IMG/VR virus record: IMGVR_UViG_3300050821_011268
Coordinates: 1-46,236 of that record
Source: a virus
Reading direction: 5' to 3' (one strand)
Length of the DNA stretch: 46,236 bases
In this document: positions 1-46,236 of the stretch, one piece after another
Layout: every line of letters begins with the position of its first letter
Position numbering within the stretch: the first letter of the stretch is position 1
Translations under genes and position numbers: made by a program
The notes under the pieces: model-generated
Told to the model about the DNA's origin: nothing
The model's database searches: none
Seen by the model: only the letters and a program-made list of their open reading frames with translations

Positions 1-97
1 GGACCGAGACACAGCCCGCAAACATCGTTATGCTTTATTGCATAGTGTACTGACCATGGTCACTAACGTGGAGTTTCCTCAAGTGGATGCAGGGCTT
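1..97. repeat. Terminal direct repeat, copy 1 (identical to 46140..46236); marks circular closure or an assembly overlap
   Basis: Base-by-base comparison: nt 1-97 equal nt 46140-46236. The ORF ending at 46192 is the same sequence as nt 1-53. Confidence 0.95.
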
Positions 98-307
98 GTC
101 ACAGTAGTCGTGTCCTTTGTGAGCTTAGTGGCCTGGGCCGTGCGGCTAGAGGCAAAGACTTCGACCAACACACGCGACAATTGGAAACTTGAAAAGAGGC
201 TCGACCGCATGGAATTAAGACACGAGGAGCTTGATTCGAAGGTCATGGAAAAGCTCTCTAAAATTGAAACCATTGTCGCTAACATCCAAGGACAATTGAT
301 CAAATGA
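56..307 (+). CDS. Small membrane protein with an N-terminal TM helix plus coiled coil (holin or i-spanin-like candidate)
   Basis: ATG at 56, 3 nt after the collar-gene stop (51-53). Hydrophobic AGLVTVVVSFVSLVAWAV is followed by a heptad-like charged helix. ATGA overlap with the next gene at 304-307. The track start at 38 (TTG) would overlap the upstream gene. Confidence 0.5.
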   Translation: MVTNVEFPQVDAGLVTVVVSFVSLVAWAVRLEAKTSTNTRDNWKLEKRLDRMELRHEELDSKVMEKLSKIETIVANIQGQLIK

Positions 308-720
308 ACGCCTCAATAAAACGACAACAGTTTAGATCTGACGGAATTTTTGGTGTGATGTCGAACGAACAAGGTAATGTATTTTGCGTCACTCTGGAGC
401 ATGCCTATCAAGACCCATTATCCGGTCTCTGGGTGCCCAAAGTGGCAGCGGCCGTTTACACTTGTGTGAGACATCCGCCAAACCGGCTTCCTTATGAAAC
501 TTTTATGCTCTACAATGTGCCCAATTTCCAGAATCAATCTGTAGACGGCATTCTCCTCCATGTCTTAAATTTTAATCGCGAATCACAAGGTTGCATTGGA
601 CTCGGGCAGGAAGTGGCCGACATCGGTTCAGAAGAGATGATCACGCACAGCCAAAACACTTTTGACGCATTCATGGCTCTGCAAATTGGTGTTGATTCGT
701 TCCAACTTACGATTTCATAA
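304..720 (+). CDS. DUF5675-like / YkuD-fold (L,D-transpeptidase-like) protein; candidate cell-wall enzyme (endolysin role inferred)
   Basis: The motif LHVLNFNRESQGCIGLG (His-x10-Ser-x-Gly-Cys) resembles the L,D-transpeptidase/DUF5675 catalytic signature. It sits between two small membrane proteins. Confidence 0.55.
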   Translation: MNASIKRQQFRSDGIFGVMSNEQGNVFCVTLEHAYQDPLSGLWVPKVAAAVYTCVRHPPNRLPYETFMLYNVPNFQNQSVDGILLHVLNFNRESQGCIGLGQEVADIGSEEMITHSQNTFDAFMALQIGVDSFQLTIS

Positions 721-744
721 ACGGCAAACCAAAGGAAGAAACAG

Positions 745-981
745 ATGAACTTACAAGATTGGCTGCAAGGAAATTGGGGAATAATCGCAACGGTTATGTG
801 GGGTGTTTGTGAACTCCTAAATCAGATCCCACAAATCAAAGCCAACACCATTGGGCAAATGATTCTTCAAGGGATCATGGCCGCGATCAAAGGCCAAGTC
901 GTTGCCGCACCTGTTTCCATTGCTGTAAGCCCGCCACCGGCCGCAGTCGTTCCCGCGTCTGTCCCGGCCGCTGCTCCCTGA
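745..981 (+). CDS. Small hydrophobic protein with a Pro/Ala-rich tail (holin candidate)
   Basis: SD AAGGAAG lies upstream of ATG 745. Hydrophobic WGIIATVMWGVCELL and ILQGIMAAI segments. It is the last gene before the terminator hairpin. Confidence 0.5.
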   Translation: MNLQDWLQGNWGIIATVMWGVCELLNQIPQIKANTIGQMILQGIMAAIKGQVVAAPVSIAVSPPPAAVVPASVPAAAP

Positions 982-1039
982 AAGGGTAATGGCGCTATTG
1001 AGGCCAGTGACCACTCAATAAGTGTTATAGGTAAGATAG

Positions 1040-1068
1040 CCCTCACCAGTGGGGAGGGTGCCCTTTTT
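1040..1068 (+). terminator. Rho-independent terminator candidate ending the rightward unit
   Basis: CCCTCACC-AGT-GGGGAGGG stem (one mismatch) at 1040-1058, followed by TGCCCTTTTT. Confidence 0.5.
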
Positions 1069-1252
1069 GAAAAGTATCCATGGCTAAACATACCTATAGT
1101 AAAACAATTTATAGAATATGTACTAAATCTGTTTGAAACTGAAGTAGTGTTGTCTCTTCAAAGAACAACAGGCATGGTCATTTACTTCGTGAGCGAAGAA
1201 AAAAATGCGAAAGCTGCCAGTGCAGCTTCCGAGGTTCTTAAAAAGGTACAAA

Positions 1253-1603
1253 ATGACCCAAACGCTAGTCCTTCCGCTAAACAACAAGCCGCTAAAGATT
1301 TTGAGTCCGCATACGCTTCGCTTATCCGTTTTTCTGGTGATTCTTCTAATCCCTCTTCTTAGTCGCTGCACCATCCCCATAAAGGATGATCCGGTCTATG
1401 TGGACCGGGGACCAGATGGTGCTATCTGGATCATGCAGAATTCTAAAGGTCATGGGGACCTCACCAAAGCGAATTGGGATTTTTTGCGTCAAGGAATGGT
1501 GTGTGAGAGCACTTTGGCCTATGCACACTTGAAAGAAGCAATAGAAACCCTTTGCAAGAACACCGGCAAATGTACGTTCGAAAGGGCGCCCGCCACACCT
1601 TAG
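1253..1603 (+). CDS. Hypothetical exported / lipoprotein-like protein (o-spanin-like role is speculative)
   Basis: ATG 1253 with weak SD AAAGG. The basic n-region is followed by LSVFLVILLIPLLSRC, then a Cys-containing soluble part. The start is uncertain because frame overlap with ORF 1147..1362 is unresolved. Confidence 0.35.
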   Translation: MTQTLVLPLNNKPLKILSPHTLRLSVFLVILLIPLLSRCTIPIKDDPVYVDRGPDGAIWIMQNSKGHGDLTKANWDFLRQGMVCESTLAYAHLKEAIETLCKNTGKCTFERAPATP

Positions 1604-1758
1604 TGTTTGAAGCGGTTATTCCATTGATGAATGTAGAGGGTGCGCAATTCTAGATATTGTTCCCACAGTTCCACGCGCTCCCGAGACAAATGGGGCGCGT
1701 GTTGGTAGGCCCAGAAAGCGGCTTGTATTTGTTCAAGGAGTTGCGCTAGAGGATTCAT
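1600..1758 (-). CDS. Hypothetical 52-aa protein (below the ORF-track cut-off)
   Basis: My translation is MNPLAQLLEQIQAAFWAYQHAPHLSRERVELWEQYLELRTLYIHQWNNRFKH. SD AAGGTG lies before the ATG at 1758. It is the last gene of the leftward unit, and its stop overlaps the stop of the convergent ORF 1253..1603. Confidence 0.4.
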   Translation of the reverse strand: MNPLAQLLEQIQAAFWAYQHAPHLSRERVELWEQYLELRTLYIHQWNNRFKH

Positions 1759-2083
1759 TCTGCACCTTATTCACTGACTTTAAGTATCCGGCAAAGAGTA
1801 AACAATAATTTGCGAGATCGAGCAAAGTATCTTCGACGGATTCGTCCTTCACTTGAAGCGTGCCGTTTGAGATAAAACTCCCGATCCGAGACATCTTGTC
1901 CGACATTCTGGTGATGAAGCCAATCTCGATCACGTCGGGCTTTTGGACGAGACTTCCCACTTGCCTGAAATTAGCGAAAGGGTCCACACCTGAGCCCGAG
2001 TAATCGGCGTTTTTACGCTTGGTGATCTCCATCATTTTGCTGCACATCTGTTGGTGCCACTCCAGGTAATCCGCTTTGGTCAT
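1733..2083 (-). CDS. DUF1599-like all-alpha protein
   Basis: KNADYSG ... RMSDKMSRI ... DESVEDTLLDLANY matches my memory of the DUF1599 pattern. Strong SD AAAGGAG lies 9 nt upstream of the ATG. Confidence 0.55.
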   Translation of the reverse strand: MTKADYLEWHQQMCSKMMEITKRKNADYSGSGVDPFANFRQVGSLVQKPDVIEIGFITRMSDKMSRIGSFISNGTLQVKDESVEDTLLDLANYCLLFAGYLKSVNKVQNESSSATP

Positions 2084-2291
2084 TACTTATTTCTCCTTTG
2101 AGTCTTAAAAGTTCTTCTGAGACGACTTTAAGTTGATAGGTTCTGAGTGCCAGTTCAGTTGAGACGTCTTTCAATCCCTCTTGAGTCAGTTCTAAAAGCT
2201 GTTTCATTTGCCGGGTTTGTTGTCTAGCTGCTTTCAATCGCGTAGTTGAAGACTCATGGACCTTACCTTTCTTTGTTTTCTTTTTGACCAT
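2013..2291 (-). CDS. Hypothetical basic coiled-coil protein
   Basis: SD AAAGGAG lies 7 nt before ATG 2291. Lys-rich N-terminus, then a heptad-like helix. The 3' end overlaps the next gene by 71 nt. Confidence 0.4.
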   Translation of the reverse strand: MVKKKTKKGKVHESSTTRLKAARQQTRQMKQLLELTQEGLKDVSTELALRTYQLKVVSEELLRLKGEISNDQSGLPGVAPTDVQQNDGDHQA

Positions 2292-2550
2292 TTGTCATCT
2301 CCTTTTCTGGTAATGGTTTTTCCCAATCACATTCTGGGTCCATACCTTCGCATATTGGACAAGTTAAATCTAGCATTTCAATTCGCGTGTTTATATTCAT
2401 GTCGGTAAAAGTAGATCGGCAGCCTTTGGGACACGGGCCAGCCGCTAAAGCAGACGTCATTCGTATTTTAGCTTCGGCTTCTGGTGGGAAAGGAAGAGTT
2501 CTATTCAATTCCTCACCACAATCCGCACATTTGATTATAGCTATTCGCAT
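2263..2550 (-). CDS. Cys-rich zinc-finger-like protein
   Basis: CADCGEEL ... CPKGC ... CPICEGMDPEC Cys pairs. I chose the internal ATG at 2550 because it forms an ATGCGAATAG overlap with the upstream stop. The track ORF extends to 2628. Confidence 0.5.
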   Translation of the reverse strand: MRIAIIKCADCGEELNRTLPFPPEAEAKIRMTSALAAGPCPKGCRSTFTDMNINTRIEMLDLTCPICEGMDPECDWEKPLPEKEMTNGQKENKER

Positions 2551-2816
2551 CCATTCAGCTCCGCAATCAACATATCTGCCGCGTTCACTGCATGTTTGGC
2601 AAAAGGCCACACACTTATTTGGCTGCAAAATTCCGGATTGGCTAGGATTCCTTGAAGGGCCAAAGATGCAAAATATTCTCGTTTGGTGAGAGGTGGGTGA
2701 TCTTGAAAATCTTTTCGAACTATTGCTAAACGATCTTGAAAACTTTTTTCCGTTTCTCCATTTTCTTGTTTCACTACGTCAAGTGCGATTATAGGATCAT
2801 TCGGATTCGTTTTCAT
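2541..2816 (-). CDS. Hypothetical protein
   Basis: 91-aa ORF in the operon chain. The motif EYFASLALQGILAN resembles a motif common in small phage proteins. Confidence 0.55.
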   Translation of the reverse strand: MKTNPNDPIIALDVVKQENGETEKSFQDRLAIVRKDFQDHPPLTKREYFASLALQGILANPEFCSQISVWPFAKHAVNAADMLIAELNGCE

Positions 2817-3007
2817 TTACCCTCCCCAGTAGAATCTATTAATGACTCTAAAATTCTTTTCAACAATACCTGATAAGTTTTGCCTTTGAACGTGGTCAAT
2901 GCCCACTTTTTACAACCGAATTTTTTATAAGACGCCCTAGCTTTCCCAGTCATATCGTTGAATGTGACTTTGCATCCGTCTCCAGTTTCGAGAATGTGAA
3001 TCGTCAT
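2813..3007 (-). CDS. Hypothetical protein
   Basis: 64-aa ORF. TAATG overlap with the upstream micro-gene and ATGA overlap with the downstream gene. Confidence 0.5.
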   Translation of the reverse strand: MTIHILETGDGCKVTFNDMTGKARASYKKFGCKKWALTTFKGKTYQVLLKRILESLIDSTGEGK

Positions 3008-3180
3008 TATTTAGACTCTCCTTTAGAATCTGGCTCAGGCATGTAATTCGCGGGGCCTCGAAGTTGATCACACCATCCTTCGCCGGAATCGCATCGTGTA
3101 CAGTCTTCACAAATGCGAATATCGTCATCGTCTTGGATGCTTATTTCGCATCCACAGCACTTGCAATAGAAGCGTGTCAT
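3007..3180 (-). CDS. Cys-rich 57-aa micro-protein (zinc-ribbon-like), missed by the ORF track
   Basis: My translation is MTRFYCKCCGCEISIQDDDDIRICEDCTRCDSGEGWCDQLRGPANYMPEPDSKGESK. SD AGGAGAG lies 8 nt upstream. The stop overlaps the next ATG (TAATG). Confidence 0.5.
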   Translation of the reverse strand: MTRFYCKCCGCEISIQDDDDIRICEDCTRCDSGEGWCDQLRGPANYMPEPDSKGESK

Positions 3181-3199
3181 TTAGATTCTCTCCTAGTAT

Positions 3200-5179
3200 C
3201 TATTCTTTCCGGTATCTGTATTTTTCCCAGCCCTTTGCTTTCACAGGCAGCCCCTTTGCCCATTCTGGCAATTTGGTGAGGGCTTCTACATACTCCTCTA
3301 AATTCCCATTCTTCTTTTGTGCAACAATTTCATCATGCACGTTGAAAAGGGGTTGATATCCTTTAAATCTTGCTTCCCAATTGCCATTCACCATTATATC
3401 GCGGGCGCAGCCTTGTACACAGTTTTCAACTAAACGACCCCCGTATGTGCTGCTTTTTTCCCATTTCTTAGTCACGGGGTTACTGCCCCAATGAAAGAGA
3501 GTGGGGCCGGGCTCACCCCAAGGCTTCATTTCTGATTTAATGCTAGGACCATAATAAGCCAACTTACGGCCTGATGGCAGGGTACACCAGAGAAAGCCTT
3601 TGGAGAATTCCCAGGAAGTTCGACAAGTAGTGAAAGTGCGTCCGGGCTTAAGCGTAGCGTTGATGGCCGCGCTCTCAATATCACCCCACATCGACGGCAC
3701 TTCTTCATGTGTGGATCTATAGACTGAAACAGCCCGCTTTGCGAGAGCTTCGGACACTCCTTTGACTTTGTATTTGACACACGTTTCAAAAAACTTTTTG
3801 TGTCCCATGCCAAATCCACAGCCAAGCACGACGCGCTTACCGACTTCTCTTTGATCATACGTGACCTTTTCGACAGAACAGCCAAAGATTTTAGCTGCCA
3901 TAATTTTATATGAATCAATATTGTTTAGATATTGGTGAAGAGCTGTTTTATTGTCGCACATCCAGGCCAACACTCTGGCTTCAATGGCGCTGTAATCGGC
4001 GGCATAAAGCATTTGGCCCTCGTCTGCCGTCACCATGCCGCGTACACAAGACGAGAACACTTCGAAGGCGTCACCATAGAGAAACTGAATTTCTTCTAAA
4101 GAAGAGGTGTTGATGAGATCAATGGCTAGATCGGTGTTTTTGATTTTTCCCTTCACGATATTCTGAAGCTGTAAACCCCTGCCCGCTTCACGTCCAGTAC
4201 TGGCCCCGTGATAGAGGCTATAATCCTTCACCCTGCCGTCGCGGCTCACACGTTTAAGCATGGCCGGATATTTCTTGAGTGCTGAGCGGCCGACAGCTTG
4301 ACGAATGGTGAGGGCTCGCCTTGCGGGTCCTATCGCCACATATACCCCGCGCGGATTCTTAGCGGCCAATAGCTCTGTCACAGTTCCCGCTTGCAAATTT
4401 CCAATGGTGAGACCTTCACTGCGTAGCCAATTTAAAAAAGGCTCCCGCTTATTGGCACTCGTCACTTCGCCATAGGTGATTTGGGTCAGTTCTCGGTTGA
4501 GCCGGTCGGTCTCTAAGCCAATCCATTCTTGAATTTTCTTGGCCGATCTCACATCCACTCGCACACCGTGGAGATTCATCCGGATGTTCATAAGCCATAT
4601 TTTTCGCTCGAAGGGAATGAGATCAGGGAGACGGTTGTCTAGGAGTTCCGTCACTGTCACGTCCGTCCTACAGTATTTATATATCTCATTAAGCTCTTCT
4701 GGATCGCTGAAATATTTATCGCCCGTTCCTGATTTCTTCCAAGCGGGCCTTGGCTTCATGTACTTTTTCATGAGCTTTGAACCAAGTCCCATGTCTTTTT
4801 GCACAGGGAGCTTAAGCGCAAGGGCAGCGCCTTCTAAATTACGGGGAAGGGCACAAGCTGCGGCTTTGGCAGCGGTACAATCAAAACGTGAGGGCGCAAG
4901 ATCGGGTAACCAAAGAAATCTCGCACGTAAGACATAATTGTAAATGACATATTCGAAAAGAGCATTGTGCGCCACCCACACCACCGTGGGGTCTTTAAGA
5001 AGAGCAATAAAGCGCCTTGGAAATTCCGTGCCCGGATACCAAATGCCGGGATGACAGCCGGGCTCTTTCCAAGAAAGGCAAACCACTTCTGTGGTGGGGT
5101 GTTGCGCGTAAGTGACTGCGCCGGTTTTCTTTAGATCTATTTCGCTTCTCGTTTCGAAGTCCAGGTAAACGCGGGTCAT
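3200..5179 (-). CDS. Family-A DNA polymerase with 3'-5' exonuclease domain
   Basis: Exo motifs DFETRS, HNALFE and YCRTD. Pol motifs DYSAIEARVLAW (A), REVGKRVVLGCGFGMG (B) and NVHDEIV (C). Confidence 0.95.
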   Translation of the reverse strand: MTRVYLDFETRSEIDLKKTGAVTYAQHPTTEVVCLSWKEPGCHPGIWYPGTEFPRRFIALLKDPTVVWVAHNALFEYVIYNYVLRARFLWLPDLAPSRFDCTAAKAAACALPRNLEGAALALKLPVQKDMGLGSKLMKKYMKPRPAWKKSGTGDKYFSDPEELNEIYKYCRTDVTVTELLDNRLPDLIPFERKIWLMNIRMNLHGVRVDVRSAKKIQEWIGLETDRLNRELTQITYGEVTSANKREPFLNWLRSEGLTIGNLQAGTVTELLAAKNPRGVYVAIGPARRALTIRQAVGRSALKKYPAMLKRVSRDGRVKDYSLYHGASTGREAGRGLQLQNIVKGKIKNTDLAIDLINTSSLEEIQFLYGDAFEVFSSCVRGMVTADEGQMLYAADYSAIEARVLAWMCDNKTALHQYLNNIDSYKIMAAKIFGCSVEKVTYDQREVGKRVVLGCGFGMGHKKFFETCVKYKVKGVSEALAKRAVSVYRSTHEEVPSMWGDIESAAINATLKPGRTFTTCRTSWEFSKGFLWCTLPSGRKLAYYGPSIKSEMKPWGEPGPTLFHWGSNPVTKKWEKSSTYGGRLVENCVQGCARDIMVNGNWEARFKGYQPLFNVHDEIVAQKKNGNLEEYVEALTKLPEWAKGLPVKAKGWEKYRYRKE

Positions 5180-5415
5180 TCTTCACATTCGATCACATTG
5201 GTGGGATTGTACATCTTAAACTTGTGCATACTTCCCCATTCACATCCCGTGAGCGTGAGAAACGAATGCGAATTGTTCCAACTTTCGCATACCGGATTGA
5301 ATGCGGAATAGCCGTTTCGCACGCAATATTTTATTTTCTTTGTCGCGCCCGCGTCCGTGTTTCTGGTACAGCTTATCGAGAGAAAAGAAAGAGTCACGCA
5401 TAGGGTGAATTTCAC
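5176..5415 (-). CDS. Small exported, Cys-rich protein, possibly a lipoprotein
   Basis: MKFTLCVTLSFLSISC is signal-like but its lipobox is non-canonical. Five further Cys follow. ATGA overlaps on both sides. Confidence 0.5.
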   Translation of the reverse strand: MKFTLCVTLSFLSISCTRNTDAGATKKIKYCVRNGYSAFNPVCESWNNSHSFLTLTGCEWGSMHKFKMYNPTNVIECEE

Positions 5416-5642
5416 GTTTTTTCCTTCATCTCGTGTGTCTCCGGATCGAGCAATTCCGCACGATGAATTTGCACGTTACCTAGGAATTTAAGCCGCACTT
5501 GTTGGCCTTTTATTTCCACCACTTGGATTTCTAAAAGTCCATGTTCCACCATCACACTTTCGCCCAGTTTTCTGGTGAGGACTAATCCCGGCCGTCTGTC
5601 CACGGTGGTGTGATTGGGTTTCTTCTTGATGATCTCGGTCAT
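5412..5642 (-). CDS. csrA: CsrA/RsmA-family RNA-binding protein homologue with a 17-aa N-terminal extension
   Basis: LVLTRKLGESVMV ... VVEIKGQQVRL ... VQIHRAEL aligns by eye with E. coli CsrA (LILTRRVGETLMI ... VLGVKGNQVRI ... VSVHREEI). Confidence 0.7.
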   Translation of the reverse strand: MTEIIKKKPNHTTVDRRPGLVLTRKLGESVMVEHGLLEIQVVEIKGQQVRLKFLGNVQIHRAELLDPETHEMKEKT

Positions 5643-5723
5643 CGCTTTCGTCCCAATAGGATGCCCACCGTTAAAAGGAGAGCACCCATAGTAAGTCCTA
5701 GAATAAATAAAATCACTTTTTAC
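5639..5723 (-). promoter_or_regulatory. Leader of the csrA-like gene, with a coupled 16-codon mini-ORF (5639..5689) and GGA motifs
   Basis: On the minus strand: AGGA, 6 nt, then ATG GGT GCT CTC CTT TTA ACG GTG GGC ATC CTA TTG GGA CGA AAG CGA TGA (MGALLLTVGILLGRKR). The stop overlaps the csrA ATG. GGA motifs occur in CTAGGACTT and TTGGGACGA. Confidence 0.3.
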
Positions 5724-5987
5724 CTATTTTGTTAGGCGTTCTCGGAAGTCCAATGTCACCATATTAACATAGTCTTTCAATACTTTTTCTTGATTAAGCT
5801 TATACAGTTTAATCAATTTGCCCAACATCGGTAAAGGTGGAAGAGTTACCGATCTTTCGACGTTTGACACGAACTGTGTCGTTTTGAATTTGAGCACTTT
5901 GCTCACATCTTTTTGAGTGAGCGATTTCTCTTCGCGATACTTCTTGAGCTTTGCTCCGAAGGCTTTTTTAGCTTCGACATATTTCAT
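5724..5987 (-). CDS. XRE-family helix-turn-helix regulator
   Basis: KSLTQKDVSKVLKFKTTQFVSNVERS fits the HTH_3 pattern. It starts immediately after the SSB stop. Confidence 0.7.
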   Translation of the reverse strand: MKYVEAKKAFGAKLKKYREEKSLTQKDVSKVLKFKTTQFVSNVERSVTLPPLPMLGKLIKLYKLNQEKVLKDYVNMVTLDFRERLTK

Positions 5988-6629
5988 TTAGAGATCTCCA
6001 AAGTCAAAGTCTTCGCCATCGCTGCCGTTGTCGTCTCCGCTATCGTCGCTCTCGTCAGCTTCGTCCGCAATCTCAGCGAAGGCATCTTTAGCCGAACCGC
6101 CTGCACCAAAGGCTTCGCCTTTTTGCCAGAACATGACATGACTAAGATAGAATTTCACGAAATTCTTGGGCTTCCCGTTGTCGTCCACACCGATACCGGG
6201 AATGGCTTTAGCGGTCACTTCAGCCCTAGCATAGCATCCGGCATAGATGTCACGCGGGTTCAAAATGTCCTCGCGCTGACGATTGACCACACCTGGAGGG
6301 CTATCGGCTTTGGTGTCGGCAGACGCGTAGTCGTGACCCGCATAGCCTTTATACTCGGCTTTGTCGTCACCATCGCGCCATGGCCAATGAATCTTGGGCC
6401 ACTTCTCCTTGTCTTTACCCCAACATTCGGCGGCCGCAAGACGTAATTTAGTGTTCATGAGCTTTCTCTCTTCGCTGTCTTTGGGAAAAAGCATGGTGAT
6501 GGAGTATTTAGGGTCCTTTGCTTGCGGAGCTTTATGAGGCTCGAACAAGTGGGGAAACGAGAGCCTGAATGGTGGAGTGACGAATTTCACACCCTTTAAT
6601 TTTTTCTTCTCTTTTTTATCTGTCGCCAC
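5988..6629 (-). CDS. DUF2815-type single-stranded DNA-binding protein
   Basis: N-terminal VKFVTPPFRLSFPHLFEP and the acidic C-terminal tail DESDDSGDDNGSDGEDFDFGDL are typical of this phage SSB family. GTG start. Confidence 0.75.
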   Translation of the reverse strand: MATDKKEKKKLKGVKFVTPPFRLSFPHLFEPHKAPQAKDPKYSITMLFPKDSEERKLMNTKLRLAAAECWGKDKEKWPKIHWPWRDGDDKAEYKGYAGHDYASADTKADSPPGVVNRQREDILNPRDIYAGCYARAEVTAKAIPGIGVDDNGKPKNFVKFYLSHVMFWQKGEAFGAGGSAKDAFAEIADEADESDDSGDDNGSDGEDFDFGDL

Positions 6630-6957
6630 TGGTTATGTTCTCCTTATGAAAAATGAGTTTACGAAAATCCTCTAAATGCTTTTTGGTAGCCGTAAGTTCG
6701 CCGATGTCGTTTGATTCTTGTTTATATCCGGCTCTCGCAAGTCCTGCAACAAGCGCCTCGAAAAAGTTATTGTGTCTAAGAACGGGACCGAATTCCAATG
6801 ACGGATCTCTTCGATTTGTGCCATTTAATTCGAGGGGTTCGAATTCCATTCGCATTGGTTTGCATATGGTCCGTTTACCATCAGGACCTACCATGACTAT
6901 GTAGCACGCTGTCATACCGGACCACGGTTGATTGTCGAAATAGATTTCAATTTGCAT
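6616..6957 (-). CDS. Hypothetical protein
   Basis: 113-aa ORF in the operon chain, with short overlaps at both ends. Confidence 0.5.
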   Translation of the reverse strand: MQIEIYFDNQPWSGMTACYIVMVGPDGKRTICKPMRMEFEPLELNGTNRRDPSLEFGPVLRHNNFFEALVAGLARAGYKQESNDIGELTATKKHLEDFRKLIFHKENITSGDR

Positions 6958-7180
6958 GTGAACTGTTCAATTGGTCGACACAAGCCATAATGGCCTTAGA
7001 AAAACTTTCAGCAGTAGCGGCCGTAAACCCTATCCACGAAAGCTGCGTGCCGAATTCTATGATGATTCTTTGCCTGTCGATATTCACACCAATGCGGCAT
7101 TCGAGTCCGCCTTCATCATCGGCGTTGAGTTGACCTTTGGGAAATAATCTTGTGGGGCCAATGTTGTCATCGTCGCTCAT
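6947..7180 (-). CDS. Hypothetical protein
   Basis: 77-aa ORF with an ATGA overlap with the upstream gene. Confidence 0.5.
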   Translation of the reverse strand: MSDDDNIGPTRLFPKGQLNADDEGGLECRIGVNIDRQRIIIEFGTQLSWIGFTAATAESFSKAIMACVDQLNSSHAN

Positions 7181-7383
7181 TCGAGAAGTCCTTCTTTGAT
7201 TTTAATTAGCCAATCACGTTGCTTAAAGCTGAGCCTAGACATTTTCTCGTTTTCCACTTCTTCTATGAAGTCTTTCACTCCGTCCCAATAATCGGAGTCC
7301 AACGCTTTTTCATCGAGCACCCCGCGAGAACAGGGGCCAAACAAATACTGTTCGACGGTTTGCTGAAGTGGGTTGTCGCTCAT
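7177..7383 (-). CDS. Hypothetical acidic protein
   Basis: 68-aa ORF that directly abuts the upstream gene's stop. Confidence 0.5.
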   Translation of the reverse strand: MSDNPLQQTVEQYLFGPCSRGVLDEKALDSDYWDGVKDFIEEVENEKMSRLSFKQRDWLIKIKEGLLE

Positions 7384-7599
7384 TTAAAAATCATCCCGAC
7401 ATTCCGCTTTAACCGCGTCATATCCAAGTAGTTCATTTAGGGTTACATTTCCTGTGCGCCTTTGGCGTATGACTTCATAACCCATTTTTCCTAGAAGAGA
7501 ATCCAAGACAAAACGAACTTGTAAATCTGATAAATCATAAACACTTATCGGTTGGTCTTGTGGTTTTTCCTGTTCTCGTCTTTCTTCATATGTCTTCAT
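7384..7599 (-). CDS. Hypothetical protein
   Basis: 71-aa ORF with an ATGA overlap with the nuclease gene. Confidence 0.5.
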   Translation of the reverse strand: MKTYEERREQEKPQDQPISVYDLSDLQVRFVLDSLLGKMGYEVIRQRRTGNVTLNELLGYDAVKAECRDDF

Positions 7600-8357
7600 T
7601 CTAACCCCGCGAAGGCCAATGCTGCCGCGTTATTCGCGGATTTCTTGTATTCGCTGCAAATTGGTTTACAAACACACCACAAACAATGCGGCCCAAATTT
7701 GAAATATGGCTTGGGCTTGTTTACTTCGTCAACACCTTTCTTGAACACGTCTTCATATTTCTTGAGCTGTTTAATCGGGATTCGTTTAGTCCGGACGGCT
7801 CCCGCATGATGAAGTGCGCGGGGTTGAATGATGCCTATTTCGGCTTCAATAAAATCCCAATCTTGTTCATCCGCCGCACCAAGTGCATAGTAAATCGCTT
7901 GGGTGTTGAGTGCTCCTGTGGTGGGATCTTCGATTTCGACGACGTGACCCGACCCGTGCTTATAGTCTAACACTGTGAGTAGCCCATAATGTTCCAATAT
8001 GGTGACATCGGCGGTACCCCACATTTCGGGACCAACATTAGTGAGATATATTTTGCGTTCTGGTATGAGTGTTCCATTTTTGCCTCGATTCCAGCGTTTC
8101 TCAATTTCCTTAACCGCGATCTTGACCGCGCCCACCATCTCCTTTGGATAGCCCTTCGGAATGATGAACGCCATCGACGTTTTGAGAATATGTAAGAGCC
8201 AAAGCTCCAACAGCTTATGCGCTTTGGTGCCCTCGGCCATATAAATGGTTTCGGTTTTTGGTGGAGCTTTCTCTGATAAAGAGACGGAGCCGGGGCACTC
8301 AAGCCATATTTCCGAACCACTAGCCGAGAGCTTTGCATGGGCTTTTTCTTTCTTCAT
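7596..8357 (-). CDS. DUF2800 / Cas4-like PD-(D/E)XK nuclease with a Cys cluster
   Basis: LSASGSEIWLECPGS N-terminal motif, VLDYKHG (D-x-K) and C-terminal CLWCVCKPIC. I chose the start at 8357 because of the TAATG overlap. The longer track ORF (to 8507) overlaps the upstream gene. Confidence 0.75.
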   Translation of the reverse strand: MKKEKAHAKLSASGSEIWLECPGSVSLSEKAPPKTETIYMAEGTKAHKLLELWLLHILKTSMAFIIPKGYPKEMVGAVKIAVKEIEKRWNRGKNGTLIPERKIYLTNVGPEMWGTADVTILEHYGLLTVLDYKHGSGHVVEIEDPTTGALNTQAIYYALGAADEQDWDFIEAEIGIIQPRALHHAGAVRTKRIPIKQLKKYEDVFKKGVDEVNKPKPYFKFGPHCLWCVCKPICSEYKKSANNAAALAFAGLE

Positions 8358-8587
8358 TATGCGTCCACGTTCACAGTTACCGGAGTGGTGAGAATAACTA
8401 AACGAGCTTTGAGTATTTCTATTTCTGCAAGTAGGGCACGGTAAGCCGATTTTTCTATCACTTCCACTCTCCGTTCGATATTTCCAGCATAGTATCCGCC
8501 TTCCCATGCGGTGTATCTACGGGTTTCTCCACCTCTGTGGCCGCTATGTGGCCGACTGTCTATTATCCATTCGCGTGGTTTATTCAT
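8357..8587 (-). CDS. Hypothetical protein
   Basis: 76-aa ORF in the operon chain. Confidence 0.5.
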   Translation of the reverse strand: MNKPREWIIDSRPHSGHRGGETRRYTAWEGGYYAGNIERRVEVIEKSAYRALLAEIEILKARLVILTTPVTVNVDA

Positions 8588-8940
8588 ATGGGCAACTGCA
8601 TAGTTCGTAATTCGTTTTTTAACCGACTGTTTTCTAAAATAGCGGCGTCAAGTGCGTCTCTTAATCCTTTGATATCGCTGTCGCGATTTTTCATACCTTC
8701 AAGAGCGGCATTTAGGCGGGCCTGTAAAGAGCGCATAGCCACGACATGTTCATCACTTGCGAAGTCTCGCGCTTGGCGCGCGTGAAGTGTTTCAGCCATG
8801 TCGTTGTGTGCATACTTCAGAGTCTTGATCTCATCCGCTTTTTCGTCCAGTTGGTGAACGGCTTCAAGGAGAGCGTCGATGAGCTTTTCTGTAGGGAGAT
8901 CGAGAAGAAAAAGCACTTTCGTTAAATCGGCGCTATTCAT
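8584..8940 (-). CDS. Hypothetical coiled-coil protein
   Basis: 118-aa ORF with helical heptad-like sequence and an ATGA overlap downstream. Confidence 0.5.
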   Translation of the reverse strand: MNSADLTKVLFLLDLPTEKLIDALLEAVHQLDEKADEIKTLKYAHNDMAETLHARQARDFASDEHVVAMRSLQARLNAALEGMKNRDSDIKGLRDALDAAILENSRLKNELRTMQLPI

Positions 8941-9118
8941 TTTTCTTTTTATCCTTCCACGTGGGTTCTCTGAAATCTCTTAAATATCTGTACAAAGTGG
9001 ATCTTCCAATGCCGAGAGCTTGGGCCACAGTGGTGACGTTGCCGCCATGTTCCGCCCACACTTTTAAGACGTGTTCACGGATGACCTTTTTGAGGGATTG
9101 AATGGGCTCCGGGTTCAT
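8933..9118 (-). CDS. Fis/NtrC-type (HTH_8) DNA-binding protein
   Basis: GGNVTTVAQALGIGRSTLYRYLRDF matches the Fis C-terminal HTH pattern. Confidence 0.7.
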   Translation of the reverse strand: MNPEPIQSLKKVIREHVLKVWAEHGGNVTTVAQALGIGRSTLYRYLRDFREPTWKDKKKNE

Positions 9119-9234
9119 TCTATCTGCCTAAGCCAGTTGATAATCAAGGTTAACCAAACACCCAATAAGAACCCTACCAACATTCTCCCTATGTGATTTG
9201 GGTCGGCCCAAAGCCAGTCAATAAACGCGTTCAC
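9115..9234 (-). CDS. Tiny membrane protein (39 aa; GTG start)
   Basis: VNAFIDWLWADPNHIGRMLVGFLLGVWLTLIINWLRQIE. GTGA overlap with the upstream 41-aa ORF and ATGA overlap with the Fis-like gene. The alternative is the 70-aa track ORF 9115..9327 (TTG start). Confidence 0.35.
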   Translation of the reverse strand: MNAFIDWLWADPNHIGRMLVGFLLGVWLTLIINWLRQIE

Positions 9235-9356
9235 AATGAGAACACCGTCACAATGGAAATGGAAAGTAAAAGCAACAAACCAAAAATCAATGTCGGTATT
9301 GCACAAACGAAAAAACCCTTGGCACAAAAAGTAATGATCATTTCACCAACTTTCAT
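9231..9356 (-). CDS. Tiny membrane protein (41 aa), missed by the ORF track
   Basis: MKVGEMIITFCAKGFFVCAIPTLIFGLLLLLSISIVTVFSL. TGATG overlap with the stop of the upstream gene. Confidence 0.35.
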   Translation of the reverse strand: MKVGEMIITFCAKGFFVCAIPTLIFGLLLLLSISIVTVFSL

Positions 9357-9658
9357 CACATCACTTTAGGCACTCTAGTACCTCCCCAACTCCACAGTTC
9401 CTTAGTTCCGGTCTTCCCCTGTAAGCTCATCACACAATGATTTCTCTGGCCCGCTGTAATGTATAGGAGAAAGTTCACTAAGTTGTTCGCCCAAGTAATA
9501 ATGAGCCAATGGAAGAAATTGAAAGTGTTTCTGGCCAAATACGCGCGCCCAATGCGTTCTGAGATGGTGTCGTCGGGCTCACCACCGAGAATAGTGCTGA
9601 CGAAAGCGTCAATGGCAAAGAGCATGTTGTAGCAATATTGTAAGATTATGCTTATCAT
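9356..9658 (-). CDS. Hypothetical membrane protein
   Basis: 100-aa ORF. The motif ILGGEPDDTISERIG resembles a recurrent phage membrane-protein motif. Two or three hydrophobic segments. Confidence 0.5.
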   Translation of the reverse strand: MISIILQYCYNMLFAIDAFVSTILGGEPDDTISERIGRAYLARNTFNFFHWLIITWANNLVNFLLYITAGQRNHCVMSLQGKTGTKELWSWGGTRVPKVM

Positions 9659-9855
9659 TTTCGTCTCCTTCTCACTGCAAAAATCAAAGCGCTATTTTTA
9701 TACACTTCACTGCGTGGCACGAGAGCGGTTAAACCGAAATCTACATCAAGAATTTTAAGAGTTTGGTTTCTCGTAATGGGCGTTTCGATGGTGAGGACAA
9801 GTGGTTCTAGCCCCATCCGTTTAAGTATTCGATCCATCAATCTAAACCACAGCAT
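9655..9855 (-). CDS. Hypothetical protein
   Basis: 66-aa ORF with an ATGA overlap downstream. Confidence 0.45.
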   Translation of the reverse strand: MLWFRLMDRILKRMGLEPLVLTIETPITRNQTLKILDVDFGLTALVPRSEVYKNSALIFAVRRRRK

Positions 9856-10075
9856 GTGTGCTCCTCATAGATATCGGTTTACCTCTATCTTTTTGCATGC
9901 AGCCGCACGATTTGGTAGATTTATTTGCGATATTTTCTTCCCTCACTGTCGTCACTTGACCACACGTACATTCCGCGCGCCAGAATGACCGACCTTTGTT
10001 ATCCCTGCCGCCCCAATCAATGATGGTGAGTCTAAAATGCGTTTCCCCTACGCGATTTCTTCGCGGTTCCCCCAT
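9842..10075 (-). CDS. Small zinc-ribbon protein, CxC...CGC family (paralogue 1 of 3)
   Basis: FRLTIID...GRSFWRAECTCGQVTTV...KSTKSCGC aligns with ORFs 16720..16938 and 16938..17195. I chose the internal ATG at 10075 because the longer track ORF runs into the tRNA-like gene. Confidence 0.6.
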   Translation of the reverse strand: MGEPRRNRVGETHFRLTIIDWGGRDNKGRSFWRAECTCGQVTTVREENIANKSTKSCGCMQKDRGKPISMRSTHAVV

Positions 10076-10096
10076 AATATTTCCCCTTTTAAAAAG

Positions 10097-10198
10097 CGCC
10101 CAAGGAGGGACTCGAACCCCCAACTTCCGGTTTGACATCTCCGGCGCCCTAGGAAGCCGGACGAACTCCGATACTCTACCTTCTTGAGTTACTTGGGC
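10097..10198 (-). tRNA. tRNA-like gene, non-canonical (102 nt; anticodon not assignable)
   Basis: Minus strand: acceptor GCCCAAG/CTTGGGC, D arm ACTC-AAGAAGGTA-GAGT, T arm GGGGG-TTCGAGT-CCCTC. About 50 nt lie between the D and T arms with no 5-bp stem / 7-nt loop carrying U33. Confidence 0.45.
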
Positions 10199-10342
10199 AC
10201 ATAAAGAGACTCTCCGTATTGCTGATTCGAACAGCTTAAGACCTTCTACTATCCGGACGAATCCGAATATGATCTTTGCCTCTTATGGAGAGACTTTCAG
10301 CAGGCAACCAACCCCCACATCATACGAAGAGCCCCTCAAAAC

Positions 10343-10696
10343 TTATTTCAACAATTTCAAAACAGCCGGATAATCGCTCTCTTCCAAATCATTCGGACTT
10401 TTCACTTTGAATTTTTTCAAAATGGGAATGGCCTTGGATTTGTCGCCTTTGTGTTTCTTGATGAATTTCTTAAAGGCATCCATGACTACGGCCAAAGTGG
10501 GACCGTCTTCTTCAGTGTCTTCGAAAGAGTCCTCTTCTTCGGTGGTGGTCTCTTCTTCGCCAAAGGTCTCTTCTTCCTCTTCTGGCGCGGGCTTCGTAGT
10601 TTTTGCAGGCTTTCCTTTTGCGGGCTTACTGACATAGGCCACAAGTACAGAGGCTTGGTCCGGTGTCAAGTCCGTGAAGGTTAGATCTATTCCCAT
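10343..10696 (-). CDS. Hypothetical highly acidic protein
   Basis: 117-aa ORF. The central run is PEEEEETFGEEETTTEEEDSFEDTEEDG, and the C-terminus is Lys-rich and helical. Confidence 0.55.
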   Translation of the reverse strand: MGIDLTFTDLTPDQASVLVAYVSKPAKGKPAKTTKPAPEEEEETFGEEETTTEEEDSFEDTEEDGPTLAVVMDAFKKFIKKHKGDKSKAIPILKKFKVKSPNDLEESDYPAVLKLLK

Positions 10697-12348
10697 TATA
10701 AACTCCTTTTGTTTATTAGTGTATTGATGGACTGTAACTTTTTAAGATTCGTATTGATTACATAATCGTCAAGTGACTCGTCAAGCGCTAAATATTCGAT
10801 CAGCACTGGTTCTTTCGATGTCCTACGGTGAATACGATCTTGGGCCTGCGAATTATCTTTTGGCGACCAGCTCGTTTCAAGAAAAAGGGCACGCGTAGCC
10901 TTGTCTAAATTGTATCCGACCGCTGTCTGAATATTCATCACCAAAATCCTAGTGCCGCCGCGTTGGAAATTCTCTATCCGCGCTTCACGTTTATTTATGT
11001 TTACTTCCCCTGTCACCACGGCCGGGCAATACTTGTGGAGAACATAGGCCATATTTTCAATCACCCGTTTATGCCAAGCTAATATAAGGATGGACGCTTT
11101 CGTGGTGTCGAGGATCTCTTTCACATAGTTAGCGCAAAATTTTATTTTGGCTTCACCAAGGGTTTGCCGGAACTTCGCGATATCGCCCAGTTCTTGATTG
11201 GTCATGAGCCCATCTTGAAAGCGCTCGAAGAAATCAGACATCGGGCGCTTATTGAGAATCACTTTTTCAAGTGCTTTGATTCGGTAGCCGGTATTTTTGA
11301 TGTAAACCACTTGACTTGATTTATTGACGAAATCCGAACCCTTTTCTTCTCTCCGCATGAAAAGCCCATGCATGCGTTTTGATAGCTCTTCGAGATTTGA
11401 CGACCCCTTATAATCAAGACCAAAGCCATTGTCGTATGCCGCGCAATATCTGACGCCATATTCTTCCTTTGAGCGATGATTGATCACATTCGCGGCGGCT
11501 GATTTAAGAATGGGAAAAAGTTCAATCGGCCGGTTAGGCATTGGTGTGCCGCTCAAAAAAACCACTTTCTCGAATTGGTGAAGTAAGCCGTCCGGATTCA
11601 GTTTGGTGGTGTCGCCACAAAGGGCCTGTGTGCGCTGCGCTCCGCAGTTCACAAACCGCTGTGCCTCTTCAACAATAAGTAGCGGATGAGAAGACCCAAG
11701 GGAGCGGACAAAATCAGACACCAAACTAGAACCGATAAGAGTGTCAGGCACAAAGACAACATCGACTCGTTTAAGCGATTCTTTCTGCGCGAGTTTTCCA
11801 TCGACTGCTCCCCATGAGTTAGGTGATGTTTCCCATTTTTCAATTTCTCTTTGCCAATTTGGAATGAGATGCGGGGGAAGTAAGATGACCGTATTCTTCC
11901 CATAGGTGTTCATGATGGCAATAGCGGTCGGAGTTTTTCCCATACCTTGCTCAAAGGCTAAATAGGAATGATTGCGTTCCATCGCGTGAAGCACGCCTAG
12001 ACGCTGATATTTATCGAGCTGCTGATTTTTGGGAATAAGGATGCCGCTCACCCAAGGTGATAAAATTTCACACGATACGCGGCTAATAATTTTTAGGCAT
12101 TCTGTGTCGAAATATTCCTTGAGGTGGGCGGCCACTCTCAAGTGTGCCGTTTCATAGCGCTCAAGCAAGGGATTGTGCACGAAGCCAGCGCGTTTGATGC
12201 GGTCGGTGTCTGTGGCGAAATGGCCTTCGCACACAAATACCTTGGTTTTTTGATCGAACCAGATTTTCAAAAATTTTTCCCCTTGAGCCCTTTTGAATTC
12301 TTTACCTTGACAATATACACTCGCGCAATGAAAAATTCGAGTTCCCAA
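10696..12348 (-). CDS. SNF2-family (superfamily 2) helicase/ATPase
   Basis: GMGKT (motif I), LLIVEEAQRF (II), LSGTPMPN (III) and QAQDRIHRRTS (VI). TTG start without an obvious SD. Confidence 0.9.
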   Translation of the reverse strand: MGTRIFHCASVYCQGKEFKRAQGEKFLKIWFDQKTKVFVCEGHFATDTDRIKRAGFVHNPLLERYETAHLRVAAHLKEYFDTECLKIISRVSCEILSPWVSGILIPKNQQLDKYQRLGVLHAMERNHSYLAFEQGMGKTPTAIAIMNTYGKNTVILLPPHLIPNWQREIEKWETSPNSWGAVDGKLAQKESLKRVDVVFVPDTLIGSSLVSDFVRSLGSSHPLLIVEEAQRFVNCGAQRTQALCGDTTKLNPDGLLHQFEKVVFLSGTPMPNRPIELFPILKSAAANVINHRSKEEYGVRYCAAYDNGFGLDYKGSSNLEELSKRMHGLFMRREEKGSDFVNKSSQVVYIKNTGYRIKALEKVILNKRPMSDFFERFQDGLMTNQELGDIAKFRQTLGEAKIKFCANYVKEILDTTKASILILAWHKRVIENMAYVLHKYCPAVVTGEVNINKREARIENFQRGGTRILVMNIQTAVGYNLDKATRALFLETSWSPKDNSQAQDRIHRRTSKEPVLIEYLALDESLDDYVINTNLKKLQSINTLINKRSL

Positions 12349-12383
12349 TAAAAAAGGACAGCCATGACATTACGAGAATTTTT
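12307..12383. promoter_or_regulatory. Divergent control region: consensus -35 box plus a dyad centred on the 15-bp intergenic gap
   Basis: TTGACA at 12307-12312, then an 18-nt spacer and AAAAAT (TG immediately upstream). AAAAATTC (12331-38) and GAATTTTT (12376-83) form an inverted repeat whose centre (12357) is the gap between the two start codons. Confidence 0.3.
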
Positions 12384-12567
12384 GGAGATTAATAAACACG
12401 CATTCGTCGCCGAATCCCTTGGCGTCACTCACCAATGTGTGAGCCGATGGCATTGCTACAAAGGTTGCCCTCGCCCGGAACACATGAAAGCCCTTCTTGT
12501 TTTAAGTAGGGGCAAACTCACTTATGCAAGTATCATTGATCCCTTTTTAAAAAATCGGGGGAAATAG
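12364..12567 (+). CDS. Cro/YdaS-like HTH protein
   Basis: ESLGVTHQCVSRWHCYKGCPRPEHMKALLVLSRGKL resembles the YdaS/Cro pattern. It is the first gene of the rightward unit, with SD AAGGA. Confidence 0.6.
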   Translation: MTLREFLEINKHAFVAESLGVTHQCVSRWHCYKGCPRPEHMKALLVLSRGKLTYASIIDPFLKNRGK

Positions 12568-14811
12568 ATGGAAAACCAAATTTTGGCCGAAGGCAAACGC
12601 CTTTGCTCCTTGGGGTGGTGCGTTCATTTATTGAAACCAAAGAGCAAGGCGCCGGTCTATGGATGGAAAGGCACTGCTCCGGGCATGACCTGGGACGTCC
12701 TTGAGGAAAGATACCGGCCGGGCATGAATCTAGGGGTAAGGCTTGGAGCCGTGTCAAAGCTCAAAGGTGGGGGTCTTTTGGCCTGCATTGATGGTGATGC
12801 TAAAACGCCACAAGCCAAGGTGGAAATGCTGGCCTTTTGGAAACAGTGGAAGGCGGATAATTGGCTAGATGACGGGCCAGTGGTCACCACCGGCCGGGGC
12901 TTTGGGTCCTTCCATATGTATGTGAGGACGAAAGAGCCCTTGGCCATGACGACGCTTGGGAAAGGCGAAGGGTGGGAAGTTGTCGCATACTCCAGGGGTC
13001 GTCAAATGGTGCTTCCACCATCGGTCCATCCGAGCGGGTCTTTATATAGGTGGGAAAAGGGCACCGCCCACCAGGCGGTGTTACCACTGGCCTGGTGGGA
13101 CGATAAGGACGCTAGAAATCTGAACGTTGGGCTGGTCGAGGAAAATAAGACGCGGACTTTTTTGAAAGTGGACCTAGATTCCACAAGGCTTGTGGCTGAG
13201 TCAAAGAAATTGATTCGTGACGGGGCACAGCAGGGGGAAAGATCCGAAGCCCTATTTCGGTTGGCTCGAGAAATGCGCAATGTGGGCATGAAGCCCGATG
13301 AGATTGTGTCGGTGCTCACTGAGCCTAGATATGGGATTAGTGCGGCCGCAAGGGATAGGCGAGGCGATAGCCGCGTGGCCCAAGCCGATTGGGTGGATAA
13401 ATATGTGGTTGGCGCGGCTGAGAGTAAAGGGGGAGCTAGGGCGGCATTTCCTAATGACGACGAGATGTGGAAAGATTGGCGGCCACCGGGGGAGCATAAA
13501 CCCTTTTTGGGATTTAATTTTTTGGACCCCGAAAAAGGAAAGCTAAAGCCCGATTATGGCGGGCTACTCAAACACTTCGACGGAACCCATCCCTTTAAAA
13601 CCATAGCCGATATGAAAACGGTTTACGTGTTTAATGGTACCCATTATACAGACGTGACACCTATTGAGATCAAAGCCTTTGCCGAACACAATTTCATCCC
13701 CTCACCAGAAGACAAGATTCGGGGAGAATTTTTAAACAAGGTGCTCGCGAATAATGTAGTAAGGCGCTCTTTCTTTTTCGACACGACAGTCGATAAAATC
13801 AATTTTAAAAATGGTGTTATGGACTTAAAGGCCGGAGAAAATCGGCTTTTGCCGCATTCTTTCACCTATGGTTTCCGCGCGGTCCTTCCTTACGATTACG
13901 ACCCCGAAGCCAAATGCCCAATCTTTCGCAAATGGTTAGAGGGCGTAATGCTAAGAGATGAAACACTCATTCGGATACTTCAAGAATTCATGGGCTATGT
14001 GGTGCGCGGCGGGGACTACAAATACCACAAAGCTCTTTGGTTAAGTGGAAAAGGACGCAACGGGAAAAGCACTTTCATTGACTTGCTCAAAGCCTTGATC
14101 GGCCCAAACAATTTTACCACCGTCAGTATTAAAGCTTTGGTGGGGGACAAATTTGCGGGCGCAGAACTTGACGGTAAGATCGCAAATTTCTCGGAAGAAA
14201 CAAGCCCACAAGAATTAAAGGATTCAGGTCCTTTTAAGAATCTCACGGGCGACGGCGAACTCCACGTGCAGAAAAAATTCGGTGATCCGTACACTTTGAG
14301 AAATCGGGCTAAGCTAATCATGAGCTATAATGAAATTCCGGATCTTTCGGATCTCTCCCACGGAATGCTCTCTAGACCAATCATCATACCTTTTCTCAAA
14401 CAAATTGGTGAAGGGGAACAAGATCGAAGTATCAAGCAAAAACTTGCAAGCGAACTGTCGGGGATATTTAATTTCGCCCTTGAGGGCTGGCATCGGCTCG
14501 AAGAGCAAGGGGAGTTTACACAGAGTGAGAAATCAAAAGGAGCACTTAAGAAGATCAAAAAAGAATCTTGCAATGTCACTCAGTGGGCACTTGATTGCGT
14601 GAAGTTTTTACCCATTGATACGGTGTCAGCGTCCCGCGACCGCATTCGCATCACCAACCGAGTACTATATGCGAGCTATCGGTCACAAGAAAAATATGCG
14701 TATAGTCGGGATAAGTTTTTTAAACGTCTGAATCGTATTTCTGGGTTTAGTGAAAGGCGGGTAAAATTGAATGGAATTAGGGCTTATTATGATGTCGATT
14801 TATTGACGTAA
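12568..14811 (+). CDS. Bifunctional primase-polymerase fused to a P4/D5-type replicative helicase
   Basis: Prim-pol motifs IDGD and PPSVHPSGSLYRW. Walker A is GKGRNGKST within a P4-family C-terminal region. 747 aa. Confidence 0.9.
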   Translation: MENQILAEGKRLCSLGWCVHLLKPKSKAPVYGWKGTAPGMTWDVLEERYRPGMNLGVRLGAVSKLKGGGLLACIDGDAKTPQAKVEMLAFWKQWKADNWLDDGPVVTTGRGFGSFHMYVRTKEPLAMTTLGKGEGWEVVAYSRGRQMVLPPSVHPSGSLYRWEKGTAHQAVLPLAWWDDKDARNLNVGLVEENKTRTFLKVDLDSTRLVAESKKLIRDGAQQGERSEALFRLAREMRNVGMKPDEIVSVLTEPRYGISAAARDRRGDSRVAQADWVDKYVVGAAESKGGARAAFPNDDEMWKDWRPPGEHKPFLGFNFLDPEKGKLKPDYGGLLKHFDGTHPFKTIADMKTVYVFNGTHYTDVTPIEIKAFAEHNFIPSPEDKIRGEFLNKVLANNVVRRSFFFDTTVDKINFKNGVMDLKAGENRLLPHSFTYGFRAVLPYDYDPEAKCPIFRKWLEGVMLRDETLIRILQEFMGYVVRGGDYKYHKALWLSGKGRNGKSTFIDLLKALIGPNNFTTVSIKALVGDKFAGAELDGKIANFSEETSPQELKDSGPFKNLTGDGELHVQKKFGDPYTLRNRAKLIMSYNEIPDLSDLSHGMLSRPIIIPFLKQIGEGEQDRSIKQKLASELSGIFNFALEGWHRLEEQGEFTQSEKSKGALKKIKKESCNVTQWALDCVKFLPIDTVSASRDRIRITNRVLYASYRSQEKYAYSRDKFFKRLNRISGFSERRVKLNGIRAYYDVDLLT

Positions 14812-14828
14812 AAATGGTCAAAAAATCA

Positions 14829-15074
14829 GGGACACTTGTTAATATGACCCTAATAAATAAAAGTTGTACGGCACACTTGCACGTGACCCTTACAACACCA
14901 AGTGACCCTCGAAGTGTCCCCGAGGTTTTCATAGGAGAAATAGTATATAAGGGACACTAGGGACACTTGTTTTATATATTAATAGAGAAGAAGAGTATAA
15001 ATATAAGAATAAGGGTAAAATAGAGGTAAAATGTAATCCTGGGAGAGAAGTAAAGAAACTCGTTTTGGTGTCCC
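14829..15074. repeat. Iteron-like GGGACAC repeats in the 500-bp non-coding region (origin and/or regulatory sites)
   Basis: GGGACAC at 14829, 14951 and 14960. Its complement GTGTCCC at 14914 and 15068. The 12-mer GGGACACTTGTT occurs twice (14829, 14960). GTGACCCT occurs at 14883 and 14902. A purine-rich AT tract lies at 14975-15060. Confidence 0.45.
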
Positions 15075-15156
15075 TGATCAAAAAACCGGCTCAAAATGGG
15101 CCAGAAAAAGGAGTAAACGAAATGACTGGTAGAGAAGAGAAATTTGAACGAGCAAA

Positions 15157-15306
15157 ATGGTGATGCAATTACTGGCCGCGAGTATTGCGGGCGCTGAAGC
15201 GCATGAGAGTTCTAAGTGGGTATTGGAAAATGAAGAGCTAATACGAAAATTGATTTTGTGTGCGGAAAAAACTGTGGATTTGGTTCTAAAAAGAAATTTC
15301 GGATAA
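15157..15306 (+). CDS. Possible 49-aa ORF, preceded by a coupled 13-codon ORF (15121..15162)
   Basis: SD AAAGGAG lies before ATG 15121 (MTGREEKFERAKW). Its stop overlaps ATG 15157 (ATGGTGA). Weak evidence only. Confidence 0.2.
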   Translation: MVMQLLAASIAGAEAHESSKWVLENEELIRKLILCAEKTVDLVLKRNFG

Positions 15307-15310
15307 TGAA

Positions 15311-15664
15311 ATGGCCAAACGAACTAAACTAGAAAAGATTGACGGTCTCGGTCCGCGCGAGATTCGAGACATCCGCTCTTCGATTCGGCAGGTGTGGCAC
15401 CGCTCGCACGCCCGCGCTCTTTGTGTCAAGCGCTGCATTGGTGCGGATGGATTTAGTTATTGTGAAAAGTGCAAAAAACGCGCACCCAAAGTGTTTATTG
15501 ACCACATAGAGACAGTTGGTGACGTGGATGCCGGATTTATCAAAAGACTTTTTGTGCCGTCGAAAGGTTTACAAGGGCTTTGCAAAAAATGCCATGCCCT
15601 TAAGACCAAAATGGAACGTAAACGAAAGAAATTGACCCAAAAGAAGAAAGGTGAGTGGTATTAG
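15311..15664 (+). CDS. HNH endonuclease
   Basis: CEKCKK ... IDHIETVGD ... LQGLCKKCHALKT shows paired Cys plus His-Asn-His-type spacing. Basic C-terminal tail. Confidence 0.65.
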   Translation: MAKRTKLEKIDGLGPREIRDIRSSIRQVWHRSHARALCVKRCIGADGFSYCEKCKKRAPKVFIDHIETVGDVDAGFIKRLFVPSKGLQGLCKKCHALKTKMERKRKKLTQKKKGEWY

Positions 15665-15692
15665 TTTACTCTGGTATATACTCGTCTATATT
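15665..15692 (+). promoter_or_regulatory. Sigma-70-like promoter candidate
   Basis: TTTACT (15665-70), 16-nt spacer, TATATT (15687-92). RBS AGGGAGA and ATG 15715 lie downstream. Confidence 0.3.
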
Positions 15693-15714
15693 GTATTTAT
15701 AGGGAGACACGACA

Positions 15715-15915
15715 ATGAGAAAAGTGAAAACGGTAAAAGACATGGTCAGTGAAATTATTTCAGGGTTGGTTGAGCGCAGGACCGAAGCCATTGAGAAATG
15801 GAACAAGGCTGCGGAGTTCAACCTGGACACCATAAAGCAGCACCATGACGCTGTGGTTTCGTTAAATGACCAAATTGAGATGCTTCAGGCATTCCTAGAA
15901 AGGGTGTCCAAATGA
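15715..15915 (+). CDS. Hypothetical helical protein
   Basis: 66-aa ORF with a good RBS and an ATGA overlap downstream. Confidence 0.5.
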   Translation: MRKVKTVKDMVSEIISGLVERRTEAIEKWNKAAEFNLDTIKQHHDAVVSLNDQIEMLQAFLERVSK

Positions 15916-16187
15916 GACACACTCAAGGTCCTTGGCGTCATGATGCGCCTACTAGTTTTGTCGTAGACGGTCTAAATCGGATTATCGCGGATATCGGTGG
16001 CCGGTGCGACGAAATCGCTAAAGATGGAACAGCCAATGCCCGGCTCATAGCCATGGCTCCGGAATTGTTTGACGCTTTGGAACTCGCTCAACGTGCCCTA
16101 GAGAATGTCACGAATGAGAATTTTAAAACTCAAGCACTAGCGTTTATTTATAAAGTGTTGGCCAAAGCACAAGGGGATGTCGAATGA
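15912..16187 (+). CDS. Hypothetical protein, GPW...ANARLIA-APE family (paralogue A)
   Basis: QGPWRHD ... ANARLIAMAPELFDAL is shared with the next ORF. Confidence 0.55.
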   Translation: MRHTQGPWRHDAPTSFVVDGLNRIIADIGGRCDEIAKDGTANARLIAMAPELFDALELAQRALENVTNENFKTQALAFIYKVLAKAQGDVE

Positions 16188-16462
16188 GCCAATCAAATCC
16201 AGAGGATAAGGCCAGGTTTACTCCTGGCCCATGGCAGTACGACGGTTTGAATTATTTTTTCGATTCAAAAAATAACATGATCGCGGAAATTCGCGGGTGT
16301 GGATGGGATGCGCCGATAGATGCGAATGCCAGGCTCATCGCAGCGGCTCCAGAGATGCACCACCTACTCACATTGGTGATGTTGGCCATTCATGGAAAAC
16401 TTGATGTCGAAGATCTGGCTCCCAATATCCGTAAACTGTTTGTGAAAGTGGAGGGTGATTAA
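16184..16462 (+). CDS. Hypothetical protein, GPW...ANARLIA-APE family (paralogue B)
   Basis: PGPWQYD ... ANARLIAAAPEMHHLL. ATGA overlap with paralogue A. Confidence 0.55.
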   Translation: MSQSNPEDKARFTPGPWQYDGLNYFFDSKNNMIAEIRGCGWDAPIDANARLIAAAPEMHHLLTLVMLAIHGKLDVEDLAPNIRKLFVKVEGD

Positions 16463-16720
16463 ATGGGTCTCACTGCATGGATGTACGCACTTTATGTTCT
16501 TGGTTCCCATTATTCAGATGCGAGCAGAGACGCGGCAGCTACTGCTGCGGCATTTGAAGATCAGATGACCTATGCGGCATCAATGCCCGCTAAACCGTCT
16601 CCGTTAGACCAGTGTACGACCAGAGGTGCTTTAGTATGCGCGGACCCCGCCACTGTAGAGAAAAGATTTCCTGGCAAAGGCACAGGGGTTTATCTACTCG
16701 ACGATGGAGAGGTGTGGTAA
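16463..16720 (+). CDS. Hypothetical protein
   Basis: 85-aa ORF that starts directly after the upstream stop. Confidence 0.45.
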   Translation: MGLTAWMYALYVLGSHYSDASRDAAATAAAFEDQMTYAASMPAKPSPLDQCTTRGALVCADPATVEKRFPGKGTGVYLLDDGEVW

Positions 16721-16938
16721 TGGAGATAATAGAAATTGGAAAACAATTTTTCAGACTTCGCGTAGTTGGTCCAGCACCGAACGATTCAAAAGGGCGGCCG
16801 ATGTGGCACTGTCGATGCGAATGTGGAAATTTCAAAATGGTATTAAGTAGGAATTTGAGAAATCACTCAACTAAATCGTGTGGATGTCTACAACAAGAAG
16901 TATTTAGTATGCGTAAACGCTTGGCGGGATGGCATTAA
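16720..16938 (+). CDS. Small zinc-ribbon protein, CxC...CGC family (paralogue 2)
   Basis: FFRLRVV...GRPMWHCRCECGNFKMV...HSTKSCGC. The start at 16720 comes from the TAATG overlap, and the longer track ORF overlaps the upstream gene. Confidence 0.6.
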   Translation: MEIIEIGKQFFRLRVVGPAPNDSKGRPMWHCRCECGNFKMVLSRNLRNHSTKSCGCLQQEVFSMRKRLAGWH

Positions 16939-17195
16939 TGGCACAACCGATAAAATCACTGTTCGGTAAACAGTTCACAAGGCTCAGAGTTATTGCGCGT
17001 GAGGCGAATGTCGAGGGCCGTGTCCGGTGGCGCGTGAAATGTGAATGTGGCACGATTAAAGTGGTGGCGTCTCGCAATTTGCTTAATGGTACTACAAAGT
17101 CATGCGGATGTCTTAGGCTTCAACATTTGAGAGAGCGAAATGAAAAGAGAAATGAATACAGTTTCTTGGATGTGAAATTGGAGGACTTACCATGA
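16938..17195 (+). CDS. Small zinc-ribbon protein, CxC...CGC family (paralogue 3)
   Basis: FTRLRVI...GRVRWRVKCECGTIKVV...GTTKSCGC. TAATG overlap at 16936-16940. Confidence 0.6.
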   Translation: MAQPIKSLFGKQFTRLRVIAREANVEGRVRWRVKCECGTIKVVASRNLLNGTTKSCGCLRLQHLRERNEKRNEYSFLDVKLEDLP

Positions 17196-17347
17196 CACTT
17201 ATTTGGGCGGTAATAATTTTCCACGGGCTTTCGATCATAGCACTTTGCGTAGGGCTTTGGGTGCTCGGTGGTGCGGTCTCACAGCTTCAGAAATTGGAGC
17301 TAGAGCGGAAAGCGAAAGAAATTGAAGGGTTCATAAATGAAGTCTAA
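17192..17347 (+). CDS. 51-aa single-pass membrane protein, missed by the ORF track
   Basis: MTLIWAVIIFHGLSIIALCVGLWVLGGAVSQLQKLELERKAKEIEGFINEV. ATGA overlap with the upstream gene. Confidence 0.4.
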   Translation: MTLIWAVIIFHGLSIIALCVGLWVLGGAVSQLQKLELERKAKEIEGFINEV

Positions 17348-17513
17348 ACAGCTTTTATTGACGGTAAAAGTGACAGCGAAAGAGCTAGAAGAGATCAAGG
17401 CCAAAGCCCAGAAGTTCACGGCAGGCAACGTCTCCGCATGGGTAAAATATTCAGCCATTGAACTGGACCCAAAGCCCAAAGACATGCAAGTATCGAGAAT
17501 CATTAAGAAATAA
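17337..17513 (+). CDS. 58-aa ribbon-helix-helix-like protein, missed by the ORF track
   Basis: KQLLLTVKVTAKELEEIKAKAQKFTAGNVSAWVKYSAIE fits the RHH / MobC-like pattern (beta strand, then two helices). It lies immediately upstream of terS. Confidence 0.4.
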   Translation: MKSKQLLLTVKVTAKELEEIKAKAQKFTAGNVSAWVKYSAIELDPKPKDMQVSRIIKK

Positions 17514-17554
17514 AACTGGTAGATTTTGCCGGGTAAGTTTTATAGCTTTGAGCC

Positions 17555-18076
17555 ATGGCTCTCACTCCCAAGCAACAACGGTTCATCGCTGAATACCTCA
17601 TCGACAAAAATGCAACACGAGCCGCCAAGGCTGCCGGATACTCTAAAAAGACTTCCGCTAAGATAGGTTTTGAAAACCTCCAAAAACCAGAAATTAAGAG
17701 CGAAATTGATAAAGGTTTGGCTAAACAATTAGCCGCTACTCGCGCTCGTGGAGAACGAAAAGAACTCACGAGAGAGCGTTGGCTTGAAGAAGTGAGGCTT
17801 CTCGCTTTTTCCAATATGGACAATTTCGCCACCGTAAAAAATGGTAGCGTATTTGCCACTAATACTAAGAATCGGCCTAAACCAATGGGCCGCATGATCA
17901 AAAAATTGAGTGAGACTAAAAACGGAATTGGTTTAGAACTCCATTCAAAGCAAGCGGCGCTCGAACTTTTAGGCAAGCATTATGGTTGGGTGAAAGACAA
18001 ATTGGAGCACTCTGGTGTTGATGGGAAGTCGTTAGATCTCACAGTGACCTATGTCTCCCCTCCAGAGAAAAAATGA
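17555..18076 (+). CDS. terS: Terminase small subunit (Terminase_2 / P27-like)
   Basis: LTPKQQRFIAEYLIDKNATRAAKAAGYSKKTSAKIGFENLQKPEI is the classic N-terminal HTH of this family. 4-nt overlap with terL. Confidence 0.85.
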   Translation: MALTPKQQRFIAEYLIDKNATRAAKAAGYSKKTSAKIGFENLQKPEIKSEIDKGLAKQLAATRARGERKELTRERWLEEVRLLAFSNMDNFATVKNGSVFATNTKNRPKPMGRMIKKLSETKNGIGLELHSKQAALELLGKHYGWVKDKLEHSGVDGKSLDLTVTYVSPPEKK

Positions 18077-19335
18077 TAGAACTCCCAACATACGCACACG
18101 CATTAAACCAACCAAGGCGATACAAAGTGCTAAGTGGGGGACGTGGATCGGCGAAGTCCTACACTGTTGCTAGAGCACTGCTACTTCGTGGGATTGAGCA
18201 AAAAAGATTTATCCTGTGCGGGCGCGAATTCCAAAATTCCATTACCGAATCAGTCCATAGACTCTTATCAGAACAGATTGGCACTATGGGCCTTTCACAG
18301 TTCTACGGTGTCACGGCTCAATCAATCCTTGGCAGAAATGGTACTGAGTTCATTTTTAAAGGAATGCGAAACAATATCAATTCAATCAAATCCATTCCAG
18401 GGATCACGGATCTGTGGCTTGAAGAGGCGCAAGTGATCTCCAAGGCTTCGTGGGACATTCTCATACCCACCATTCGCGAAGATGGTTCAGAAATTTGGGT
18501 GACGTATAATCCCGAGAACGAAGACGATCCGACACACGTGATGTTTTTTGATGGCAATAACGAACCACTCAAGCGAGACGATGCGATCATAATCAAAGTG
18601 AATTGGGATCAGAACCCATGGTTTCCAAAAGTGCTCGAAGCTGAGAAGAATCATCTCTATCAAGTGAACCCAGATTTGGCCGACCATGTTTGGGGCGGCA
18701 ACATTCGTAAAAATTCGTCGTCACAAATCTTTCGGCACAAATGGGAAGTGCGGGAATTCGAGCCAGCCTTCACCAAAGGCGAGCTTCAAGAAGGCTGGTT
18801 CGGTCCATACCACGGTCTTGACTTTGGTTTCTCAACCGATCCGCTTGCAGTCGTTCAAATCTATTTAGACATGAACACCAGGGAGCTATTGTTTAGACGA
18901 GCCAAGTTTGGCTACGGGATTGAGATTGATTACATCGGCGATTTCATGCGGAACAATATTCCCAATATTCAGAATTTTAAAATTCGGGCTGATTGTTCCA
19001 GGCCTGAGACAATAAGCCACATCGCCAATAAGGGATGGAACATTGAAGGTGCTGAGAAGTGGCCGGGCTCAGTTGAAGACGGGATCGAATGGCTCCGCAC
19101 TTGGAATAAAATCGTGATTCATCCAGATTGTGAACACAGCGTCACGCGCGAGGGCATCACGACCACCTATGGAATGATCACTGAAGCCAAAAACTATTCA
19201 TACAAAGTGGACAGGCTCACGCAAGACGTATTGACTGACGTGGTCGATGCGTTCAACCATGGGTGGGATGCCGCACGCTATGCGTGCCAACCGATGATCA
19301 CTCAACAATCGAGCATCCTAGATTCGTACTCGTAA
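18073..19335 (+). CDS. terL: Terminase large subunit (PBSX / Terminase_3-like)
   Basis: P-loop LSGGRGSAKS, Walker B-like DLWLEEA and a C-terminal nuclease-like region. Position is terS-terL-portal. Confidence 0.9.
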   Translation: MIELPTYAHALNQPRRYKVLSGGRGSAKSYTVARALLLRGIEQKRFILCGREFQNSITESVHRLLSEQIGTMGLSQFYGVTAQSILGRNGTEFIFKGMRNNINSIKSIPGITDLWLEEAQVISKASWDILIPTIREDGSEIWVTYNPENEDDPTHVMFFDGNNEPLKRDDAIIIKVNWDQNPWFPKVLEAEKNHLYQVNPDLADHVWGGNIRKNSSSQIFRHKWEVREFEPAFTKGELQEGWFGPYHGLDFGFSTDPLAVVQIYLDMNTRELLFRRAKFGYGIEIDYIGDFMRNNIPNIQNFKIRADCSRPETISHIANKGWNIEGAEKWPGSVEDGIEWLRTWNKIVIHPDCEHSVTREGITTTYGMITEAKNYSYKVDRLTQDVLTDVVDAFNHGWDAARYACQPMITQQSSILDSYS

Positions 19336-19342
19336 GGGAGAT

Positions 19343-21568
19343 TTGAAAATGGCTAAGACAAGAAAGACAACCATTAAGACGCCGAAATTGCCTTCAGTCA
19401 CCGAGAGCATGCCGGGCTTTCAATTCAAGAACGATGGTGCGGTCGTCACACCACAAATCGAAACCGCTGTTTGGAATGGGCTCATGGAAGCGGTCTTGGG
19501 TCCGATGCCTTCGGGCATTCCCTTCGCGGGCCACAGTCAACCACTCAATCAAACGAATACGCTTTGGATAAATAATCGTTGGTATCTAGCATCCAACTTT
19601 CGACAACTCCTTTCAGAATCCTATGTCGAGCATGGCGTGATCCAAACCGTTGTCGATGTGCCGGTAGACGATGCTTTCCGTGGCGGAATCGAAGTGCATT
19701 CAAAAGAACTAGATCCGCGTGACATCGAACTTCTGTGCGGAGAGATGGAGGAGAAAGGTGATCTTATCGTTATTGGGCAGACCTGCAAATGGAATCGCCT
19801 ATTCGGTGGAGCTGGAACTGTTCTTAACGTGGACCAAGATCCAATGGAGCCGCTCAATCTCGATACGATCACACGATTTGAGATGTACGCGGCTGACATG
19901 TGGGAGCTATTCTGGAATAAACAGAATACAGAAGAGTATTCGATTGCCATTGATCTCGCTGCAAATATGGAGCGAATCGAATATTTTCAATTCTATGGTC
20001 ATAAGCTCCACAAATCTAAAGTCCTCAAGCAGAAAGGGATTGAGATTCCGTCGCTCATTCGCCCGAGGGTTCGTGGATGGGGAGTTAGCGTTGTCGAAGT
20101 ACTCATTAATTCCATCAACCAATATCTCAAAGCCAACAATTTAATCTTTGAAGTGCTCGATGAATTTAAAGTCGATTATTACAAGATCAAAGGCTTAGCG
20201 AATGCAGTCCTCACACCGGCAGGTACGGCCAACATTCGTAAGCATCTATCTGTCATGAACCAGCAAAAGAATTACAACAATGCGGCCGTGATGGATTCCG
20301 AAGACGATTGGATGCAACGTCAGCTTTCTTTCGCGGGGATTGCCGAAACCATGCAAGGTATCCGCATGCACATGGCTTGTGATGTTCGCATGCCGCTCTC
20401 TAAGATCTTTGGAATTTCTGCCACGGGCTTTGGCTCGGGCCAAGACGATATCGAGAATTACAATGCGATGGTCGAGAGCCAAGTCCGTCAGAAGGCTAAA
20501 TTTGAAATACTGAAAGTGGTCAAGATCCGTTGCCAACTTCTCTTCGGTCATGTGCCGGATGATTTACGTGTGGGCTTCAAATCACTTCGCATCCTTGGTG
20601 CCGAACAAGAAGAGAATGTGAAGACCCAGAAATTTAATCGCGTACTTCAAGCGCGAACGGCTGGTGAAGTGACAGCGCTTGAATTCAGAAACGCTATAAA
20701 CCGGGACATGCTACTTCCCATTCAGCTTGAGACAGATGAAGCAGCACTTTCAGCCGCAGCGGACGAGAAAGAATTGGCCGCATCGGAGAACGCCAAGATC
20801 TCCGGCAAAAGCGGGATCTCTCAAGATGCGATGTCGTCTACCACACCAAAGGTGGCCAAGAACTCAGCCGACGACGATCCGTATCCGAATTTTGTCGGTC
20901 CTAAAATCGTAACTGTGGGCATCGTATGCGGCGATGAAATGTTGGCTTGTCTTCGCCGCGACAATAACAAATGGAATAATCCAGGCGGCCATATGGACCA
21001 TGGTGAATCCGTGAGAGCTGCGGCTGTAAGAGAAGTGTTTGAAGAGACGGGCATTGGGATAGTACCGCACCGTTTGGAGCGATTGAAACCCATTCAGCTC
21101 AAAAGTCATCGCGGCGGAAAAGATTTTTGCATCTACCCATTCATTGCCCGCATAAAAACCAAAATATTCCCTACCACTTTCAATGATCCCGATTGCGAAT
21201 TCTCCCGGTTTGCTTGGGTAAAAATTGACCCGGCCACTGAAGAGCTTAAAGCGGACAATCGCCATGCGGCCAAAGACCAAGTGGTGGAGCATTTATTGAA
21301 GTCGCTTAAGAATTCATATGTTTCGGATAAGGGTTACGACAAGGACAATAATCAAATTGATCAAGATGCATTCTTCGCGCGCATCCGAGAAGAGGGGACC
21401 GGCGCTCAAGATCCCAAAGACCAAAGCAAGAATGCTGTTCAGAATCCGGGGAAGGTGGATGAAGCCAAATGGGAGCGGGCCAAGAAAAAGGTCAAAGAAG
21501 AATACGGCGAGATCAGATGGCCGGTCGTCACCTATGTCTATAAGAAAATGGGCGGAACATTTCAATGA
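19343..21568 (+). CDS. Portal protein (DUF1073-like) fused to a C-terminal Nudix hydrolase domain
   Basis: 741-aa ORF directly after terL. The N-terminal ~470 aa are portal-like. The Nudix box GGHMDHGESVRAAAVREVFEETGI lies at nt 20984-21055. Confidence 0.85.
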   Translation: MKMAKTRKTTIKTPKLPSVTESMPGFQFKNDGAVVTPQIETAVWNGLMEAVLGPMPSGIPFAGHSQPLNQTNTLWINNRWYLASNFRQLLSESYVEHGVIQTVVDVPVDDAFRGGIEVHSKELDPRDIELLCGEMEEKGDLIVIGQTCKWNRLFGGAGTVLNVDQDPMEPLNLDTITRFEMYAADMWELFWNKQNTEEYSIAIDLAANMERIEYFQFYGHKLHKSKVLKQKGIEIPSLIRPRVRGWGVSVVEVLINSINQYLKANNLIFEVLDEFKVDYYKIKGLANAVLTPAGTANIRKHLSVMNQQKNYNNAAVMDSEDDWMQRQLSFAGIAETMQGIRMHMACDVRMPLSKIFGISATGFGSGQDDIENYNAMVESQVRQKAKFEILKVVKIRCQLLFGHVPDDLRVGFKSLRILGAEQEENVKTQKFNRVLQARTAGEVTALEFRNAINRDMLLPIQLETDEAALSAAADEKELAASENAKISGKSGISQDAMSSTTPKVAKNSADDDPYPNFVGPKIVTVGIVCGDEMLACLRRDNNKWNNPGGHMDHGESVRAAAVREVFEETGIGIVPHRLERLKPIQLKSHRGGKDFCIYPFIARIKTKIFPTTFNDPDCEFSRFAWVKIDPATEELKADNRHAAKDQVVEHLLKSLKNSYVSDKGYDKDNNQIDQDAFFARIREEGTGAQDPKDQSKNAVQNPGKVDEAKWERAKKKVKEEYGEIRWPVVTYVYKKMGGTFQ

Positions 21569-21786
21569 AGCTCCAATTCTTGAATCCCAAATGGTACGAG
21601 AACAATTCAAGACTCGCCATGGACTGCCCGAGATGTGGGAACAAACATAAACTAATCTTAAGGTTCACGGGCACGCCTGCATTCACACTCATTCACAAAG
21701 ATCCACTCACCATCTCGCCATCGTTTAAAAGTGACGTTTGTGGAGTGCATTTTAAAATTCACGCTGACCAAATAACAGCAGTTTAA
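21565..21786 (+). CDS. Small zinc-ribbon protein, DUF6527-like
   Basis: CPRCGNKHKLIL ... LTISPSFKSDVCGVHFKI resembles the CxxC ... PSI ... C-x-H pattern I associate with DUF6527. ATGA overlap with the portal stop. Confidence 0.4.
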   Translation: MKLQFLNPKWYENNSRLAMDCPRCGNKHKLILRFTGTPAFTLIHKDPLTISPSFKSDVCGVHFKIHADQITAV

Positions 21787-21798
21787 AGGAGAAATGAA

Positions 21799-22167
21799 AT
21801 GGTAGCTTGGCAACCGGGTATGACTTTAGAGATGGCGGAAAAGGCTATCATCCTTCACGCATATGATGTGTGTTTTAAGAACCAAACGCACACCGCAACG
21901 ATGCTTGGGATCTCTGTCCGAAATCTCCACGATAAACTAAAGAAGTATGAGGAGGATGCCAGTGCAAACAAAGCGAGAGAAGAACAAAGAGCAAAACAAG
22001 TTGAAGAAGAATCTAGAAAGGCGCGCTTTGGCGCCAGTGGCAGGCCACAACTTCAATCCGATTCTGAATTCCCCAAGGAACTCCCATTGCCCGTGCGGAA
22101 GTCAGAAGAAGTTCAAAAAGTGTTGCCTGCCCAACGCTCCGCTAGTAATCAAAAAAGAATTGGTTGA
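21799..22167 (+). CDS. Fis-type (HTH_8) DNA-binding protein with a charged tail
   Basis: AEKAIILHAYDVCFKNQTHTATMLGISVRNLHDKLKKY. The last ~220 nt overlap the SEC-C ORF in another frame. Confidence 0.5.
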   Translation: MVAWQPGMTLEMAEKAIILHAYDVCFKNQTHTATMLGISVRNLHDKLKKYEEDASANKAREEQRAKQVEEESRKARFGASGRPQLQSDSEFPKELPLPVRKSEEVQKVLPAQRSASNQKRIG

Positions 22168-22321
22168 TCACATCGCCCGAGGCGGAAAGGTGAAATTCGT
22201 TGCAGACGAAGGAACTTCGAGCAGTCAAAGAAACGACGGAAGACCTAGACCGAGTGCAACGCTTGATAGAGAAAGCGTTTCGGGAACAGATATATGTTCC
22301 ACTACTTGCGGAACTCCGTGA
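21947..22321 (+). CDS. SEC-C-motif ORF overlapping both neighbours (status uncertain)
   Basis: PRNSHCPCGSQKKFKKCCLP is a textbook SEC-C metal-binding motif. An in-frame GTG at 21962 lies 6 nt after GGAGG. The 3' 122 nt overlap the MuF-like gene. Confidence 0.4.
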   Translation: MRRMPVQTKREKNKEQNKLKKNLERRALAPVAGHNFNPILNSPRNSHCPCGSQKKFKKCCLPNAPLVIKKELVDHIARGGKVKFVADEGTSSSQRNDGRPRPSATLDRESVSGTDICSTTCGTP

Positions 22322-23156
22322 ATCCGAAGCCATTTACAACTCCACTGACGAAATCGCAAAAGCTCTCATGCGCGGCCGGATCTCTTACCGCCTAGGAAAG
22401 TTCACCGGCCGATTCAATGCCACGATCTCTAAGGAACTCAAGAAAATTGGTGCTGTGTGGGACAAAAAGCAGCAAGCCTTTGTACTTCCGAAAGCCAAAG
22501 TGCCGCCACAAATCCGGTCTGCAATTGCTGCCGGACATACCAGATTCACTGACGCGGTTCAGAAAATCCAGGAACGAATATCGAAAATTTTGCCGGAAAA
22601 TGTTGCCGAAGCGTTTCAAGGAACCGACGTCTTCGATGAACTCCTCGGAAAACTGGACCGCAACATTTCAAAGACCTTAGAGGGCATCACCATTCAACCA
22701 AAATTGTCGGACAAAGAGCGCCGAAAAATCGCTGACGGATACACCGACAACATGAGGCTTTACATCAAAGACTGGACCGAGGAAGAAATCGTTAAGCTCC
22801 GGAAATCAGTGGAGAAGAAAACATTTCTCGGCCAACGCTATGAGGACCTGGCCAAGACCATCGAGCGCAGATATCAAGTCTCAAAAAGCAAAGCAAAATT
22901 TCTCGCGCGCCAAGAAACAAATTTGTTCATCTCCGAGTTCAAAGAGACCCGTTACAAGTCGGCAGGAAGTACCGAATACACTTGGTGTTGTGTGGTGGGT
23001 TCACAGAAGCATCCGGTCCGACCCATGCACAAAAAATTAAACGGGACTAGACAAAGTTGGGATCGTCCTCCAGTAGTTAATGAAGAAGGCCAAAGAAAAA
23101 ATCCGGGGCAAGATTATGGCTGCCGGTGCTTTGCGAGACCGATCATTAAATTCTGA
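22200..23156 (+). CDS. Head morphogenesis / minor capsid protein (Mu F / SPP1 gp7 family)
   Basis: FLARQETN ... YTWCCV ... VRPMHKKLNG ... PGQDYGCRC matches the Phage_Mu_F C-terminal pattern. TTG start lies 7 nt after AAGGTG. This frame opens only at 22194. Confidence 0.8.
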   Translation: MQTKELRAVKETTEDLDRVQRLIEKAFREQIYVPLLAELRESEAIYNSTDEIAKALMRGRISYRLGKFTGRFNATISKELKKIGAVWDKKQQAFVLPKAKVPPQIRSAIAAGHTRFTDAVQKIQERISKILPENVAEAFQGTDVFDELLGKLDRNISKTLEGITIQPKLSDKERRKIADGYTDNMRLYIKDWTEEEIVKLRKSVEKKTFLGQRYEDLAKTIERRYQVSKSKAKFLARQETNLFISEFKETRYKSAGSTEYTWCCVVGSQKHPVRPMHKKLNGTRQSWDRPPVVNEEGQRKNPGQDYGCRCFARPIIKF

Positions 23157-23162
23157 GGGCTG

Positions 23163-24347
23163 TTGGTGTCCATAAAAAATGCTTCACAACCTGCACGAGT
23201 GTTTTACGGGCTTCACTTTGAGCCCGGCACTGCCGAATACAATGATTCGGATAAAGGTCCTTACAAAATCCTGATCAACGAAGACACGATTCGTCAAATG
23301 AACAAAACATTTGCGGGAAAACCCGTTTACGTCGAACACGTCGACACTGTTGATTTGAAAAAATTTGAGAATGAAGCGGCGGGGCTTGTCGTCGAAAGTT
23401 TTTTCAATTCCATCGACGGAAAAACGTGGGTGAAGTTTGTCGTGTTCTCCGATGCAGGACTGGACGCCATAAAAAAAGGTTGGACTCTTTCAAATGCGTA
23501 TGTACCAATAGCATTCGGTACTGGTGGAACATGGCACGGAATGAAATACGAACGTGAGATCACAAACGCGACGTTCGAGCATCTTGCACTTGTTCCCAAC
23601 CCGCGCTATGAGTCCTCGATCATTTTAGATCCCGAAGGTTTCAAGGCGTACAACGAAAAAAAAGAAATGGAATTGCTAAAAATAGCAAATTCAAAAGGAG
23701 ACGGAAAAATGAAGTTCAATATTTTCAAGCGCGAAAAGGTCACCAACTCTGCGGACCTTGAAAACATGATGGTCACTTTGCCTTTGACTAAAAAAGACAT
23801 CTCCTTGATTGAGGCCATTGAATCGGCCGACAAGTTCCACAATATGCACGGCTATGCCAGTGATGAGCACATGGTAAAATGCGACGATGAAGAGTTCAGC
23901 GTCAAAGACATGCGTAAGAATTGGTCAAAAATGAAAGCTGAAAACGCTGAAATGGGCGACAAAATCAAAGCGCTTGAAGAACACGGAGTTCATGAGAACG
24001 ACGATGATGACGACAAAAATTGCAATGAAGACGAAGAAGAGCATGAGCGTGAAGAAGAAAAGGCGGGCAAAGACAAGGAAAAAGAGAAGGACAAAGACGC
24101 CGCCAAAAAGAACAAAAAGAAAAACGAGCCCAGCGAAGAAGAGATGAAAAAGAAAAAGAACGCAGATGAAGCTGCGGCCAAAGCAAAGAAAAATGCCGAT
24201 GACCTAGCGGCCAAAAAAGATGCTGAAGGCGAAGCTCATTTCAAGAAATTGCAAAACGCGGTCCTGGAAGCAGGCGATCAAGGCACTCGCGAAGTGGTGT
24301 TGAATTCGGATCGTGTGGCCAAAGGAAAGAGCTTGTTCGGTTCTTAA
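23163..24347 (+). CDS. DUF2213-type prohead protease/scaffolding protein with a Lys/Glu/Asp-rich C-terminal half
   Basis: VFYGLHFEPGTAEYND ... KPVYVEHVD ... FEHLALVPNPRYE (DUF2213-like). Typical position before the capsid gene. The start is TTG 23163 or GTG 23166. Confidence 0.7.
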   Translation: MVSIKNASQPARVFYGLHFEPGTAEYNDSDKGPYKILINEDTIRQMNKTFAGKPVYVEHVDTVDLKKFENEAAGLVVESFFNSIDGKTWVKFVVFSDAGLDAIKKGWTLSNAYVPIAFGTGGTWHGMKYEREITNATFEHLALVPNPRYESSIILDPEGFKAYNEKKEMELLKIANSKGDGKMKFNIFKREKVTNSADLENMMVTLPLTKKDISLIEAIESADKFHNMHGYASDEHMVKCDDEEFSVKDMRKNWSKMKAENAEMGDKIKALEEHGVHENDDDDDKNCNEDEEEHEREEEKAGKDKEKEKDKDAAKKNKKKNEPSEEEMKKKKNADEAAAKAKKNADDLAAKKDAEGEAHFKKLQNAVLEAGDQGTREVVLNSDRVAKGKSLFGS

Positions 24348-24398
24348 ATAAGCGAAACAGTTTTGATTTAATTTTTTCATAACTAAGGAGATTTTCAA

Positions 24399-25169
24399 AT
24401 GGCAGTAACAGCAGGTGCATTAAGTAAGGTAAGCGTTCAGGCGACTTCTGACGTCTTGTCGAGCGCTGTCGCAACTGGCGGCACTGGCCCTTATACATAT
24501 CAATGGTATCAAAGCACGGTTTCCGGTTTCGCTCCTGGTCCTAGTAATTTAGTTGCGGGCGCGACTTCGGTTGCACCAAGCAACCAAATGTTCACTGGTC
24601 TTCAACCGGGCACGACTTATTACTACATTGTCGTAGCGACCGACACCGGTGCTGGAAACGCGACTTCCAATTCCGCACAACTTGCAGTGGTTACGGCACC
24701 CGCGCAATCGCCTAACCAAGTAACCCAGTCACCTGTCGCGGGCATGCCCGATCAGAAGTACAGCTATAATACCAAAGCCGCATTGATTGACGTTTCCGAA
24801 GTGAATCAAAGCATCGCGGGCAGTGCCGTTAAGATCGTGAGCACTTCCAAAGGTGTCATGAAAGTGGTCAAGTGTACCGCTGATACCGATCAAGTGTTGG
24901 GCTTCATCGTGTACGATGTGAAATCGCAATTCTTCACCATCGGAGACCGCTGTGAGATTGCCCAAGGGGGCGATGTTCTTTATCTCATCTCGGTGGGTGC
25001 GATCAGCGCGGGTCAGCAAGTGCAACTCGATCTCACCTATGAAGGTGGTGTGAAAGCAATCAGTGGCGGGTCGGGTGCGAATTTGGTTGGATGGGCTATG
25101 GATTCGGCATCCGGCGATGGTCAATTGATCCGAATCAATATCGCAGCACCGCAGTATTCGTTTGCCTAA
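24399..25169 (+). CDS. Head decoration protein: N-terminal Ig/FN3-like domain plus DUF2190-like C-terminal domain
   Basis: GGTGPYTYQWYQS ... TTYYYIVVATD (Ig/FN3-like). The C-terminal half has LGFIVYDV ... GDRCEIAQGGDV ... ISAGQQV. Strong SD AAGGAG. Confidence 0.6.
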   Translation: MAVTAGALSKVSVQATSDVLSSAVATGGTGPYTYQWYQSTVSGFAPGPSNLVAGATSVAPSNQMFTGLQPGTTYYYIVVATDTGAGNATSNSAQLAVVTAPAQSPNQVTQSPVAGMPDQKYSYNTKAALIDVSEVNQSIAGSAVKIVSTSKGVMKVVKCTADTDQVLGFIVYDVKSQFFTIGDRCEIAQGGDVLYLISVGAISAGQQVQLDLTYEGGVKAISGGSGANLVGWAMDSASGDGQLIRINIAAPQYSFA

Positions 25170-25201
25170 TCTGTGACTTTTTAAATAAAAGGAGTTTACC
25201 C

Positions 25202-26254
25202 GTGGAATATGAAGTACGAAATGCAAAAGGTGAGCTGATAAAGCTCACTCCTCGTGAGGCCCTAATCGCGAACTACTGGCAGCGTCACATCAAGAACGCT
25301 CTCGGTTATGATATTCAAATCACCACTTTGACGACCATTGTGAAAAAGGTCTCAGAGCAAAAGTTTTACGAAATCCCACCCGCTGACTACATGCCAATCG
25401 TTGTCGGAAATGGTGCCTGGTCTGATCAACTGACCACTTATCGTTCGTACAATATGGCGGACAGTTTCGAGACAGGTATCATCAACACGGGCACCAACAA
25501 CGCTCGTATGGCGAATGCTGATGCTGGTGTTGATTCGCTGACCATCAAAGTGTTCAACTGGGCGAAAGCCGTTGGTTGGAGCATCTTTGATTTGGAATTG
25601 GCCGCGAAGTCTGGAAATTGGGATCTGATCGCCGCCAAAGAAGAGTCCAGGAAGAAAAACTGGGATCTCGGAATTCAGCGGATCGCATTCCTCGGTGCTT
25701 CGGGCGTCAACAGCTCCTCGGGTTCATGCCTTGGTCTCTTGAATCAACCGACCGTTACCCGCGATACTCTTACAATCACGCAAGCAATCAGTTCGTATAC
25801 ATTCACGCAATTGAATGCATTCGTGCAAAAAGTGGTTGAAGCGTACCGTGCGAACGCACAGCGTACGGTCTACCCGACCCATTTCATTATCCCAGAATCG
25901 GATTACAACGGATTGAATGTCTTTTCGAATCCGGAATTTCCTCTCAAAACTTCCATGGAAGTGCTTGAGACCATGTTCAAGACCGCTTGCAAAAACCCGA
26001 ATTTCAAAATCTTGCCGAACATTTATGGTCAGGTTTCGTATGCGGGTGCGGGCATCTTGCCGAGCCAATTCGCGACGCAAATGTATGTGCTCTTGAACTA
26101 CGACGAGAAGTCGGTTCGGATGGACGTGCCGGTTCCGTATACCAACACCTTGGCCAACACTCTGGATGGCTTTAATTTCCAGAACGCGGCTTACGGTCAG
26201 TTCACTGGTGTACTCGCCTATCGTCCGCTCGAAATGTACTACATGGGCTTTTAG
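25202..26254 (+). CDS. Major capsid protein (DUF2184-type, HK97-fold inferred)
   Basis: GTG 25202 lies 7 nt after AAGGAG. 350 aa. Its position after scaffold and decoration genes is typical of DUF2184 pairing with DUF2213. The track start 25091 overlaps the decoration gene. Confidence 0.8.
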   Translation: MEYEVRNAKGELIKLTPREALIANYWQRHIKNALGYDIQITTLTTIVKKVSEQKFYEIPPADYMPIVVGNGAWSDQLTTYRSYNMADSFETGIINTGTNNARMANADAGVDSLTIKVFNWAKAVGWSIFDLELAAKSGNWDLIAAKEESRKKNWDLGIQRIAFLGASGVNSSSGSCLGLLNQPTVTRDTLTITQAISSYTFTQLNAFVQKVVEAYRANAQRTVYPTHFIIPESDYNGLNVFSNPEFPLKTSMEVLETMFKTACKNPNFKILPNIYGQVSYAGAGILPSQFATQMYVLLNYDEKSVRMDVPVPYTNTLANTLDGFNFQNAAYGQFTGVLAYRPLEMYYMGF

Positions 26255-26284
26255 TTTAGTCCTTCCCCTGACGGTGAAGGATGT

Positions 26285-26310
26285 GGCCAGGAGTAATCCT
26301 GGCCTTCGTC
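26285..26310 (+). terminator. Strong hairpin after the capsid gene (attenuator or RNA-stability element)
   Basis: GGCCAGGA-GTAA-TCCTGGCC is a perfect 8-bp stem with a GNRA loop (26285-26304), followed by TTCGTC. The T-tract is weak, so termination is probably partial. Confidence 0.4.
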
Positions 26311-26326
26311 TGAGGAGGAGGGATAC

Positions 26327-26758
26327 TTGTTCGCGTTTCCAGTGGTCGCCGATTTTAAAGCATATTTCGTTAGGGATTTTCCCTACGGCACCGATGTGAA
26401 CGCGAACGTTCTCGATCAAGACATTGCGAACGCCCAAACAGAGGCGCAAGTGTCGATCAACCAAGCATTATTTCCTGATCAAAACACTTTTAATTTAGGT
26501 TTCAATTTGTTCACCGCGCACACGCTCGTGGTGAATCTCAGAGCGTCCTCACAGGGAATTTCTGGCCAATTCGCGTGGCTTCAAAGCGGGCATTCAGTGG
26601 GGAACGTTTCTGAAGCCTTCGCGATTCCTGAACGCGTTCAAGCGAGTCCCATGTACGCGTATCTCACCAAAACAAATTATGGTGCGAAATATTTAAATCT
26701 GATTTTTCCAAATCTCATTGGTGTGGTATCAACCGCCCATGGGAGGACCAATGCTTAA
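26327..26758 (+). CDS. DUF4054-like head-tail connector protein
   Basis: FKAYFVRDFPYG ... FTAHTLV ... VGNVSEAF ... LTKTNYGAKYL. TTG start after GGAGGAGGG. Confidence 0.6.
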   Translation: MFAFPVVADFKAYFVRDFPYGTDVNANVLDQDIANAQTEAQVSINQALFPDQNTFNLGFNLFTAHTLVVNLRASSQGISGQFAWLQSGHSVGNVSEAFAIPERVQASPMYAYLTKTNYGAKYLNLIFPNLIGVVSTAHGRTNA

Positions 26759-27269
26759 TATGAAAGGTTTAGACGATCTTCTCAAGGCCATAAAGAGCCC
26801 ACCAATTGTCCGCGTGGGAATTCTCGGTGGTAAAAATCAGCGTTCCGAAAAGCAACATGCGCATGGGCCGCAAAAGACATTGTCCATGGGCTCACAGTAT
26901 GCACTTCCCACCATTGGGCCATCGAATGCCGAGATCGGGCTTAAGCACGAGTATGGCTCGGCGAAAGAAGGCTTACCAATCCGGTCATTCTTGAAAGAAC
27001 CAATTACGGACAATCTCCAGAAATATCTAGATGTTGCTGGCGCATTCTCACCCGGCGCGGTCAAACGGATCATTCAAGCCCGTTCCCTTTCGCTCTTTAT
27101 GAAAAAAGTCGGAATAATCGCTGAGACGATTGTTCAAGACGCTTTCCAAACGGGCGGCTTCGGGAAATGGAAACCCTCGAATATGAAATACAAAAAAGTT
27201 CAACAGACTTTGGTGGAAACGCAACAGCTGCGAAATTCTATCACGTCAGATGTTAAGGAGACCGCCTAA
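26751..27269 (+). CDS. Head-tail joining protein (HK97 gp10-like)
   Basis: ATG 26751 after GGAGG. NAEIGLKHEYGS ... LPIRSFLKEP resembles the gp10-family motif. Confidence 0.5.
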   Translation: MLNMKGLDDLLKAIKSPPIVRVGILGGKNQRSEKQHAHGPQKTLSMGSQYALPTIGPSNAEIGLKHEYGSAKEGLPIRSFLKEPITDNLQKYLDVAGAFSPGAVKRIIQARSLSLFMKKVGIIAETIVQDAFQTGGFGKWKPSNMKYKKVQQTLVETQQLRNSITSDVKETA

Positions 27270-27628
27270 TGAGATTCATAATTTTTCTTTTTGTTTTTAT
27301 ATGTTCGCAAGCTTTTGCGACAGTCACCTTGAATCAAGGTCCAAATAACGTATCAAGTCGAGTGGTGTACAGCTCCACTCCGGTTACGACTGCAACACCT
27401 TTGACATTGTTTACTTCCTCTAGATCAGGTACTCGCGTCACAATTTTTGATTCTAGCGGTCAGACCATGCAGCTTATTGTCACTTCAGGTGGCGGCCAAG
27501 TTGACGTGTTGATAATAAATCCCGGTGGTGGAGACTTCAGTCTCACTATCCCTCAGAATGCTGTCGTGAAGCTACAAGCACTCTCGGCCACCGCAACAGC
27601 CGGTGAAAGCGATATAAATTTCTACTAA
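27269..27628 (+). CDS. Small beta-rich protein with an N-terminal signal-peptide-like segment
   Basis: MRFIIFLFVFICSQAFA-TV has a basic n-region, a hydrophobic core and an AxA-like site. TAATG overlap upstream. Confidence 0.55.
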   Translation: MRFIIFLFVFICSQAFATVTLNQGPNNVSSRVVYSSTPVTTATPLTLFTSSRSGTRVTIFDSSGQTMQLIVTSGGGQVDVLIINPGGGDFSLTIPQNAVVKLQALSATATAGESDINFY

Positions 27629-27638
27629 GGAGAGCAAT

Positions 27639-28268
27639 GTGAAAGCACTGATTTTATTATTTTTGACATTGCCTCTTCTGGTCTTTGCAGGCCCTCCAAC
27701 TTCTGTTACGTGGGGTGTTGATGGTAGTGGACATCCTTGCAATTTTAGTTTGGTGTCTAATACTTGCATTTCTTCTGGTGGCGGATCAGTGACAAGCGTC
27801 GGATTAGCCGATGGCTCATCTATTCCCATTTACAGCATCAGTAATAGTCCGGTCACTTCTTCGGGGAATTTGACATTTAGCCTTTTGAGCCAGATCCAAG
27901 GAACCGTACTCGCAGGGCCGACTAGTGGCGCTTCAGCACAACCGACATTTCGTAGACTTATTTCGAGTGACTTACCACCACCACCAAATGCGCATGTAGC
28001 CGTTTTCACCACGGGCACCTATACTTTTGTCACCGGTACCGATCAATATGTGTTCTCGAATTCCAATGGTGCGACTTCTGTCACACTACCTGACATCTCA
28101 TCGATTGATGGAGTAGTGGCCTATTTCAAAAATCTAAATACGGGGGTCATGACGATAAATCCGTTTAGCGGAGTACAGTTTATCGACAATAATTCAGCAT
28201 TCGCGTTGAATGCACAATACCAGTCTATTCAGATAGTTTCACAAGGAGGAAATTGGTGGGTCTTCTAA
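27639..28268 (+). CDS. Fibre-like protein with an N-terminal signal-peptide-like segment
   Basis: GTG start after AAGGAGAG, then KALILLFLTLPLLVFA-GP. The motif SNSPVTSSGNLTFSL ... VLAGPTSGASAQPTFRRLISSDLP is common in phage tail fibres. Confidence 0.6.
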   Translation: MKALILLFLTLPLLVFAGPPTSVTWGVDGSGHPCNFSLVSNTCISSGGGSVTSVGLADGSSIPIYSISNSPVTSSGNLTFSLLSQIQGTVLAGPTSGASAQPTFRRLISSDLPPPPNAHVAVFTTGTYTFVTGTDQYVFSNSNGATSVTLPDISSIDGVVAYFKNLNTGVMTINPFSGVQFIDNNSAFALNAQYQSIQIVSQGGNWWVF

Positions 28269-29686
28269 AATATTTTTTACTGCTGACGTCGGTTTTCGCG
28301 ATTACCGCGAATGCCGCTTATTTTCCAACCACTACTGCGGTTCAATCCATCCCTGCGAATCTTAAACTTCAGGCATGGGCTTTTGATGGCGCAGGCAATG
28401 CAATTACGAGTTCCGGTGGTGCCCTAAGTTGCTCATCGGCGCAATCGGGTTCGTGGTCTATTGGAATCAACAATTTCCCAGCCACCCAACCGATCAGCGC
28501 TGTATCTTTGCCCTTACCCAGTGGGGCTGCAACCTCAGCGGGGCTTACCACGATCAATACCACTTTGGGTTCACCTATGCAGAACAGTGGGGGAAGTGTC
28601 CAGGCAAATGCTGGCACTAACCTAAACACTTCCGCTTTGGCGCTTGAATCCGGTGGGCATTTAGCTTCACTTGATTCTCATTTGCCTGCACAAGGCCAAG
28701 CGCTCGCAGCAGCGTCTCTTCCTGTAGTATTAACAGCAGCTCAGATAACTACTCTCACTCCGCTTTCGTCCATTAGCGTTTCAAATTTTCCGGCTACTCA
28801 ACCGATCAGCGCCGCATCTTTACCACTTCCTAGTGGTGCGGCAACGAGCGCATTGCAATCGACGATCAATACCACGTTAGGTTCTCCCATGCAAAATAGC
28901 GGGGGAAGTGTTACTGCAAATGCAGGTACGAATTTAAACACTTCACTTTTAGCTCTTGATACTTCCGTGAATGGACTTTTGCTCGCGCAAGGCTCGGCCA
29001 CCTCAACTCAAAAAGGAACGTTGATGATGGGTGCCGTCACTACGGCAGCACCAAGTTATACGACCGCCCAAACGAGTCCTTTTTCTCTTACGCTCGCAGG
29101 CAATGTGAGGGTTGACGGGTCCAGTGTTACTCAACCGATCAGCGCCGCATCTTTGCCACTTCCCACTGGTGCGGCCACTTCGGCCAACCAAACCAATGGT
29201 TCTGAAAAAGCACAAATTGTTGATGGATCGGGAAATGTCGTAGGTCCTGTCACAATTCTCAGCGCGGTTAATTACATGCCCGTTGTTATGGCGTCTACCG
29301 CTACACCTGGTTCCGCAGCTGTAGCCCGGTCTATGCAAGTAGCGGGGTCAGATGGGACGAATGCCCAAACTCTTAAGACAGATACTTCGGGACGGATTAT
29401 AAACACGCCGCAAAATACGTATCATCATCTGACAGGTGCCGCGACTACGACCATCAAATCCGGTGCAGGTTATTTGCACAATTTTTGCTATAACACTCAA
29501 GGTGTGGCGACAGTCGCCACCATTTATGACAACACTGCGGGAAGCGGAACGGTGATCGCCATTATAACAGCTGGTGCCGGTGCTTCTTCCCAAGTTTTTT
29601 GTCAACAGTTCGATGTAGCCTTTGCAACAGGTTTGACCATTACAACTACTGTCGCCGGAACTGACGCGACTGTTTCTTACCAATAG
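28253..29686 (+). CDS. Repeat-containing virion-module protein with an N-terminal signal-peptide-like segment
   Basis: LLKYFLLLTSVFAITANA-AY. Three copies of TQPISA(A/V)SLPLP(S/T)GAATS. The start is TTG 28253 or GTG 28256 (5 nt after GGAGGA). Confidence 0.6.
   Translation: MVGLLKYFLLLTSVFAITANAAYFPTTTAVQSIPANLKLQAWAFDGAGNAITSSGGALSCSSAQSGSWSIGINNFPATQPISAVSLPLPSGAATSAGLTTINTTLGSPMQNSGGSVQANAGTNLNTSALALESGGHLASLDSHLPAQGQALAAASLPVVLTAAQITTLTPLSSISVSNFPATQPISAASLPLPSGAATSALQSTINTTLGSPMQNSGGSVTANAGTNLNTSLLALDTSVNGLLLAQGSATSTQKGTLMMGAVTTAAPSYTTAQTSPFSLTLAGNVRVDGSSVTQPISAASLPLPTGAATSANQTNGSEKAQIVDGSGNVVGPVTILSAVNYMPVVMASTATPGSAAVARSMQVAGSDGTNAQTLKTDTSGRIINTPQNTYHHLTGAATTTIKSGAGYLHNFCYNTQGVATVATIYDNTAGSGTVIAIITAGAGASSQVFCQQFDVAFATGLTITTTVAGTDATVSYQ
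28472..29191 (+). repeat. Intragenic repeats: two 60-aa units 312 nt apart plus a third partial unit
   Basis: Units start at 28472 and 28784 (NFPATQPISA.SLPLPSGAATSA...TINTTLGSPMQNSGGSV.ANAGTNLNTS). A partial unit lies at 29126-29191. Confidence 0.85.
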
Positions 29687-29696
29687 GAGAAAGAAT

Positions 29697-29960
29697 ATGA
29701 AAATCAATAATATAACAGCAGCAGATATCACAATTCCAGGTTTAGTTTCAGTGGTTCCAGCGAGTGGGGTTTACTCAGTTGATCCGGATAATGATGATCT
29801 TGACCAGATGTCTAAAAGTGAATTGTTTCGTGCTCTCATAAACATGGGTTCATTGACCCTTCTTTTGGGTGATATTTATACCCCGTCTACTCCCACAGCT
29901 ATGGAAGAATATCTGGATAAAATCGCAAATGGTATATTTTCCCCAATGGCGGAGTCGTAA
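29697..29960 (+). CDS. Hypothetical protein
   Basis: 87-aa ORF with SD AGGAGAAAG. Confidence 0.5.
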   Translation: MKINNITAADITIPGLVSVVPASGVYSVDPDNDDLDQMSKSELFRALINMGSLTLLLGDIYTPSTPTAMEEYLDKIANGIFSPMAES

Positions 29961-29963
29961 AAT

Positions 29964-30410
29964 ATGGCTATTAAACATTATAGATCTACAGGAACCACGA
30001 CCATACTAAATGGGAAATGCACTCTATCGGTCACCATTCCCGGAACGTTTTCCAATCTTACTCCGGGAAGTCCGGCATGGTCGGGGCGAATTATAAAAAG
30101 CCTCGAATGCATGTTCGGCAATGGAGTGACTGGTGATTATGTAACCAATGTGATCGTCAGTGACCCTAATGGCGTCATACCATTGGGTGAACAAGCTTTG
30201 TTTCCGAATTATCCGATTGTGGGCACTCGCATGGACACGGCATTGCCATCAGGGAATCAAGGATTGAATCTGATTCCGGGAGTGGCGCAACAACTAGTTG
30301 AACAGCCTGTTCCCATTGCTAGTGGATTGGTTTTGTCTGCTGATTTCTATAACGCAAGTGCAAGAAGTGATACGCTGGCCCTCAATATTTATTGGGATGA
30401 TCTGACCTAA
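29964..30410 (+). CDS. Hypothetical beta-rich protein
   Basis: 148-aa ORF with a TAATG overlap downstream. Confidence 0.5.
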   Translation: MAIKHYRSTGTTTILNGKCTLSVTIPGTFSNLTPGSPAWSGRIIKSLECMFGNGVTGDYVTNVIVSDPNGVIPLGEQALFPNYPIVGTRMDTALPSGNQGLNLIPGVAQQLVEQPVPIASGLVLSADFYNASARSDTLALNIYWDDLT

Positions 30411-30796
30411 TGGTTATTAGAAATGGTGCAAACACTCTGCTCAATCAAAACTCCGGGACACTCCCGGAGATGAGCGGAGCTTTGCTAAATATGTTCCAAC
30501 AAATGGTGTTTTCAACCATTGCGACATCGAACATAAATTTCCAAGCAGTTGAGGTGCTCACACCGATTTCTTTTCAAGGAGTGTGGCAGCCTTTCACCGC
30601 TGCTCAACTAAAAATCTTGCCCGAAGGCTTAAGGACTTGGTCCTGGTTCATGTGCCACGCGGACCCGTGTCTTCAGCTTCAGACCAAAGAAACGATTGAT
30701 TTTCTAGGTGTGAGATACAGAGTAATGAGCCGCACGGACTATTCGCTCTACGGGTATATGCAATATTCGCTTGTCGAAAGCTGGGTGCCGCTGTGA
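30410..30796 (+). CDS. Neck / tail-completion-like protein
   Basis: 128-aa ORF. LRTWSWFMCHAD ... FLGVRYRVMSRTDYSLYGYMQYSLVE resembles head-tail joining proteins. Call is based on position and pattern only. Confidence 0.45.
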   Translation: MVIRNGANTLLNQNSGTLPEMSGALLNMFQQMVFSTIATSNINFQAVEVLTPISFQGVWQPFTAAQLKILPEGLRTWSWFMCHADPCLQLQTKETIDFLGVRYRVMSRTDYSLYGYMQYSLVESWVPL

Positions 30797-31530
30797 TCCA
30801 ACTTTTGCCCTCCACTGCCGCCATGGCGATCAATTTGACTAAGTCTTTTTTGGCAATTGATGGAACGCCGCCGTATACTTATTCGATTCTACCGCCGCCG
30901 CCGCCTTCGACCGCAGCCGGTGGAACCATTGATCCGGTCACCGGGATCTACACCTCGCCTCCTGTGACGGGCCAGGATTTGATTTTGGTGACCGATTCGA
31001 CTTTGGCCACGGCCCAAGCTCTCGTCACCGTGGGAAACGCGCTAGAGCTTTTTTGTGACATCTTGCAGCAGGAACTTTCTCTAGCTCCCGGCCGGGTATA
31101 CGTGTGGGACCAGCTTTTGCTTCAGCCTAAAGACCCAGGACTTTACATCGCGGTCGCCGCGGCCACACCAAAATGTTTTGGTCAGTCAAAAAGATATGAT
31201 GGTTCCGGTTCAGGACTGGTCTCCATGCAATCATCAAATTGGTATGTGAATTTGAACATCGACTTGATTAGTCGGGGTCCAGATGCGAGAGACCGAAAAG
31301 AAGAAGTAGTGATGGCGCTTCAAAGTGACTACGCGGAATCACAAATGAACGCGAATGCGTTTTACATCGCGAGACTCCCCAATCAATTCGTGAATCTCTC
31401 AAGCGTTGACGGATCATTGATTCCTTACCGCTATAACACAAGTGTTGCTATTCAATATGCGTTAAGCAAAACTGAAAACGTTGATTACTACAGCACCGTC
31501 CCTGATGCCACGGTTACAACGGAACCATAA
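30793..31530 (+). CDS. Tail terminator/neck-like protein with an N-terminal Ig-like domain
   Basis: DGTPPYTYSILP ... GTIDPVTGIYTSPP (Ig-like), then a ~160-aa domain. It lies immediately upstream of the sheath gene. Confidence 0.45.
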   Translation: MIQLLPSTAAMAINLTKSFLAIDGTPPYTYSILPPPPPSTAAGGTIDPVTGIYTSPPVTGQDLILVTDSTLATAQALVTVGNALELFCDILQQELSLAPGRVYVWDQLLLQPKDPGLYIAVAAATPKCFGQSKRYDGSGSGLVSMQSSNWYVNLNIDLISRGPDARDRKEEVVMALQSDYAESQMNANAFYIARLPNQFVNLSSVDGSLIPYRYNTSVAIQYALSKTENVDYYSTVPDATVTTEP

Positions 31531-31545
31531 CGGAGGATTTCCAAA

Positions 31546-32964
31546 ATGAATCTAGATCTGACAAATGTCATAACCGTATCAGTGGCAACAGCACCCGCTG
31601 GCGCTGGCTACTACAATACTTCGAATTTAGCTCTCGCCACTTGGGAAGCACCCGGCATGAGTTTTGGTGCGGCACCTTTTAAGATCTATTTAAACCCCGG
31701 CGATGTTGCGACTGATTGGGGAACCGCGAGCTTGACTGCGCAAATGGCCAATCAAGTATTTTCGCAAAGTCCGAATATCCTTTTAGGGAACGGTTATTTT
31801 GTCGTGCTTCCGATGTTGGCTCAAATTGATGATCTTGCGCTCTCCGGGATTCCGGCAAGCGGGACTTTTGAACTCGTTTTCCCCGGTGGAACTTCGGCCG
31901 CCATCAATTGGAATGATGCTACCTCGGTCATCCAAACCAAAGTGCAAGCAGTATCCGGCCAAGCAACCACTCTCGTTACGGGAAGCCTCGCCACTCAAGA
32001 TCTGAAAATCAATTACGTCGGCATTTACGGACCAGTGGCTTCGGTTACCATCACCGCCAATAGTCTTGCGACATCGGCGCCCGTCGCAATTACTTTTGTG
32101 ATCACCATTTTTCAAGTGGCCGAAACTCCGGACGAGACTTTCGACCGGACACGTCCACTCGTTCAATACTTTGGTTTCATGGCAAATGTCATAAATGCGA
32201 CACCGGCTGTTCTTGGTGCAGCAATCGCGCCGTACAACAACATCGGATTCGCAGTCACGCGCACTCAAGCCGATGTCAATCCTGGTGGAGGTTTTGATCT
32301 CTTGCGTTCGGGCAACCTACACACGATGCGGGGTCTTGGTTACTTCGCAGACAATGATACGGATTCGCTCAACTATATGGCGTCTTATGCAGGCCGTGCG
32401 CTTTCAACGAATTTCTCTGGTTCATTGACCACTTCGACCATGAATTTAAAAGACCTTGTCGGTGTGCAGCCTGATCCGGCCATGACACAAACCCTCTACA
32501 ATGCGTGCAAACTTGCAGGGGTCGACATCTACGTCTCACTCGAGGGAATTCCCAAAGTGATCTCGTTTGGTGCGAATGACTTTTTCGATCAAGTTTATAA
32601 CTTGGCGTGGTTCACCGGAGCACTGAAGATCGCAGCTTTTAATTACCTGGCCACGACCGCAACTAAGATCCCGCAAACGGAGCCGGGCATGACGGGATTC
32701 AAGGGAGCCCTTCGTCAGGTGTGCTTACAAGCCATCACTAATGGATATGCGGCGCCCGGCACATGGAACAGCCCAACCACCTTTGGGAACCAAGCGGACT
32801 TCTTGGCGAACATCGTTCAAGTCGGATTCTACATTTTCTCGGTACCGATTTCTCAACAGTCTCAAGCCGACCGTGTGGCAAGGCTCGCGCCGTTGTCACA
32901 GATTGCATTGAAAGAAGCCGGAGCAATTCAGAGTGCTGCGATCATCGTAAACATTAATTCTTAG
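31546..32964 (+). CDS. Tail sheath protein (DUF3383-type)
   Basis: 472 aa with N-terminal MNLDLTNVITVSVATAPAGAGYYNTSNLAL. It is followed by a DUF3277-type tube, a chaperone and the tape measure. Confidence 0.7.
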   Translation: MNLDLTNVITVSVATAPAGAGYYNTSNLALATWEAPGMSFGAAPFKIYLNPGDVATDWGTASLTAQMANQVFSQSPNILLGNGYFVVLPMLAQIDDLALSGIPASGTFELVFPGGTSAAINWNDATSVIQTKVQAVSGQATTLVTGSLATQDLKINYVGIYGPVASVTITANSLATSAPVAITFVITIFQVAETPDETFDRTRPLVQYFGFMANVINATPAVLGAAIAPYNNIGFAVTRTQADVNPGGGFDLLRSGNLHTMRGLGYFADNDTDSLNYMASYAGRALSTNFSGSLTTSTMNLKDLVGVQPDPAMTQTLYNACKLAGVDIYVSLEGIPKVISFGANDFFDQVYNLAWFTGALKIAAFNYLATTATKIPQTEPGMTGFKGALRQVCLQAITNGYAAPGTWNSPTTFGNQADFLANIVQVGFYIFSVPISQQSQADRVARLAPLSQIALKEAGAIQSAAIIVNINS

Positions 32965-32983
32965 AACGTAGGGGGATTTTCAC

Positions 32984-33439
32984 ATGACGGTATCACTAAC
33001 AGGCAGCGATGTAATAATCATCAATGCCAATGTCCTTTCAGATTTGGCCGATCAGGACATTGCGGACCTGACTTTCCCAAATGATATCGCGCAGGCGAAG
33101 ACCGGGAAAAACGGCAACTCGATTTACGCGCTAAACGAGAGCGGCCGCCAAGCGGATTTCAAAATTCGCCTGATCCGGGGCTCTGGTGACGACAAGTTCA
33201 TGAATGCGCTTTTAGCACTTCAACTTGCGAATTTCGCTGCTTTCCCTCTCATGCAAGGTCAATTCACCAAGAATGTTGGTGATGGAACCGGCAACGTGAC
33301 CCAGGACACCTATGTACTCTCTGGTGGGATCTTTGTGAAAGTGCCTGCCGCTAAGAGCAACACCGAAGGAAATACGGACCAAAGTGTGGTCATGTATGAA
33401 ATGAAATTCACGAACGCACCGAGGACGATTGGCTCATGA
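32984..33439 (+). CDS. Tail tube protein (DUF3277-type)
   Basis: TGKNGNSIYALNESGRQADFKIRLIRGSGDDKFMNAL is the DUF3277-like pattern. 151 aa. Confidence 0.7.
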   Translation: MTVSLTGSDVIIINANVLSDLADQDIADLTFPNDIAQAKTGKNGNSIYALNESGRQADFKIRLIRGSGDDKFMNALLALQLANFAAFPLMQGQFTKNVGDGTGNVTQDTYVLSGGIFVKVPAAKSNTEGNTDQSVVMYEMKFTNAPRTIGS

Positions 33440-33825
33440 AGATAACTCTCAACAGCGGTAAAGAACTCCACATAACACTCGCTACGTTTGCAGTTTCGAG
33501 GAATTTGCTTCAGGCGATGCTTGCGGAAGCAAAAGATTTAAAATTCGATCCGGACGCGCAAGTGGATGTGAACGTGTTCAAGGATCTTTTTTGTGTGGGG
33601 CTGTCATCGAAGAAAATCGAGGCAGCCCTTCACGAGTGCTTGAAAAAAGCCGTTTACGATGGCCAGAAATGCGATAGTTCGGATACGTGGGAAAAAGAAG
33701 ACGCGCGCGGTGATTATTTAGAGGTATGTTTTGAGGTGGCGAAAGCAAACATCTCGCCTTTTACGAAGACCCTTACTGCTCAGTTCAAACAAGTTTTAAC
33801 AAAGGCAAAGAGCGTCCTCAAGTAA
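33436..33825 (+). CDS. Tail assembly chaperone (gpG-like)
   Basis: 129-aa acidic helical ORF between the tube and tape measure genes, with an ATGA overlap with the tube gene. Confidence 0.6.
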   Translation: MKITLNSGKELHITLATFAVSRNLLQAMLAEAKDLKFDPDAQVDVNVFKDLFCVGLSSKKIEAALHECLKKAVYDGQKCDSSDTWEKEDARGDYLEVCFEVAKANISPFTKTLTAQFKQVLTKAKSVLK

Positions 33826-33989
33826 GGGTCAAAGACGAGGTGCTCGTAATTCACTTTCGCTTATCAAAGGCAGGTTATGGAAGCGTTGATGAGATTGAAC
33901 AGTGGGATGCCCGAAAGACTCTTCAAGCAATCAAATACGAGGAGTTCTGTAGTGATTACGAATGGGCGTATATGGAGCTAAACAAATGA
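33735..33989 (+). other. -1 frame extension of the chaperone gene (gpGT-like frameshift product candidate)
   Basis: The -1 frame is open from 33735 to TGA 33987-89 and reads ...RVKDEVLVIHFRLSKAGYGSVDEIEQWDARKTLQAIKYEEFCSDYEWAYMELNK. Its stop overlaps the tape-measure ATG 33986 (ATGA). Confidence 0.45.
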
Positions 33990-35197
33990 CGATTGCTCAA
34001 CTTTTCGTCGAACTTGGTGTCATTGGCACCACCAAAACCACCCAAGCGTTAAAGAGCGTTCGTGATGATTTGACGGACGTCTCTATGCAGGGACTCGCAG
34101 CTAAGGCGGCCGTTCTTGGTGTGGTCTATGCGCTAGAGCAAATGGTGACGTCCGGTCTTAAAGCCGGTGCTAATCTAACCATGTTTAGCAGATTCACTGG
34201 CATGGACCCCATTTGGCTTCAAAAATGGCAGGAACTCATGAGAGGTGTGGGAGTATCGGCTGAAGATACCGAATCCTCTATCGAGGGTCTACAAAAAGTC
34301 ATGGGCGAAATGTCGGCCGGTCAGGGCGCTCCAAAAGGACTTCAAGCCATTTATTTAGCCATGCAGCAGATGGGGAGACCCATTGACATGGCCCGATTTC
34401 AAAAGGACATGAAATACGCGATGAGTGTGCTCAGAGATTATGCCACACACAGCGCTGATTCTGATGTCATGAAAAATATGTGGCTCGGTTCTATTTTTGG
34501 ATCGAAGAGCTTCATTGCGGGCATTAAGAGTGTTAAAGATTCGCTCGACAGCATTCGTCCTAGTCGTATCTTAGATGCGAAAGAACTGGCCACCTTAAAC
34601 AAGGGTAGTGTTGCGTGGTCAGATTTCTTGCGAGATTTCGATATGCTCAAAGAGCATTTGTCCGCGCGATATGCGATTTCTTTCATTTCTAATTTAGACG
34701 AAGCGGTTCAAGAAATTCAAAGTCTAGCCGATGCTTTTGAAAAACTAAATCCCTTTCTAAAGACCTTTCTTCTCGTCATTGGTGGTGCAGCGGGTGCCGC
34801 ATTCGCACCTCTCACAGCAGCCATCACTGCCCTGACTTTGGTCTTAAGCGACATGCACAAAGGAAAAGAAGGTATCATAGGTCAAGCCCTCGGGATGCGC
34901 GACAAAGCCGACAAATGGATTTTTGACAAAGTGAAAAGTGTTTTCGGAGTGGATCTGCAAGGACCTAATTCCATTTTCAATAAAAGCCCACTTCCACCTA
35001 CAAAAGAAATGCTTGAAAAATTAGGACCTAGAGATCTCGGAGTACCGACAAAGAAAAAGGAAGGTCCGGAAGCCTTCAACAATGAAATCAATGTTCATAA
35101 TTATGGGGTGAAAGACGCACACGAAGTGGCGGATCACGTAGGCCGATCTGTAAACTATGCTATCAGACAGTCCACCGCAGCCTTTGTGCTGACATAA
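33986..35197 (+). CDS. Tape measure protein
   Basis: About 400 aa, helical, with a hydrophobic stretch FLLVIGGAAGAAFAPLTAAITALTLVL. Position after the chaperone. ATG 33986 is preferred over 33962 because of the ATGA coupling. Confidence 0.7.
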   Translation: MTIAQLFVELGVIGTTKTTQALKSVRDDLTDVSMQGLAAKAAVLGVVYALEQMVTSGLKAGANLTMFSRFTGMDPIWLQKWQELMRGVGVSAEDTESSIEGLQKVMGEMSAGQGAPKGLQAIYLAMQQMGRPIDMARFQKDMKYAMSVLRDYATHSADSDVMKNMWLGSIFGSKSFIAGIKSVKDSLDSIRPSRILDAKELATLNKGSVAWSDFLRDFDMLKEHLSARYAISFISNLDEAVQEIQSLADAFEKLNPFLKTFLLVIGGAAGAAFAPLTAAITALTLVLSDMHKGKEGIIGQALGMRDKADKWIFDKVKSVFGVDLQGPNSIFNKSPLPPTKEMLEKLGPRDLGVPTKKKEGPEAFNNEINVHNYGVKDAHEVADHVGRSVNYAIRQSTAAFVLT

Positions 35198-35198
35198 T

Positions 35199-36128
35199 AT
35201 GCCGGGACAAGTAAGTTTACCACAGCCAGTGCCGATCATCCGGGGAGTGGGACAGCTCACGAATCCCTTTGGGATTACACAAGCGATTCCTAATCTCGCC
35301 AATTCTGCGGCCACTCTTGTCTCGCTACTTCATCCTAATGCGGTCATTGGTGTGCAGCCTCAAGATAATGTTGCGGGCGTTGGTCTCACTTTATCTTTCA
35401 TAGATAAACCGATTCTGTTTCATTATGAAGGTGAGAACAGTTCCACTCTTCAAACGGATATCACTGATCACTTCGTCGAAGACAATACCGCTATTCAAGA
35501 TCAAATGGCTTTGCGTCCTATTGAGATTTCCACACATGGTTTCATCGGTGAATTGAATGATATCCCGGTGCTCCCTCAGTTGGCCATTGCTAAAGCCGTT
35601 GCGAGTAGTCTCAATAGCGCAGTTGGCGCATTTGTGCCGGGACTCTCTACAACTGCCCTCATCACCTATAACCAAGCAGCTCAAGCTGCGGCGATAGCAA
35701 GCACTGTTTATCAACAGGCCCTTTCAGCAATGGCTTCAATAAATGGCTCGCAGCAAACGGACATAAACGGAATCATTTTCCAAAGTCCAGCGTTGCAAAA
35801 TCTTCAACAGCAATTTTATCAACGATTTCTAACATATTATGTGAACCGAACGCTCTTTACCGTTCAAACTCCGTGGGCCGTGTATCAGAATATGGCGATA
35901 AAATCTTTAAGAGCTATTCAAGATGACAGCACTCGCATGGTAACAGATTTCGAAGTGACGTTTAAGCAAATGCGGTTTGCCTCAACCAGGACAAGCGGGA
36001 CGTCGAGCAGCATTCTTCAAGGACGGGCTTCAGCCCAACAAGCACCGCAAGTGATCGTTGGTGAGGCCACTACTGGCCCGACTATACCTTTCAGTACGAC
36101 CACTCCACCATTGGCGGCGACCGCATGA
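35199..36128 (+). CDS. Tail/baseplate protein in the position of Mu gp43 (DNA-circulation-like)
   Basis: 309-aa ORF directly after the tape measure. The assignment is by synteny with Mu-like tail modules only. Confidence 0.4.
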   Translation: MPGQVSLPQPVPIIRGVGQLTNPFGITQAIPNLANSAATLVSLLHPNAVIGVQPQDNVAGVGLTLSFIDKPILFHYEGENSSTLQTDITDHFVEDNTAIQDQMALRPIEISTHGFIGELNDIPVLPQLAIAKAVASSLNSAVGAFVPGLSTTALITYNQAAQAAAIASTVYQQALSAMASINGSQQTDINGIIFQSPALQNLQQQFYQRFLTYYVNRTLFTVQTPWAVYQNMAIKSLRAIQDDSTRMVTDFEVTFKQMRFASTRTSGTSSSILQGRASAQQAPQVIVGEATTGPTIPFSTTTPPLAATA

Positions 36129-36472
36129 ACATAATCCAACAGGTCACCTCAGACCCACTTCAAACGCGTTCAGTTAGAATTCCGAATAACAATCTTTTCA
36201 CTTTCACTATGTATTTCATGCCGATGCAACAGAGTTGGTTCATCACGAATCTCACTTATCTGACTTTCGTACTCAATGGTCTCAGAATCTCAAATAGCCC
36301 CAATATACTTCATCAGTGGAGAAACATCCTTCCCTTTGGGCTTGCGTGTTTCAGTACGAATGATCGGGAGCCGCAATTGGTGGACGATTTTTCAAATGGT
36401 CTTTCAAACCTGTACTTGCTCTCACAGGCGGATTGCCAAGCATATGAGGAGTTTTTGACTAGTGGGTCTTAA
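36125..36472 (+). CDS. Hypothetical baseplate-module protein
   Basis: 115-aa ORF with an ATGA overlap upstream. Confidence 0.45.
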   Translation: MNIIQQVTSDPLQTRSVRIPNNNLFTFTMYFMPMQQSWFITNLTYLTFVLNGLRISNSPNILHQWRNILPFGLACFSTNDREPQLVDDFSNGLSNLYLLSQADCQAYEEFLTSGS

Positions 36473-37400
36473 ATTTGGACGCGTATATTCTCTTACCGTT
36501 TCGACCATCGACAACACACAAAGTGTGACAATAGCTCTCCCTTTTACTATGGAATTCGACATAAAGAGAAACGATTTATCGTCACTTAATCAAGGCTCTA
36601 TTCGTCTTTACAATCTATCTTTACATAATCGAGCGTTCATTAGACAGGACGAATATACTCCTTTCTTAGCTAAACGTATTGTGCTTAGAGCCGGATATAG
36701 CGGGTTTCCTAATCCCAATGTGGCGCCTATTCCTGGATCGAGTCAGACTATTCTATTAAATGGCTTAATCAATCACGCTTGGAGCATCAGAGAAGGAAAC
36801 AATTTCATAACCAATATAGAATTTTTCGATTTGGGCCATGCGGCTACCTCAGATAAAAATACCATCGTTTTTAATCCAAAAACGGCGCCGGGTTCTTTTG
36901 TGAAAGGCATGACGAAAAAACAAATCATTACCCAAATGGTGAATTATTTAAGACCTGTAGGAATCACACTTGGAACGATTGGAAATTTTACCAATACTTA
37001 TCCGAAGGCGCGCGTCTTTGCAGGTTCCGTCCTTCAAGGGCTTAGCGAGATCTCCGGTGGTCAATTTTATATCGACAATGGTGTGGCTAATTGTTTGGCC
37101 GACAACGAAGTGGTGGAAGGCGATCCCCTTTTGATTGATTCGAGCACAGGGCTTTTGGGAACCCCGATCAAAGATCTCCTTATGATGCGTTTCCAATTAT
37201 TATTTGAACCAAAAATTCTCATGAGTAGCCTTGTCAATTTACAAAGTACAACGGCGTCCCAATTCAACGGTGTAGGAAAAGTTCTATCACTTCACCATAA
37301 GGGAACTATTTCGGCTGCTGTCTGCGGCGACGCGACGACGGATGTTGGGATTCTCATAGGTGCGGAAGCGGCATTTAATCAAGTGCCCAGGACCGGATGA
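36462..37400 (+). CDS. Baseplate hub-like protein (Mu gp44 / P position)
   Basis: GTG start. LTVSTIDN ... FDIKRNDLSSLNQGSIRLYNLSL ... RIVLRAGY resembles hub proteins. Synteny supports the call. Confidence 0.5.
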   Translation: MGLKFGRVYSLTVSTIDNTQSVTIALPFTMEFDIKRNDLSSLNQGSIRLYNLSLHNRAFIRQDEYTPFLAKRIVLRAGYSGFPNPNVAPIPGSSQTILLNGLINHAWSIREGNNFITNIEFFDLGHAATSDKNTIVFNPKTAPGSFVKGMTKKQIITQMVNYLRPVGITLGTIGNFTNTYPKARVFAGSVLQGLSEISGGQFYIDNGVANCLADNEVVEGDPLLIDSSTGLLGTPIKDLLMMRFQLLFEPKILMSSLVNLQSTTASQFNGVGKVLSLHHKGTISAAVCGDATTDVGILIGAEAAFNQVPRTG

Positions 37401-38161
37401 TGGCTGATCAAATTCCAGCACTTATAGCCAAATTTACCAAGACGAGCCAAAATATGCGGGATTTGATGGATCTCGTTAAACGCGAAGTGTTTTTGGAATT
37501 CAATAGTCACCATATCTGCAATGTAGAGAACGTGAATTACGAATTGCAAACCGCTAGCGTCACGATCAACTATCCTAAAACTGTTTATGTATCGGATGTT
37601 CCAGGTGTCTTTTATCCGATTCAGCAGCCTTATCCCATTTTAACTGATGTGCCTTTTCACGTGATCAGCGACGGAAGCGAAGCGAGTCTTACAATGCCGA
37701 TAAAACCGGGCGCCCAAGGTCTTGTTTGTTTCAATGATAGGGATATCGGGAATTGGTTCGCTACTGGCCAGAATCAGCCGGTGGCGAGCACTATGCTCCA
37801 CTCACTTTCAGACGGACTTTTATTTGTCGGTTTTAGGTCATTAAAGAATCCGATTGCCAATTACGATCCGATTCGCGCAGTATTGAGCAATGGTGAAGCT
37901 AGAATTGGCGTCAAAAATCAAGCAGACGATCTTCTCAATGGCTCGGGAAAAGTCCTTATTGCCAATGATACATTCGGCACTCTTGGCCCGAATTTTAAAG
38001 CATTTTTCATGGCGCTTAGTACCTTCGTCACGGCTTGTGAAGCCAGCATTACCGATCCCGTACTCGCTGCTGCGGCCACGGCTTTTGCGGCCACATTTAC
38101 GGTTCCCGTTGCTCCATCAACTCAAGGTTATCCAATTAATATTCCGGGGGTGCTAGAGTGA
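37397..38161 (+). CDS. Baseplate spike / gpV-like protein
   Basis: 254-aa ORF between the hub-like and W-like genes, with ATGA and GTGA overlaps. Confidence 0.45.
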   Translation: MMADQIPALIAKFTKTSQNMRDLMDLVKREVFLEFNSHHICNVENVNYELQTASVTINYPKTVYVSDVPGVFYPIQQPYPILTDVPFHVISDGSEASLTMPIKPGAQGLVCFNDRDIGNWFATGQNQPVASTMLHSLSDGLLFVGFRSLKNPIANYDPIRAVLSNGEARIGVKNQADDLLNGSGKVLIANDTFGTLGPNFKAFFMALSTFVTACEASITDPVLAAAATAFAATFTVPVAPSTQGYPINIPGVLE

Positions 38162-38571
38162 TTGTCAGAGCTTTAGACGCAAATGGTGATTGGCTTTTTG
38201 GTAAAGGCACCAATGATTATAAAGCGGGCACCGATGCCATTAAACAGACTATCGGTACTCGTCTTAATTCGTTTCTTGGGGATTGTTTTTTCGCCGGAGA
38301 GCAAGGTCTTGACTGGTTTAATTATCTGGCCGGTAAAGATCAAGTGTCTCCAGCTTTGGCCGTGGCTTCGACAATTGCCACCACACCAAGTGTTACGGGA
38401 CTCGATAGTTTTAGTCCAAGTCTAGACACTACGAGAACGGCTAGCTATGTTGCGGCCACAACACTGGGTCCGGTGTCAGGTCAATTCAGCATCACACAAG
38501 TAACTGATTTCTTACTCACTGAAAGCAGCGATTTCTTAACGGATGAAGACGGAGGACGGTTAGAAGCATGA
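38158..38571 (+). CDS. Baseplate wedge protein W (gp25 / DUF2634-like)
   Basis: DANGDWLFGKGTNDYKAGTDAIKQTIGTRLNSFLGDCFF resembles gp25/W-like proteins. GTG start in a GTGA overlap. Confidence 0.55.
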   Translation: MIVRALDANGDWLFGKGTNDYKAGTDAIKQTIGTRLNSFLGDCFFAGEQGLDWFNYLAGKDQVSPALAVASTIATTPSVTGLDSFSPSLDTTRTASYVAATTLGPVSGQFSITQVTDFLLTESSDFLTDEDGGRLEA

Positions 38572-41500
38572 AAAAATTAACGCTGTTCATTTTGGCAATC
38601 ACCTCTCTCATCTGCATGGGAGATGTAAAACTCTCCCAACTTCCCGTGGGAGCCGCTGCGGCCACTAACGGGCCGGATTCTTTTCCGTATGTTGACTCGG
38701 TGGACATGATCACGAAGAGAATTTTGCTCTCGGATATTCAAAACATTCCCTCTCTTCAAAGTGCATTCTTGTCACTCGCGCCCACATCTGCGAACTATGT
38801 AATGGCAGGCCCTTTAAGCGGTTCGCCGTCTGTTCCCTCTTTTAGGCTTCTGTCTGGTGCAGATTTGAATGTGGCGCTTACACAAATCGGTGTGAGCCCT
38901 CTCATAAACAATAACCTGCCACTTCAATGGAAAGATAGTGGGGGTACTGCGAGATCTATCTTAAATTTCGACAACACCAATTTGGTCACTCTTCAAAATC
39001 CTTTGGCCGGGTCCAATGCGCAATTATCGCTCACAAACGCTTCGGGCAATGGATATGCACAATTAAATGGCTCAAGTCAGATTACCCTTACCTCAAACGA
39101 AGTGCTCTTCCAAGGCTCGACCGCACCCACATCTTTGGTGTTTCCCGGTTCTTTTGGTACGGTCACTCTTGGTGCTCCCAATTCTTCGATCACCACTTGG
39201 GCCGCATATTGGCCCGTCTCCAATGGGACTTCGGGACAAGTACTCACGACCGATGGCGCCACCCCGGCCAATTGGTATTGGTCGAATTCAAGCACCACTC
39301 CACCTGCTGGCGTGACAGGTGACGTCCAGTTCAATAATGCTGGTGCATTTGGCGCAGATGATTCCAATTTCTTTTGGGACGAAACAGACAAGCGTTTAGG
39401 AATTGGAACGAATGGCCCTCTCACCAATATCCATTCGGCCAGTTCCGGAGCCTCAACAACAGATCACGGGATCACCCAAGAAAATAATTCCGCCAATGCC
39501 ATTGGCGGGGGATTTATCTTGAAAAAATCCAGAGGTACTTTTTCATCTCCTGGAGCCATTTTAGCGAATGACGCCCTTGGAAGAGTTCTTTTCTATGGGT
39601 ATGGTACTGGATATAATGCGACTACTCCAGATGCGGCGATGTTTGCCGCCGCTGCACAGAACTTTTCAGGCACGGCACATGGAACTAATCTTACCTTCAG
39701 CATCACCCCGAACAATTCCATAGTCCGGCAAAGTATTCTTGGCCTAAACAACGATGGTGGAATGGTTCGTTATAGCCCTACGGCTACAACGCAACTCTCT
39801 GAGTACTACACGGCCGGTGGAACTTCTTATTCTATAAATTGGCCTGCATCTCAAGGCACAGGTGCTTTAACCAATGACGGCGCCGGGAATTTGTCGTGGA
39901 TGTCTTCCGCTGCTGCGGGTGCGACTGGTGCGGTCCAATTCAACAATGCGGGCACTTTTGCAGGGGATACCTCCAATTTCTTTTGGGATGATTCCGGATT
40001 CAGACTCGGTATCGGCACCAATGCTGTGACTAGTCCCATTACTATTCAGACGAATTCTTTCCCCAAAGTGATCTCGGCCGGGAATAGTTCCGCCGCAGCT
40101 TATTTGGAGTTTGATTCGACCAATGGCGTTCAGTACGTGGCCGGAGCCGATGGCCCGAATAATCAAGGTTGGGCAGGCACCCAAAGCAACCATCCGTTCA
40201 TTTTCAGAACGAACAACACCGGCCGAATTACCGTGTCTTCGGGTGGGAACATTCAGTTCAACAATTACGGAGAAGGCGTCGCTCAGTTTGATTCAAGCGG
40301 AAATATAACTTCGACCGCACCCGGCACTTCGGGGAATGTCCTCACATCAAACGGCACCACTTGGATAAGCCAAACGCCAACAACGGGAATCACGGCACTC
40401 ACTGGTGACGTTACAGCTTCGGGATCAGGTTCAGTGGCCGCTAGTGTTGTTAAGATTCAAGGTACGCCCGTATCGGCGACCGCGCCCACGACAAGTCAAG
40501 TACTGGCCTATAATGGAACCGCTTGGGCACCGGCAACGGCCAGTTCGGGCACTCCAGGCGGCACCACTGGTGCCATCCAATACAACAATGGCGGAGCCTT
40601 CGCGGGTGATGCCTCTAATCTATTCTGGGACGATGCGGGTGTGAGACTTGGCATTGGGACAAATTCGATCACGAGCCCCGTCACTATCGTGACCGCATCT
40701 TACCCCAAAGTGATCTCGGCTACCAATACCACAGCGGCCACTTATCTAGAATTTGATTCCACAAATGGTGTGCAATTCGTTGCCATGGCGGATGGCCCTA
40801 ATAATCAAGGGTTGATGGGTACGCAAAGCAATCACCAATTTGTGTTTAGAACGAATAACACCGGCCGAATTACGGTCGCGGCTGGTGGGAACATTCAGTT
40901 CAACAATTACGGAGAAGGCGTCGCTCAGTTTGATTCAAGCGGAAATATAACTTCGACCGCACCCGGAACCTCGGGCAATGTACTCACTTCGAGTGGTGGG
41001 GTTTGGGTGAGTGCTCCGGCATCCGGGGGTTCGGGTACGGTCACTCAAGTAAACACGGGCACGGGTATCACGGGTGGCCCTATCACCACTACCGGAACAA
41101 TTTCTCTGGCGGCCATAAATAACAATGATCTTTTGGCCAACACTTCGGGGAGTTCAGCAGCACCCGTTGACACTTCTCTTACTGCGCTTATCGATAGCGC
41201 TATGGGGAATTCACAAGGCGACATTCTTTATCGCGGAGCCAGCACTTGGACGGTTTTATCCCCCGGTACAAGCGGTTTTCTTTTACAGACCCAAGGAACC
41301 GGCGCTAATCCGATTTGGGCGAATGGATCGAGCACCTATGCAACTACTTCTTTAAACAACGTAGCGGCCACTTCGATTGGTGCGAATTTGAATCCGGCGA
41401 CCACCAACACTTATCAAATCGGTAGCAGTAGCTCACAATGGCTCGCAGTTTCGGCATTCAGATATACCACCACGAATAGTCCGGATTCACTATTGATGGG

Positions 41501-42884
41501 AGTACTCACAAGTGTGATCCCCGGAGTGACGGGCGTTGGTATCGCTCAAAATGGTTTACAAGGATTTCCTACGCTCACGCAAGATCCGCTTTATGTGACT
41601 ACCGTTTCTGATTCTACTTCTAATACTGTGGCAACGGCAGATATCGACATCGTGACGGGAAATAAAACTGTAGGCACCGCAAATAGTGGAAGTATCAATA
41701 TCACTGCGGGGACAGCGACAGGAACCCAAGGTTCAATTCGGCTACTCAAAAGTGGTGTACCTTCCGTGTCAGGCCAAGTATGGACGGCATCGGGAACAGA
41801 TGGGACAGGATATTGGCAAACTCCTTCTAGCGGAACCGTCGCTTTGAACAGCATAACGGCCGCAACCGCTACCAACACCATAAACAATCTCAATTTTGCT
41901 CAAGAATGGGATTGGAACACAATCACAACGGCCAATGCGATGAAATTCGCATCTTCCACGATCACGAGTGGTTCTCTTCTTAATCTATCGGCTTCCAGCG
42001 CCTCAAACGTTGGCCCGATCTTGGAAGTGACCAACACTTCGACAACAAGCAATTCCACGGACATCAATGTGGATGCATCGGGATCAAGTGGGACCGGCGT
42101 CAATGTGAGCGCTGTCACATCGGGCAATAGCACAGTGGGTTTCCATTCTCAAAACTCTGCAACAGGGGGAGCAACAGGACTTCAGATTGACAACACCGGC
42201 GCCACTGGTGCGGGTAAAGGCATCGTTGTAAATTTATCATCTAATAACGCAAATGCCGTAGGGCTAAACATTACTTATTCAGGCGCGACGAGTCCTGCTG
42301 ATGGAATTCAAGTAAACCAAAATGCAGGGTATGGACTCGACATTAAAAACCACACCGCAAATGCCGTCGCTCAATCCATTTTTCTCACCAATAACGACAC
42401 TAGTGCTGCGGTTGGAAATGGCGCGGAGATGGTTTTTGGAACGAGTAACGGCAGCCCCAATAAATTGATCGCAGGTGTCGCGGGCGTAGATGAAGACAAC
42501 ACGGCCACCTATGGTGGGGCCGTAGTTCTTTACACCACCAATGGCGGCGGACCTACACCCATCGAACATTTGCGGTTAGATCGTTGGGGACATCTCATCA
42601 GTAAGGGTACACTCCCGACCATAAGTGCTTGTGGAACATCTCCGTCTATAGCGGGCACCGATGTCAATGGTCGAGCGACCGTTGGCACTGGGGGAACGGC
42701 AACGAGTTGCACGGTCACCTTTGCGAATGCCTACACTAATGCTCCGACATGTTCTGGTGGGGACGAAGACTCTACGACTCCGCTTTTGACAGTTTTATCC
42801 GCGACGACCACTGCTCTGACTTTCACCGCTTCAACTCCTTTTGCGGCAGGTGATAAACTCGTCTACCATTGTTTAGGATACTAG
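38568..42884 (+). CDS. Giant tail fibre (1438 aa) with a signal-peptide-like N-terminus and duplicated modules
   Basis: MKKLTLFILAITSLICMG. Fibre motifs include LSGSPSVPSFRLLSGADL, three copies of VQFNN.G.F.GD..NFFWD....LGIGTN, and GTVTQVNTGTGITGGPITTTGTISL. Confidence 0.8.
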   Translation: MKKLTLFILAITSLICMGDVKLSQLPVGAAAATNGPDSFPYVDSVDMITKRILLSDIQNIPSLQSAFLSLAPTSANYVMAGPLSGSPSVPSFRLLSGADLNVALTQIGVSPLINNNLPLQWKDSGGTARSILNFDNTNLVTLQNPLAGSNAQLSLTNASGNGYAQLNGSSQITLTSNEVLFQGSTAPTSLVFPGSFGTVTLGAPNSSITTWAAYWPVSNGTSGQVLTTDGATPANWYWSNSSTTPPAGVTGDVQFNNAGAFGADDSNFFWDETDKRLGIGTNGPLTNIHSASSGASTTDHGITQENNSANAIGGGFILKKSRGTFSSPGAILANDALGRVLFYGYGTGYNATTPDAAMFAAAAQNFSGTAHGTNLTFSITPNNSIVRQSILGLNNDGGMVRYSPTATTQLSEYYTAGGTSYSINWPASQGTGALTNDGAGNLSWMSSAAAGATGAVQFNNAGTFAGDTSNFFWDDSGFRLGIGTNAVTSPITIQTNSFPKVISAGNSSAAAYLEFDSTNGVQYVAGADGPNNQGWAGTQSNHPFIFRTNNTGRITVSSGGNIQFNNYGEGVAQFDSSGNITSTAPGTSGNVLTSNGTTWISQTPTTGITALTGDVTASGSGSVAASVVKIQGTPVSATAPTTSQVLAYNGTAWAPATASSGTPGGTTGAIQYNNGGAFAGDASNLFWDDAGVRLGIGTNSITSPVTIVTASYPKVISATNTTAATYLEFDSTNGVQFVAMADGPNNQGLMGTQSNHQFVFRTNNTGRITVAAGGNIQFNNYGEGVAQFDSSGNITSTAPGTSGNVLTSSGGVWVSAPASGGSGTVTQVNTGTGITGGPITTTGTISLAAINNNDLLANTSGSSAAPVDTSLTALIDSAMGNSQGDILYRGASTWTVLSPGTSGFLLQTQGTGANPIWANGSSTYATTSLNNVAATSIGANLNPATTNTYQIGSSSSQWLAVSAFRYTTTNSPDSLLMGVLTSVIPGVTGVGIAQNGLQGFPTLTQDPLYVTTVSDSTSNTVATADIDIVTGNKTVGTANSGSINITAGTATGTQGSIRLLKSGVPSVSGQVWTASGTDGTGYWQTPSSGTVALNSITAATATNTINNLNFAQEWDWNTITTANAMKFASSTITSGSLLNLSASSASNVGPILEVTNTSTTSNSTDINVDASGSSGTGVNVSAVTSGNSTVGFHSQNSATGGATGLQIDNTGATGAGKGIVVNLSSNNANAVGLNITYSGATSPADGIQVNQNAGYGLDIKNHTANAVAQSIFLTNNDTSAAVGNGAEMVFGTSNGSPNKLIAGVAGVDEDNTATYGGAVVLYTTNGGGPTPIEHLRLDRWGHLISKGTLPTISACGTSPSIAGTDVNGRATVGTGGTATSCTVTFANAYTNAPTCSGGDEDSTTPLLTVLSATTTALTFTASTPFAAGDKLVYHCLGY
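39918..40989 (+). repeat. Two ~430-nt homologous modules spaced exactly 642 nt apart, with an 83-nt identical core
   Basis: Modules at 39918-40347 and 40560-40989. Nt 40242-40324 are identical to 40884-40966. A more diverged third copy starts at 39309. Confidence 0.9.
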
Positions 42885-42894
42885 GGGGGATTTC

Positions 42895-44298
42895 GTGCCG
42901 AATGTTTTAGACGCCACAGGATTGACACTCAAGACCAGCGCCGAGCTGATCGCGTACTTCACAAACGCATATCAGACCATTTATGGGGCAGATGTGAACC
43001 TTGATCAAGACAGTCCTGATGGTCAGATGATGATGATTTTTGTGCAAGCCGTGCTCGATCAACAAGACATCACCATGCAGATTTACAACTCATTTGACCC
43101 GGACAATACTTTTGGTGTGGTGCTCGATCAGCGCATTGCGATCAATGGTATTCAAAGAAAAGGCGGCACTTTTACAGTGACTCCTGAAACCATCGTTGTG
43201 GACCGGGCTCTTTCCCTCATCGGGATTAATGATGATCCGAACAATCCCTACACCGTCCAAGACAGTGCGGGAACTATGTGGCAACTTCAGACTACACAGA
43301 ATTTCGCATCGGCCGGAACTTACATTGCAAGTTTTCAAGCGGCTCTCCCTGGTGCGGTGTTGAGTTTACCCAACACCATCACCATTCCGATTACTCAAGT
43401 CCTTGGTGTAGATTCGGTCAATAATCCCTCGAGTTATTCTGTTCTGGGAATTAATGAGGAGACCGATCCCACAGTCAAAATAAGACGGCAACAATCGACG
43501 GCTTTGGGTTCGCAAGGATTTTTAAGCGGACTTTATGCGGCGTTAAACAATATCAATGGAGTGAGTTTTGCGAAAGTCTATGAGAATGACACTGGAGTCA
43601 CGGATGGGGATGGAGTTCCAAGCCATTCTATTTGGGTTATTATCGCTGGTTCTGCCGCCGCTGTTGATATTGCTAATGCGATCTATTTAAAGCGCAATGC
43701 CGGATGCGGGATGTTTGGGGCTCAATCTTATCTCATCACCCAAGCGGACGGAAGTTTATTCGCGATTCTTTGGGATTTCGTCACACCCGATACGCTCTAT
43801 ATAAAATTCACGGCCACGTCCATTGACGGCATAAACGCGCCCAATTTAGCGGCCATTAGGTCTGGGCTTGTCACAAGTTTCGTGCCTGGAGTGTACCAGA
43901 CGGTGAACATCAGTGCTTTAGCTGCGGCAGTTCAGGCCATTGATTCAAATACCCTAGTCACAAATGCTGGCTTTTCGACTTCGGCCACGGGACCGTTTAC
44001 CACCACTCTCACGCCTTCGGCCAAGAATTTGCAATTTATTGTGACGTCACCAAACATCATAATAATTCCGATCATTGAACTTCCGATAAATCCGACAGTG
44101 GCACATGGTGGAGCAATCCAATTCTCGGCCCTTGGCGGGTATGGTGCATACACCTTCACCTTGCAAGTTAACAACTCCGGTGGCACGTGCTCCACGTCGG
44201 GTGCTTATGTGGCGGGCGGAACTTTCCCGGTCACGGATACGGTGCGCGTAACGGATTCTCAAGGCAACTTCACTGATACGAATGTGAGTGTGACCTGA
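42895..44298 (+). CDS. Baseplate J-like protein with a C-terminal Ig-like domain
   Basis: GTG start after GGGGGGA. The N-terminal LKTSAELIAYFTNAYQTIYGADVNLDQDSPDGQ is Baseplate_J-like. The C-terminus has GGYGAYTFTLQVNN. Confidence 0.7.
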   Translation: MPNVLDATGLTLKTSAELIAYFTNAYQTIYGADVNLDQDSPDGQMMMIFVQAVLDQQDITMQIYNSFDPDNTFGVVLDQRIAINGIQRKGGTFTVTPETIVVDRALSLIGINDDPNNPYTVQDSAGTMWQLQTTQNFASAGTYIASFQAALPGAVLSLPNTITIPITQVLGVDSVNNPSSYSVLGINEETDPTVKIRRQQSTALGSQGFLSGLYAALNNINGVSFAKVYENDTGVTDGDGVPSHSIWVIIAGSAAAVDIANAIYLKRNAGCGMFGAQSYLITQADGSLFAILWDFVTPDTLYIKFTATSIDGINAPNLAAIRSGLVTSFVPGVYQTVNISALAAAVQAIDSNTLVTNAGFSTSATGPFTTTLTPSAKNLQFIVTSPNIIIIPIIELPINPTVAHGGAIQFSALGGYGAYTFTLQVNNSGGTCSTSGAYVAGGTFPVTDTVRVTDSQGNFTDTNVSVT

Positions 44299-44912
44299 TG
44301 ACGACTGAAGAAATCGCGGCTTATTATGCCAACTTATTGATTCTGCAATATAAAGGTAAACCGAATGCCTATGCCTTTGTTTTAGACACGGTTTTGCCGC
44401 TCATCATGGATCAAATGCCAACAACCATCCGCGATGCCTTCGACATGACATCAGCAGTCGGCGTGCAACTTGACGTCTTAGGCAAATACATTGGTGTGAC
44501 GAGATACGGGAACCGAACGAATGGCTCGACCATCACGCTCGACGATACGGACTATAGAAAACTGATCATGATGGTCCTGATCCGGAACAATAACGGAAGC
44601 AGTCTCGCCACTATCCAATCGCAACTCTCCGCAGTTTTTCCAGGGATGATTTTTGTCTCCGATACGACAACGATGTCACTAAATTATTTGCTGATTGAAA
44701 GTCTCGGCACACCCGATCTTTTGGAGATGCTCGTCACTGGAGATTTTTTACCGCGTCCCATGGGAGTCAATACGGCCGTGACCACTGAGCCGTCACATTC
44801 TTTTCCGTTCTTTGGATTCATCACCACTGTTTTCCCTGATCCGACTGTTTCGCCGTTCAACACAAATCAGATTTACAACCTAAATGCACCTTGGTTAGGT
44901 TATAACACTTAA
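44298..44912 (+). CDS. Baseplate wedge protein (DUF2612-like; Mu gp48 / P2 I position)
   Basis: EEIAAYYANLLILQYKGKPNA ... QLDVLGKYIGVTR is a DUF2612-like pattern. ATGA-type overlap with the J gene. Confidence 0.55.
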   Translation: MTTEEIAAYYANLLILQYKGKPNAYAFVLDTVLPLIMDQMPTTIRDAFDMTSAVGVQLDVLGKYIGVTRYGNRTNGSTITLDDTDYRKLIMMVLIRNNNGSSLATIQSQLSAVFPGMIFVSDTTTMSLNYLLIESLGTPDLLEMLVTGDFLPRPMGVNTAVTTEPSHSFPFFGFITTVFPDPTVSPFNTNQIYNLNAPWLGYNT

Positions 44913-44930
44913 AAGACGTGAGGATTTAAA

Positions 44931-45605
44931 ATGTCAGGTACGCCACGAAAAAATATGAAGCTCTTCGGCTCAACGCCCGGAGTGAATCAGGTTTCTCAAT
45001 TCGGAAGTAGGTTCAATGGTGCGGTCAATTACACAACCGATGTGGAAGTGATTCAAGGGCTCTCCAATTGGTTAACTGGCTGGTATGAAGCGGTCTTAGG
45101 CGGGAATGCTCCAACGATCCAAGACACAAACGCTGCGTTCATCGTTTTTGCCTATCAACTCTTTTACCTTTTTGAAAAGGGTGTGGCCGAGTGGAACGCG
45201 AACACGACTTATTATGTGGGGAGCTTAGTTAATAGCGGCGGCATTCTTTATGTCTCGATTGCGAATGCGAATTTAGACAACCCGCTCTCTGATCTCGCGC
45301 ATTGGAAAGTGCTCGGTAACGGTATCCGCGTAGTGACGGCCGCAGACACCATGCAGGCCACGGACGATTACATTCGTGGTGCGATCACCGGGCCTGTCAC
45401 CGAATCACTTCTTCAGGTGAGCACTCTCGCCGTGGGGCAAAGACTCAAACTCAAAAACGTTTCAGGCAACGGAAGTGCCTGGACCATCGCAGCTTATGCA
45501 GGCGACAACATCGACGGCCAAAGCTCGATTGTTCTCAATAGCACCAATTCTTTGGAGAGTGTTGACTTGATCGCGGTTGGATCTAATACTTGGGACATCG
45601 TATAG
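44931..45605 (+). CDS. Short tail fibre / receptor-binding protein with a CBM5/12-like aromatic motif
   Basis: EWNANTTYYVGSLVNSGGILYVSIANANLDNPLSDLAHW fits W..T.Y..G..V...G..Y........P......W. SD GTGAGGA. Confidence 0.5.
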   Translation: MSGTPRKNMKLFGSTPGVNQVSQFGSRFNGAVNYTTDVEVIQGLSNWLTGWYEAVLGGNAPTIQDTNAAFIVFAYQLFYLFEKGVAEWNANTTYYVGSLVNSGGILYVSIANANLDNPLSDLAHWKVLGNGIRVVTAADTMQATDDYIRGAITGPVTESLLQVSTLAVGQRLKLKNVSGNGSAWTIAAYAGDNIDGQSSIVLNSTNSLESVDLIAVGSNTWDIV

Positions 45606-45616
45606 GAGATATGATT

Positions 45617-46192
45617 ATGAAATACCTTTTGGGCTTTGCAGCATTTCTTCTCTGTTCTCTAGCCACGGCGAGCTTCTTTGTACCGCCTCACGGAATAACG
45701 CTTCCGATGCACCAGCCAGGCGAAGTGCTTATGTGGGGCGGCTCCAGTTGCCCTACCGGCACCCTCCCCATGAATGGTGGGGGTTATTCGACAAGTGCTC
45801 CCTATGCGGCTCTATACGCGATTCTGGGCTATACCTATGGTGGTAGTGGCGGCACCTTTAATGTGCCCAATACTGGTGGGGTGTTCATCAGGGGATCGGG
45901 TTCCCAGACCATTGGTCCGACCCTTTATTCGGGCACGCGCGGGACCGCTCAGAATGACCATTTTGCGAGCCACATTCATAACGTCTATGGCGGATCGGCC
46001 GGGAGCACTTACACGACCATTGGCAACGTCGCGGCCTATGGAATAGGCGGTTCATCCGGGGGTACCGGCTATCAATACTACACCACCGTTCCGGCAGGTC
46101 CAGGAACGAACGAGCCCTTCATCCAGGCGACAGGTGTTGGGACCGAGACACAGCCCGCAAACATCGTTATGCTTTATTGCATAGTGTACTGA
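45617..46192 (+). CDS. Phage tail-collar (MdpB-like) domain protein with a signal-peptide-like N-terminus; spans the circular junction
   Basis: MKYLLGFAAFLLCSLATA-SF. Collar pattern: MWGGSSCPTGTLPMNGG ... YAALYAILGYTYGG ... FNVPNTGGVFIRG ... HIH ... ETQPANIVMLYCI. ATG 45617 lies 8 nt after AGGAG. Confidence 0.75.
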   Translation: MKYLLGFAAFLLCSLATASFFVPPHGITLPMHQPGEVLMWGGSSCPTGTLPMNGGGYSTSAPYAALYAILGYTYGGSGGTFNVPNTGGVFIRGSGSQTIGPTLYSGTRGTAQNDHFASHIHNVYGGSAGSTYTTIGNVAAYGIGGSSGGTGYQYYTTVPAGPGTNEPFIQATGVGTETQPANIVMLYCIVY

Positions 46193-46236
46193 CCATGGTC
46201 ACTAACGTGGAGTTTCCTCAAGTGGATGCAGGGCTT
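46140..46236. repeat. Terminal direct repeat, copy 2 (identical to 1..97)
   Basis: Base-by-base identity with the first 97 nt of the window. Confidence 0.95.

What the first reader, a model, noticed from the sequence alone, without database searches (positions are those of the whole stretch)
10097..10340. 102-nt tRNA-like gene without a recognisable anticodon arm, plus a repeated hairpin and a second T-arm-like element upstream
On the minus strand, the acceptor stem (GCCCAAG/CTTGGGC, extendable to 9 bp), the D arm (ACTC-AAGAAGGTA-GAGT) and the T arm (GGGGG-TTCGAGT-CCCTC) are canonical. The ~50 nt between the D and T arms cannot be folded into a 5-bp stem with a 7-nt loop carrying U33. Three alternative helices compete: TCGGA-GTTCG-TCCGG, TCCGGC-10 nt-GCCGGA and CTTCC...GGAAG. 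The hairpin TCGGA(G)TTCGTCCGG recurs ~95 nt upstream (plus-strand 10157-10171 and 10253-10266). GCTG-TTCGAAT-CAGC (10221-10235) is a second T-arm-like hairpin. This could be a degenerate tRNA, a tRNA with an insertion, or a tRNA-like decoy or regulatory RNA.
Basis: seen in the sequence. Interest (0 to 1): 0.6.

Follow-up and report, generated by a model that had tools for sequence, protein, structure and literature searches.

The report
Phage tRNA look-alike with oversized anticodon arm
A complete 46-kb phage genome carries, between two early genes, a gene with a perfect tRNA upper half but a 45-base irregular helix where the anticodon arm should be. A second, 144-base folded RNA with the same small hairpin sits directly upstream, and the pair most likely acts as non-decoding tRNA mimics, a poorly understood kind of phage RNA that recurs in many other viral contigs.

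Summary
Rfam's tRNA model hits 10198..10097 (-) at 44.8 bits (cut-off 29), with 37 nt where 9 are expected in the anticodon loop. Default ARAGORN finds nothing, and ARAGORN with introns gives only a contrived tRNA-Thr. Acceptor, D and T arms and the main tertiary-contact positions are canonical. No 5-bp stem with a 7-nt U33 loop exists.

Removing 28 nt can restore an anticodon arm (Asp GUC, Glu, Gly or Arg), but only with a mismatched fifth stem pair and no unique solution. Archaeal-type splice motifs occur at chance level.

The 144 nt upstream (10199-10342) form a second very stable structure (-51 kcal/mol, z -3.8). It has a 16-bp closing helix, a canonical T-arm hairpin and a copy of the 15-nt hairpin, and it aligns weakly with the tRNA-like gene (p about 0.01).

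No homologue of this locus was found, so no covariation test was possible. One truncated IMG/VR scan did recover at least 41 other viral tRNA genes with 21-35 extra nt in the same region, including a family with covarying stems. This scan has flagged similar RNAs before in other genomes. Lak-phage "enigmatic tRNA introns" are the closest published match.

Best reading (about 0.5): a selected, non-decoding tRNA mimic and processing module.

The parts
10097..10198 (-). 102-nt tRNA-like gene (no CCA encoded; discriminator G at 10097)
   Evidence: Rfam RF00005 44.8 bits, model 1-71 complete; the cloverleaf upper half is also recovered by thermodynamic folding alone
10192..10198 (-). acceptor stem, 5' strand; pairs with 10098-10104
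   Evidence: 7/7 Watson-Crick pairs; pair probability 0.92-1.0
10173..10189 (-). D arm (4-bp stem, 9-nt loop with A14, G18 G19, A21 equivalents)
10127..10171 (-). expanded 'anticodon' domain, 45 nt: outer 4-bp helix, internal loop of 6 x 9 nt, inner 6-bp helix with a 10-nt cap
   Evidence: Infernal places 37 nt where the model has 9; the inner helix appears in all 25 best suboptimal folds; probabilities 0.76 and 0.45
10157..10171 (-). 15-nt hairpin, copy 1 (alternative fold at the position of the anticodon arm)
   Evidence: probability 0.12
10134..10136 (-). GUC triplet inside a U33/A37-like 7-mer on the 3' side of the internal loop (possible relic Asp anticodon)
10105..10121 (-). T arm (5-bp stem, canonical 7-nt T loop)
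10199..10342 (-). 144-nt upstream structured companion RNA
   Evidence: MFE -51 kcal/mol; shuffles -37.2 +/- 3.7; z -3.76; 0 of 200 shuffles fold as well; folds independently of the tRNA-like gene within the 269-nt spacer
10322..10337 (-). 5' strand of the 16-bp closing helix (pairs with 10204-10219)
10204..10219 (-). 3' strand of the 16-bp closing helix
10278..10294 (-). 6-bp hairpin at the D-arm-like position of the companion RNA
   Evidence: aligns with the D arm of the tRNA-like gene
10238..10276 (-). long irregular arm of the companion RNA; holds hairpin copy 2 (10253-10266) capped by a UUCG loop
10221..10235 (-). T-arm-like hairpin (4-bp stem, canonical T-loop sequence), 1 nt before the closing helix
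10343..10696 (-). upstream neighbour: acidic 117-aa protein; its stop codon abuts the companion RNA
9842..10075 (-). downstream neighbour: 77-aa stand-alone CapR zinc-finger-like domain protein; start codon 21 nt after the tRNA-like gene

Best explanation
The 267-nt spacer between two early genes encodes two tandem tRNA-derived structured RNAs that do not decode. The downstream one keeps an intact tRNA upper half: acceptor/T minihelix, D/T elbow and the usual tertiary-contact nucleotides. That upper half is what RNase P, RNase Z, the CCA-adding enzyme and T-loop modification enzymes recognise. Its anticodon arm is replaced by a 45-nt irregular helix, which I infer is too long to fit the ribosomal decoding site. 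The spacer has no promoter of its own, so both RNAs are probably cut out of the early polycistronic transcript. RNase P cleavage at the 5' end of the tRNA-like gene would also create the 3' end of the 144-nt companion RNA, and 3' processing would leave the next gene with a 21-nt leader. The released RNAs would then act as stable tRNA mimics, either as a decoy for or binder of a tRNA-recognising host or phage factor, or as a scaffold that displays the shared hairpin. Shown: the sequence features, the folds, the absence of a decodable anticodon arm, and the existence of a wider class of such genes in viral contigs. Inferred: transcription, processing, stability and the target.
For: The tRNA model is matched end to end at 44.8 bits despite a 28-nt excess. 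Acceptor, D and T stems have 7/7, 4/4 and 5/5 pairs, and U8, A14, A15-U48, G18 G19, A21, G46, G53-C61, U54 U55 C56 and A58 are all present. The anticodon domain meets no decoding rule. The whole spacer folds into two independent modules at -90.3 kcal/mol, and the upstream one has z -3.76. The two modules share a 15-nt hairpin found nowhere else in the genome and align from the acceptor end through the D arm to the hairpin: score 31 against 19.5 +/- 3.6, with 5 of 500 shuffles as good. That suggests an old duplication after which both copies stayed highly structured. No sigma-70-like promoter lies in the spacer. The genome uses the standard code with all three stop codons, so no suppressor tRNA is needed. 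Default ARAGORN calls none of the 47 unique sequences a tRNA, while all 9 tested score 40-61 bits with Rfam tRNA. Many lie 3-12 nt from ordinary tRNAs in arrays. One 12-member family has covarying stems and no anticodon-like loop. Published parallels are unexplained introns in Lak phage tRNAs (PMC6784885) and T4 RNAC/RNAD of unknown role in the tRNA region (PMC3014915).
Against: No homologue of this locus was found, so there is no covariation or conservation evidence for either RNA. The z-score of the tRNA-like gene alone is unremarkable (-0.73). A recent insertion into a working tRNA would also leave the upper half intact for a while. There are no expression data. The fold of the middle domain is ambiguous (folds A and B differ by 1.7 kcal/mol). 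No partner protein or target was identified.
Confidence: 0.5

Rival explanations
1. It is a real decoding tRNA, most likely tRNA-Asp(GUC), whose gene holds a 28-nt intervening sequence. That sequence would be removed after transcription by an endonuclease plus an RNA ligase, as proposed for the 'enigmatic introns' of Lak phage tRNAs.
For: Deleting 28 nt restores a 17-nt anticodon arm with U33 and A37; the GUC reading is obtained from several cut positions. The discriminator is G73, as in bacterial tRNA-Asp (established knowledge). The 3' half resembles phage tRNA-Asn and tRNA-Asp genes at 75-81% identity, though only at E about 1. Oversized phage tRNA genes read as intron-bearing are published (PMC6784885).
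Against: The excision is not unique: Asp, Glu, Gly and Arg loops all result from 28-nt deletions. Every product has only 4 of 5 stem pairs, with an A-A or G-A mismatch at 31-39, and a purine at position 32. BHB-like motifs occur at chance level (4 observed, 2.6 +/- 2.0 in shuffles), and none coincides with a deletion that restores a clean arm. At 28 nt the insert is far too short for a group I intron, and Rfam finds no intron or ribozyme. The helix is 4 + 6 + 2 bp broken by large loops, a poor RNase III substrate (inference). No RNA ligase or splicing endonuclease appeared among the genes scanned. G10, an Asp identity element (from memory), is A here.
Confidence: 0.15
2. It is a dead tRNA gene. 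A phage tRNA was disrupted by an internal duplication or insertion of about 28 nt, and the upstream element is an older decayed copy. Neither has a function.
For: The two halves of the middle domain align weakly as a tandem duplication (36 of 1000 shuffles do as well). No homologue with the same design was found for this locus. The nearest helicase relatives examined carry no tRNA at this position. A distant relative has a truncated 56-nt tRNA-Asp fragment near its helicase.
Against: If the duplication is old, as its low identity implies, neutral decay should also have hit the upper half. Yet every stem pair and tertiary nucleotide there is intact. The upstream element is far more stable than shuffled sequence (z -3.76). 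The spacer in an otherwise tightly packed genome is entirely taken up by the two folds. Similar oversized tRNA genes recur in viral contigs, and at least one family shows covariation.
Confidence: 0.25
3. The element acts at the DNA level, as an attachment site built on a tRNA gene or as a replication or packaging signal, and not as an RNA.
For: Phages often carry tRNA-derived attP cores (established knowledge). A distant relative carries a partial tRNA-Asp.
Against: No integrase was found among the genes scanned. The record has direct terminal repeats and is rated complete. A whole tRNA with matched 5' and 3' acceptor strands and tertiary nucleotides is not what an attP core needs. The strong RNA-type fold of the neighbouring 144 nt would remain unexplained.
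Confidence: 0.04

Closest known systems
Oversized phage tRNA genes with 'enigmatic introns' (Lak megaphages, Devoto et al. 2019, PMC6784885)
   Same: A phage gene with a tRNA body that is longer than a tRNA because of extra sequence in the anticodon region. Bacterial-mode tRNA finders do not classify it, and its mechanism is unknown.
   Different: The Lak cases were read as introns in tRNAs with assignable anticodons, in 540-kb recoded genomes. Here the phage is 46 kb with the standard code, no unique anticodon can be assigned, and a paralogous structured RNA sits upstream.
Canonical tRNA (Rfam RF00005)
   Same: Acceptor, D and T arms, a 5-nt variable loop, tertiary-contact nucleotides and G73; scores above the gathering threshold.
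   Different: 102 nt long; no 5-bp stem with a 7-nt anticodon loop; rejected by default ARAGORN.
Bacterial Y RNAs with a tRNA-like domain
   Same: A non-decoding RNA that mimics the tRNA elbow with a canonical T arm. The upstream 144-nt RNA resembles it in having a long closing helix and a T-arm hairpin.
   Different: No Rfam match to any Y-RNA family even at E up to 10. No Ro/Rsr gene was seen among the genes scanned. The downstream element has free acceptor ends like a true tRNA.
T4 RNAC and RNAD (small stable RNAs of the T4 tRNA region, PMC3014915)
   Same: Phage-encoded stable small RNAs linked to tRNA genes, with unknown roles.
   Different: No sequence relation was tested or expected. 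The T4 RNAs lie in a tRNA cluster, whereas this phage has no ordinary tRNA at all.
mascRNA/MALAT1-type tRNA-like 3'-end processing elements, and engineered 'tRNA scaffolds'
   Same: A tRNA-like fold is used so that RNase P and RNase Z cut a longer transcript and release or stabilise a neighbouring or embedded RNA. This is the working principle proposed here.
   Different: The Rfam mascRNA hit is 14.9 bits against a threshold of 42.5, so it is not a member. Those systems are eukaryotic or artificial. Processing here is inferred, not shown.

Membership tests
Canonical tRNA (RF00005) | Score at or above the Rfam gathering threshold over the full model | tested here: met
   44.8 bits against 29, model positions 1-71
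Canonical tRNA (RF00005) | 7-bp acceptor, 4-bp D stem, 5-bp T stem with a canonical T loop, conserved tertiary nucleotides | tested here: met
   All pairs standard; U8, A14, G18 G19, A21, G46, U48, G53-C61, U54 U55 C56 and A58 read
Canonical tRNA (RF00005) | 5-bp anticodon stem closing a 7-nt loop with U33 and a purine at 37 | tested here: not met
   No such contiguous arm between the D and T arms; 37 nt where the model has 9; default ARAGORN finds no gene
tRNA with archaeal/eukaryal protein-spliced intron | Bulge-helix-bulge motif at the exon-intron junctions whose removal gives a canonical anticodon arm | tested here: not met
   4 relaxed BHB-like motifs against 2.6 +/- 2.0 in shuffles; none matches the 28-nt deletions that restore an arm; ARAGORN -i gives only a 12-nt 'intron' with a mismatched stem and a poorly paired long extra arm
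tRNA with archaeal/eukaryal protein-spliced intron | Host or virus encodes a splicing endonuclease and ligase | not testable with these tools
   Host unknown. Shine-Dalgarno-like sites before most genes suggest a bacterium. None seen among the scanned phage genes.
tRNA with group I intron | Self-splicing intron of about 200 nt or more in the anticodon loop | tested here: not met
   The excess is 28 nt; no intron or ribozyme family in Rfam at gathering score or at E up to 10
tmRNA | tRNA-like domain formed by the 5' and 3' ends plus a tag reading frame | tested here: not met
   ARAGORN tmRNA search negative; no Rfam tmRNA hit
Class II tRNA (long variable arm) / tRNA-Sec | Normal anticodon arm followed by a paired extra arm | tested here: not met
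   Fold B gives a 5+2-bp extra arm, but the 'anticodon' hairpin then has a 5-nt loop; fold B is 1.7 kcal/mol worse than fold A
YrlA / bacterial Y RNA | Match to the Rfam family; Ro-binding helix; linked rsr gene | tested here: not met
   No hit at E up to 10 in 9900-10600. No TROVE protein among the scanned genes, though not every gene was scanned.
Oversized phage tRNA-like genes (anticodon-region expansion) | Rfam-tRNA-positive, rejected by default ARAGORN, 20-35 extra nt between the D and T arms, encoded by a virus | tested here: met
   Window. Comparison set: 41 genes with 7/7 acceptor pairs from one scan; 0 of 47 unique sequences called by default ARAGORN; 9 of 9 tested score 40-61 bits with Rfam tRNA.
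Oversized phage tRNA-like genes (anticodon-region expansion) | Conservation with compensatory changes among relatives | tested here: inconclusive

The most novel reading that the evidence does not exclude
The two RNAs are an anti-defence module. They would be non-decoding tRNA mimics, cut out of the early transcript by host tRNA-processing enzymes, that soak up or misdirect a host tRNA-targeting immune nuclease or another tRNA-recognising factor. They lie in an early counter-defence island between a DNA-mimic-like acidic protein and a CapR-domain DNA binder of the kind recently shown to silence CRISPR-Cas genes (bioRxiv 10.64898/2026.02.23.707548). They would belong to a broad, essentially undescribed class of phage 'tRNA-scaffolded' RNAs.
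Probability: 0.15. Interest if true: 0.8.

Novelty: new variant of a known kind. Interest (0 to 1): 0.5.

Why it matters
Phage tRNA genes are normally read as codon-usage helpers or as replacements for tRNAs destroyed by host defences. Genes that keep everything a tRNA needs for processing but cannot decode point to a different use of the tRNA shape, as a self-processing stable chassis or a molecular decoy. Such genes are invisible to default ARAGORN, and Devoto et al. report that bacterial-mode tRNAscan-SE could not classify the Lak examples. One truncated search found dozens in viral contigs, and the only published comment I found calls them 'enigmatic introns'. This locus adds a compact case in a small, complete, standard-code phage that has no ordinary tRNA. 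It has a paralogous companion RNA and lies among candidate counter-defence genes, which makes it a convenient system for testing what these RNAs do.

Tried and rejected
- **Homologue search by neighbouring protein.** I used the SNF2 helicase as anchor. IMG/VR gave 6 loci at or below 29% identity, JGI metagenomes gave 40 loci at or below 38%, and GTDB genomes gave 2 MAG contigs at 32-34%. Rfam and ARAGORN found no comparable RNA downstream of any of them. The only finds were an ordinary tRNA-Met 3 kb away (L010) and a 56-nt tRNA-Asp fragment in a distant relative.
- **DNA searches.** The phage collection gave no match to the 901-nt region and only short T-arm matches to the gene. An exact 25-nt T-arm/acceptor pattern gave 0 hits in IMG/VR.
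- **Amber suppressor** (CUA lies in the apical loop). Rejected: TAG ends 12 of 67 crude ORF calls and long ORFs are open under code 11.
- **CsrA sponge** (a CsrA-like gene lies at 5412-5642). Rejected: I counted six GGA triplets by eye in the 246 nt, against about four expected, and they lie in stems.
- **Other RNA classes.** Group II intron, retron and HEARO-type RNA: no Rfam hit, and no reverse transcriptase among the genes scanned. tmRNA: negative.
- **Literature.** Searches for a description of phage tRNAs with extended anticodon arms found only the Lak 'enigmatic introns'.
- **Not available.** tRNAscan-SE could not be run.

Full report
**Setting.** The window is a complete IMG/VR virus record of 46,236 bp with direct terminal repeats. 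Genes on the minus strand from about 1.7 to 12.3 kb encode replication and early functions: family A DNA polymerase, a Gp2.5-like single-strand binding protein, a DUF2800 nuclease and an SNF2 helicase. The plus strand encodes a primase-polymerase, terminase, a portal fused to NUDIX, and head and tail proteins. All three stop codons are used (TGA 28, TAA 27, TAG 12 in a crude gene set), and Shine-Dalgarno-like motifs precede most genes. The phage therefore uses the standard code and probably infects a bacterium. The finding lies in a 267-nt spacer between a 117-aa acidic protein gene (10343-10696) and a 77-aa gene that most plausibly starts at 10075.

Rfam's tRNA model matches 10198..10097 on the minus strand over its full length at 44.8 bits (gathering score 29; E 1.9e-6 for the whole window). 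It is the only Rfam family in the window. Infernal places 37 nt where the model has 9, inside the anticodon arm.
- The acceptor stem has 7/7 pairs, the D stem 4/4 and the T stem 5/5.
- The nucleotides that build the tRNA elbow are all present: U8, A14, A15-U48, G18 G19, A21, G46, G53-C61, U54 U55 C56 and A58.
- The discriminator is G and no CCA is encoded.
- Default ARAGORN finds neither a tRNA nor a tmRNA.
- A scan of every 17-nt stretch between the D and T arms finds no stem of at least 4 bp with a 7-nt loop carrying U33.
- The 15-nt hairpin occurs exactly twice in the genome, both times here, and never in 100 shuffles.

With introns allowed, ARAGORN returns a tRNA-Thr(CGU) with a 12-nt intron, but that model has a mismatched anticodon stem and a long extra arm held by non-standard pairs.

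**The middle domain.** Thermodynamic folding recovers the upper half of the cloverleaf unaided (acceptor probability 0.92-1.0, D 0.8-0.87, T 0.66-0.72). For the middle it prefers one long irregular arm (fold A, -35.3 kcal/mol): an outer 4-bp helix (probability about 0.45), an internal loop of 6 x 9 nt, and an inner 6-bp helix (0.76) with a 10-nt cap. Fold B is the repeated hairpin at the anticodon-arm position followed by a 5+2-bp extra arm. It is only 1.7 kcal/mol worse (-33.6 kcal/mol; probabilities 0.12 and 0.2). In fold A the arm is about 10 bp longer than a tRNA anticodon arm, and in fold B the loop has 5 nt. From the fixed geometry of tRNA on the ribosome, I infer that neither could decode.

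**Is it an interrupted tRNA?** Deleting 28 nt does restore a 17-nt arm with U33 and A37, but not uniquely.
- Different cut points give GUC (Asp), UUC (Glu), UCC (Gly) or UCG (Arg).
- Every product has only four stem pairs plus an A-A or G-A mismatch, and a purine at position 32.
- I removed every possible single segment of 6-45 nt and ran default ARAGORN on each product. This gave 726 acceptable 'tRNAs' of more than 20 kinds, with Asp(GUC) and Glu(UUC) the most frequent. ARAGORN acceptance therefore does not discriminate between readings.
- Relaxed bulge-helix-bulge motifs occur 4 times, against 2.6 +/- 2.0 in shuffles, and none coincides with a restoring deletion.
- The insert is far too short for a group I intron, and no ribozyme or intron family matches even at E up to 10.
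- The helix is too short and too interrupted to look like an RNase III site (inference).

GUC in a U33/A37-like 7-mer, together with G73, is the best guess for ancestry. Similarity of the 3' half to phage tRNA-Asn and tRNA-Asp genes is not significant (E about 1).

**The upstream element is a second RNA.** The 144 nt from the stop codon of the acidic-protein gene to the tRNA-like gene (10199-10342) fold to -51 kcal/mol. Shuffles give -37.2 +/- 3.7 (z -3.76), and none of 200 folds as well.
- A 16-bp helix closes a junction that carries a 6-bp hairpin, then 1 nt.
- Next comes a long irregular arm whose tip is the second copy of the hairpin, capped by UUCG, then 2 nt.
- Then comes the hairpin with a canonical T-loop sequence, then 1 nt.

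This order and spacing follow the D arm, anticodon arm and T arm of a tRNA, apart from a 27-nt linker after the 5' strand of the closing helix. The tRNA model does not match the element. It aligns with the tRNA-like gene from the end of the acceptor strand through the D arm to the hairpin, at score 31 against 19.5 +/- 3.6, with 5 of 500 shuffles as good. That points to an old tandem duplication, although the shared hairpin drives much of the score. The whole spacer folds as two independent modules (-90.3 kcal/mol). No promoter-like site lies in it, so the RNAs would be made by read-through from the early operon.

**No homologue of this locus.** The adjacent SNF2 helicase has relatives at or below 29% identity in IMG/VR, at or below 38% in JGI metagenomes and at 32-34% in two MAG contigs. 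None carries a comparable RNA. DNA searches found nothing. The folds therefore rest on one sequence, which is the main weakness of every functional claim here.

**A wider class exists.** I searched IMG/VR for a common D-arm word and T-arm word separated by 48-62 nt instead of the usual 27 or so.
- 41 stretches have a 7/7 acceptor stem in the correct register, against none when the 3' strand is taken 20 nt further on.
- The 54 stretches with at least 6 of 7 acceptor pairs collapse to 47 unique sequences of 94-109 nt. Default ARAGORN calls none of them.
- All nine that I passed to Rfam score 40-61 bits as tRNA, like this one.
- About half lie within tRNA arrays, 3-12 nt from ordinary tRNAs. The rest are solitary, as here.
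- Most keep a 4-7-bp stem at the anticodon-stem position and a normal variable loop, with the excess inside.
- A 12-member family carries a conserved module with two covarying stems and no anticodon-like loop, so it is a selected non-decoding RNA.
- Three loci (L069, L071, L124) share this locus's layout: stem, 4 nt, hairpin, conserved 7-mer, stem. The hairpin's sequence differs between loci while its pairing is kept.

I found no paper that explains such genes. Devoto et al. reported 'enigmatic introns' in Lak phage tRNAs and stated that introns in phage tRNAs had not been reported before (PMC6784885). T4 makes two small RNAs of unknown role from its tRNA region (PMC3014915). Earlier notes of this scan describe similar tRNA look-alikes in other phage genomes; 81 notes matched my words. 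I used them as leads only.

**Verdict.** The most likely reading (about 0.5) is a pair of tRNA-derived, non-decoding RNAs. They would be released from the early transcript by the host's tRNA-processing enzymes and act as stable mimics or scaffolds. A dead gene (0.25) and a tRNA that needs an unknown excision step (0.15) remain open. A DNA-level role is unlikely (0.04).

The neighbours hint at a counter-defence setting. They are an acidic protein noted earlier as a possible DNA mimic and a stand-alone CapR zinc-finger-like domain protein, a domain recently tied to silencing of CRISPR-Cas genes. This is inference only.

Noticed in passing
window 9842-10075 (-) and 16929-17195 (+): Two small paralogous proteins (77 and 88 aa) consist of little more than a CapR zinc-finger-like DNA-binding domain with the CxC...CxC cysteines. 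They match the middle of PHROG 374 'HNH endonuclease'. They could be relics of a homing endonuclease or DNA-binding regulators of the CasPR kind.
   Followed up: partly
IMG/VR loci L060, L086, L096, L097, L101, L106, L115, L117, L123, L130, L140, L143: A conserved family of roughly 100-nt tRNA-bodied genes, mostly inside phage tRNA arrays. The anticodon region holds a conserved module with two covarying stems (CG/UA/GC changes) and no anticodon-like loop. ARAGORN with introns assigns them inconsistent identities.
   Followed up: partly
IMG/VR loci L069, L071, L124: tRNA-bodied genes with encoded CCA whose anticodon stem encloses 4 nt, a hairpin and a conserved 7-mer. The hairpin differs in sequence between loci but stays paired. 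This is the same layout as the window's element.
   Followed up: partly
IMG/VR loci L076, L089, L095, L172, L173, L176, L178-L181: Another conserved RNA-like sequence of about 110 nt, found in at least 10 viral contigs, ends in a canonical T arm but lacks a matching acceptor stem in tRNA register. I could not identify it.
   Followed up: no
L008 1501-1556 (contig IMGVR_UViG_3300030329_002700, a distant helicase relative): A 56-nt tRNA-Asp(GUC)-like fragment with acceptor 5' strand, D arm and anticodon arm but no T arm. It may be an attachment-site core or a decayed tRNA.
   Followed up: no
window 19343-21568 (+): The portal protein is fused to a C-terminal NUDIX hydrolase domain.
   Followed up: no
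window 5412-5642 (-): A small protein with a CsrA-like RNA-binding regulator match (PHROG 9500, E 1.2e-7).
   Followed up: no
window 10295-10321 (-): Inside the companion RNA there is a 9-codon reading frame (ATG ATG ... TGA) preceded by a purine-rich Shine-Dalgarno-like run. It is probably coincidental (read).
   Followed up: no
L096 2958-3395 and L062 3411-3522: One locus with an oversized tRNA gene also carries a GOLLD RNA next to its tRNAs (194.9 bits). Another carries a second oversized tRNA hit of 112 nt.
   Followed up: no

What the first reader, a model, noticed from the sequence alone, without database searches (positions are those of the whole stretch)
19343..21568. Portal protein fused to a C-terminal Nudix hydrolase with an intact catalytic box
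A single uninterrupted 741-codon ORF follows terL. The first ~470 residues look like a DUF1073-type portal. After a Ser/Ala/Asp-rich linker, GGHMDHGESVRAAAVREVFEETGI (nt 20984-21055) fits the Nudix box GX5EX7REUXEEXGU at every defined position. A Lys/Glu-rich tail of ~100 residues follows. Portals are dodecamers at the DNA-exit vertex, so this architecture would put up to twelve pyrophosphohydrolase domains in the particle, next to the first DNA that enters the cell. Free-standing phage Nudix enzymes exist (for example T4 NudE), but I do not recall a portal-Nudix fusion. Possible roles, all inference, are destruction of nucleotide-derived host immune signals or NAD/ADP-ribose derivatives at entry, RNA decapping, or nucleotide-pool sanitation.
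Basis: partly seen in the sequence, partly recalled or inferred. Interest (0 to 1): 0.8.

Follow-up and report, generated by a model that had tools for sequence, protein, structure and literature searches.

The report
Phage portal carrying Nudix enzyme cargo
This phage's portal protein, the ring through which DNA enters and leaves the capsid, really does carry an intact-looking Nudix hydrolase on a flexible C-terminal tether, but such fusions are common among its relatives and were already described computationally in 2022.

Summary
ORF 19343-21568 is uninterrupted and encodes a PF06381 portal (E 2e-49), a disordered linker, a PF00293 Nudix domain (E 2e-15, complete Nudix box, confident Nudix fold) and a conserved 40-aa helical-hairpin tail.

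It is not an assembly artefact: 51 of the 120 closest portals from independent samples carry the same Nudix domain with invariant catalytic residues.

It is not new as an architecture. Iyer et al. 2022 (PMC9503650) describe Nudix fused to Portal, MuF and prohead peptidase. Faecalibacterium phage FP_Brigit's portal and phrog_15528 also have it.

Three details were not found in the two surveys I read.
- The portal C-terminus in this lineage is a cargo slot, and the cargo is dispensable and patchy among relatives.
- Modules are joined at a protein-level conserved K-N-S/A junction. Unextended portals end exactly there.
- The tail module is undescribed and also occurs as a free-standing gene.

The best reading is a capsid-internal enzyme cargo, probably released by processing and ejected with the DNA. 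The substrate cannot be assigned. This is a new member of a known kind, of moderate interest.

The parts
19343..21568 (+). Whole portal-Nudix-tail ORF: 741 codons from TTG 19343, with a likely true start at ATG 19349 (739 aa). The stop is at 21566-21568.
   Evidence: identical to JGI protein P0001.
19616..20791 (+). Portal core. The PF06381 match covers residues 92-431, and the conserved helices continue to about residue 483, the last portal helix.
   Evidence: Pfam E 2.3e-49. phrog_146 E 2.7e-65. AF2 pLDDT is mostly above 85. Foldseek top hits are the Pam3, E217, Pa193, T1 and FCWL1 portals, E 4e-13 to 1e-10.
20792..20902 (+). Disordered Ser/Ala/Asp-rich tether of about 35 aa between the portal and the Nudix domain.
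   Evidence: pLDDT below 50 for residues 481-507 of the 739-aa model. The sequence varies among relatives except at the junction motif.
20858..20866 (+). Junction motif 1, K506-N507-S508 (context PKVAKNS). This is a candidate processing site or module boundary.
   Evidence: N507 is invariant in 51 of 51 sequences. Unextended portals end '...PEAK[S/T/V]*' at this position. Of 97 extended portals, 61 have [KR]N[SA] here, against 8.9 expected from shuffling.
20903..21313 (+). Nudix hydrolase domain, residues about 521-657. It is a compact single-domain type.
   Evidence: PF00293 E 2e-15 to 8e-17. AF2 pLDDT 90-98. Foldseek against PDB gives E. coli YmfB/NudJ (E 2.4e-10, TM 0.74), RppH, Ap4A hydrolases and MutT.
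20987..21055 (+). Nudix box GHMDHGESVRAAAVREVFEETGI (G549...I571).
   Evidence: Every defined position is met. G549, E555, R563, E564, E567, E568 and G570 are invariant across 51 homologues.
21185..21277 (+). Clade-specific signature downstream of the box: D615-P-D617-x-E619 ... W625 ... R640-H641 ... D645.
   Evidence: D615, D617, E619, W625 and D645 are invariant; P616, R640 and H641 are at least 90% conserved.
21308..21316 (+). Junction motif 2, K656-N657-S658 (context SLKNSY), directly after the Nudix domain.
   Evidence: Relatives have the same 'KNS-LEYDV' junction after Nudix, matching 'AKNS-LDYDV' in portals that lack Nudix.
21317..21427 (+). Low-confidence acidic spacer of about 37 aa. 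It looks like a degenerate counterpart of the 'DYDxAAYExDGGD' unit of relatives.
   Evidence: pLDDT 47-65; alignment.
21428..21436 (+). Junction motif 3, K696-N697-A698 (context QSKNAVQ), directly before the tail module.
21437..21565 (+). Conserved C-terminal tail module (VQNPGKVDEAKWERAKKKVKEEYGEIRWPVVTYVYKKMGGTFQ). It is a basic helical hairpin with predicted pI 9.6.
   Evidence: The module is present in 61 of 120 related portals, with or without Nudix. AF2 gives two helices at pLDDT about 90. Free-standing 44-82 aa versions are encoded next to portal genes. It has no Pfam or PHROG family.
18073..19335 (+). Context: terminase large subunit, immediately upstream.
   Evidence: Terminase_3 E 5e-42 and Terminase_3C.
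21565..21786 (+). Context: small DUF6527 ORF of 73 aa whose ATG overlaps the portal stop (ATGA).
   Evidence: PF20137 E 5.6e-7; junction sequence.
22200..23156 (+). Context: MuF-type minor head protein.
   Evidence: PF04233 E 3.6e-13 and phrog_324.
23163..24347 (+). Context: DUF2213 (Pa193_gp24-type) scaffold/protease protein carrying recurrent KN[SA] and ANS motifs.
   Evidence: PF09979 E 1e-7. PHROGs annotated 'head maturation protease'. The motifs are conserved in four genomes.

Best explanation
Shown. The gene encodes a genuine portal protein whose C-terminus carries a cargo cassette. After the last portal helix come, in order: a disordered tether of about 35 aa, a compact Nudix pyrophosphohydrolase with all catalytic residues, a short spacer, and a 42-aa basic helical hairpin. 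In this phage lineage (relatives of Bdellovibrio phage phi1422) the portal C-terminus is a variable slot. It can be empty, carry only the hairpin, or carry Nudix or other modules. The modules are joined at a K-N-S/A junction that is conserved at the protein level.

Inferred. Portal C-termini point into the capsid, so twelve Nudix domains are built into the procapsid interior around the portal crown. The junction motifs are most simply read as head-maturation processing sites. Cutting at them would free a Nudix protein of about 17 kDa and the hairpin of about 5 kDa inside the head. The freed Nudix would leave through the portal-tail channel with the DNA, as known head-packaged phage proteins do. 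Early in infection it would hydrolyse a low-abundance NDP-X molecule. My best guesses are an ADP-ribose-derived or dinucleoside-polyphosphate signal, or RNA 5' ends. Bulk metabolite pools are unlikely targets. The substrate is not determined.
For: Domains and fold.

Purifying selection on catalysis: the Nudix box and a DPDxE signature are invariant in 51 of 51 homologues at about 45% identity.

A real fusion: 51 of the 120 nearest portals, from independent samples and on 40-48 kb contigs with the same synteny.

Internal location: the domain follows the last portal helix, and the C-terminal barrel of related portals is inside the capsid (PMC11456595).

Independent targeting to the head interior. 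The same Nudix clade (69 representatives at E<1e-30) is also fused to two other portal families, Portal_Mu and the P23-45 type. It is also fused to two prohead-protease families, Peptidase_S78_2 (10 members) and Mu-like_Pro.

Junction motif.
- N507 is invariant.
- KN[SA] occurs at 3.3 per 1000 aa in the extensions, against 0.6 in cores and 0.7 expected from composition.
- 61 of 97 extended portals have it at a median of 29 aa after the core, against 8.9 in shuffles.
- Unextended portals stop exactly there.
- Codons at the sites vary, so selection acts on the protein.
- The motif recurs at domain boundaries of the DUF2213 scaffold/protease protein in four genomes.

Prior proposal: the same packaged-and-injected reading was made for this architecture class in PMC9503650 and PMC5512222.
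Against: There is no experimental evidence that the domain is in virions, cleaved or ejected. No cleavage specificity is known for this lineage: the Pa193 paper calls the DUF2213 protein a putative scaffold 'possibly cleaved'.

The K-N-S motif could be a structural or recognition element rather than a cleavage site. The motif I first saw at the capsid-protein N-terminus is not conserved.

The cargo is dispensable. The two closest portal cores (63-64% identity) have no extension, and one of those genomes has no Nudix in the slot.

Twelve copies per virion is little enzyme.

The subfamily, and hence the substrate, is unassigned. No NCBIfam equivalog passes its cutoff, and T4 NudE scores only 25 bits against the clade profile.
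Confidence: 0.5

Rival explanations
1. The Nudix domain is a late-expressed enzyme that works in the producing cell, either on unassembled portal subunits or in procapsids before DNA fills them. For example, it could remove a nucleotide-derived alarm or abortive-infection signal late in infection. Fusion to the portal would merely give co-expression. The domain then stays tethered in the capsid as a passenger and is never delivered.
For: In related genomes the cargo sits as separate genes in the same slot, for example a methyltransferase and a 161-aa protein. This shows the slot can simply be a place for accessory late genes. No cleavage or ejection has been shown. The cargo is dispensable.
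Against: The same Nudix clade is repeatedly fused to proteins that share only one property, residence inside the procapsid. These are three portal families and two prohead proteases. Co-expression alone would not need physical fusion. Portal is a low-copy protein and so a poor vehicle for a cytoplasmic enzyme. The conserved flanking junction motifs are unexplained by this reading.
Confidence: 0.25
2. A variant of the best explanation that differs in substrate. The ejected enzyme is an RppH-like RNA 5'-end pyrophosphohydrolase or decapping enzyme. It would convert 5'-triphosphate or Np4/NAD-capped host transcripts to 5'-monophosphate and so speed up host mRNA decay.
For: RppH structures are among the best structural matches (E 7e-9). 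RNA pyrophosphohydrolase NCBIfam models are among the top weak hits. Some clade members hit the Nudt16-like decapping model.
Against: The best structural match is YmfB/NudJ, which acts on small molecules. All RppH equivalog scores are far below their cutoffs, at 27 bits against 116. The matches are largely confined to the Nudix box.
Confidence: 0.15
3. The domain has a structural or regulatory role at the portal, such as binding nucleotides or DNA ends to help genome retention or headful sensing, rather than acting on host molecules.
For: It sits at the crown, next to the last-packaged DNA end. The adjoining tail module is a basic hairpin (pI 9.6) that could bind DNA or coat protein.
Against: All metal-binding and catalytic residues are invariant, which a purely structural role does not require. 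Closely related phages do without the domain. The same clade occurs free-standing and on prohead proteases.
Confidence: 0.07
4. The fusion is an assembly or sequencing artefact, with a missed stop or frameshift joining a portal gene and a separate Nudix gene.
For: Split arrangements of portal, cargo and tail do exist in relatives.
Against: 51 distinct protein clusters from JGI, ENA, NCBI and Logan assemblies have the same in-frame fusion, as does cultured phage FP_Brigit. The linker is conserved in frame, including an invariant Asn. GC content is uniform across the parts at 0.47-0.48.
Confidence: 0.01

Closest known systems
Portal-Nudix (and MuF-Nudix, prohead-peptidase-Nudix) fusions catalogued by Iyer, Burroughs, Anantharaman and Aravind 2022 (PMC9503650, section 3.5.2), within the polyvalent or head-packaged effector theme of Iyer et al. 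2017 (PMC5512222)
   Same: The architecture class and the functional prediction (packaged into the head and injected) are the same. My profile search independently recovers the same partners: Phage_portal_3, Portal_Mu, Peptidase_S78_2 and Mu-like_Pro.
   Different: That survey assigns such domains to a 'T4 NudE-like' clade, but here T4 NudE scores only 25 bits against the clade profile. The survey reports Nudix in only 0.25% of small phages, while in this 46-kb lineage 51 of the 120 nearest portals have it. I did not find the junction motif, the tail module or the split/fused polymorphism described in the two papers I read.
Faecalibacterium phage FP_Brigit portal protein YP_009797051.1 (828 aa), probably related to phrog_15528
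   Same: It has PF06381 followed by PF00293 in one polypeptide in a cultured phage. Further sequence follows the Nudix domain.
   Different: It is only 23.5% identical. Its Nudix matches the clade profile only over the box region, at 37 bits, and lacks the DPDxE...WxWV signature, so this is probably an independent fusion. It has an HPRDxxGxF-type motif and a different C-terminal region instead of the NPGKVDE hairpin.
Bdellovibrio phage phi1422 portal gp45 (YP_007007124.1), the closest deposited phage
   Same: The portal core is 51% identical. The gene order is the same: terS, terL, portal, HTH_8, MuF, DUF2213, capsid.
   Different: It is 478 aa and ends '...AKEANS*' at the junction position, with no Nudix and no tail.
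T4 NudE (NP_049737.1)
   Same: It is a small single-domain phage Nudix, encoded next to the genes for virion internal proteins and lysozyme. It is annotated as active on FAD, ApnA, ADP-ribose and NADH.
   Different: It is free-standing and not a specific sequence relative (25 bits). It is not known to me to be virion-packaged.
E. coli YmfB/NudJ (PDB 3dku, 4nfx), encoded on the e14 prophage
   Same: It is the nearest solved structure (E 2.4e-10, TM 0.74, 24% identity) and the best PDB sequence hit (E 7.5e-6). It shares the 'W-N-x-P-[GA]-G-H' lead-in to the box.
   Different: It is a cellular or prophage stand-alone enzyme, and it lacks this clade's signature downstream of the box.
T4 Alt and internal proteins, and MuF-fused toxins: head-packaged, processed and ejected proteins, as summarised in PMC5512222
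   Same: The logic is the same: an enzyme is carried inside the capsid and delivered with the DNA. In T4 the prohead protease releases it.
   Different: The targeting route differs. Here the enzyme is covalently fused to the portal C-terminus, rather than carrying an N-terminal capsid-targeting sequence or a MuF fusion. Processing has not been shown here.

Membership tests
Nudix hydrolase superfamily (PF00293) | Nudix box G-x5-E-x7-R-E-U-x-E-E-x-G-U | tested here: met
   GHMDHGESVRAAAVREVFEETGI meets all defined positions. Pfam gives 57-62 bits against a cutoff of 21.1.
Nudix hydrolase superfamily (PF00293) | Alpha/beta/alpha Nudix fold | tested here: met
   AF2 pLDDT 90-98. Foldseek gives 565 PDB matches at E<=0.001, and all 50 listed are Nudix enzymes, with TM up to 0.79.
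Nudix hydrolase superfamily (PF00293) | Mg/Mn-dependent hydrolysis of an NDP-X diphosphate bond | not testable with these tools
   This needs an enzyme assay. Invariance of the catalytic residues in 51 of 51 homologues is indirect support.
Phage_portal_3 (PF06381, DUF1073) portal proteins | Profile match above the curated threshold | tested here: met
   168.5 bits against a cutoff of 33.8; phrog_146 E 2.7e-65.
Phage_portal_3 (PF06381, DUF1073) portal proteins | Portal fold and position next to the large terminase in a head module | tested here: met
   Foldseek hits the Pam3, E217, Pa193, T1 and FCWL1 portals. The gene follows terL directly and precedes MuF, scaffold and capsid genes.
Phage_portal_3 (PF06381, DUF1073) portal proteins | Dodecameric ring at one capsid vertex | not testable with these tools
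   Inferred from homology to solved dodecamers only.
T4 NudE-like phage Nudix clade (as named in PMC9503650) | A specific sequence relationship to T4 NudE beyond generic Nudix similarity | tested here: inconclusive
   T4 NudE scores 25 bits against the clade HMM, covering profile positions 17-89 of 136. That is below what reached E 0.001 in the library-wide search. tblastn did pick up a 'nudix hydrolase' in the 178-kb Cronobacter phage Dev_CS701 at E 5e-6.
Specific bacterial Nudix equivalogs (RppH, MutT, NudB, NudC, NudE, NadM-Nudix) | NCBIfam equivalog score above the curated cutoff | tested here: not met
   The best hits are 28.6 bits against a cutoff of 103 (NudB-type) and 26.9 against 116 (RppH). 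All others are also far below cutoff.
ADP-ribose pyrophosphatase subfamily | Conserved Pro about 15-16 residues after the box.
   Positions +15 and +16 after I571 are L and K in the window protein, and the clade consensus has no conserved Pro there. This is a weak test because the criterion is from memory.
Head-packaged, injected phage effector (polyvalent, MuF or portal cargo class) | Covalent or genetic linkage to a protein of the capsid interior | tested here: met
   The domain is fused after the last portal helix. The clade is also fused to Portal_Mu, a P23-45-type portal, Peptidase_S78_2 and Mu-like_Pro.
Head-packaged, injected phage effector (polyvalent, MuF or portal cargo class) | Proteolytic release inside the head | tested here: inconclusive
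   Conserved K-N-S/A junctions flank the cassette and recur in the scaffold/protease protein. No cleavage data exist.
Head-packaged, injected phage effector (polyvalent, MuF or portal cargo class) | Presence in virions and transfer to the host cell | not testable with these tools
   This requires virion proteomics and infection experiments.

The most novel reading that the evidence does not exclude
In the phi1422-like phage lineage the portal C-terminus works as a polyprotein-style cargo launcher. Interchangeable modules are strung after a fixed '...PEAK' portal end. These modules include Nudix, a zeta-toxin-like kinase, unknown domains and the NPGKVDE hairpin, and in split form also a DNA methyltransferase. 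Each is flanked by a K-N|S/A site that a head-maturation activity cuts, either the DUF2213 protein or Asn-dependent self-cleavage. Twelve copies of each cargo would thus be freed inside the capsid and ejected first. The Nudix cargo would destroy a diphosphate-containing host immune signal, such as a Thoeris-type cyclic ADP-ribose isomer, before the signal can trigger abortive infection.
Probability: 0.25. Interest if true: 0.7.

Novelty: new member of a known kind. Interest (0 to 1): 0.4.

Why it matters
Enzymes delivered inside the virion act before any phage gene is expressed, so they are the phage's earliest counter-measure against host immunity.

Portal-fused Nudix domains have been predicted to be such effectors, but I found no experimental study of one in the paper library.

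This lineage offers a compact and tractable test case. The genome is 46 kb and has a cultured relative, phi1422. Natural variants exist with and without the cargo. A sharply defined junction motif gives precise predictions for mass spectrometry. The Nudix domain is about 17 kDa and easy to express.

If the junction is a processing site, it would also define a simple rule for loading foreign proteins into phage heads.

Tried and rejected
- Capsid-protein N-terminus as a second example of the K/R-N-S/A site. It looked promising in the window and phi1422 but is not conserved in L003 (IRYQNGE), so I dropped it.
- 'T4 NudE-like' membership. Only 25 bits against the clade profile, so it is not specifically supported.
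- Substrate assignment from sequence or structure. NCBIfam equivalogs are all sub-threshold. PDB sequence hits and Foldseek hits spread over NudJ, RppH, Ap4A hydrolases, MutT and NUDX1 without discrimination.
- Word-index homologue search with the Nudix domain alone. It returned one hit and was uninformative. I replaced it with the exhaustive profile search.
- Identity of the tail module. No Pfam hit even at E<=10 and no PHROG hit. The same holds for the linker.
- DNA-level explanation of the junction (recombination scar or slippery A-run allowing frameshift fusion). Rejected because codons at the sites vary and there is no shared nucleotide motif.
- Solved structure for the DUF2213 protein by sequence search. 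None found.
- Names for NCBI-derived portal-Nudix relatives. None recorded.
- Assembly artefact. Rejected.
Full report
**1. Observation**

The ORF at 19343-21568 (+) is real and uninterrupted, with 741 codons from a TTG start. The ATG two codons downstream (19349) gives exactly the 739-aa protein called by JGI on a 46,236-bp contig, which is this window (P0001).

The ORF directly follows terL (Terminase_3 plus Terminase_3C).

- Residues 92-431 match PF06381 Phage_portal_3 (formerly DUF1073) at E 2.3e-49, and phrog_146 'portal protein' at E 2.7e-65.
- Residues 528-640 match PF00293 NUDIX at E 2e-15, or 8e-17 when the C-terminal part is scanned alone.
- The quoted string lies at nt 20984-21055. 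It satisfies every defined Nudix-box position: G549, E555, R563, E564, E567, E568 and G570.

**2. A real fusion under selection**

Of the 120 best homologues in a 5.8-billion-protein collection, 51 carry the Nudix box. They come from JGI, ENA, NCBI and Logan assemblies, many on 40-48 kb contigs.

Aligned, the box residues are invariant in 51 of 51 while the intervening positions vary. So is a clade-specific downstream signature: D615-P-D617-x-E619, W625 and D645 are invariant, and R640-H641 are at least 90% conserved. Overall identity is only 43-53%, so this is purifying selection on catalysis.

A fused relative (P0002) sits in the same syntenic head module. GC content is uniform across portal, Nudix and tail. 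A missed stop or indel is therefore excluded.

**3. Structure**

AlphaFold2 with a 51-sequence alignment gives a confident Nudix domain, with pLDDT 90-98 over fragment residues 11-150.

Foldseek against the PDB finds only Nudix enzymes. The best is E. coli YmfB/NudJ (E 2.4e-10, TM 0.74), followed by RppH, Ap4A hydrolases, MutT and NUDX1. Against predicted viral structures, the top hits are Nudix proteins of uncultured tailed phages, several of them multi-domain at 305-713 aa.

The full-length model has these parts:
- a confident portal core, residues about 85-481;
- a disordered stretch, 481-507;
- the Nudix domain, 510-650;
- a low-confidence spacer;
- a confident two-helix hairpin, 700-735.

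The portal part matches the solved portals of Pam3, E217, Pa193, T1, FCWL1 and XM1. In these portals the C-terminal barrel or crown lies inside the capsid (PMC11456595; this is also established portal architecture). The Nudix domains must therefore sit inside the procapsid and capsid, tethered around the crown.

**4. Subfamily and substrate**

No NCBIfam equivalog comes near its cutoff. The best is 28.6 bits against 103, and RppH models reach 26.9 against 116. PDB sequence hits are weak and mostly confined to the box.

T4 NudE, fetched from NC_000866, scores only 25 bits against the clade profile. I could not confirm the 'T4 NudE-like' label used in the literature.

The substrate is undetermined. 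By chemistry it must contain a diphosphate linkage. That rules out ordinary 3'-5' cyclic oligonucleotides and allows ADP-ribose derivatives, NAD(H), FAD, ApnA, (p)ppGpp, damaged (d)NTPs and RNA 5' ends. This argument rests on established Nudix chemistry and was not tested here.

**5. Relatives and modularity**

The nearest deposited phage is Bdellovibrio phage phi1422, with a 51% identical portal core. It has the same gene order, but its 478-aa portal lacks any extension.

The 120 nearest portals fall into these classes:

| C-terminal arrangement | Number |
|---|---|
| Nudix + tail (like the window) | 16 |
| Nudix only | 35 |
| Linker or other modules + tail, no Nudix | 45 |
| No extension | 19 |
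| Other | 5 |

On a rough UPGMA tree of portal cores, Nudix and tail presence are both very patchy, at about 20 parsimony changes each. The window's two closest cores (63-64% identity) have no extension. One of those genomes has no Nudix in the slot at all. The cargo is thus accessory and frequently gained, lost or exchanged.

In other relatives the same slot holds separate genes:
- portal, then an N6/N4 DNA methyltransferase, then a free 79-aa tail protein (L003);
- portal, then a 161-aa unknown protein, then a free 75-aa tail protein (L004).

One portal (P0081) carries tail plus a zeta-toxin/AAA_33-type kinase.

**6. The junction motif**

The Asn of 'PKVAK-N-S' (N507) is invariant in 51 of 51 sequences, although it lies in an otherwise variable, disordered linker.

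- KN[SA] occurs at 3.3 per 1000 aa in portal extensions, against 0.6 in cores and 0.7 expected from composition.
- Of 97 extension-bearing portals, 61 have [KR]N[SA] at a median of 29 aa after the core. Residue shuffles give 8.9 on average, with a maximum of 18 in 200 shuffles.
- Unextended portals almost all end '...PEAK(S/T/V)*', exactly at this position. phi1422 ends '...AKEANS*'.
- After the Nudix domain the motif recurs as 'KNS-LEYDV...'. This is the same junction seen directly after the portal in Nudix-less relatives ('AKNS-LDYDVAAYEVDGGD'). The Nudix therefore looks like a cassette flanked by the motif on both sides.
- The window protein has three sites, at K506, K656 and K696. They delimit fragments of 56.6, 16.9, 4.6 and 5.2 kDa.
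- Several free-standing tail proteins begin MKNSY or MKNNY.
- Codons at the sites vary freely, so selection acts on the protein and not on a DNA recombination sequence or slippery run.
- The neighbouring DUF2213 protein is annotated as 'head maturation protease' in PHROGs and as a putative scaffold in Pa193. It has a conserved (K/A)-N-S-K right after its N-terminal domain and one to three KN[SA] in its C-terminal part, in all four genomes examined.

I read the motif as a candidate head-maturation processing site. This is inference, because no cleavage specificity is known for the lineage.

**7. The Nudix clade elsewhere**

An exhaustive profile search of 1.84 billion representatives gave 69 hits at E<1e-30 and 1,914 at E<1e-10.

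Among the top 105 hits, Pfam finds fusions to the following:

| Fusion partner | Members |
|---|---|
| DUF5661 | 13 |
| Peptidase_S78_2 (XkdF prohead protease) | 10 |
| Phage_portal_3 | 8 |
| Methyltransferases | 6 or more |
| Portal_Mu | 2 |
| Mu-like_Pro | 1 |
| P23-45-type portal | 1 |

What the portal and protease partners have in common is residence in the procapsid interior. This is independent, convergent support for head packaging.

FP_Brigit's portal-Nudix matches the clade profile only over the box and lacks the downstream signature. This suggests an independent fusion.

**8. Literature**

Iyer et al. [quoted passage not shown]

Iyer et al. 2017 (PMC5512222) describe analogous portal fusions of PBECR, 2H and InPase domains.

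I found no experimental study of a portal-Nudix protein.

**9. Mechanism**

Shown:
- a portal with a tethered, catalytically intact Nudix and a conserved hairpin;
- modular and dispensable cargo;
- a conserved junction motif.

Inferred:
- twelve copies are built into the procapsid interior;
- processing at the K-N|S/A junctions frees the Nudix and the hairpin;
- the Nudix is ejected with the DNA and hydrolyses a low-abundance NDP-X molecule early in infection.

With about 12 molecules per virion, a signalling molecule or RNA ends are more plausible targets than bulk NAD or nucleotide pools. This is a copy-number argument and is itself inference.

The rivals are a late cytoplasmic role with no delivery, a structural role, and an artefact. 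The last is rejected.

**10. Verdict**

The architecture is already known computationally, so this is a new member of a known kind. Three details add value: the cargo-slot polymorphism, the junction motif and the undescribed tail module. Together they make the packaged-effector hypothesis sharply testable. Interest 0.4.

Noticed in passing
window 21437-21565; also P0121-P0134, L003 6001-6240, L004 6001-6228: There is an undescribed module of about 40 aa, a basic helical hairpin with consensus NPGKVDExLWxKAKxASxKAFGKxKWxFVTWxYKKxGGxF. It has no Pfam or PHROG family. It ends 61 of 120 related portals with or without Nudix, is duplicated in some (P0059, P0093), is internal in P0081, and occurs as free-standing 44-82 aa genes between the portal and MuF genes. 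Its function is unknown. It could bind coat protein or DNA, in the way scaffold helix-turn-helix domains do.
   Followed up: partly
window 20858-20866, 21308-21316, 21428-21436; scaffold gene 23163-24347: A protein-level conserved K-N-S/A junction motif marks the module boundaries in portal extensions and recurs in the DUF2213 scaffold/protease protein. Unextended portals stop exactly at this position ('...PEAKS*').
   Followed up: yes
window 21565-21786: A 73-aa DUF6527 ORF (PF20137, E 5.6e-7, with CxxC pairs) starts at an ATG that overlaps the portal stop codon (ATGA). phi1422 has no ORF at this position, and there is no PHROG match.
   Followed up: partly
window 1-97 and 46140-46236: There is an exact 97-bp terminal overlap, so the contig is probably a complete genome of about 46.1 kb, either circularly assembled or terminally redundant. 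GC content is 47.2% and there are no tRNAs.
   Followed up: partly
related proteins P0057, P0060, P0067, P0081, P0088, P0115; L002 (FP_Brigit portal C-terminus): A short motif, (K/S)HPRDxxGxF followed by a Gly-rich stretch, recurs in portal C-terminal extensions of otherwise unrelated sequence. It also appears after the Nudix domain of FP_Brigit. It could be another linker or processing element. It is not present in the window protein.
   Followed up: no
P0081 (863 aa); L003 4788-6014: The same slot holds other cargo. One example is a zeta-toxin/AAA_33-type kinase fused after portal plus tail. Another is a separate N6/N4 DNA methyltransferase gene between the portal gene and a free tail-module gene. 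DUF5661 lies between portal and tail in P0120 and is fused to 13 of 105 Nudix-clade proteins.
   Followed up: partly
window 25091-26254: The mechanical ORF for the major capsid protein (387 aa) probably starts about 35-40 codons too early. Homologues in phi1422, L003 and L004 begin just before the 'VRNAKGE' region.
   Followed up: partly
window 3200-14811: The window has its own replication module: family A DNA polymerase, Enc34-type SSB, DUF2800/PD-(D/E)XK nuclease, SNF2 helicase and Prim-Pol/D5-type primase-helicase. No integrase or other NAD/ADP-ribose-related gene appeared among the ORFs scanned, which suggests a virulent lifestyle like that of phi1422.
   Followed up: partly
window 19343 vs 19349: The longest ORF starts at TTG 19343, but the ATG at 19349 is the start used in the public gene call and is more likely correct. 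Residue numbers in this report use the 741-codon frame unless stated otherwise.
   Followed up: yes

Follow-up and report, generated by a model that had tools for sequence, protein, structure and literature searches.

An accessory cassette of five tightly packed ORFs, A to E (27269-30410), was found at the junction of the head and tail genes of a phiPLPE/phi1422-like dwarf myovirus, a small phage with a contractile tail whose DNA fills the window (the whole stretch analysed, 46,236 nt). The explanation that we favour, and to which as a whole we give about an even chance, is that the region was horizontally acquired into the late operon and that the products of A, B and C are Sec-exported accessory paralogues of fibres and adhesins, which would act on the host envelope and not as parts of the virion. 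An earlier reading of the sequence alone (the sequence-only reading) had described five ORFs that separate the head-completion genes from the neck and sheath genes, and these are present as follows.

26327-26758, + strand: head-tail adaptor of the DUF4054/E217_gp27 type (Pfam PF13262, E=8.5e-8); conserved flank, outside the cassette
26718-27269, + strand: Neck1/tail-completion protein (PHROG 222, E=1.3e-14); left border of the insertion site
27269-27628, + strand: gene A, 119 aa; 17-residue Sec-type leader, then a single jellyroll knob of ~100 aa
27639-28268, + strand: gene B, 209 aa, GTG start; 17-residue leader, fibre unit, knob-like C-terminal domain
28256-29686, + strand: gene C; 20-residue leader, short post-leader domain, repeat shaft, jellyroll knob
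29697-29960, + strand: gene D, 87 aa, acidic, without leader; GGAG upstream
29964-30410, + strand: gene E, 148 aa, without leader; member of an unannotated family of ~150-aa proteins
30410-30796, + strand: neck/tail-completion gene, homologue of phi1422 gp53 (PHROG 939); right border of the insertion site

Among cultured phages, phi1422, which infects Bdellovibrio, is the closest relative of the window phage. The adaptor, the Neck1 protein and the right-hand neck protein share 48%, 40% and 41% identity with phi1422 gp51, gp52 and gp53, respectively, and the gp53 homologue is followed by a homologue of gp54 and by the DUF3383 sheath gene at 31546. The true start of the Neck1 gene probably lies downstream of the listed TTG, because its homologues align from about residue 20. 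The Neck1 and gp53-like genes are adjacent, with no insert, in 30 of the 32 relatives in which both genes are in view (phi1422, locus L004 and 28 of 28 metagenome relatives), and a leader-bearing fibre cassette occupies this site only in the window and in locus L003. In addition, GC3 is 0.33-0.42 in A to E (lowest in D, 0.33) versus 0.49-0.58 in the flanking genes. No promoter or terminator of its own was found for the cassette, which is fused into the late operon and translationally coupled to the virion genes, the ATG of the gp53-like gene (30410) overlapping the stop codon of E; such coupling, with no separate promoter, is a pattern that would also be expected of a structural component. Thus, the suggestion that the cassette might be a moron holds in part: its absence from most relatives and the drop in GC3 fit, but with neither promoter nor terminator it is not a classical moron. 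No integrase was found among the ORFs scanned in this phage. As for the two leaderless genes, D had no match in Pfam, PHROG or NCBIfam; E had relatives in 88 representative clusters (exhaustive search, E<=1e-3), no match in PHROG or the PDB, and no relatives among loci L001-L066.

Judged from their sequences, A, B and C carry typical Sec/SPase I leaders: MRFIIFLFVFICSQAFA/TV in A (27269-27319), MKALILLFLTLPLLVFA/GP in B (27639-27689) and MGLLKYFLLLTSVFAITANA/AY in C (28256-28315), where the slash marks the predicted cleavage site. Each begins with a region that contains a single K or R, followed up to the cleavage site by at most 15 uncharged residues with a strongly hydrophobic core, and each ends in a small-x-small site (AFA/TV, VFA/GP and ANA/AY). 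A Shine-Dalgarno sequence, AAGGAG(G), sits 6-9 nt 5' of every start: AAGGAG precedes A, whose start overlaps the preceding stop codon by one base (TAATG), and lies 6 nt before the GTG of B. Gene C would encode 477 aa from TTG 28253 or 476 aa from GTG 28256, the latter being more likely because it follows AAGGAGG by 6 nt. Upstream extension is impossible except for this one extra codon in C, and no in-frame ATG, GTG or TTG within the first 60 codons of the three genes is preceded by a Shine-Dalgarno-like sequence. The N-termini given in the sequence-only reading were exact, and its statement that no downstream start would remove the hydrophobic segments was borne out.

Leaders were detected with a crude home-made filter, applied to 50 ORFs of the window and 76 proteins of phi1422. 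It picked three of the phi1422 proteins, a background rate of about 4%, and three adjacent leaders against so low a background are therefore not a chance pattern. In the window, it picked A, B, C, D (a marginal false positive) and two further fibre-like proteins:

38568-42884, + strand: fibre-like protein, 1438 aa, with the leader-like N-terminus MKKLTLFILAITSLICMG/DVKLSQLP if translation starts at Met1
45617-46192, + strand: phage tail collar domain protein, 191 aa (Pfam PF07484, E=2.3e-13)

The gene for the 1438-aa protein is inserted between baseplate genes and is absent from phi1422. Its start is ambiguous: Met1 lies 12 nt downstream of GGAGG and forms an ATGA overlap, but a start at Met17, which lacks a Shine-Dalgarno sequence, would produce the kind of standard fibre N-terminus seen in phi1422 gp67. 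The collar protein, encoded by the last gene of the tail-fibre region, has a clean leader (MKYLLGFAAFLLCSLATA/SFF), with AGGAG 8 nt before ATG 45617.

Comparison with homologues supported the export reading of these N-termini. Gene C has more than 3,498 homologues, and about a third (34%) of the best 119 of these carry leaders. In 12 full-length members of the family, the leaders are hydrophobic, 15-22 aa long and variable in sequence, yet position -1 is always A or G, position -3 is always A, V or S, and an invariant mature N-terminus, D-(T/S)-P, follows directly. A cleavage-site pattern at the border of a conserved mature domain would not otherwise be under selection, which argues for a cleavable signal peptide. 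The leader-bearing members have a conserved post-leader domain in common, and their leader stands in place of an N-terminal stretch of the leaderless relatives that, we presume, docks the fibre to the virion. The shaft of C consists of about 2.5 copies of a ~104-aa repeat (SLPLPSGAATSA...ANAGTNLNTS). In the DNA, internal repeats were found at 28472-28647 and 28784-28959, and a third, partial copy at 29128. The AlphaFold2 model of C combines a low-confidence shaft with a confident knob (residues 385-476, pLDDT around 90), in which Cys411 and Cys449 both lie in strands.

The tail-fibre motif noted earlier in the second product, VLAGPTSGASAQPTFRRLISSDLP, proved to be part of a ~70-aa unit conserved in the 16 homologues aligned with B, in which G93, P94, G97, A100, P102 and R105 are invariant. 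After its leader, B has a short two-cysteine segment, one conserved fibre unit (GSVTSVGL...PTFRRLISSDLP) and a C-terminal domain of ~85 aa that resembles the ends of fibre proteins. B matches PHROG 9625 (E=2e-8), and its tblastn matches include features labelled 'minor tail protein' (Achromobacter phage Motura) and 'T7 tail fiber protein | hypothetical protein' (Thermocrinis virus). Most of its 64 homologues lack a leader and eight have one; the leader of B replaces the extreme N-terminal stretch of the leaderless relatives, which is not kept. Gene A is a lone knob, with neither shaft nor docking part: it shares 35-44% identity with the C-terminal domain of the C-family fibres P0078, P0087, P0093, P0102, P0104, P0112, P0121 and P0123, and was modelled by AlphaFold2 as an eight-strand beta sandwich (pLDDT 71), for which Foldseek matched Ena pilins, TNF-like lectins and a phage tail-needle knob (TM 0.4-0.5). 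The resemblance of the modelled jellyroll knobs to lectin and fibre tips suggests a binding fold.

Leader-bearing homologues also contain 2-5 times more cysteine than leaderless ones. With kinship ignored, the mature regions of the C family have 0.39 Cys per 100 aa with a leader versus 0.17 without (p=5e-5), and the B family, again with kinship ignored, 1.58 versus 0.34 (p=9e-4). The cysteine pair of the C-type knob was found in seven of eight leader-bearing and none of three leaderless members, and a single cysteine in none (11 members, kinship ignored). These additional cysteines and the covarying pair point to folding in an oxidising compartment.

We propose that in A, B and C the usual N-terminal end of a fibre/knob module was swapped for a cleavable Sec signal peptide. 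The products would be made late, alongside the virion proteins, and would not be needed for building virions; SecYEG would export them, signal peptidase I would cut after A17, A17 and A20, and they would fold in the oxidising envelope compartment, where at least B and the knob of C would probably be disulfide-bonded; their final location would be the periplasm or the cell surface. The jellyroll knobs may then bind envelope components of the producing cell, and the role that we prefer is that they occupy or mask glycan or receptor structures recognised by this or competing phages. If so, the consequence would be superinfection exclusion, and progeny would not be lost on infected cells and debris. 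Among the three options of the sequence-only reading, the export of proteins for remodelling or masking the surface of the host fits best. Two general points count against masking: a Sec leader carries a protein only to the periplasm of a diderm, so that masking of surface receptors needs a further step, and the known exclusion proteins are mostly early products or come from prophages. Literature searches found no published description of exported fibre-like phage proteins of this kind.

Several phages carry morons or accessory genes for envelope proteins in late or tail clusters (lambda lom and bor, HK97 gp15, T5 llp, and cor), and Llp and Cor block the phage's own receptor. Like these genes, the cassette is inserted between conserved structural genes, is missing from close relatives, differs in base composition and encodes products with export signals; the known products work at the envelope of the host rather than in the virion. 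In contrast to them, the cassette has no promoter, terminator or lipobox of its own and is expressed together with the late genes, in their operon, of a phage that seems to be virulent, and its products are paralogues of virion fibres instead of outer-membrane barrels or small lipoproteins. Ordinary tail or neck fibres (leaderless members of the B and C families, T4 wac-type neck whiskers) share the shaft repeats, the knob domains and the gene neighbourhoods, namely tail-fibre regions and the head-tail junction, but lack the Sec leader in place of the N-terminal end and the extra cysteines; the known virion fibres complete both folding and attachment in the cytoplasm. PblA and PblB of Streptococcus mitis phage SM1 are likewise phage tail-fibre-like proteins that end on the bacterial surface as adhesins, and are also virion components; unlike A, B and C, they have no signal peptide and reach the surface by holin/lysin-mediated release.

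An alternative hypothesis, which we regard as unlikely, is that A, B and C are cell-surface adhesins displayed on the infected cell or lysogen, changing its adhesion to prey, neighbours or surfaces; a possible benefit would be the clumping of infected cells with susceptible neighbours. The model here, which is also a precedent for the export that we favour, is the mosaic adhesive trimer (MAT) fibres of Bdellovibrio bacteriovorus, which are phage-like, have signal peptides and reach the cell surface of a diderm (PMC10769870), and the parallel extends to a conserved domain directly after the signal peptide, a phage-tail-fibre-like shaft and an exchangeable adhesive tip (PMC10769870). The host of phi1422, the leaders on gp68 and gp75 in its tail-fibre region, and a leader-bearing protein in locus L002 with a C-terminal K1-lyase_C domain, typical of tailspikes, are consistent with this possibility. 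However, MATs are chromosomal genes of the predator whereas A to C are phage genes, A to E contain no S74 domain, and B, C and the 1438-aa protein matched in sequence neither the solved tip fragments of MATs nor any other chain in the PDB; of the MATs, this comparison covered the tips, and their defining part is an N-domain of ~130 aa. Furthermore, leader-bearing variants reach well beyond Bdellovibrionota, genes expressed late by a phage that seems virulent give the host little time to benefit, and phiPLPE-like phages infect several proteobacterial genera (PMC3391216).

Maturation of the virion outside the cytoplasm seems improbable to us. Under this hypothesis, A, B and C would be exported, cleaved and disulfide-folded in the periplasm and become neck or head fibres, and virions would acquire them only once the triggered holin has opened the inner membrane, or once the cell has lysed. 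That exported fibres could still serve in the virion is conceivable because leader-bearing fibres elsewhere sit at tail-fibre positions, both in L065 and in GTA-like clusters, where they lie downstream of GTA-like tail genes, and those of L002, L065 and L076 adjoin lysis genes. It fits as well that the genes, at the head-tail junction, are fused with the late structural genes in one operon, and that in L066 a leaderless C-type fibre lies between modules at a comparable place, going by the order and sizes of the genes; moreover, the 1438-aa protein, if started at Met1, keeps the standard fibre N-terminal motif after its leader, and the conserved post-leader domain could dock to something. On the other hand, virions are built with no gene at the site in 30 of the 32 relatives that show both flanking genes, A has no part with which to dock, the leader of B replaces the N-terminal stretch instead of preceding it, and literature searches on tailed phages found no precedent. 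We know of no tailed phage in which fibres mature outside the cytoplasm.

Uncleaved signal anchors, with the N-termini kept in the inner membrane (as assembly intermediates or exclusion factors) or serving as plugs in the virion, are very improbable. AlphaFold2 does predict an N-terminal helix in C (residues 3-18), but at most 15 uncharged residues would make a short transmembrane segment, whereas such a length is typical of signal peptides, and the small residues at -1 and -3 persist, at the mature-domain border, in leaders that otherwise diverge. The non-cleaved plugs proposed earlier fit poorly for these reasons and with the replacement of the N-terminal stretch; membrane-tethered assembly intermediates, also proposed earlier, are conceivable. 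Wrongly called starts, or chance hydrophobic N-termini on ordinary cytoplasmic virion proteins, are hardly credible: the home-made filter and the ambiguous start of the 1438-aa protein leave some room for them, but the positions of the Shine-Dalgarno sequences, the low background rate, and the recurrence of leaders among the best C-family matches and their correlation with cysteine content all speak against them.

Leaders on fibre-like proteins extend beyond A to C, to the two further proteins of the window and to many in other phages. In L002, a 245-aa leaderless and a 237-aa leader-bearing protein have a common knob (36% identity, E=2e-17). Putatively exported copies of fibres are common in uncultured phages. 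In genomes, leader-bearing variants occurred only in taxa that we take to be diderm, and in one unclassified MAG.

The five ORFs that the sequence-only reading had placed at 27269-30410 (A to E below) were present exactly as described, and they lie between genes that adjoin in relatives of the window phage. In Bdellovibrio phage phi1422, the end of gp52, the Neck1 homologue, is the start of gp53, the homologue of the window gene at 30410-30796, and the Neck1 and gp53-like genes likewise abut in the viral contig L004. Scanning metagenomes with a Neck1 profile yielded 37 relatives, 28 of which had both flanking genes in view; in all 28 the two were adjacent, adjacency being a gap of at most 190 nt. 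Four other loci have genes at or near this site, in two cases genes for products with leaders, that is, Sec-type signal-peptide-like N-termini (the arrow marks the predicted signal peptidase I cleavage site):

Genes at or near the insertion site in other loci
L003, same insertion site: 685-aa leader-bearing C-family fibre, 366-aa protein with a B-like leader (MIRFLILFFTLQAFA↓GP), and 152-aa protein
L071 and L075, insertion site: unrelated gene without a leader
L076, 6115-9755: 887-aa leader-bearing fibre-like gene between the gp53-like and gp54-like neck genes, one gene further downstream

The small genes after the 887-aa fibre-like gene of L076 resemble a holin and an endolysin by eye only.

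The GC3 of A to E was 0.33-0.415, compared with 0.49-0.575 in the neighbouring genes. Within the cassette, neighbouring genes overlap slightly or lie up to 10 nt apart, and at either end the cassette overlaps the adjoining gene by one base (TAATG). Promoter-like and terminator-like sites in the cassette showed no excess over the shuffled expectation, and a search for flanking repeats that would mark a mobile cassette gave nothing above background, the only repeats being inside gene C. Taken together, the low GC3, the lack of an own promoter or terminator and the tight junctions indicate that the cassette entered the genome in one piece and is now expressed within the late operon. As most relatives have no gene at all at this site, A to E appear dispensable for building the particle, and the cassette is very probably accessory. 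The suggestion that it might be a moron was thus upheld in part: it is inserted between genes adjacent in relatives and differs from them in composition, but the promoter and terminator of its own are absent.

The first three products had been credited with Sec-type signal peptides, and each feature claimed was recovered, namely a positively charged n-region, an uncharged hydrophobic h-region (about 7-15 residues as the criterion) and a small-x-small site:

Leaders of the first three cassette products
A, start ATG at 27269: leader MRFIIFLFVFICSQAFA↓TV, with MR then FIIFLFVFICSQAFA as n- and h-regions and the site AFA↓T
B, start GTG at 27639: leader MKALILLFLTLPLLVFA↓GP, with MK then ALILLFLTLPLLVFA and the site VFA↓G
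C, start GTG at 28256: leader MGLLKYFLLLTSVFAITANA↓AY, with MGLLK then YFLLLTSVFAITANA and the site ANA↓A

AAGGAG(G) is located 6-9 nt upstream of the start codons of A, B and C. The downstream in-frame starts of the three genes have no Shine-Dalgarno-like sequence, in agreement with the earlier statement that no alternative start would remove the hydrophobic segments, and no useful upstream extension was found for any of the three. Wrong start codons in A, B and C are ruled out by this placement of the Shine-Dalgarno sequences. The leaders were called with a crude home-made filter, not a trained predictor; among 50 window ORFs it flagged A, B, C, two more fibre-like proteins and, marginally, D, and among the 76 proteins of phi1422 it flagged three (gp68, gp75 and gp01). 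Against this background, three leaders in a row are not a product of chance.

Several other roles for these N-termini were considered and rejected. The lipobox [LVI][ASTVI][GAS]C of a lipoprotein processed by signal peptidase II is absent; the sole leader cysteine is in A (FIC followed by S, with I at -1), and the leaders of B and C contain none. A spanin, holin or other lysis role was discarded because A to C are beta-rich fibre/knob proteins without a lipobox and the inferred lysis genes lie elsewhere, at 304-1603. The C-terminal sorting domain of type A of the T9SS was also dismissed, as TIGR04183 scored A at 17.2 bits against a cut-off of 23 and matched none of 8 homologues of A.

Whether homologues share the leaders had been named as a check, and they were found in 37-40 of the best 119 C-family matches and in 8 of 64 B-family matches; the remaining N-termini of both families are assorted and hydrophilic. 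Twelve full-length C-family members have the mature N-terminus D(T/S)PPP..V.AK preceded by a leader of 15-22 aa that varies in sequence, and in these 12 and one 5'-truncated member position -1 is always A or G and position -3 is A, V or S. An invariant D-T-P directly follows the leader, and the conserved mature domain begins at +1. A variable leader thus meets a conserved mature sequence at one border, which points to this border as the predicted signal peptidase I site.

The cysteine content of the mature regions also differed between the two kinds of homologue. Leader-bearing members had 0.39 Cys per 100 aa versus 0.17 in leaderless members of the C family (Mann-Whitney p=5e-5, kinship ignored), and 1.58 versus 0.34 in the B family (p=9e-4, kinship ignored); the counts are mostly even. 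Two cysteines of the C-type knob, C411 and C449 in gene C numbering, are both present in 7 of 8 members with a leader and in 0 of 3 leaderless ones (kinship again ignored), and never singly; both lie in strands of the AlphaFold2 model of gene C. This pair would fit a disulfide made in an oxidising compartment. In addition, the same knob (36% identity, E=2e-17) is found in two proteins of phage L002, one of the compared loci, of which one has a leader and the other has none. The variants with leaders that the genome scan returned came only from taxa generally classed as diderm, plus one unclassified MAG. Proteins that begin in this way should be handed to the Sec machinery, which makes export what one would expect by default; the comparative signatures are consistent with it, and we regard it as highly likely that A to C are exported via Sec.

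The make-up of the cassette products is that of fibre modules. A comprises the leader and a single jellyroll, whose identity to the C-terminal knobs of other C-family fibres, such as P0087, is 35-44%. B comprises the leader, a short two-cysteine segment, one unit of ~70 aa (GSVTSVGLADGS...AGPTSG..AQPTFRRL) and a C-terminal domain of ~85 aa; the tail-fibre motif attributed to it is genuine, its ~70-aa unit being kept in 16 aligned homologues (64 returned), and in tblastn against cultured phages B fell under features annotated as 'minor tail protein' and 'T7 tail fiber protein / hypothetical protein'. In C, the leader is followed by a short domain, then by a ~104-aa repeat present in about 2.5 copies, and finally by a C-terminal jellyroll, the last at residues 385-476 with a pLDDT of about 90 in a monomeric AlphaFold2 model whose shaft remained below 50. 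The C family is large (more than 3,498 matches, in phage-sized contigs, IMG/VR contigs and MAGs of many phyla), and members of both the B and C families were found in tail or fibre regions of phage contigs. In B, the leader takes the place of the first ~17 residues of leaderless relatives (MSVSLTNNFLANARGL...), and C is without the MADN..TPGTGK-type N-terminus of its leaderless relatives; presumably, these exchanged stretches dock the leaderless relatives to the virion.

Foldseek related the knob folds to generic jellyrolls only (TM 0.4-0.65), including Ena pilins, TNF/C1q-like lectins, a phage tail-needle knob and nucleoplasmin-like domains, and these fold searches indicated no specific function. 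There was no sequence match to the PDB for B, C, E or a 1438-aa fibre-like window protein (for B, C and the 1438-aa protein by phmmer and profile searches), and no tip common to A, B or C and another window protein, save for a 23-residue motif of B in the 1438-aa protein. The leaderless D has no detectable relatives. E (29964-30410, +) belongs to a family of ~150-aa proteins without annotation, with 88 clusters and the conserved pattern PGTF...SGR...GD...FPxYP...WDD; its member P0193 carries a leader, and no member was found elsewhere in the compared loci L001-L066.

We propose that the cassette was acquired and is expressed late, that the products of A to C would be exported by Sec, cleaved and partly disulfide-bonded, and that these exported fibre/knob paralogues may then bind envelope components of the producer cell. 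The role that we favour, by analogy with Llp of T5, is receptor masking, which could bring about exclusion and protect the progeny from debris; this role of the exported fibres is possible, though less likely than not. Three points count against our proposal: no route from periplasm to surface is known for such proteins, the cassette genes are joined to the structural operon, and leader-bearing fibres occupy true fibre positions in other phages.

A first alternative is that A to C act as surface adhesins resembling the mosaic adhesive trimer (MAT) fibres of Bdellovibrio bacteriovorus and alter what the cell sticks to. The MAT fibres are alike in layout and have a signal peptide, which in their case precedes a conserved, beta-rich N-domain of ~130 aa, and they demonstrate that a periplasm-to-surface route exists in at least one diderm (PMC10769870). 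However, B, C and the 1438-aa protein showed no detectable kinship to MAT tips in phmmer and profile searches against the PDB, a sequence comparison that covers the solved tips, and no MAT entry was among the best 50 Foldseek matches of the knobs; we consider this explanation unlikely. The phage proteins may be linked in evolution to surface fibres of cells, for instance the MAT adhesins. Less probable still is the capture of A to C by virions after export: the operon fusion and the fibre positions are in its favour, and the apparent dispensability of the cassette and the missing docking ends stand against it. That the leaders are uncleaved membrane anchors is very improbable given the small-x-small sites and the single border between leader and mature sequence. 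Finally, an artefact is scarcely credible despite the crude filter, as both chance and wrong starts have been dealt with.

Leader-bearing proteins also occur in other genomes:

Leader-bearing proteins in other loci
phi1422 (L001), 40429-42273: gp68, 614 aa, adjoins tail fibre gp67, leader-like N-terminus
phi1422 (L001), 44298-44810: gp75, 170 aa, end of the tail region, leader-like N-terminus
phi1422 (L001), 1-828: gp01, leader-like N-terminus
L065: leader-bearing fibre after baseplate and fibre genes, near the endolysin
L002: leader-bearing fibre directly after the endolysin; more proteins with leaders close by, one of which has a K1-lyase_C domain at its end
L064: leader-bearing fibre ending a tail module, read as siphovirus-like from a 1071-aa protein
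L039, 6597-9620, and L046, 7182-9431 (alphaproteobacterial chromosomes): C-family proteins with leaders, immediately downstream of GTA-like tail genes

The GTA-like tail genes at the last two loci are GTA_TIM, a phiJL001 gp84-like hub and Phage-tail_3/Rcc01698_C. The 375-aa and 478-aa proteins of L065 were considered as a paralogue pair and rejected, since their alignment was composition-driven (E=0.86). Two further candidates lie in the window itself:

Other fibre-like genes in the window
38568-42884 (+): 1438-aa fibre-like protein, between baseplate genes that adjoin in phi1422
45617-46192 (+): 191-aa protein with a phage tail collar domain, leader MKYLLGFAAFLLCSLATA↓SFF, AGGAG 8 nt upstream

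The start of the 1438-aa protein is ambiguous: only with Met1 (GGAGG 12 nt upstream, ATGA overlap) does it have a leader, and a start at Met17 would give it the usual N-terminus of a fibre (MGDVKLSQLP), similar to the one of phi1422 gp67. It has four cysteines in its C-terminal tip and no match in Pfam, PHROG or the PDB. The 191-aa protein is encoded by the last gene before the contig end, and the TTG start given by the ORF finder at 45590 is probably wrong.

The observation that leader-bearing fibre modules are widespread is solid: besides the cultured phi1422, many uncultured phages and prophage- or GTA-like tail clusters have them, and they make up about one third of the best matches in a repeat-fibre family of more than 3,000 members. 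It is plausible, though tentative, that Sec-exported paralogues of virion fibres represent a widespread and undescribed strategy of phages in diderm hosts, whereby copies of receptor-binding modules are sent into the envelope of the infected cell. If so, receptors would be neutralised from the side of the producer, or virions would be loaded in the periplasm after holin triggering, in which case part of tailed-phage assembly would occur outside the cytoplasm.

The general view is that the fibres of tailed phages fold, and are attached, in the cytoplasm, and the exported phage accessory proteins known to us to date are small lipoproteins or outer-membrane proteins. Here, whole fibre/knob modules with predicted cleavable export signals are co-expressed with virion genes. 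In its presumed action the cassette is comparable to exported accessory proteins of the moron type (lom, bor, HK97 gp15, Llp and Cor), but in contrast to them it has neither its own promoter and terminator nor a lipobox, and its products are fibre modules. These are homologous to virion fibres, but the N-terminal end of the latter is missing, and Pfam detected no S74 domain in A to E. Our literature searches turned up no account of phage fibre proteins that carry signal peptides, and the paper on the phiPLPE group, which covers phi1422, does not mention them (PMC3391216). If masking holds, these proteins would be a novel and frequently used means of exclusion or of protecting the progeny, and their specificity should mirror the receptor-binding proteins of the phage itself, which would aid in predicting cross-resistance and host range; if virions capture the proteins after export, the rule of cytoplasmic assembly for tailed phages needs revision. 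The leader and cysteine signatures offer a simple and testable rule for sorting exported from virion-bound fibre homologues in metagenomes, and gp68, gp75 and gp01 of phi1422 provide a culturable system for leader-bearing proteins.

The window is one complete JGI metagenome contig of 46,236 bp. By its ORF, Pfam and PHROG content, the window phage is a small myovirus. The right arm encodes terminase, portal, a Mu F-like protein, capsid protein, a DUF4054 adaptor, Neck1, a DUF3383 sheath, tube, baseplate and fibres, the left arm encodes its own DNA polymerase A, primase and SNF2 helicase, and no integrase was found among the window ORFs scanned. The structural module is colinear with that of phi1422 at 26-53% amino-acid identity. 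As host clues, tRNA genes were sought in the window and other genes in common with the window on MAG contigs carrying C-like genes; neither was found. The closest phage infects Bdellovibrio, yet the phage group of that relative covers several genera (PMC3391216).

Some further genes of the window deserve mention:

Other window genes
304-720 and 1205-1603 (+): DUF5675 protein and 132-aa protein
19343-21568 (+): 741-aa portal protein, with a Phage_portal_3 domain and a C-terminal NUDIX hydrolase domain (residues 528-640)
24399-25169 (+): 256-aa protein
25091-26254 (+): capsid protein, overlapping the preceding gene by 79 nt as listed

The portal of phi1422 has 478 aa, and the portal-NUDIX fusion looks unusual. 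The alignment to capsid homologues begins only at about residue 29-41, so the true start of the capsid gene is probably downstream of the listed one. A stretch of 35 nt inside this gene (26177-26211) is 100% identical to phi1422 and is the sole megablast match to cultured phages. The region 304-1603 probably holds the lysis genes. The hydrophobic stretch of the 132-aa protein ends in ...LLSRC, and the protein is a homologue of a lipobox-bearing protein encoded beside the L002 endolysin, from which it may be an o-spanin or u-spanin.

Follow-up and report, generated by a model that had tools for sequence, protein, structure and literature searches.

For tailed phages, the accepted view places both the folding of tail fibres and their attachment to the virion in the cytoplasm, and a secretion signal on a tail fibre is therefore unexpected. 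We know of no tailed phage that adds an exported fibre after lysis, and the literature searched offered no precedent for an exported tail fibre, either virion-attached or free. In filamentous phages, the adsorption protein pIII carries a cleavable Sec signal peptide, forms disulfides in the periplasm and binds the receptor as part of the virion. Llp of T5, Cor of T1 and phi80, and Lom and Bor of lambda are exported proteins whose genes lie within or next to the tail-fibre region and which act on the envelope or receptor of the infected cell. Bdellovibrio phage phi1422 encodes gp67 (YP_007007146), which is annotated as 'tail fiber protein' and is 62% identical to a leader-bearing orthologue (L007) in the same genomic slot. 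Bdellovibrio bacteriovorus carries mosaic adhesive trimer (MAT) fibres, for example Bd3182, Bd2133 and Bd2439 (PMC10769870).

The DNA analysed here is a viral stretch of 46,236 nucleotides (the window), which a 97-nt terminal overlap identifies as a complete genome. It encodes its own PolA, primase and helicase, no integrase-sized ORF in the complete genome is unaccounted for, and the phage looks virulent. A scan of the window for tRNAs as host clues found none; the host is probably a Bdellovibrio-like predator, an inference that rests only on phi1422 and one MAG bin. A sequence-only reading had described a 1438-aa fibre ORF between the baseplate genes W and J, coupled to W by an ATGA overlap, and both the ORF and the coupling were confirmed (Table 1). 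The product is tail-fibre-like, and its ORF ends 10 nt before J. W orthologues in relatives match PF10934 (Sheath_initiator). The proposal that the fibre gene is an insertion was also borne out, since W and J lie side by side in phi1422, the nearest isolate, and in 36 of 37 IMG/VR relatives, at a spacing of 0-16 nt (108 nt in one group). The Mu/P2-like setting suggested for it needs correction: the insertion stands, but the phage does not belong to Mu/P2 proper and was assigned to the phiPLPE-like dwarf myoviruses with an E217/Pam3-type baseplate (PMC3391216). A synteny check in related phages found five more with the order W-fibre-J and a 4-nt coupled start (an ATGA junction in L042, L044, L045 and L006, and a 4-nt overlap in L047). 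Other relatives carry a leader-bearing fibre after W or after I, and wherever its context was read (10 cases), the gene of the leader-bearing family stood in a slot for baseplate or fibre genes. The GC content of the fibre gene (50.4% vs 47.2%) was uninformative about a recent foreign origin, because its Gly/Ala/Thr-rich composition accounts for the difference.

Table 1. Positions of the fibre gene, its parts and other relevant features of the window
Feature	Position	Strand	Remarks
Cassette of three signal-peptide ORFs (119, 209 and 477 aa)	27269..29686	+	n-h-c leaders, AFA/VFA/ANA sites, AGGAG ribosome-binding sites
W / gp25-like sheath-initiator, 137 aa	38158..38571	+	PHROG 120 baseplate wedge; 45% identity to phi1422 gp64
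W C-terminal extension, aa 117-137, FLLTESSDFLTDEDGGRLEA	38506..38568	+	Possible fibre docking tail (inference)
Overlap (ATGA) of fibre start and W stop (TGA)	38568..38571	+	
Tail-fibre-like ORF, 1438 aa	38568..42884	+	ATG start
Signal peptide, aa 1-18 (MKKLTLFILAITSLICMG)	38568..38621	+	Predicted cleavage between G18 and D19; n-h-c layout; aligns with leaders of 47 other clusters
Conserved N-domain, aa 19-75 (DVKLSQLP...DSFPYVDS...TKR...D..N.P)	38622..38792	+	57% mean pairwise identity across family
Fibre repeat unit of VxAGPxSG..PxFRxL type, aa 76-105	38793..38882	+	
Diverged third stalk copy, aa ~215-282	39210-39413		
Two stalk modules, aa 451-601 and 665-815	39918..41012	+	Tandem duplication; 79% aa and 75.5% nt identity
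Tip region, aa 1087-1438	41826..42881	+	71% identity to P0002 C-terminus
Terminal beta domain, ~100 aa, with C1355, C1381, C1395 and C1435	42585..42881	+	
J-like baseplate wedge	42895..44298	+	PHROG 6; 44% identity to phi1422 gp65
I-like wedge (DUF2612 / Phage_Wedge1)	44298..44912	+	Directly after J
Leaderless conserved short fibre	44931..45605	+	PHROG tail-fibre families; after I in nearly all relatives
Tail-collar-domain protein, signal peptide MKYLLGFAAFLLCSLATA followed by SFF	45617..46192	+	PF07484 Collar; heuristic-flagged

The fibre begins with MKKLTLFILAITSLICMG, followed by DVKLSQLP. The choice of position 38568 as its start, in preference to Met18 (nt 38619), is supported by the coupled gene order of the five further phages and by the absence of any homologue that has Met at this place. 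No purine-rich stretch precedes Met18, as had been noted, and most genes in the window have AGGAG-type sites. It remains conceivable that the product is an ordinary cytoplasmic fibre, started at Met18 or provided with a non-functional leader, and that the hydrophobic stretch only results from reading a T-rich spacer. The spacer is T-rich, and a start at Met18 would give MGDVKLSQLP, in the register of the leaderless gp67 (MGIKISQ). However, Met stands there in 0 of 47 homologues (among the 48 clusters, a Met close to the junction of leader and N-domain is peculiar to the window), and all of them retain an in-frame leader with signal-peptide properties. This explanation also has to pass over the missing Shine-Dalgarno sequence, where the genome otherwise relies strongly on such sites, and the start coupling conserved in five other phages, and it leaves the cysteine patterns described below unaccounted for. 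We therefore regard it as very improbable.

Signal peptides were called by a home-made heuristic together with alignment, not by SignalP. The n-region is positive, with MKK in the window, and every one of the 48 family members has K or R near its start. The h-region (LTLFILAITSLI in the window) fits the expected uncharged, hydrophobic stretch of about 10-15 residues and has a mean Kyte-Doolittle value of 2.13, with three charged residues in 576 family positions. Residue -1 is A in 37 members and G in 6 of the 48 (G in the window), residue -3 is A, S, C, V or T in most of them (C in the window), and the leaders of the 47 other clusters end in AxA or AxG immediately before D[VT]KISQLP. Pairwise identity is 23% in the leader vs 57% in the N-domain. 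Judged by these sequence features, the leader appears to be a real and conserved signal of the Sec/signal peptidase I type; translocation and cleavage are inferred, with only indirect support from cysteines. A lipoprotein signal for signal peptidase II was rejected, as there is no lipobox ([LVI][ASTVI][GAS]C), S-L-I-C16 is a misfit, and the Cys is absent or elsewhere in homologues. AF2 modelled the leader as a helix. A hydrophobic helix with a positive N-terminus could also stay uncleaved as a signal-anchor and bind the fibre to the inner membrane, or keep the nascent baseplate there by way of the fibre, and the c-region of the window, C-M-G, is less canonical than AxA. We consider this improbable, because A or G occupies -1 in 43 of 48 members, with a mostly small residue at -3, right before the conserved motif, and because the leader is poorly conserved, as expected of a discarded segment. 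An N-in topology would still place the body of the fibre in the periplasm, so that the topological problem would remain.

Relatives with the same gene order and no hydrophobic leader would have refuted a functional signal. For the D[VT]KISQLP family this refutation fails, because the leader is kept in at least 47 other protein clusters, which share a layout of a 15-25-residue leader, D[VT]KISQLP...DSFPYVD, and a variable fibre or tailspike. These clusters have a mutual identity below 50% and were collected by a full HMMER search; a word-indexed protein search with aa 1-152 gave no matches. One member is a pectate-lyase-type tailspike with a depolymerase-type beta-helix, and mini-proteins of 100-170 aa contain scarcely more than the leader and N-domain. 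The contigs of the 20 members checked are all at most 47 kb long, and none of these members is chromosomal. A caveat is that phi1422 gp67, a more distant orthologue with the same N-domain, has no leader. The leader is thus an add-on to a fibre type that is able to work without one.

The number of Cys residues in the mature proteins is even in 35 of 40 members and odd in 5 (p = 7e-7), and core virion proteins, taken for comparison, have 114 even and 180 odd counts. A GKCL...W..C pair is complete in 12 members, absent in 3 and mixed in none. These statistics were drawn from related proteins. Even parity together with all-or-none Cys pairs points to folding in an oxidising compartment. Taken jointly, Sec export, cleavage by signal peptidase I between G18 and D19, and periplasmic folding with disulfide formation are inferred with high confidence.

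Beyond the N-domain, the bodies of family members are variable or unrelated. Most HMMER matches outside the N-terminus fall on query residues ~60-105, and the region of the repeat unit has a weak match to ORF 27639-28268. The motif QFNNxGxFxGDxxNxFWDxxxxRLGIGT is present in three copies. The stalk modules are 39-51% identical to those of S74-terminated fibres that bear signal peptides, including one from a Bacteriovoracia MAG, and the motif is shared with these fibres. In the tip, all four Cys residues are kept in P0002, and the first pair is all-or-none in the further tip relatives P0199-P0209, which mostly have signal peptides. AF2 gave a pLDDT of 67.5 for aa 1-125 with 40 homologues (leader helix, beta-hairpin and helix). 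For aa 1047-1438, modelled without an alignment, it gave 45.6 overall, too low for the model to be used, and only the terminal domain was all-beta, at 58-74. Foldseek of the aa 1-125 model against the PDB returned nothing under E = 1, and the 1438-aa protein had no match in Pfam, PHROGs or NCBIfam, by tblastn against 50,697 GenBank phages, or by phmmer against PDB sequences.

The relationship of the stalk raises the question of whether the gene is phage cargo, a conversion gene that would supply the predator host with an additional MAT-like surface adhesin. Its layout of signal peptide, conserved N-domain, stalk and variable tip resembles that of a MAT (PMC10769870), and the S74-terminated fibres with similar stalks also carry signal peptides. 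On the other hand, the gene is coupled into the late baseplate operon and has neither its own promoter nor its own terminator; sites resembling either were at or below shuffle expectation in number, and none flanked the fibre gene. The apparently virulent genome and the phage-sized contigs of all 20 sampled members also speak against cargo. No relation exists between the N-domain and the N-terminal region of P0019, a MAT-like Bacteriovoracia protein: BLASTP between the two proteins (HD100 MATs were not compared) aligned only stalk modules and nothing in the N-terminal region. A moron or prophage reading was rejected on the lack of an own promoter or terminator and of an unexplained integrase-sized ORF in a complete genome, and we judge cargo in general to be quite improbable.

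The C-terminal extension of W may be connected with the fibre. Its motif, [FY]L(L/T)T(E/Q)xGxxIxT(E/Q)xG, is present in 6 of 6 phages that have a gene with a signal peptide and DVKISQL directly after W and, among ~28 distinct loci with adjacent W and J, only in L003 and L011 (Fisher p = 2e-5, phylogeny uncorrected). Docking of the fibre on W 117-137 is a possible role, inferred from this association. That the tail is a mere by-product of the insertion or of the ribosome-binding site of the fibre gene was judged unlikely, because strongly diverged phages retain the protein motif, as do the insertion-free L003 and L011.

Signal peptides are not confined to the fibre. The sequence-only reading counted five signal-like N-termini in virion-module proteins and saw in them a genome-wide property rather than chance. 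The other four (27269, 27639, 28253 and 45617) are real, each with a good Shine-Dalgarno sequence, and AGGAG lies 9 nt 5' of the ATG of the collar gene. In 39 related loci, the heuristic flagged 2 of 399 core structural homologues vs 36 of 202 non-core ORFs of at least 100 aa. Chance can thus be set aside, but by these heuristic counts the property is not genome-wide; it is clade-wide in accessory, distal-tail and inserted genes. The cassette is not present in phi1422, nor in any related locus that spans its junction. Other accessory signal-peptide proteins in these phages include secreted papain-like proteases.

Our best reading, with a probability of roughly 45%, is that the product is a Sec-exported, disulfide-bonded fibre which is still a virion fibre and joins the baseplate after lysis; its presence in the virion is inferred. 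The leader would route the chain through Sec, and signal peptidase I would cleave it between G18 and D19, so that the mature protein would begin where leaderless fibres begin. The fibre would then fold and form disulfides in the periplasm, and its N-domain would attach to the baseplate, with the C-terminal tail of W as a possible dock. This could happen only once holin and endolysin have joined cytoplasm and periplasm, and in a Bdellovibrio-like host the compartments would mix inside the closed bdelloplast. The gain might be a receptor-binding fibre stabilised by disulfides without a dedicated chaperone. A virion role is favoured by the place of the gene in the late baseplate/fibre operon, by an N-domain that has changed much less than the body, a pattern of fibres attached to virions, and by the motif of this domain, with which leaderless fibres such as phi1422 gp67 begin; one family member is a tailspike, and the W tail co-occurs with the gene. 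Cytoplasmic folding and assembly without an export signal would also be expected of a virion fibre, and the conserved signal peptide departs from this. Assembly after lysis should suffer from dilution and be inefficient, and the leaderless short fibre, present after I in every phage here, could be the only true fibre. Virions of the phiPLPE group are described with short fibres of ~10 nm (PMC3391216), and not with the long one that 1438 residues would give.

The main rival is an exported receptor-binding or depolymerase protein that is made late, stays free and never enters the virion. It might mask or destroy the phage receptor or the nascent surface polysaccharide of the infected cell, sparing progeny from loss on debris, or it might act on the envelope or bdelloplast and so aid release. 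The signatures of signal peptide and disulfides fit it equally, the leaderless short fibre is always there as an alternative true fibre, one family member has a depolymerase-type beta-helix, and accessory signal-peptide proteins such as the papain-like proteases are many in these phages. P0002 is a signal-peptide fibre with the same tip and without the N-domain on a different phage contig; its gene adjoins TerS among other signal-peptide ORFs, outside any tail module. An exported and unattached form can therefore evidently be useful. A free protein, however, would not need a strongly conserved N-domain (57%) that lies at the mature N-terminus and is common to leaderless virion fibres, and the mini-proteins of 100-170 aa cannot bind receptors. 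The ATGA coupling to W and the co-occurrence with the W tail would need another cause, and a Sec signal by itself reaches the periplasm only, not the cell surface. For these reasons we think a free protein less likely than the exported fibre that joins the virion.

If conserved, leader-bearing fibres and tailspikes break the cytoplasmic rule, they do so either by an assembly step in a second compartment or by the routine export of free receptor-binding proteins, and either outcome would be new biology. A direct test is possible in phi1422, a cultured relative whose gp67 has no leader and whose neighbouring gp68 and gp75 bear signal peptides. For annotation, such leaders should not be trimmed as mis-called starts. 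Through this family, phage fibres are connected with the MAT adhesins by which Bdellovibrio recognises its prey, and which are themselves phage-like and bear signal peptides. Only tentatively do we extend this to a whole lineage of tailed phages, probably infecting Bdellovibrio-like predators, that would export its receptor-binding fibres through Sec and fit them after lysis, with the sealed bdelloplast as a possible assembly chamber, and whose leader-bearing fibres would be a plausible evolutionary source of predator MATs.

Compared with known systems, the fibre family stands apart from pIII, which belongs to phages that extrude ssDNA through the membrane and assemble entirely at the inner membrane, and which is not known from the cytoplasm-built tailed phages. 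Llp, Cor, Lom and Bor are small lipoproteins or outer-membrane proteins without fibre architecture or a virion-attachment domain, and several have their own promoters or prophage expression. Myovirus fibres of the phi1422 gp67 type, attached by a short N-terminal domain, resemble the family in a conserved N-terminal end, a variable body and tip, and a repetitive Gly/Ser/Thr/Asn-rich stalk; gp67 itself shares the motif K-I-S-Q-x...D-S-[FL]-P-x-V-D...T-K-R and the baseplate/fibre operon. In gp67, P0010, P0028, P0032, P0033 and P0090 the motif lies at residues 3-8 with no leader, whereas the window family has a leader of 15-25 residues and adds even, covarying cysteines, and the window gene lies between W and J, not after I. 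MATs share with the window protein a signal peptide followed by a conserved N-domain, a long fibre and a mosaic, swappable tip, and both are phage-fibre-like (PMC10769870). The S74 terminus of the MAT S74 subgroup is found in P0003, P0012 and P0019, but not in the window protein, which has no Pfam match. The N-domain of MATs is beta-rich and comprises ~130 aa (PMC10769870), in contrast with a phage-fibre motif of ~55 aa in the window. MATs are chromosomal, surface-displayed adhesins (PMC10769870), whereas the window gene is part of the baseplate operon of an apparently virulent phage and the family members sampled reside on phage-sized contigs only.

The genes around the 1438-aa gene form a contractile-tail baseplate (see table). 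The ATG of this gene overlaps, as ATGA, the TGA of the gene for W, the gp25-like sheath initiator, and its stop is 10 nt from the J-like wedge gene. In Bdellovibrio phage phi1422 (L028), the nearest isolate (TerL 53% identical) and a dwarf myovirus of the phiPLPE group (PMC3391216), W and J are adjacent with nothing between them. They are also adjacent in 36 of 37 IMG/VR loci collected by a J protein search, with gaps of 0-16 nt except in one group, where the gap is 108 nt. The insertion between W and J proposed in the sequence-only reading was therefore borne out, and its ATGA coupling to W was confirmed. The window is not alone in having this arrangement, though; five other phages (L042, L044, L045, L047 and L040) have the same order, W-ATGA-signal-peptide fibre-J. 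L006 has a different signal-peptide protein of 760 aa at the W-J junction, and L003, L007, L010 and L043 carry a homologous gene after I, the usual fibre slot. The replication genes of L043, whose family member is P0165, include one for a peptide deformylase (13679-14119). Mini-members of 100-170 aa, which have just a short tail beyond the leader and N-domain, were found in L040 (9679-9987), in L047 (6001-6465) and as proteins P0123, P0157 and P0185. The L040 mini-protein ends in a foldon-like motif, WRWVKLYLGTETLIFPVW, which is similar to the C-terminal end of a longer fibre with a signal peptide on the same contig (…GYIQMTINGSTRYIPFW).

Features of the window, of its 1438-aa protein and of related phages
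Feature	Position	Remarks
Dit-like protein	35199-36128	baseplate module
Plug	36125-36472	baseplate module
Hub	36462-37400	baseplate module
Spike	37397-38161	baseplate module
W / gp25-like protein	38158-38571	PHROG 120; PF10934 on orthologues
W tail	38506-38568	W aa 117-137; reads FLLTESSDFLTDEDGGRLEA; repeated LxTExG motif
Signal-peptide fibre-like gene	38568-42884 (+)	1438 aa; between W and J
Leader	aa 1-18	1438-aa protein
N-domain	aa 19-75	1438-aa protein
Repeat unit	aa ~76-105	VxAGPxSG..PxFRxL type
Three stalk modules	aa 215-282, 451-601, 665-815	QFNNxGxFxGD..FWD....LGIGT
Tip	aa 1087-1438	71% identical to P0002
J-like wedge	42895-44298	PHROG 6
I-like protein	44298-44912	DUF2612
Short fibre	44931-45605	after I-like gene
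Collar-domain protein	45617-46192	last gene of baseplate stretch
Cassette ORFs	27269-30410	119, 209, 477 aa with clear signal peptides; then 87, 148 aa
L002 signal-peptide ORFs	4060-9955	123, 796 (P0002), 439, 375 aa
phi1422 gp67	12136-13194	leaderless KISQ-type fibre
phi1422 gp68	13196-15040	614 aa; signal-peptide-like N-terminus; directly after gp67
phi1422 gp75	17065-17577	170 aa; signal-peptide-like N-terminus
L042		1402-aa fibre after W; closest relative of window (MCP 74% identical)
L044		950-aa tailspike after W, pectate-lyase type
L045		971-aa fibre after W
L047		154-aa mini-protein after W; two further signal-peptide ORFs
L040		102-aa mini-protein after W; contig binned with Bdellovibrionales MAG

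Window nt 1-97 are repeated exactly at 46140-46236, so the window is a complete genome of 46,139 bp, circularly closed or permuted. The Collar ORF extends into this repeat. The genome encodes its own PolA, primase-helicase, SNF2 helicase, SSB and nuclease, and since every ORF of integrase size is accounted for otherwise, the phage is probably virulent. Only phi1422 and one MAG bin point to the host, inferred to be Bdellovibrio-like. The portal ORF (19343-21568, 741 aa) aligns with the phi1422 portal (478 aa) only over residues 40-475 and has a C-terminal extension of about 265 residues beyond this part. ORF 5176-5415 (-, 79 aa), amid replication genes, begins like a lipoprotein (MKFTLCVTLSFLSISC), and ORF 1205-1603 (+, 132 aa), adjoining a DUF5675 protein (304-720), has an internal hydrophobic segment; both may be lysis or exclusion genes.

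Structural genes follow the same order as in phi1422 except for two insertions, the 1438-aa gene and a cassette of five ORFs. The cassette separates the head-completion (26718-27269) and tail-completion (30410-30796) genes, which are adjacent in phi1422, L042 and all other loci covering the junction. A 439-aa signal-peptide protein of L002 (7512-8831) bears a weak resemblance to the 119- and 477-aa products of the cassette, and the 119-aa product has a sub-threshold match to a T9SS sorting domain. L002 is a different phage contig (IMGVR_UViG_3300050821_004856), whose four signal-peptide ORFs surround the small-terminase gene, outside any tail module. Signal-like N-termini had been regarded as a genome-wide property rather than chance. 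When counted in related loci with one simple heuristic, without SignalP scores, they occurred in 2/399 core structural homologues versus 36/202 non-core ORFs with a length of 100 aa or more. Chance can be set aside, but the genome-wide claim failed, and these N-termini are a trait of the clade's accessory tail genes. Papain-like proteases (Peptidase_C1, QGxCGSCW) are encoded by the related phages L016 (14684-15475), L022 (7868-8920) and L044 (18454-18853); in L016 and L022 these enzymes have signal peptides, and their genes are close to the region of tail fibres and lysis. A role in egress, as secreted factors, is possible for these proteases.

When residues 1-120 were compared by full HMMER with 1.84 billion representative proteins, there were 597 matches. 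Among the best 150, at least 47 proteins, each representing one cluster at 50% identity, align from their own N-terminus, and all 47 have Met-K/R, a hydrophobic stretch, an AxA-like site and then D[VT]KISQLPLGSAA..DSFPYVDS. The signal-like N-terminus of the 1438-aa protein is thus not a chance feature. With the window protein included (n = 48), K/R is present in every n-region, the last 12 leader positions contain 3 charged residues in 576, and residue -1 is A in 37 and G in 6. A leader acting as a signal-anchor is less likely; mean pairwise identity is 23% in the leader versus 57% in the next 45 residues. A mis-called start codon is also less likely. Met18 does offer an alternative start, but it has no Shine-Dalgarno site, as had been noted, whereas AGGAG precedes most genes of this genome. 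Because a Met within 3 residues of the junction is found in the window alone among the 48, Met18 is a local peculiarity and not a conserved start.

Export of the family protein is inferred from three independent sequence signatures. Cys number is even in 35 of the 40 mature members having any Cys (binomial p = 7e-7), whereas the core virion proteins of these phages are not biased towards even numbers (114 even, 180 odd). In the GKCLxTNGxxTxWxxC motif after the N-domain, the Cys pair is wholly present in 12 proteins, wholly absent in 3 and mixed in none. The only four mature Cys of the window protein lie in the last ~100 residues; all are kept in the L002 protein P0002, and in relatives P0199-P0209, the majority of them with signal peptides, the first pair is either complete or missing. 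These patterns fit disulfide formation outside the cytoplasm, although the p-values overstate independence, since the proteins are interrelated and shared ancestry was not corrected for.

The fibre has been lengthened through stalk-module duplication, as the last two of its three modules, tandem copies of ~151 aa (nt 39918-40370 and 40560-41012), share 79% aa and 75.5% nt identity. The protein had no matches in Pfam, PHROG, NCBIfam or PDB, and its structure prediction was uninformative.

All 20 family contigs checked are 47 kb or less and every genomic context read is a tail module; therefore the family is phage-borne and not a cellular adhesin family. Carriage of the gene as cargo encoding an adhesin like the Bdellovibrio mosaic adhesive trimer (MAT) fibres is less likely; its translation is coupled to W, and it lacks separate promoter- and terminator-like signals. 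The N-domain is far more conserved than the body and starts exactly at the predicted mature N-terminus. Leaderless fibres have its motif at their very N-terminus. One of them, phi1422 gp67, shares 62% identity over 227 residues with a leader-bearing orthologue that occupies the same slot in L007. This pattern is that expected of a virion-attachment domain, although no virion proteome is available. Moreover, W has a C-terminal tail of ~20 residues, [FY]L(L/T)T(E/Q)xGxxIxT(E/Q)xG, in 6/6 phages where the gene immediately follows W. Among ~28 distinct loci with adjacent W and J, only L003, which has the family's fibre gene further downstream, and L011, whose contig ends too early to show it, have this tail; W of other relatives is 115-125 aa and lacks it. 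The association was not corrected for shared ancestry, and the tail may be a docking site for the fibre.

We prefer the reading, with a probability of roughly 0.45, that the fibre is exported and joined to the baseplate upon lysis. It would be cut between G18 and D19 after export and oxidised in the periplasm, and would attach to the baseplate only once holin and endolysin had joined the compartments. The main rival, that the exported protein never joins the virion and masks or destroys the receptor or acts on the envelope, seems less likely to us. P0002 favours it, as it shares the tip and also has a signal peptide but lacks the N-domain, and adjoins TerS. So do the leaderless short fibre found in every phage of the clade and the short fibres of ~10 nm reported for phiPLPE-group virions (PMC3391216). 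Cultured phi1422, with leaderless gp67 and leader-bearing gp68 and gp75, offers a direct experimental handle.

Literature searches turned up no tailed-phage fibres described as having conserved signal peptides, but coverage was incomplete and this is weak evidence of novelty. Llp, Cor and Lom, small phage proteins that are exported and encoded close to receptor-binding genes, are functional analogies only, as is filamentous-phage pIII. Signal-peptide fibres terminated by S74, one from a Bacteriovoracia MAG, have stalk modules in common with the window protein. As judged without a virion proteome, the protein would work like a tail fibre and has the attachment motif of one, but it does not meet the feature 'cytoplasmic, no export signal'. 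Bdellovibrio MAT adhesins have a signal peptide, a conserved N-domain, a fibre and a mosaic tip (PMC10769870). The window protein has the same layout, but it is without the MAT N-domain and is encoded by a phage.
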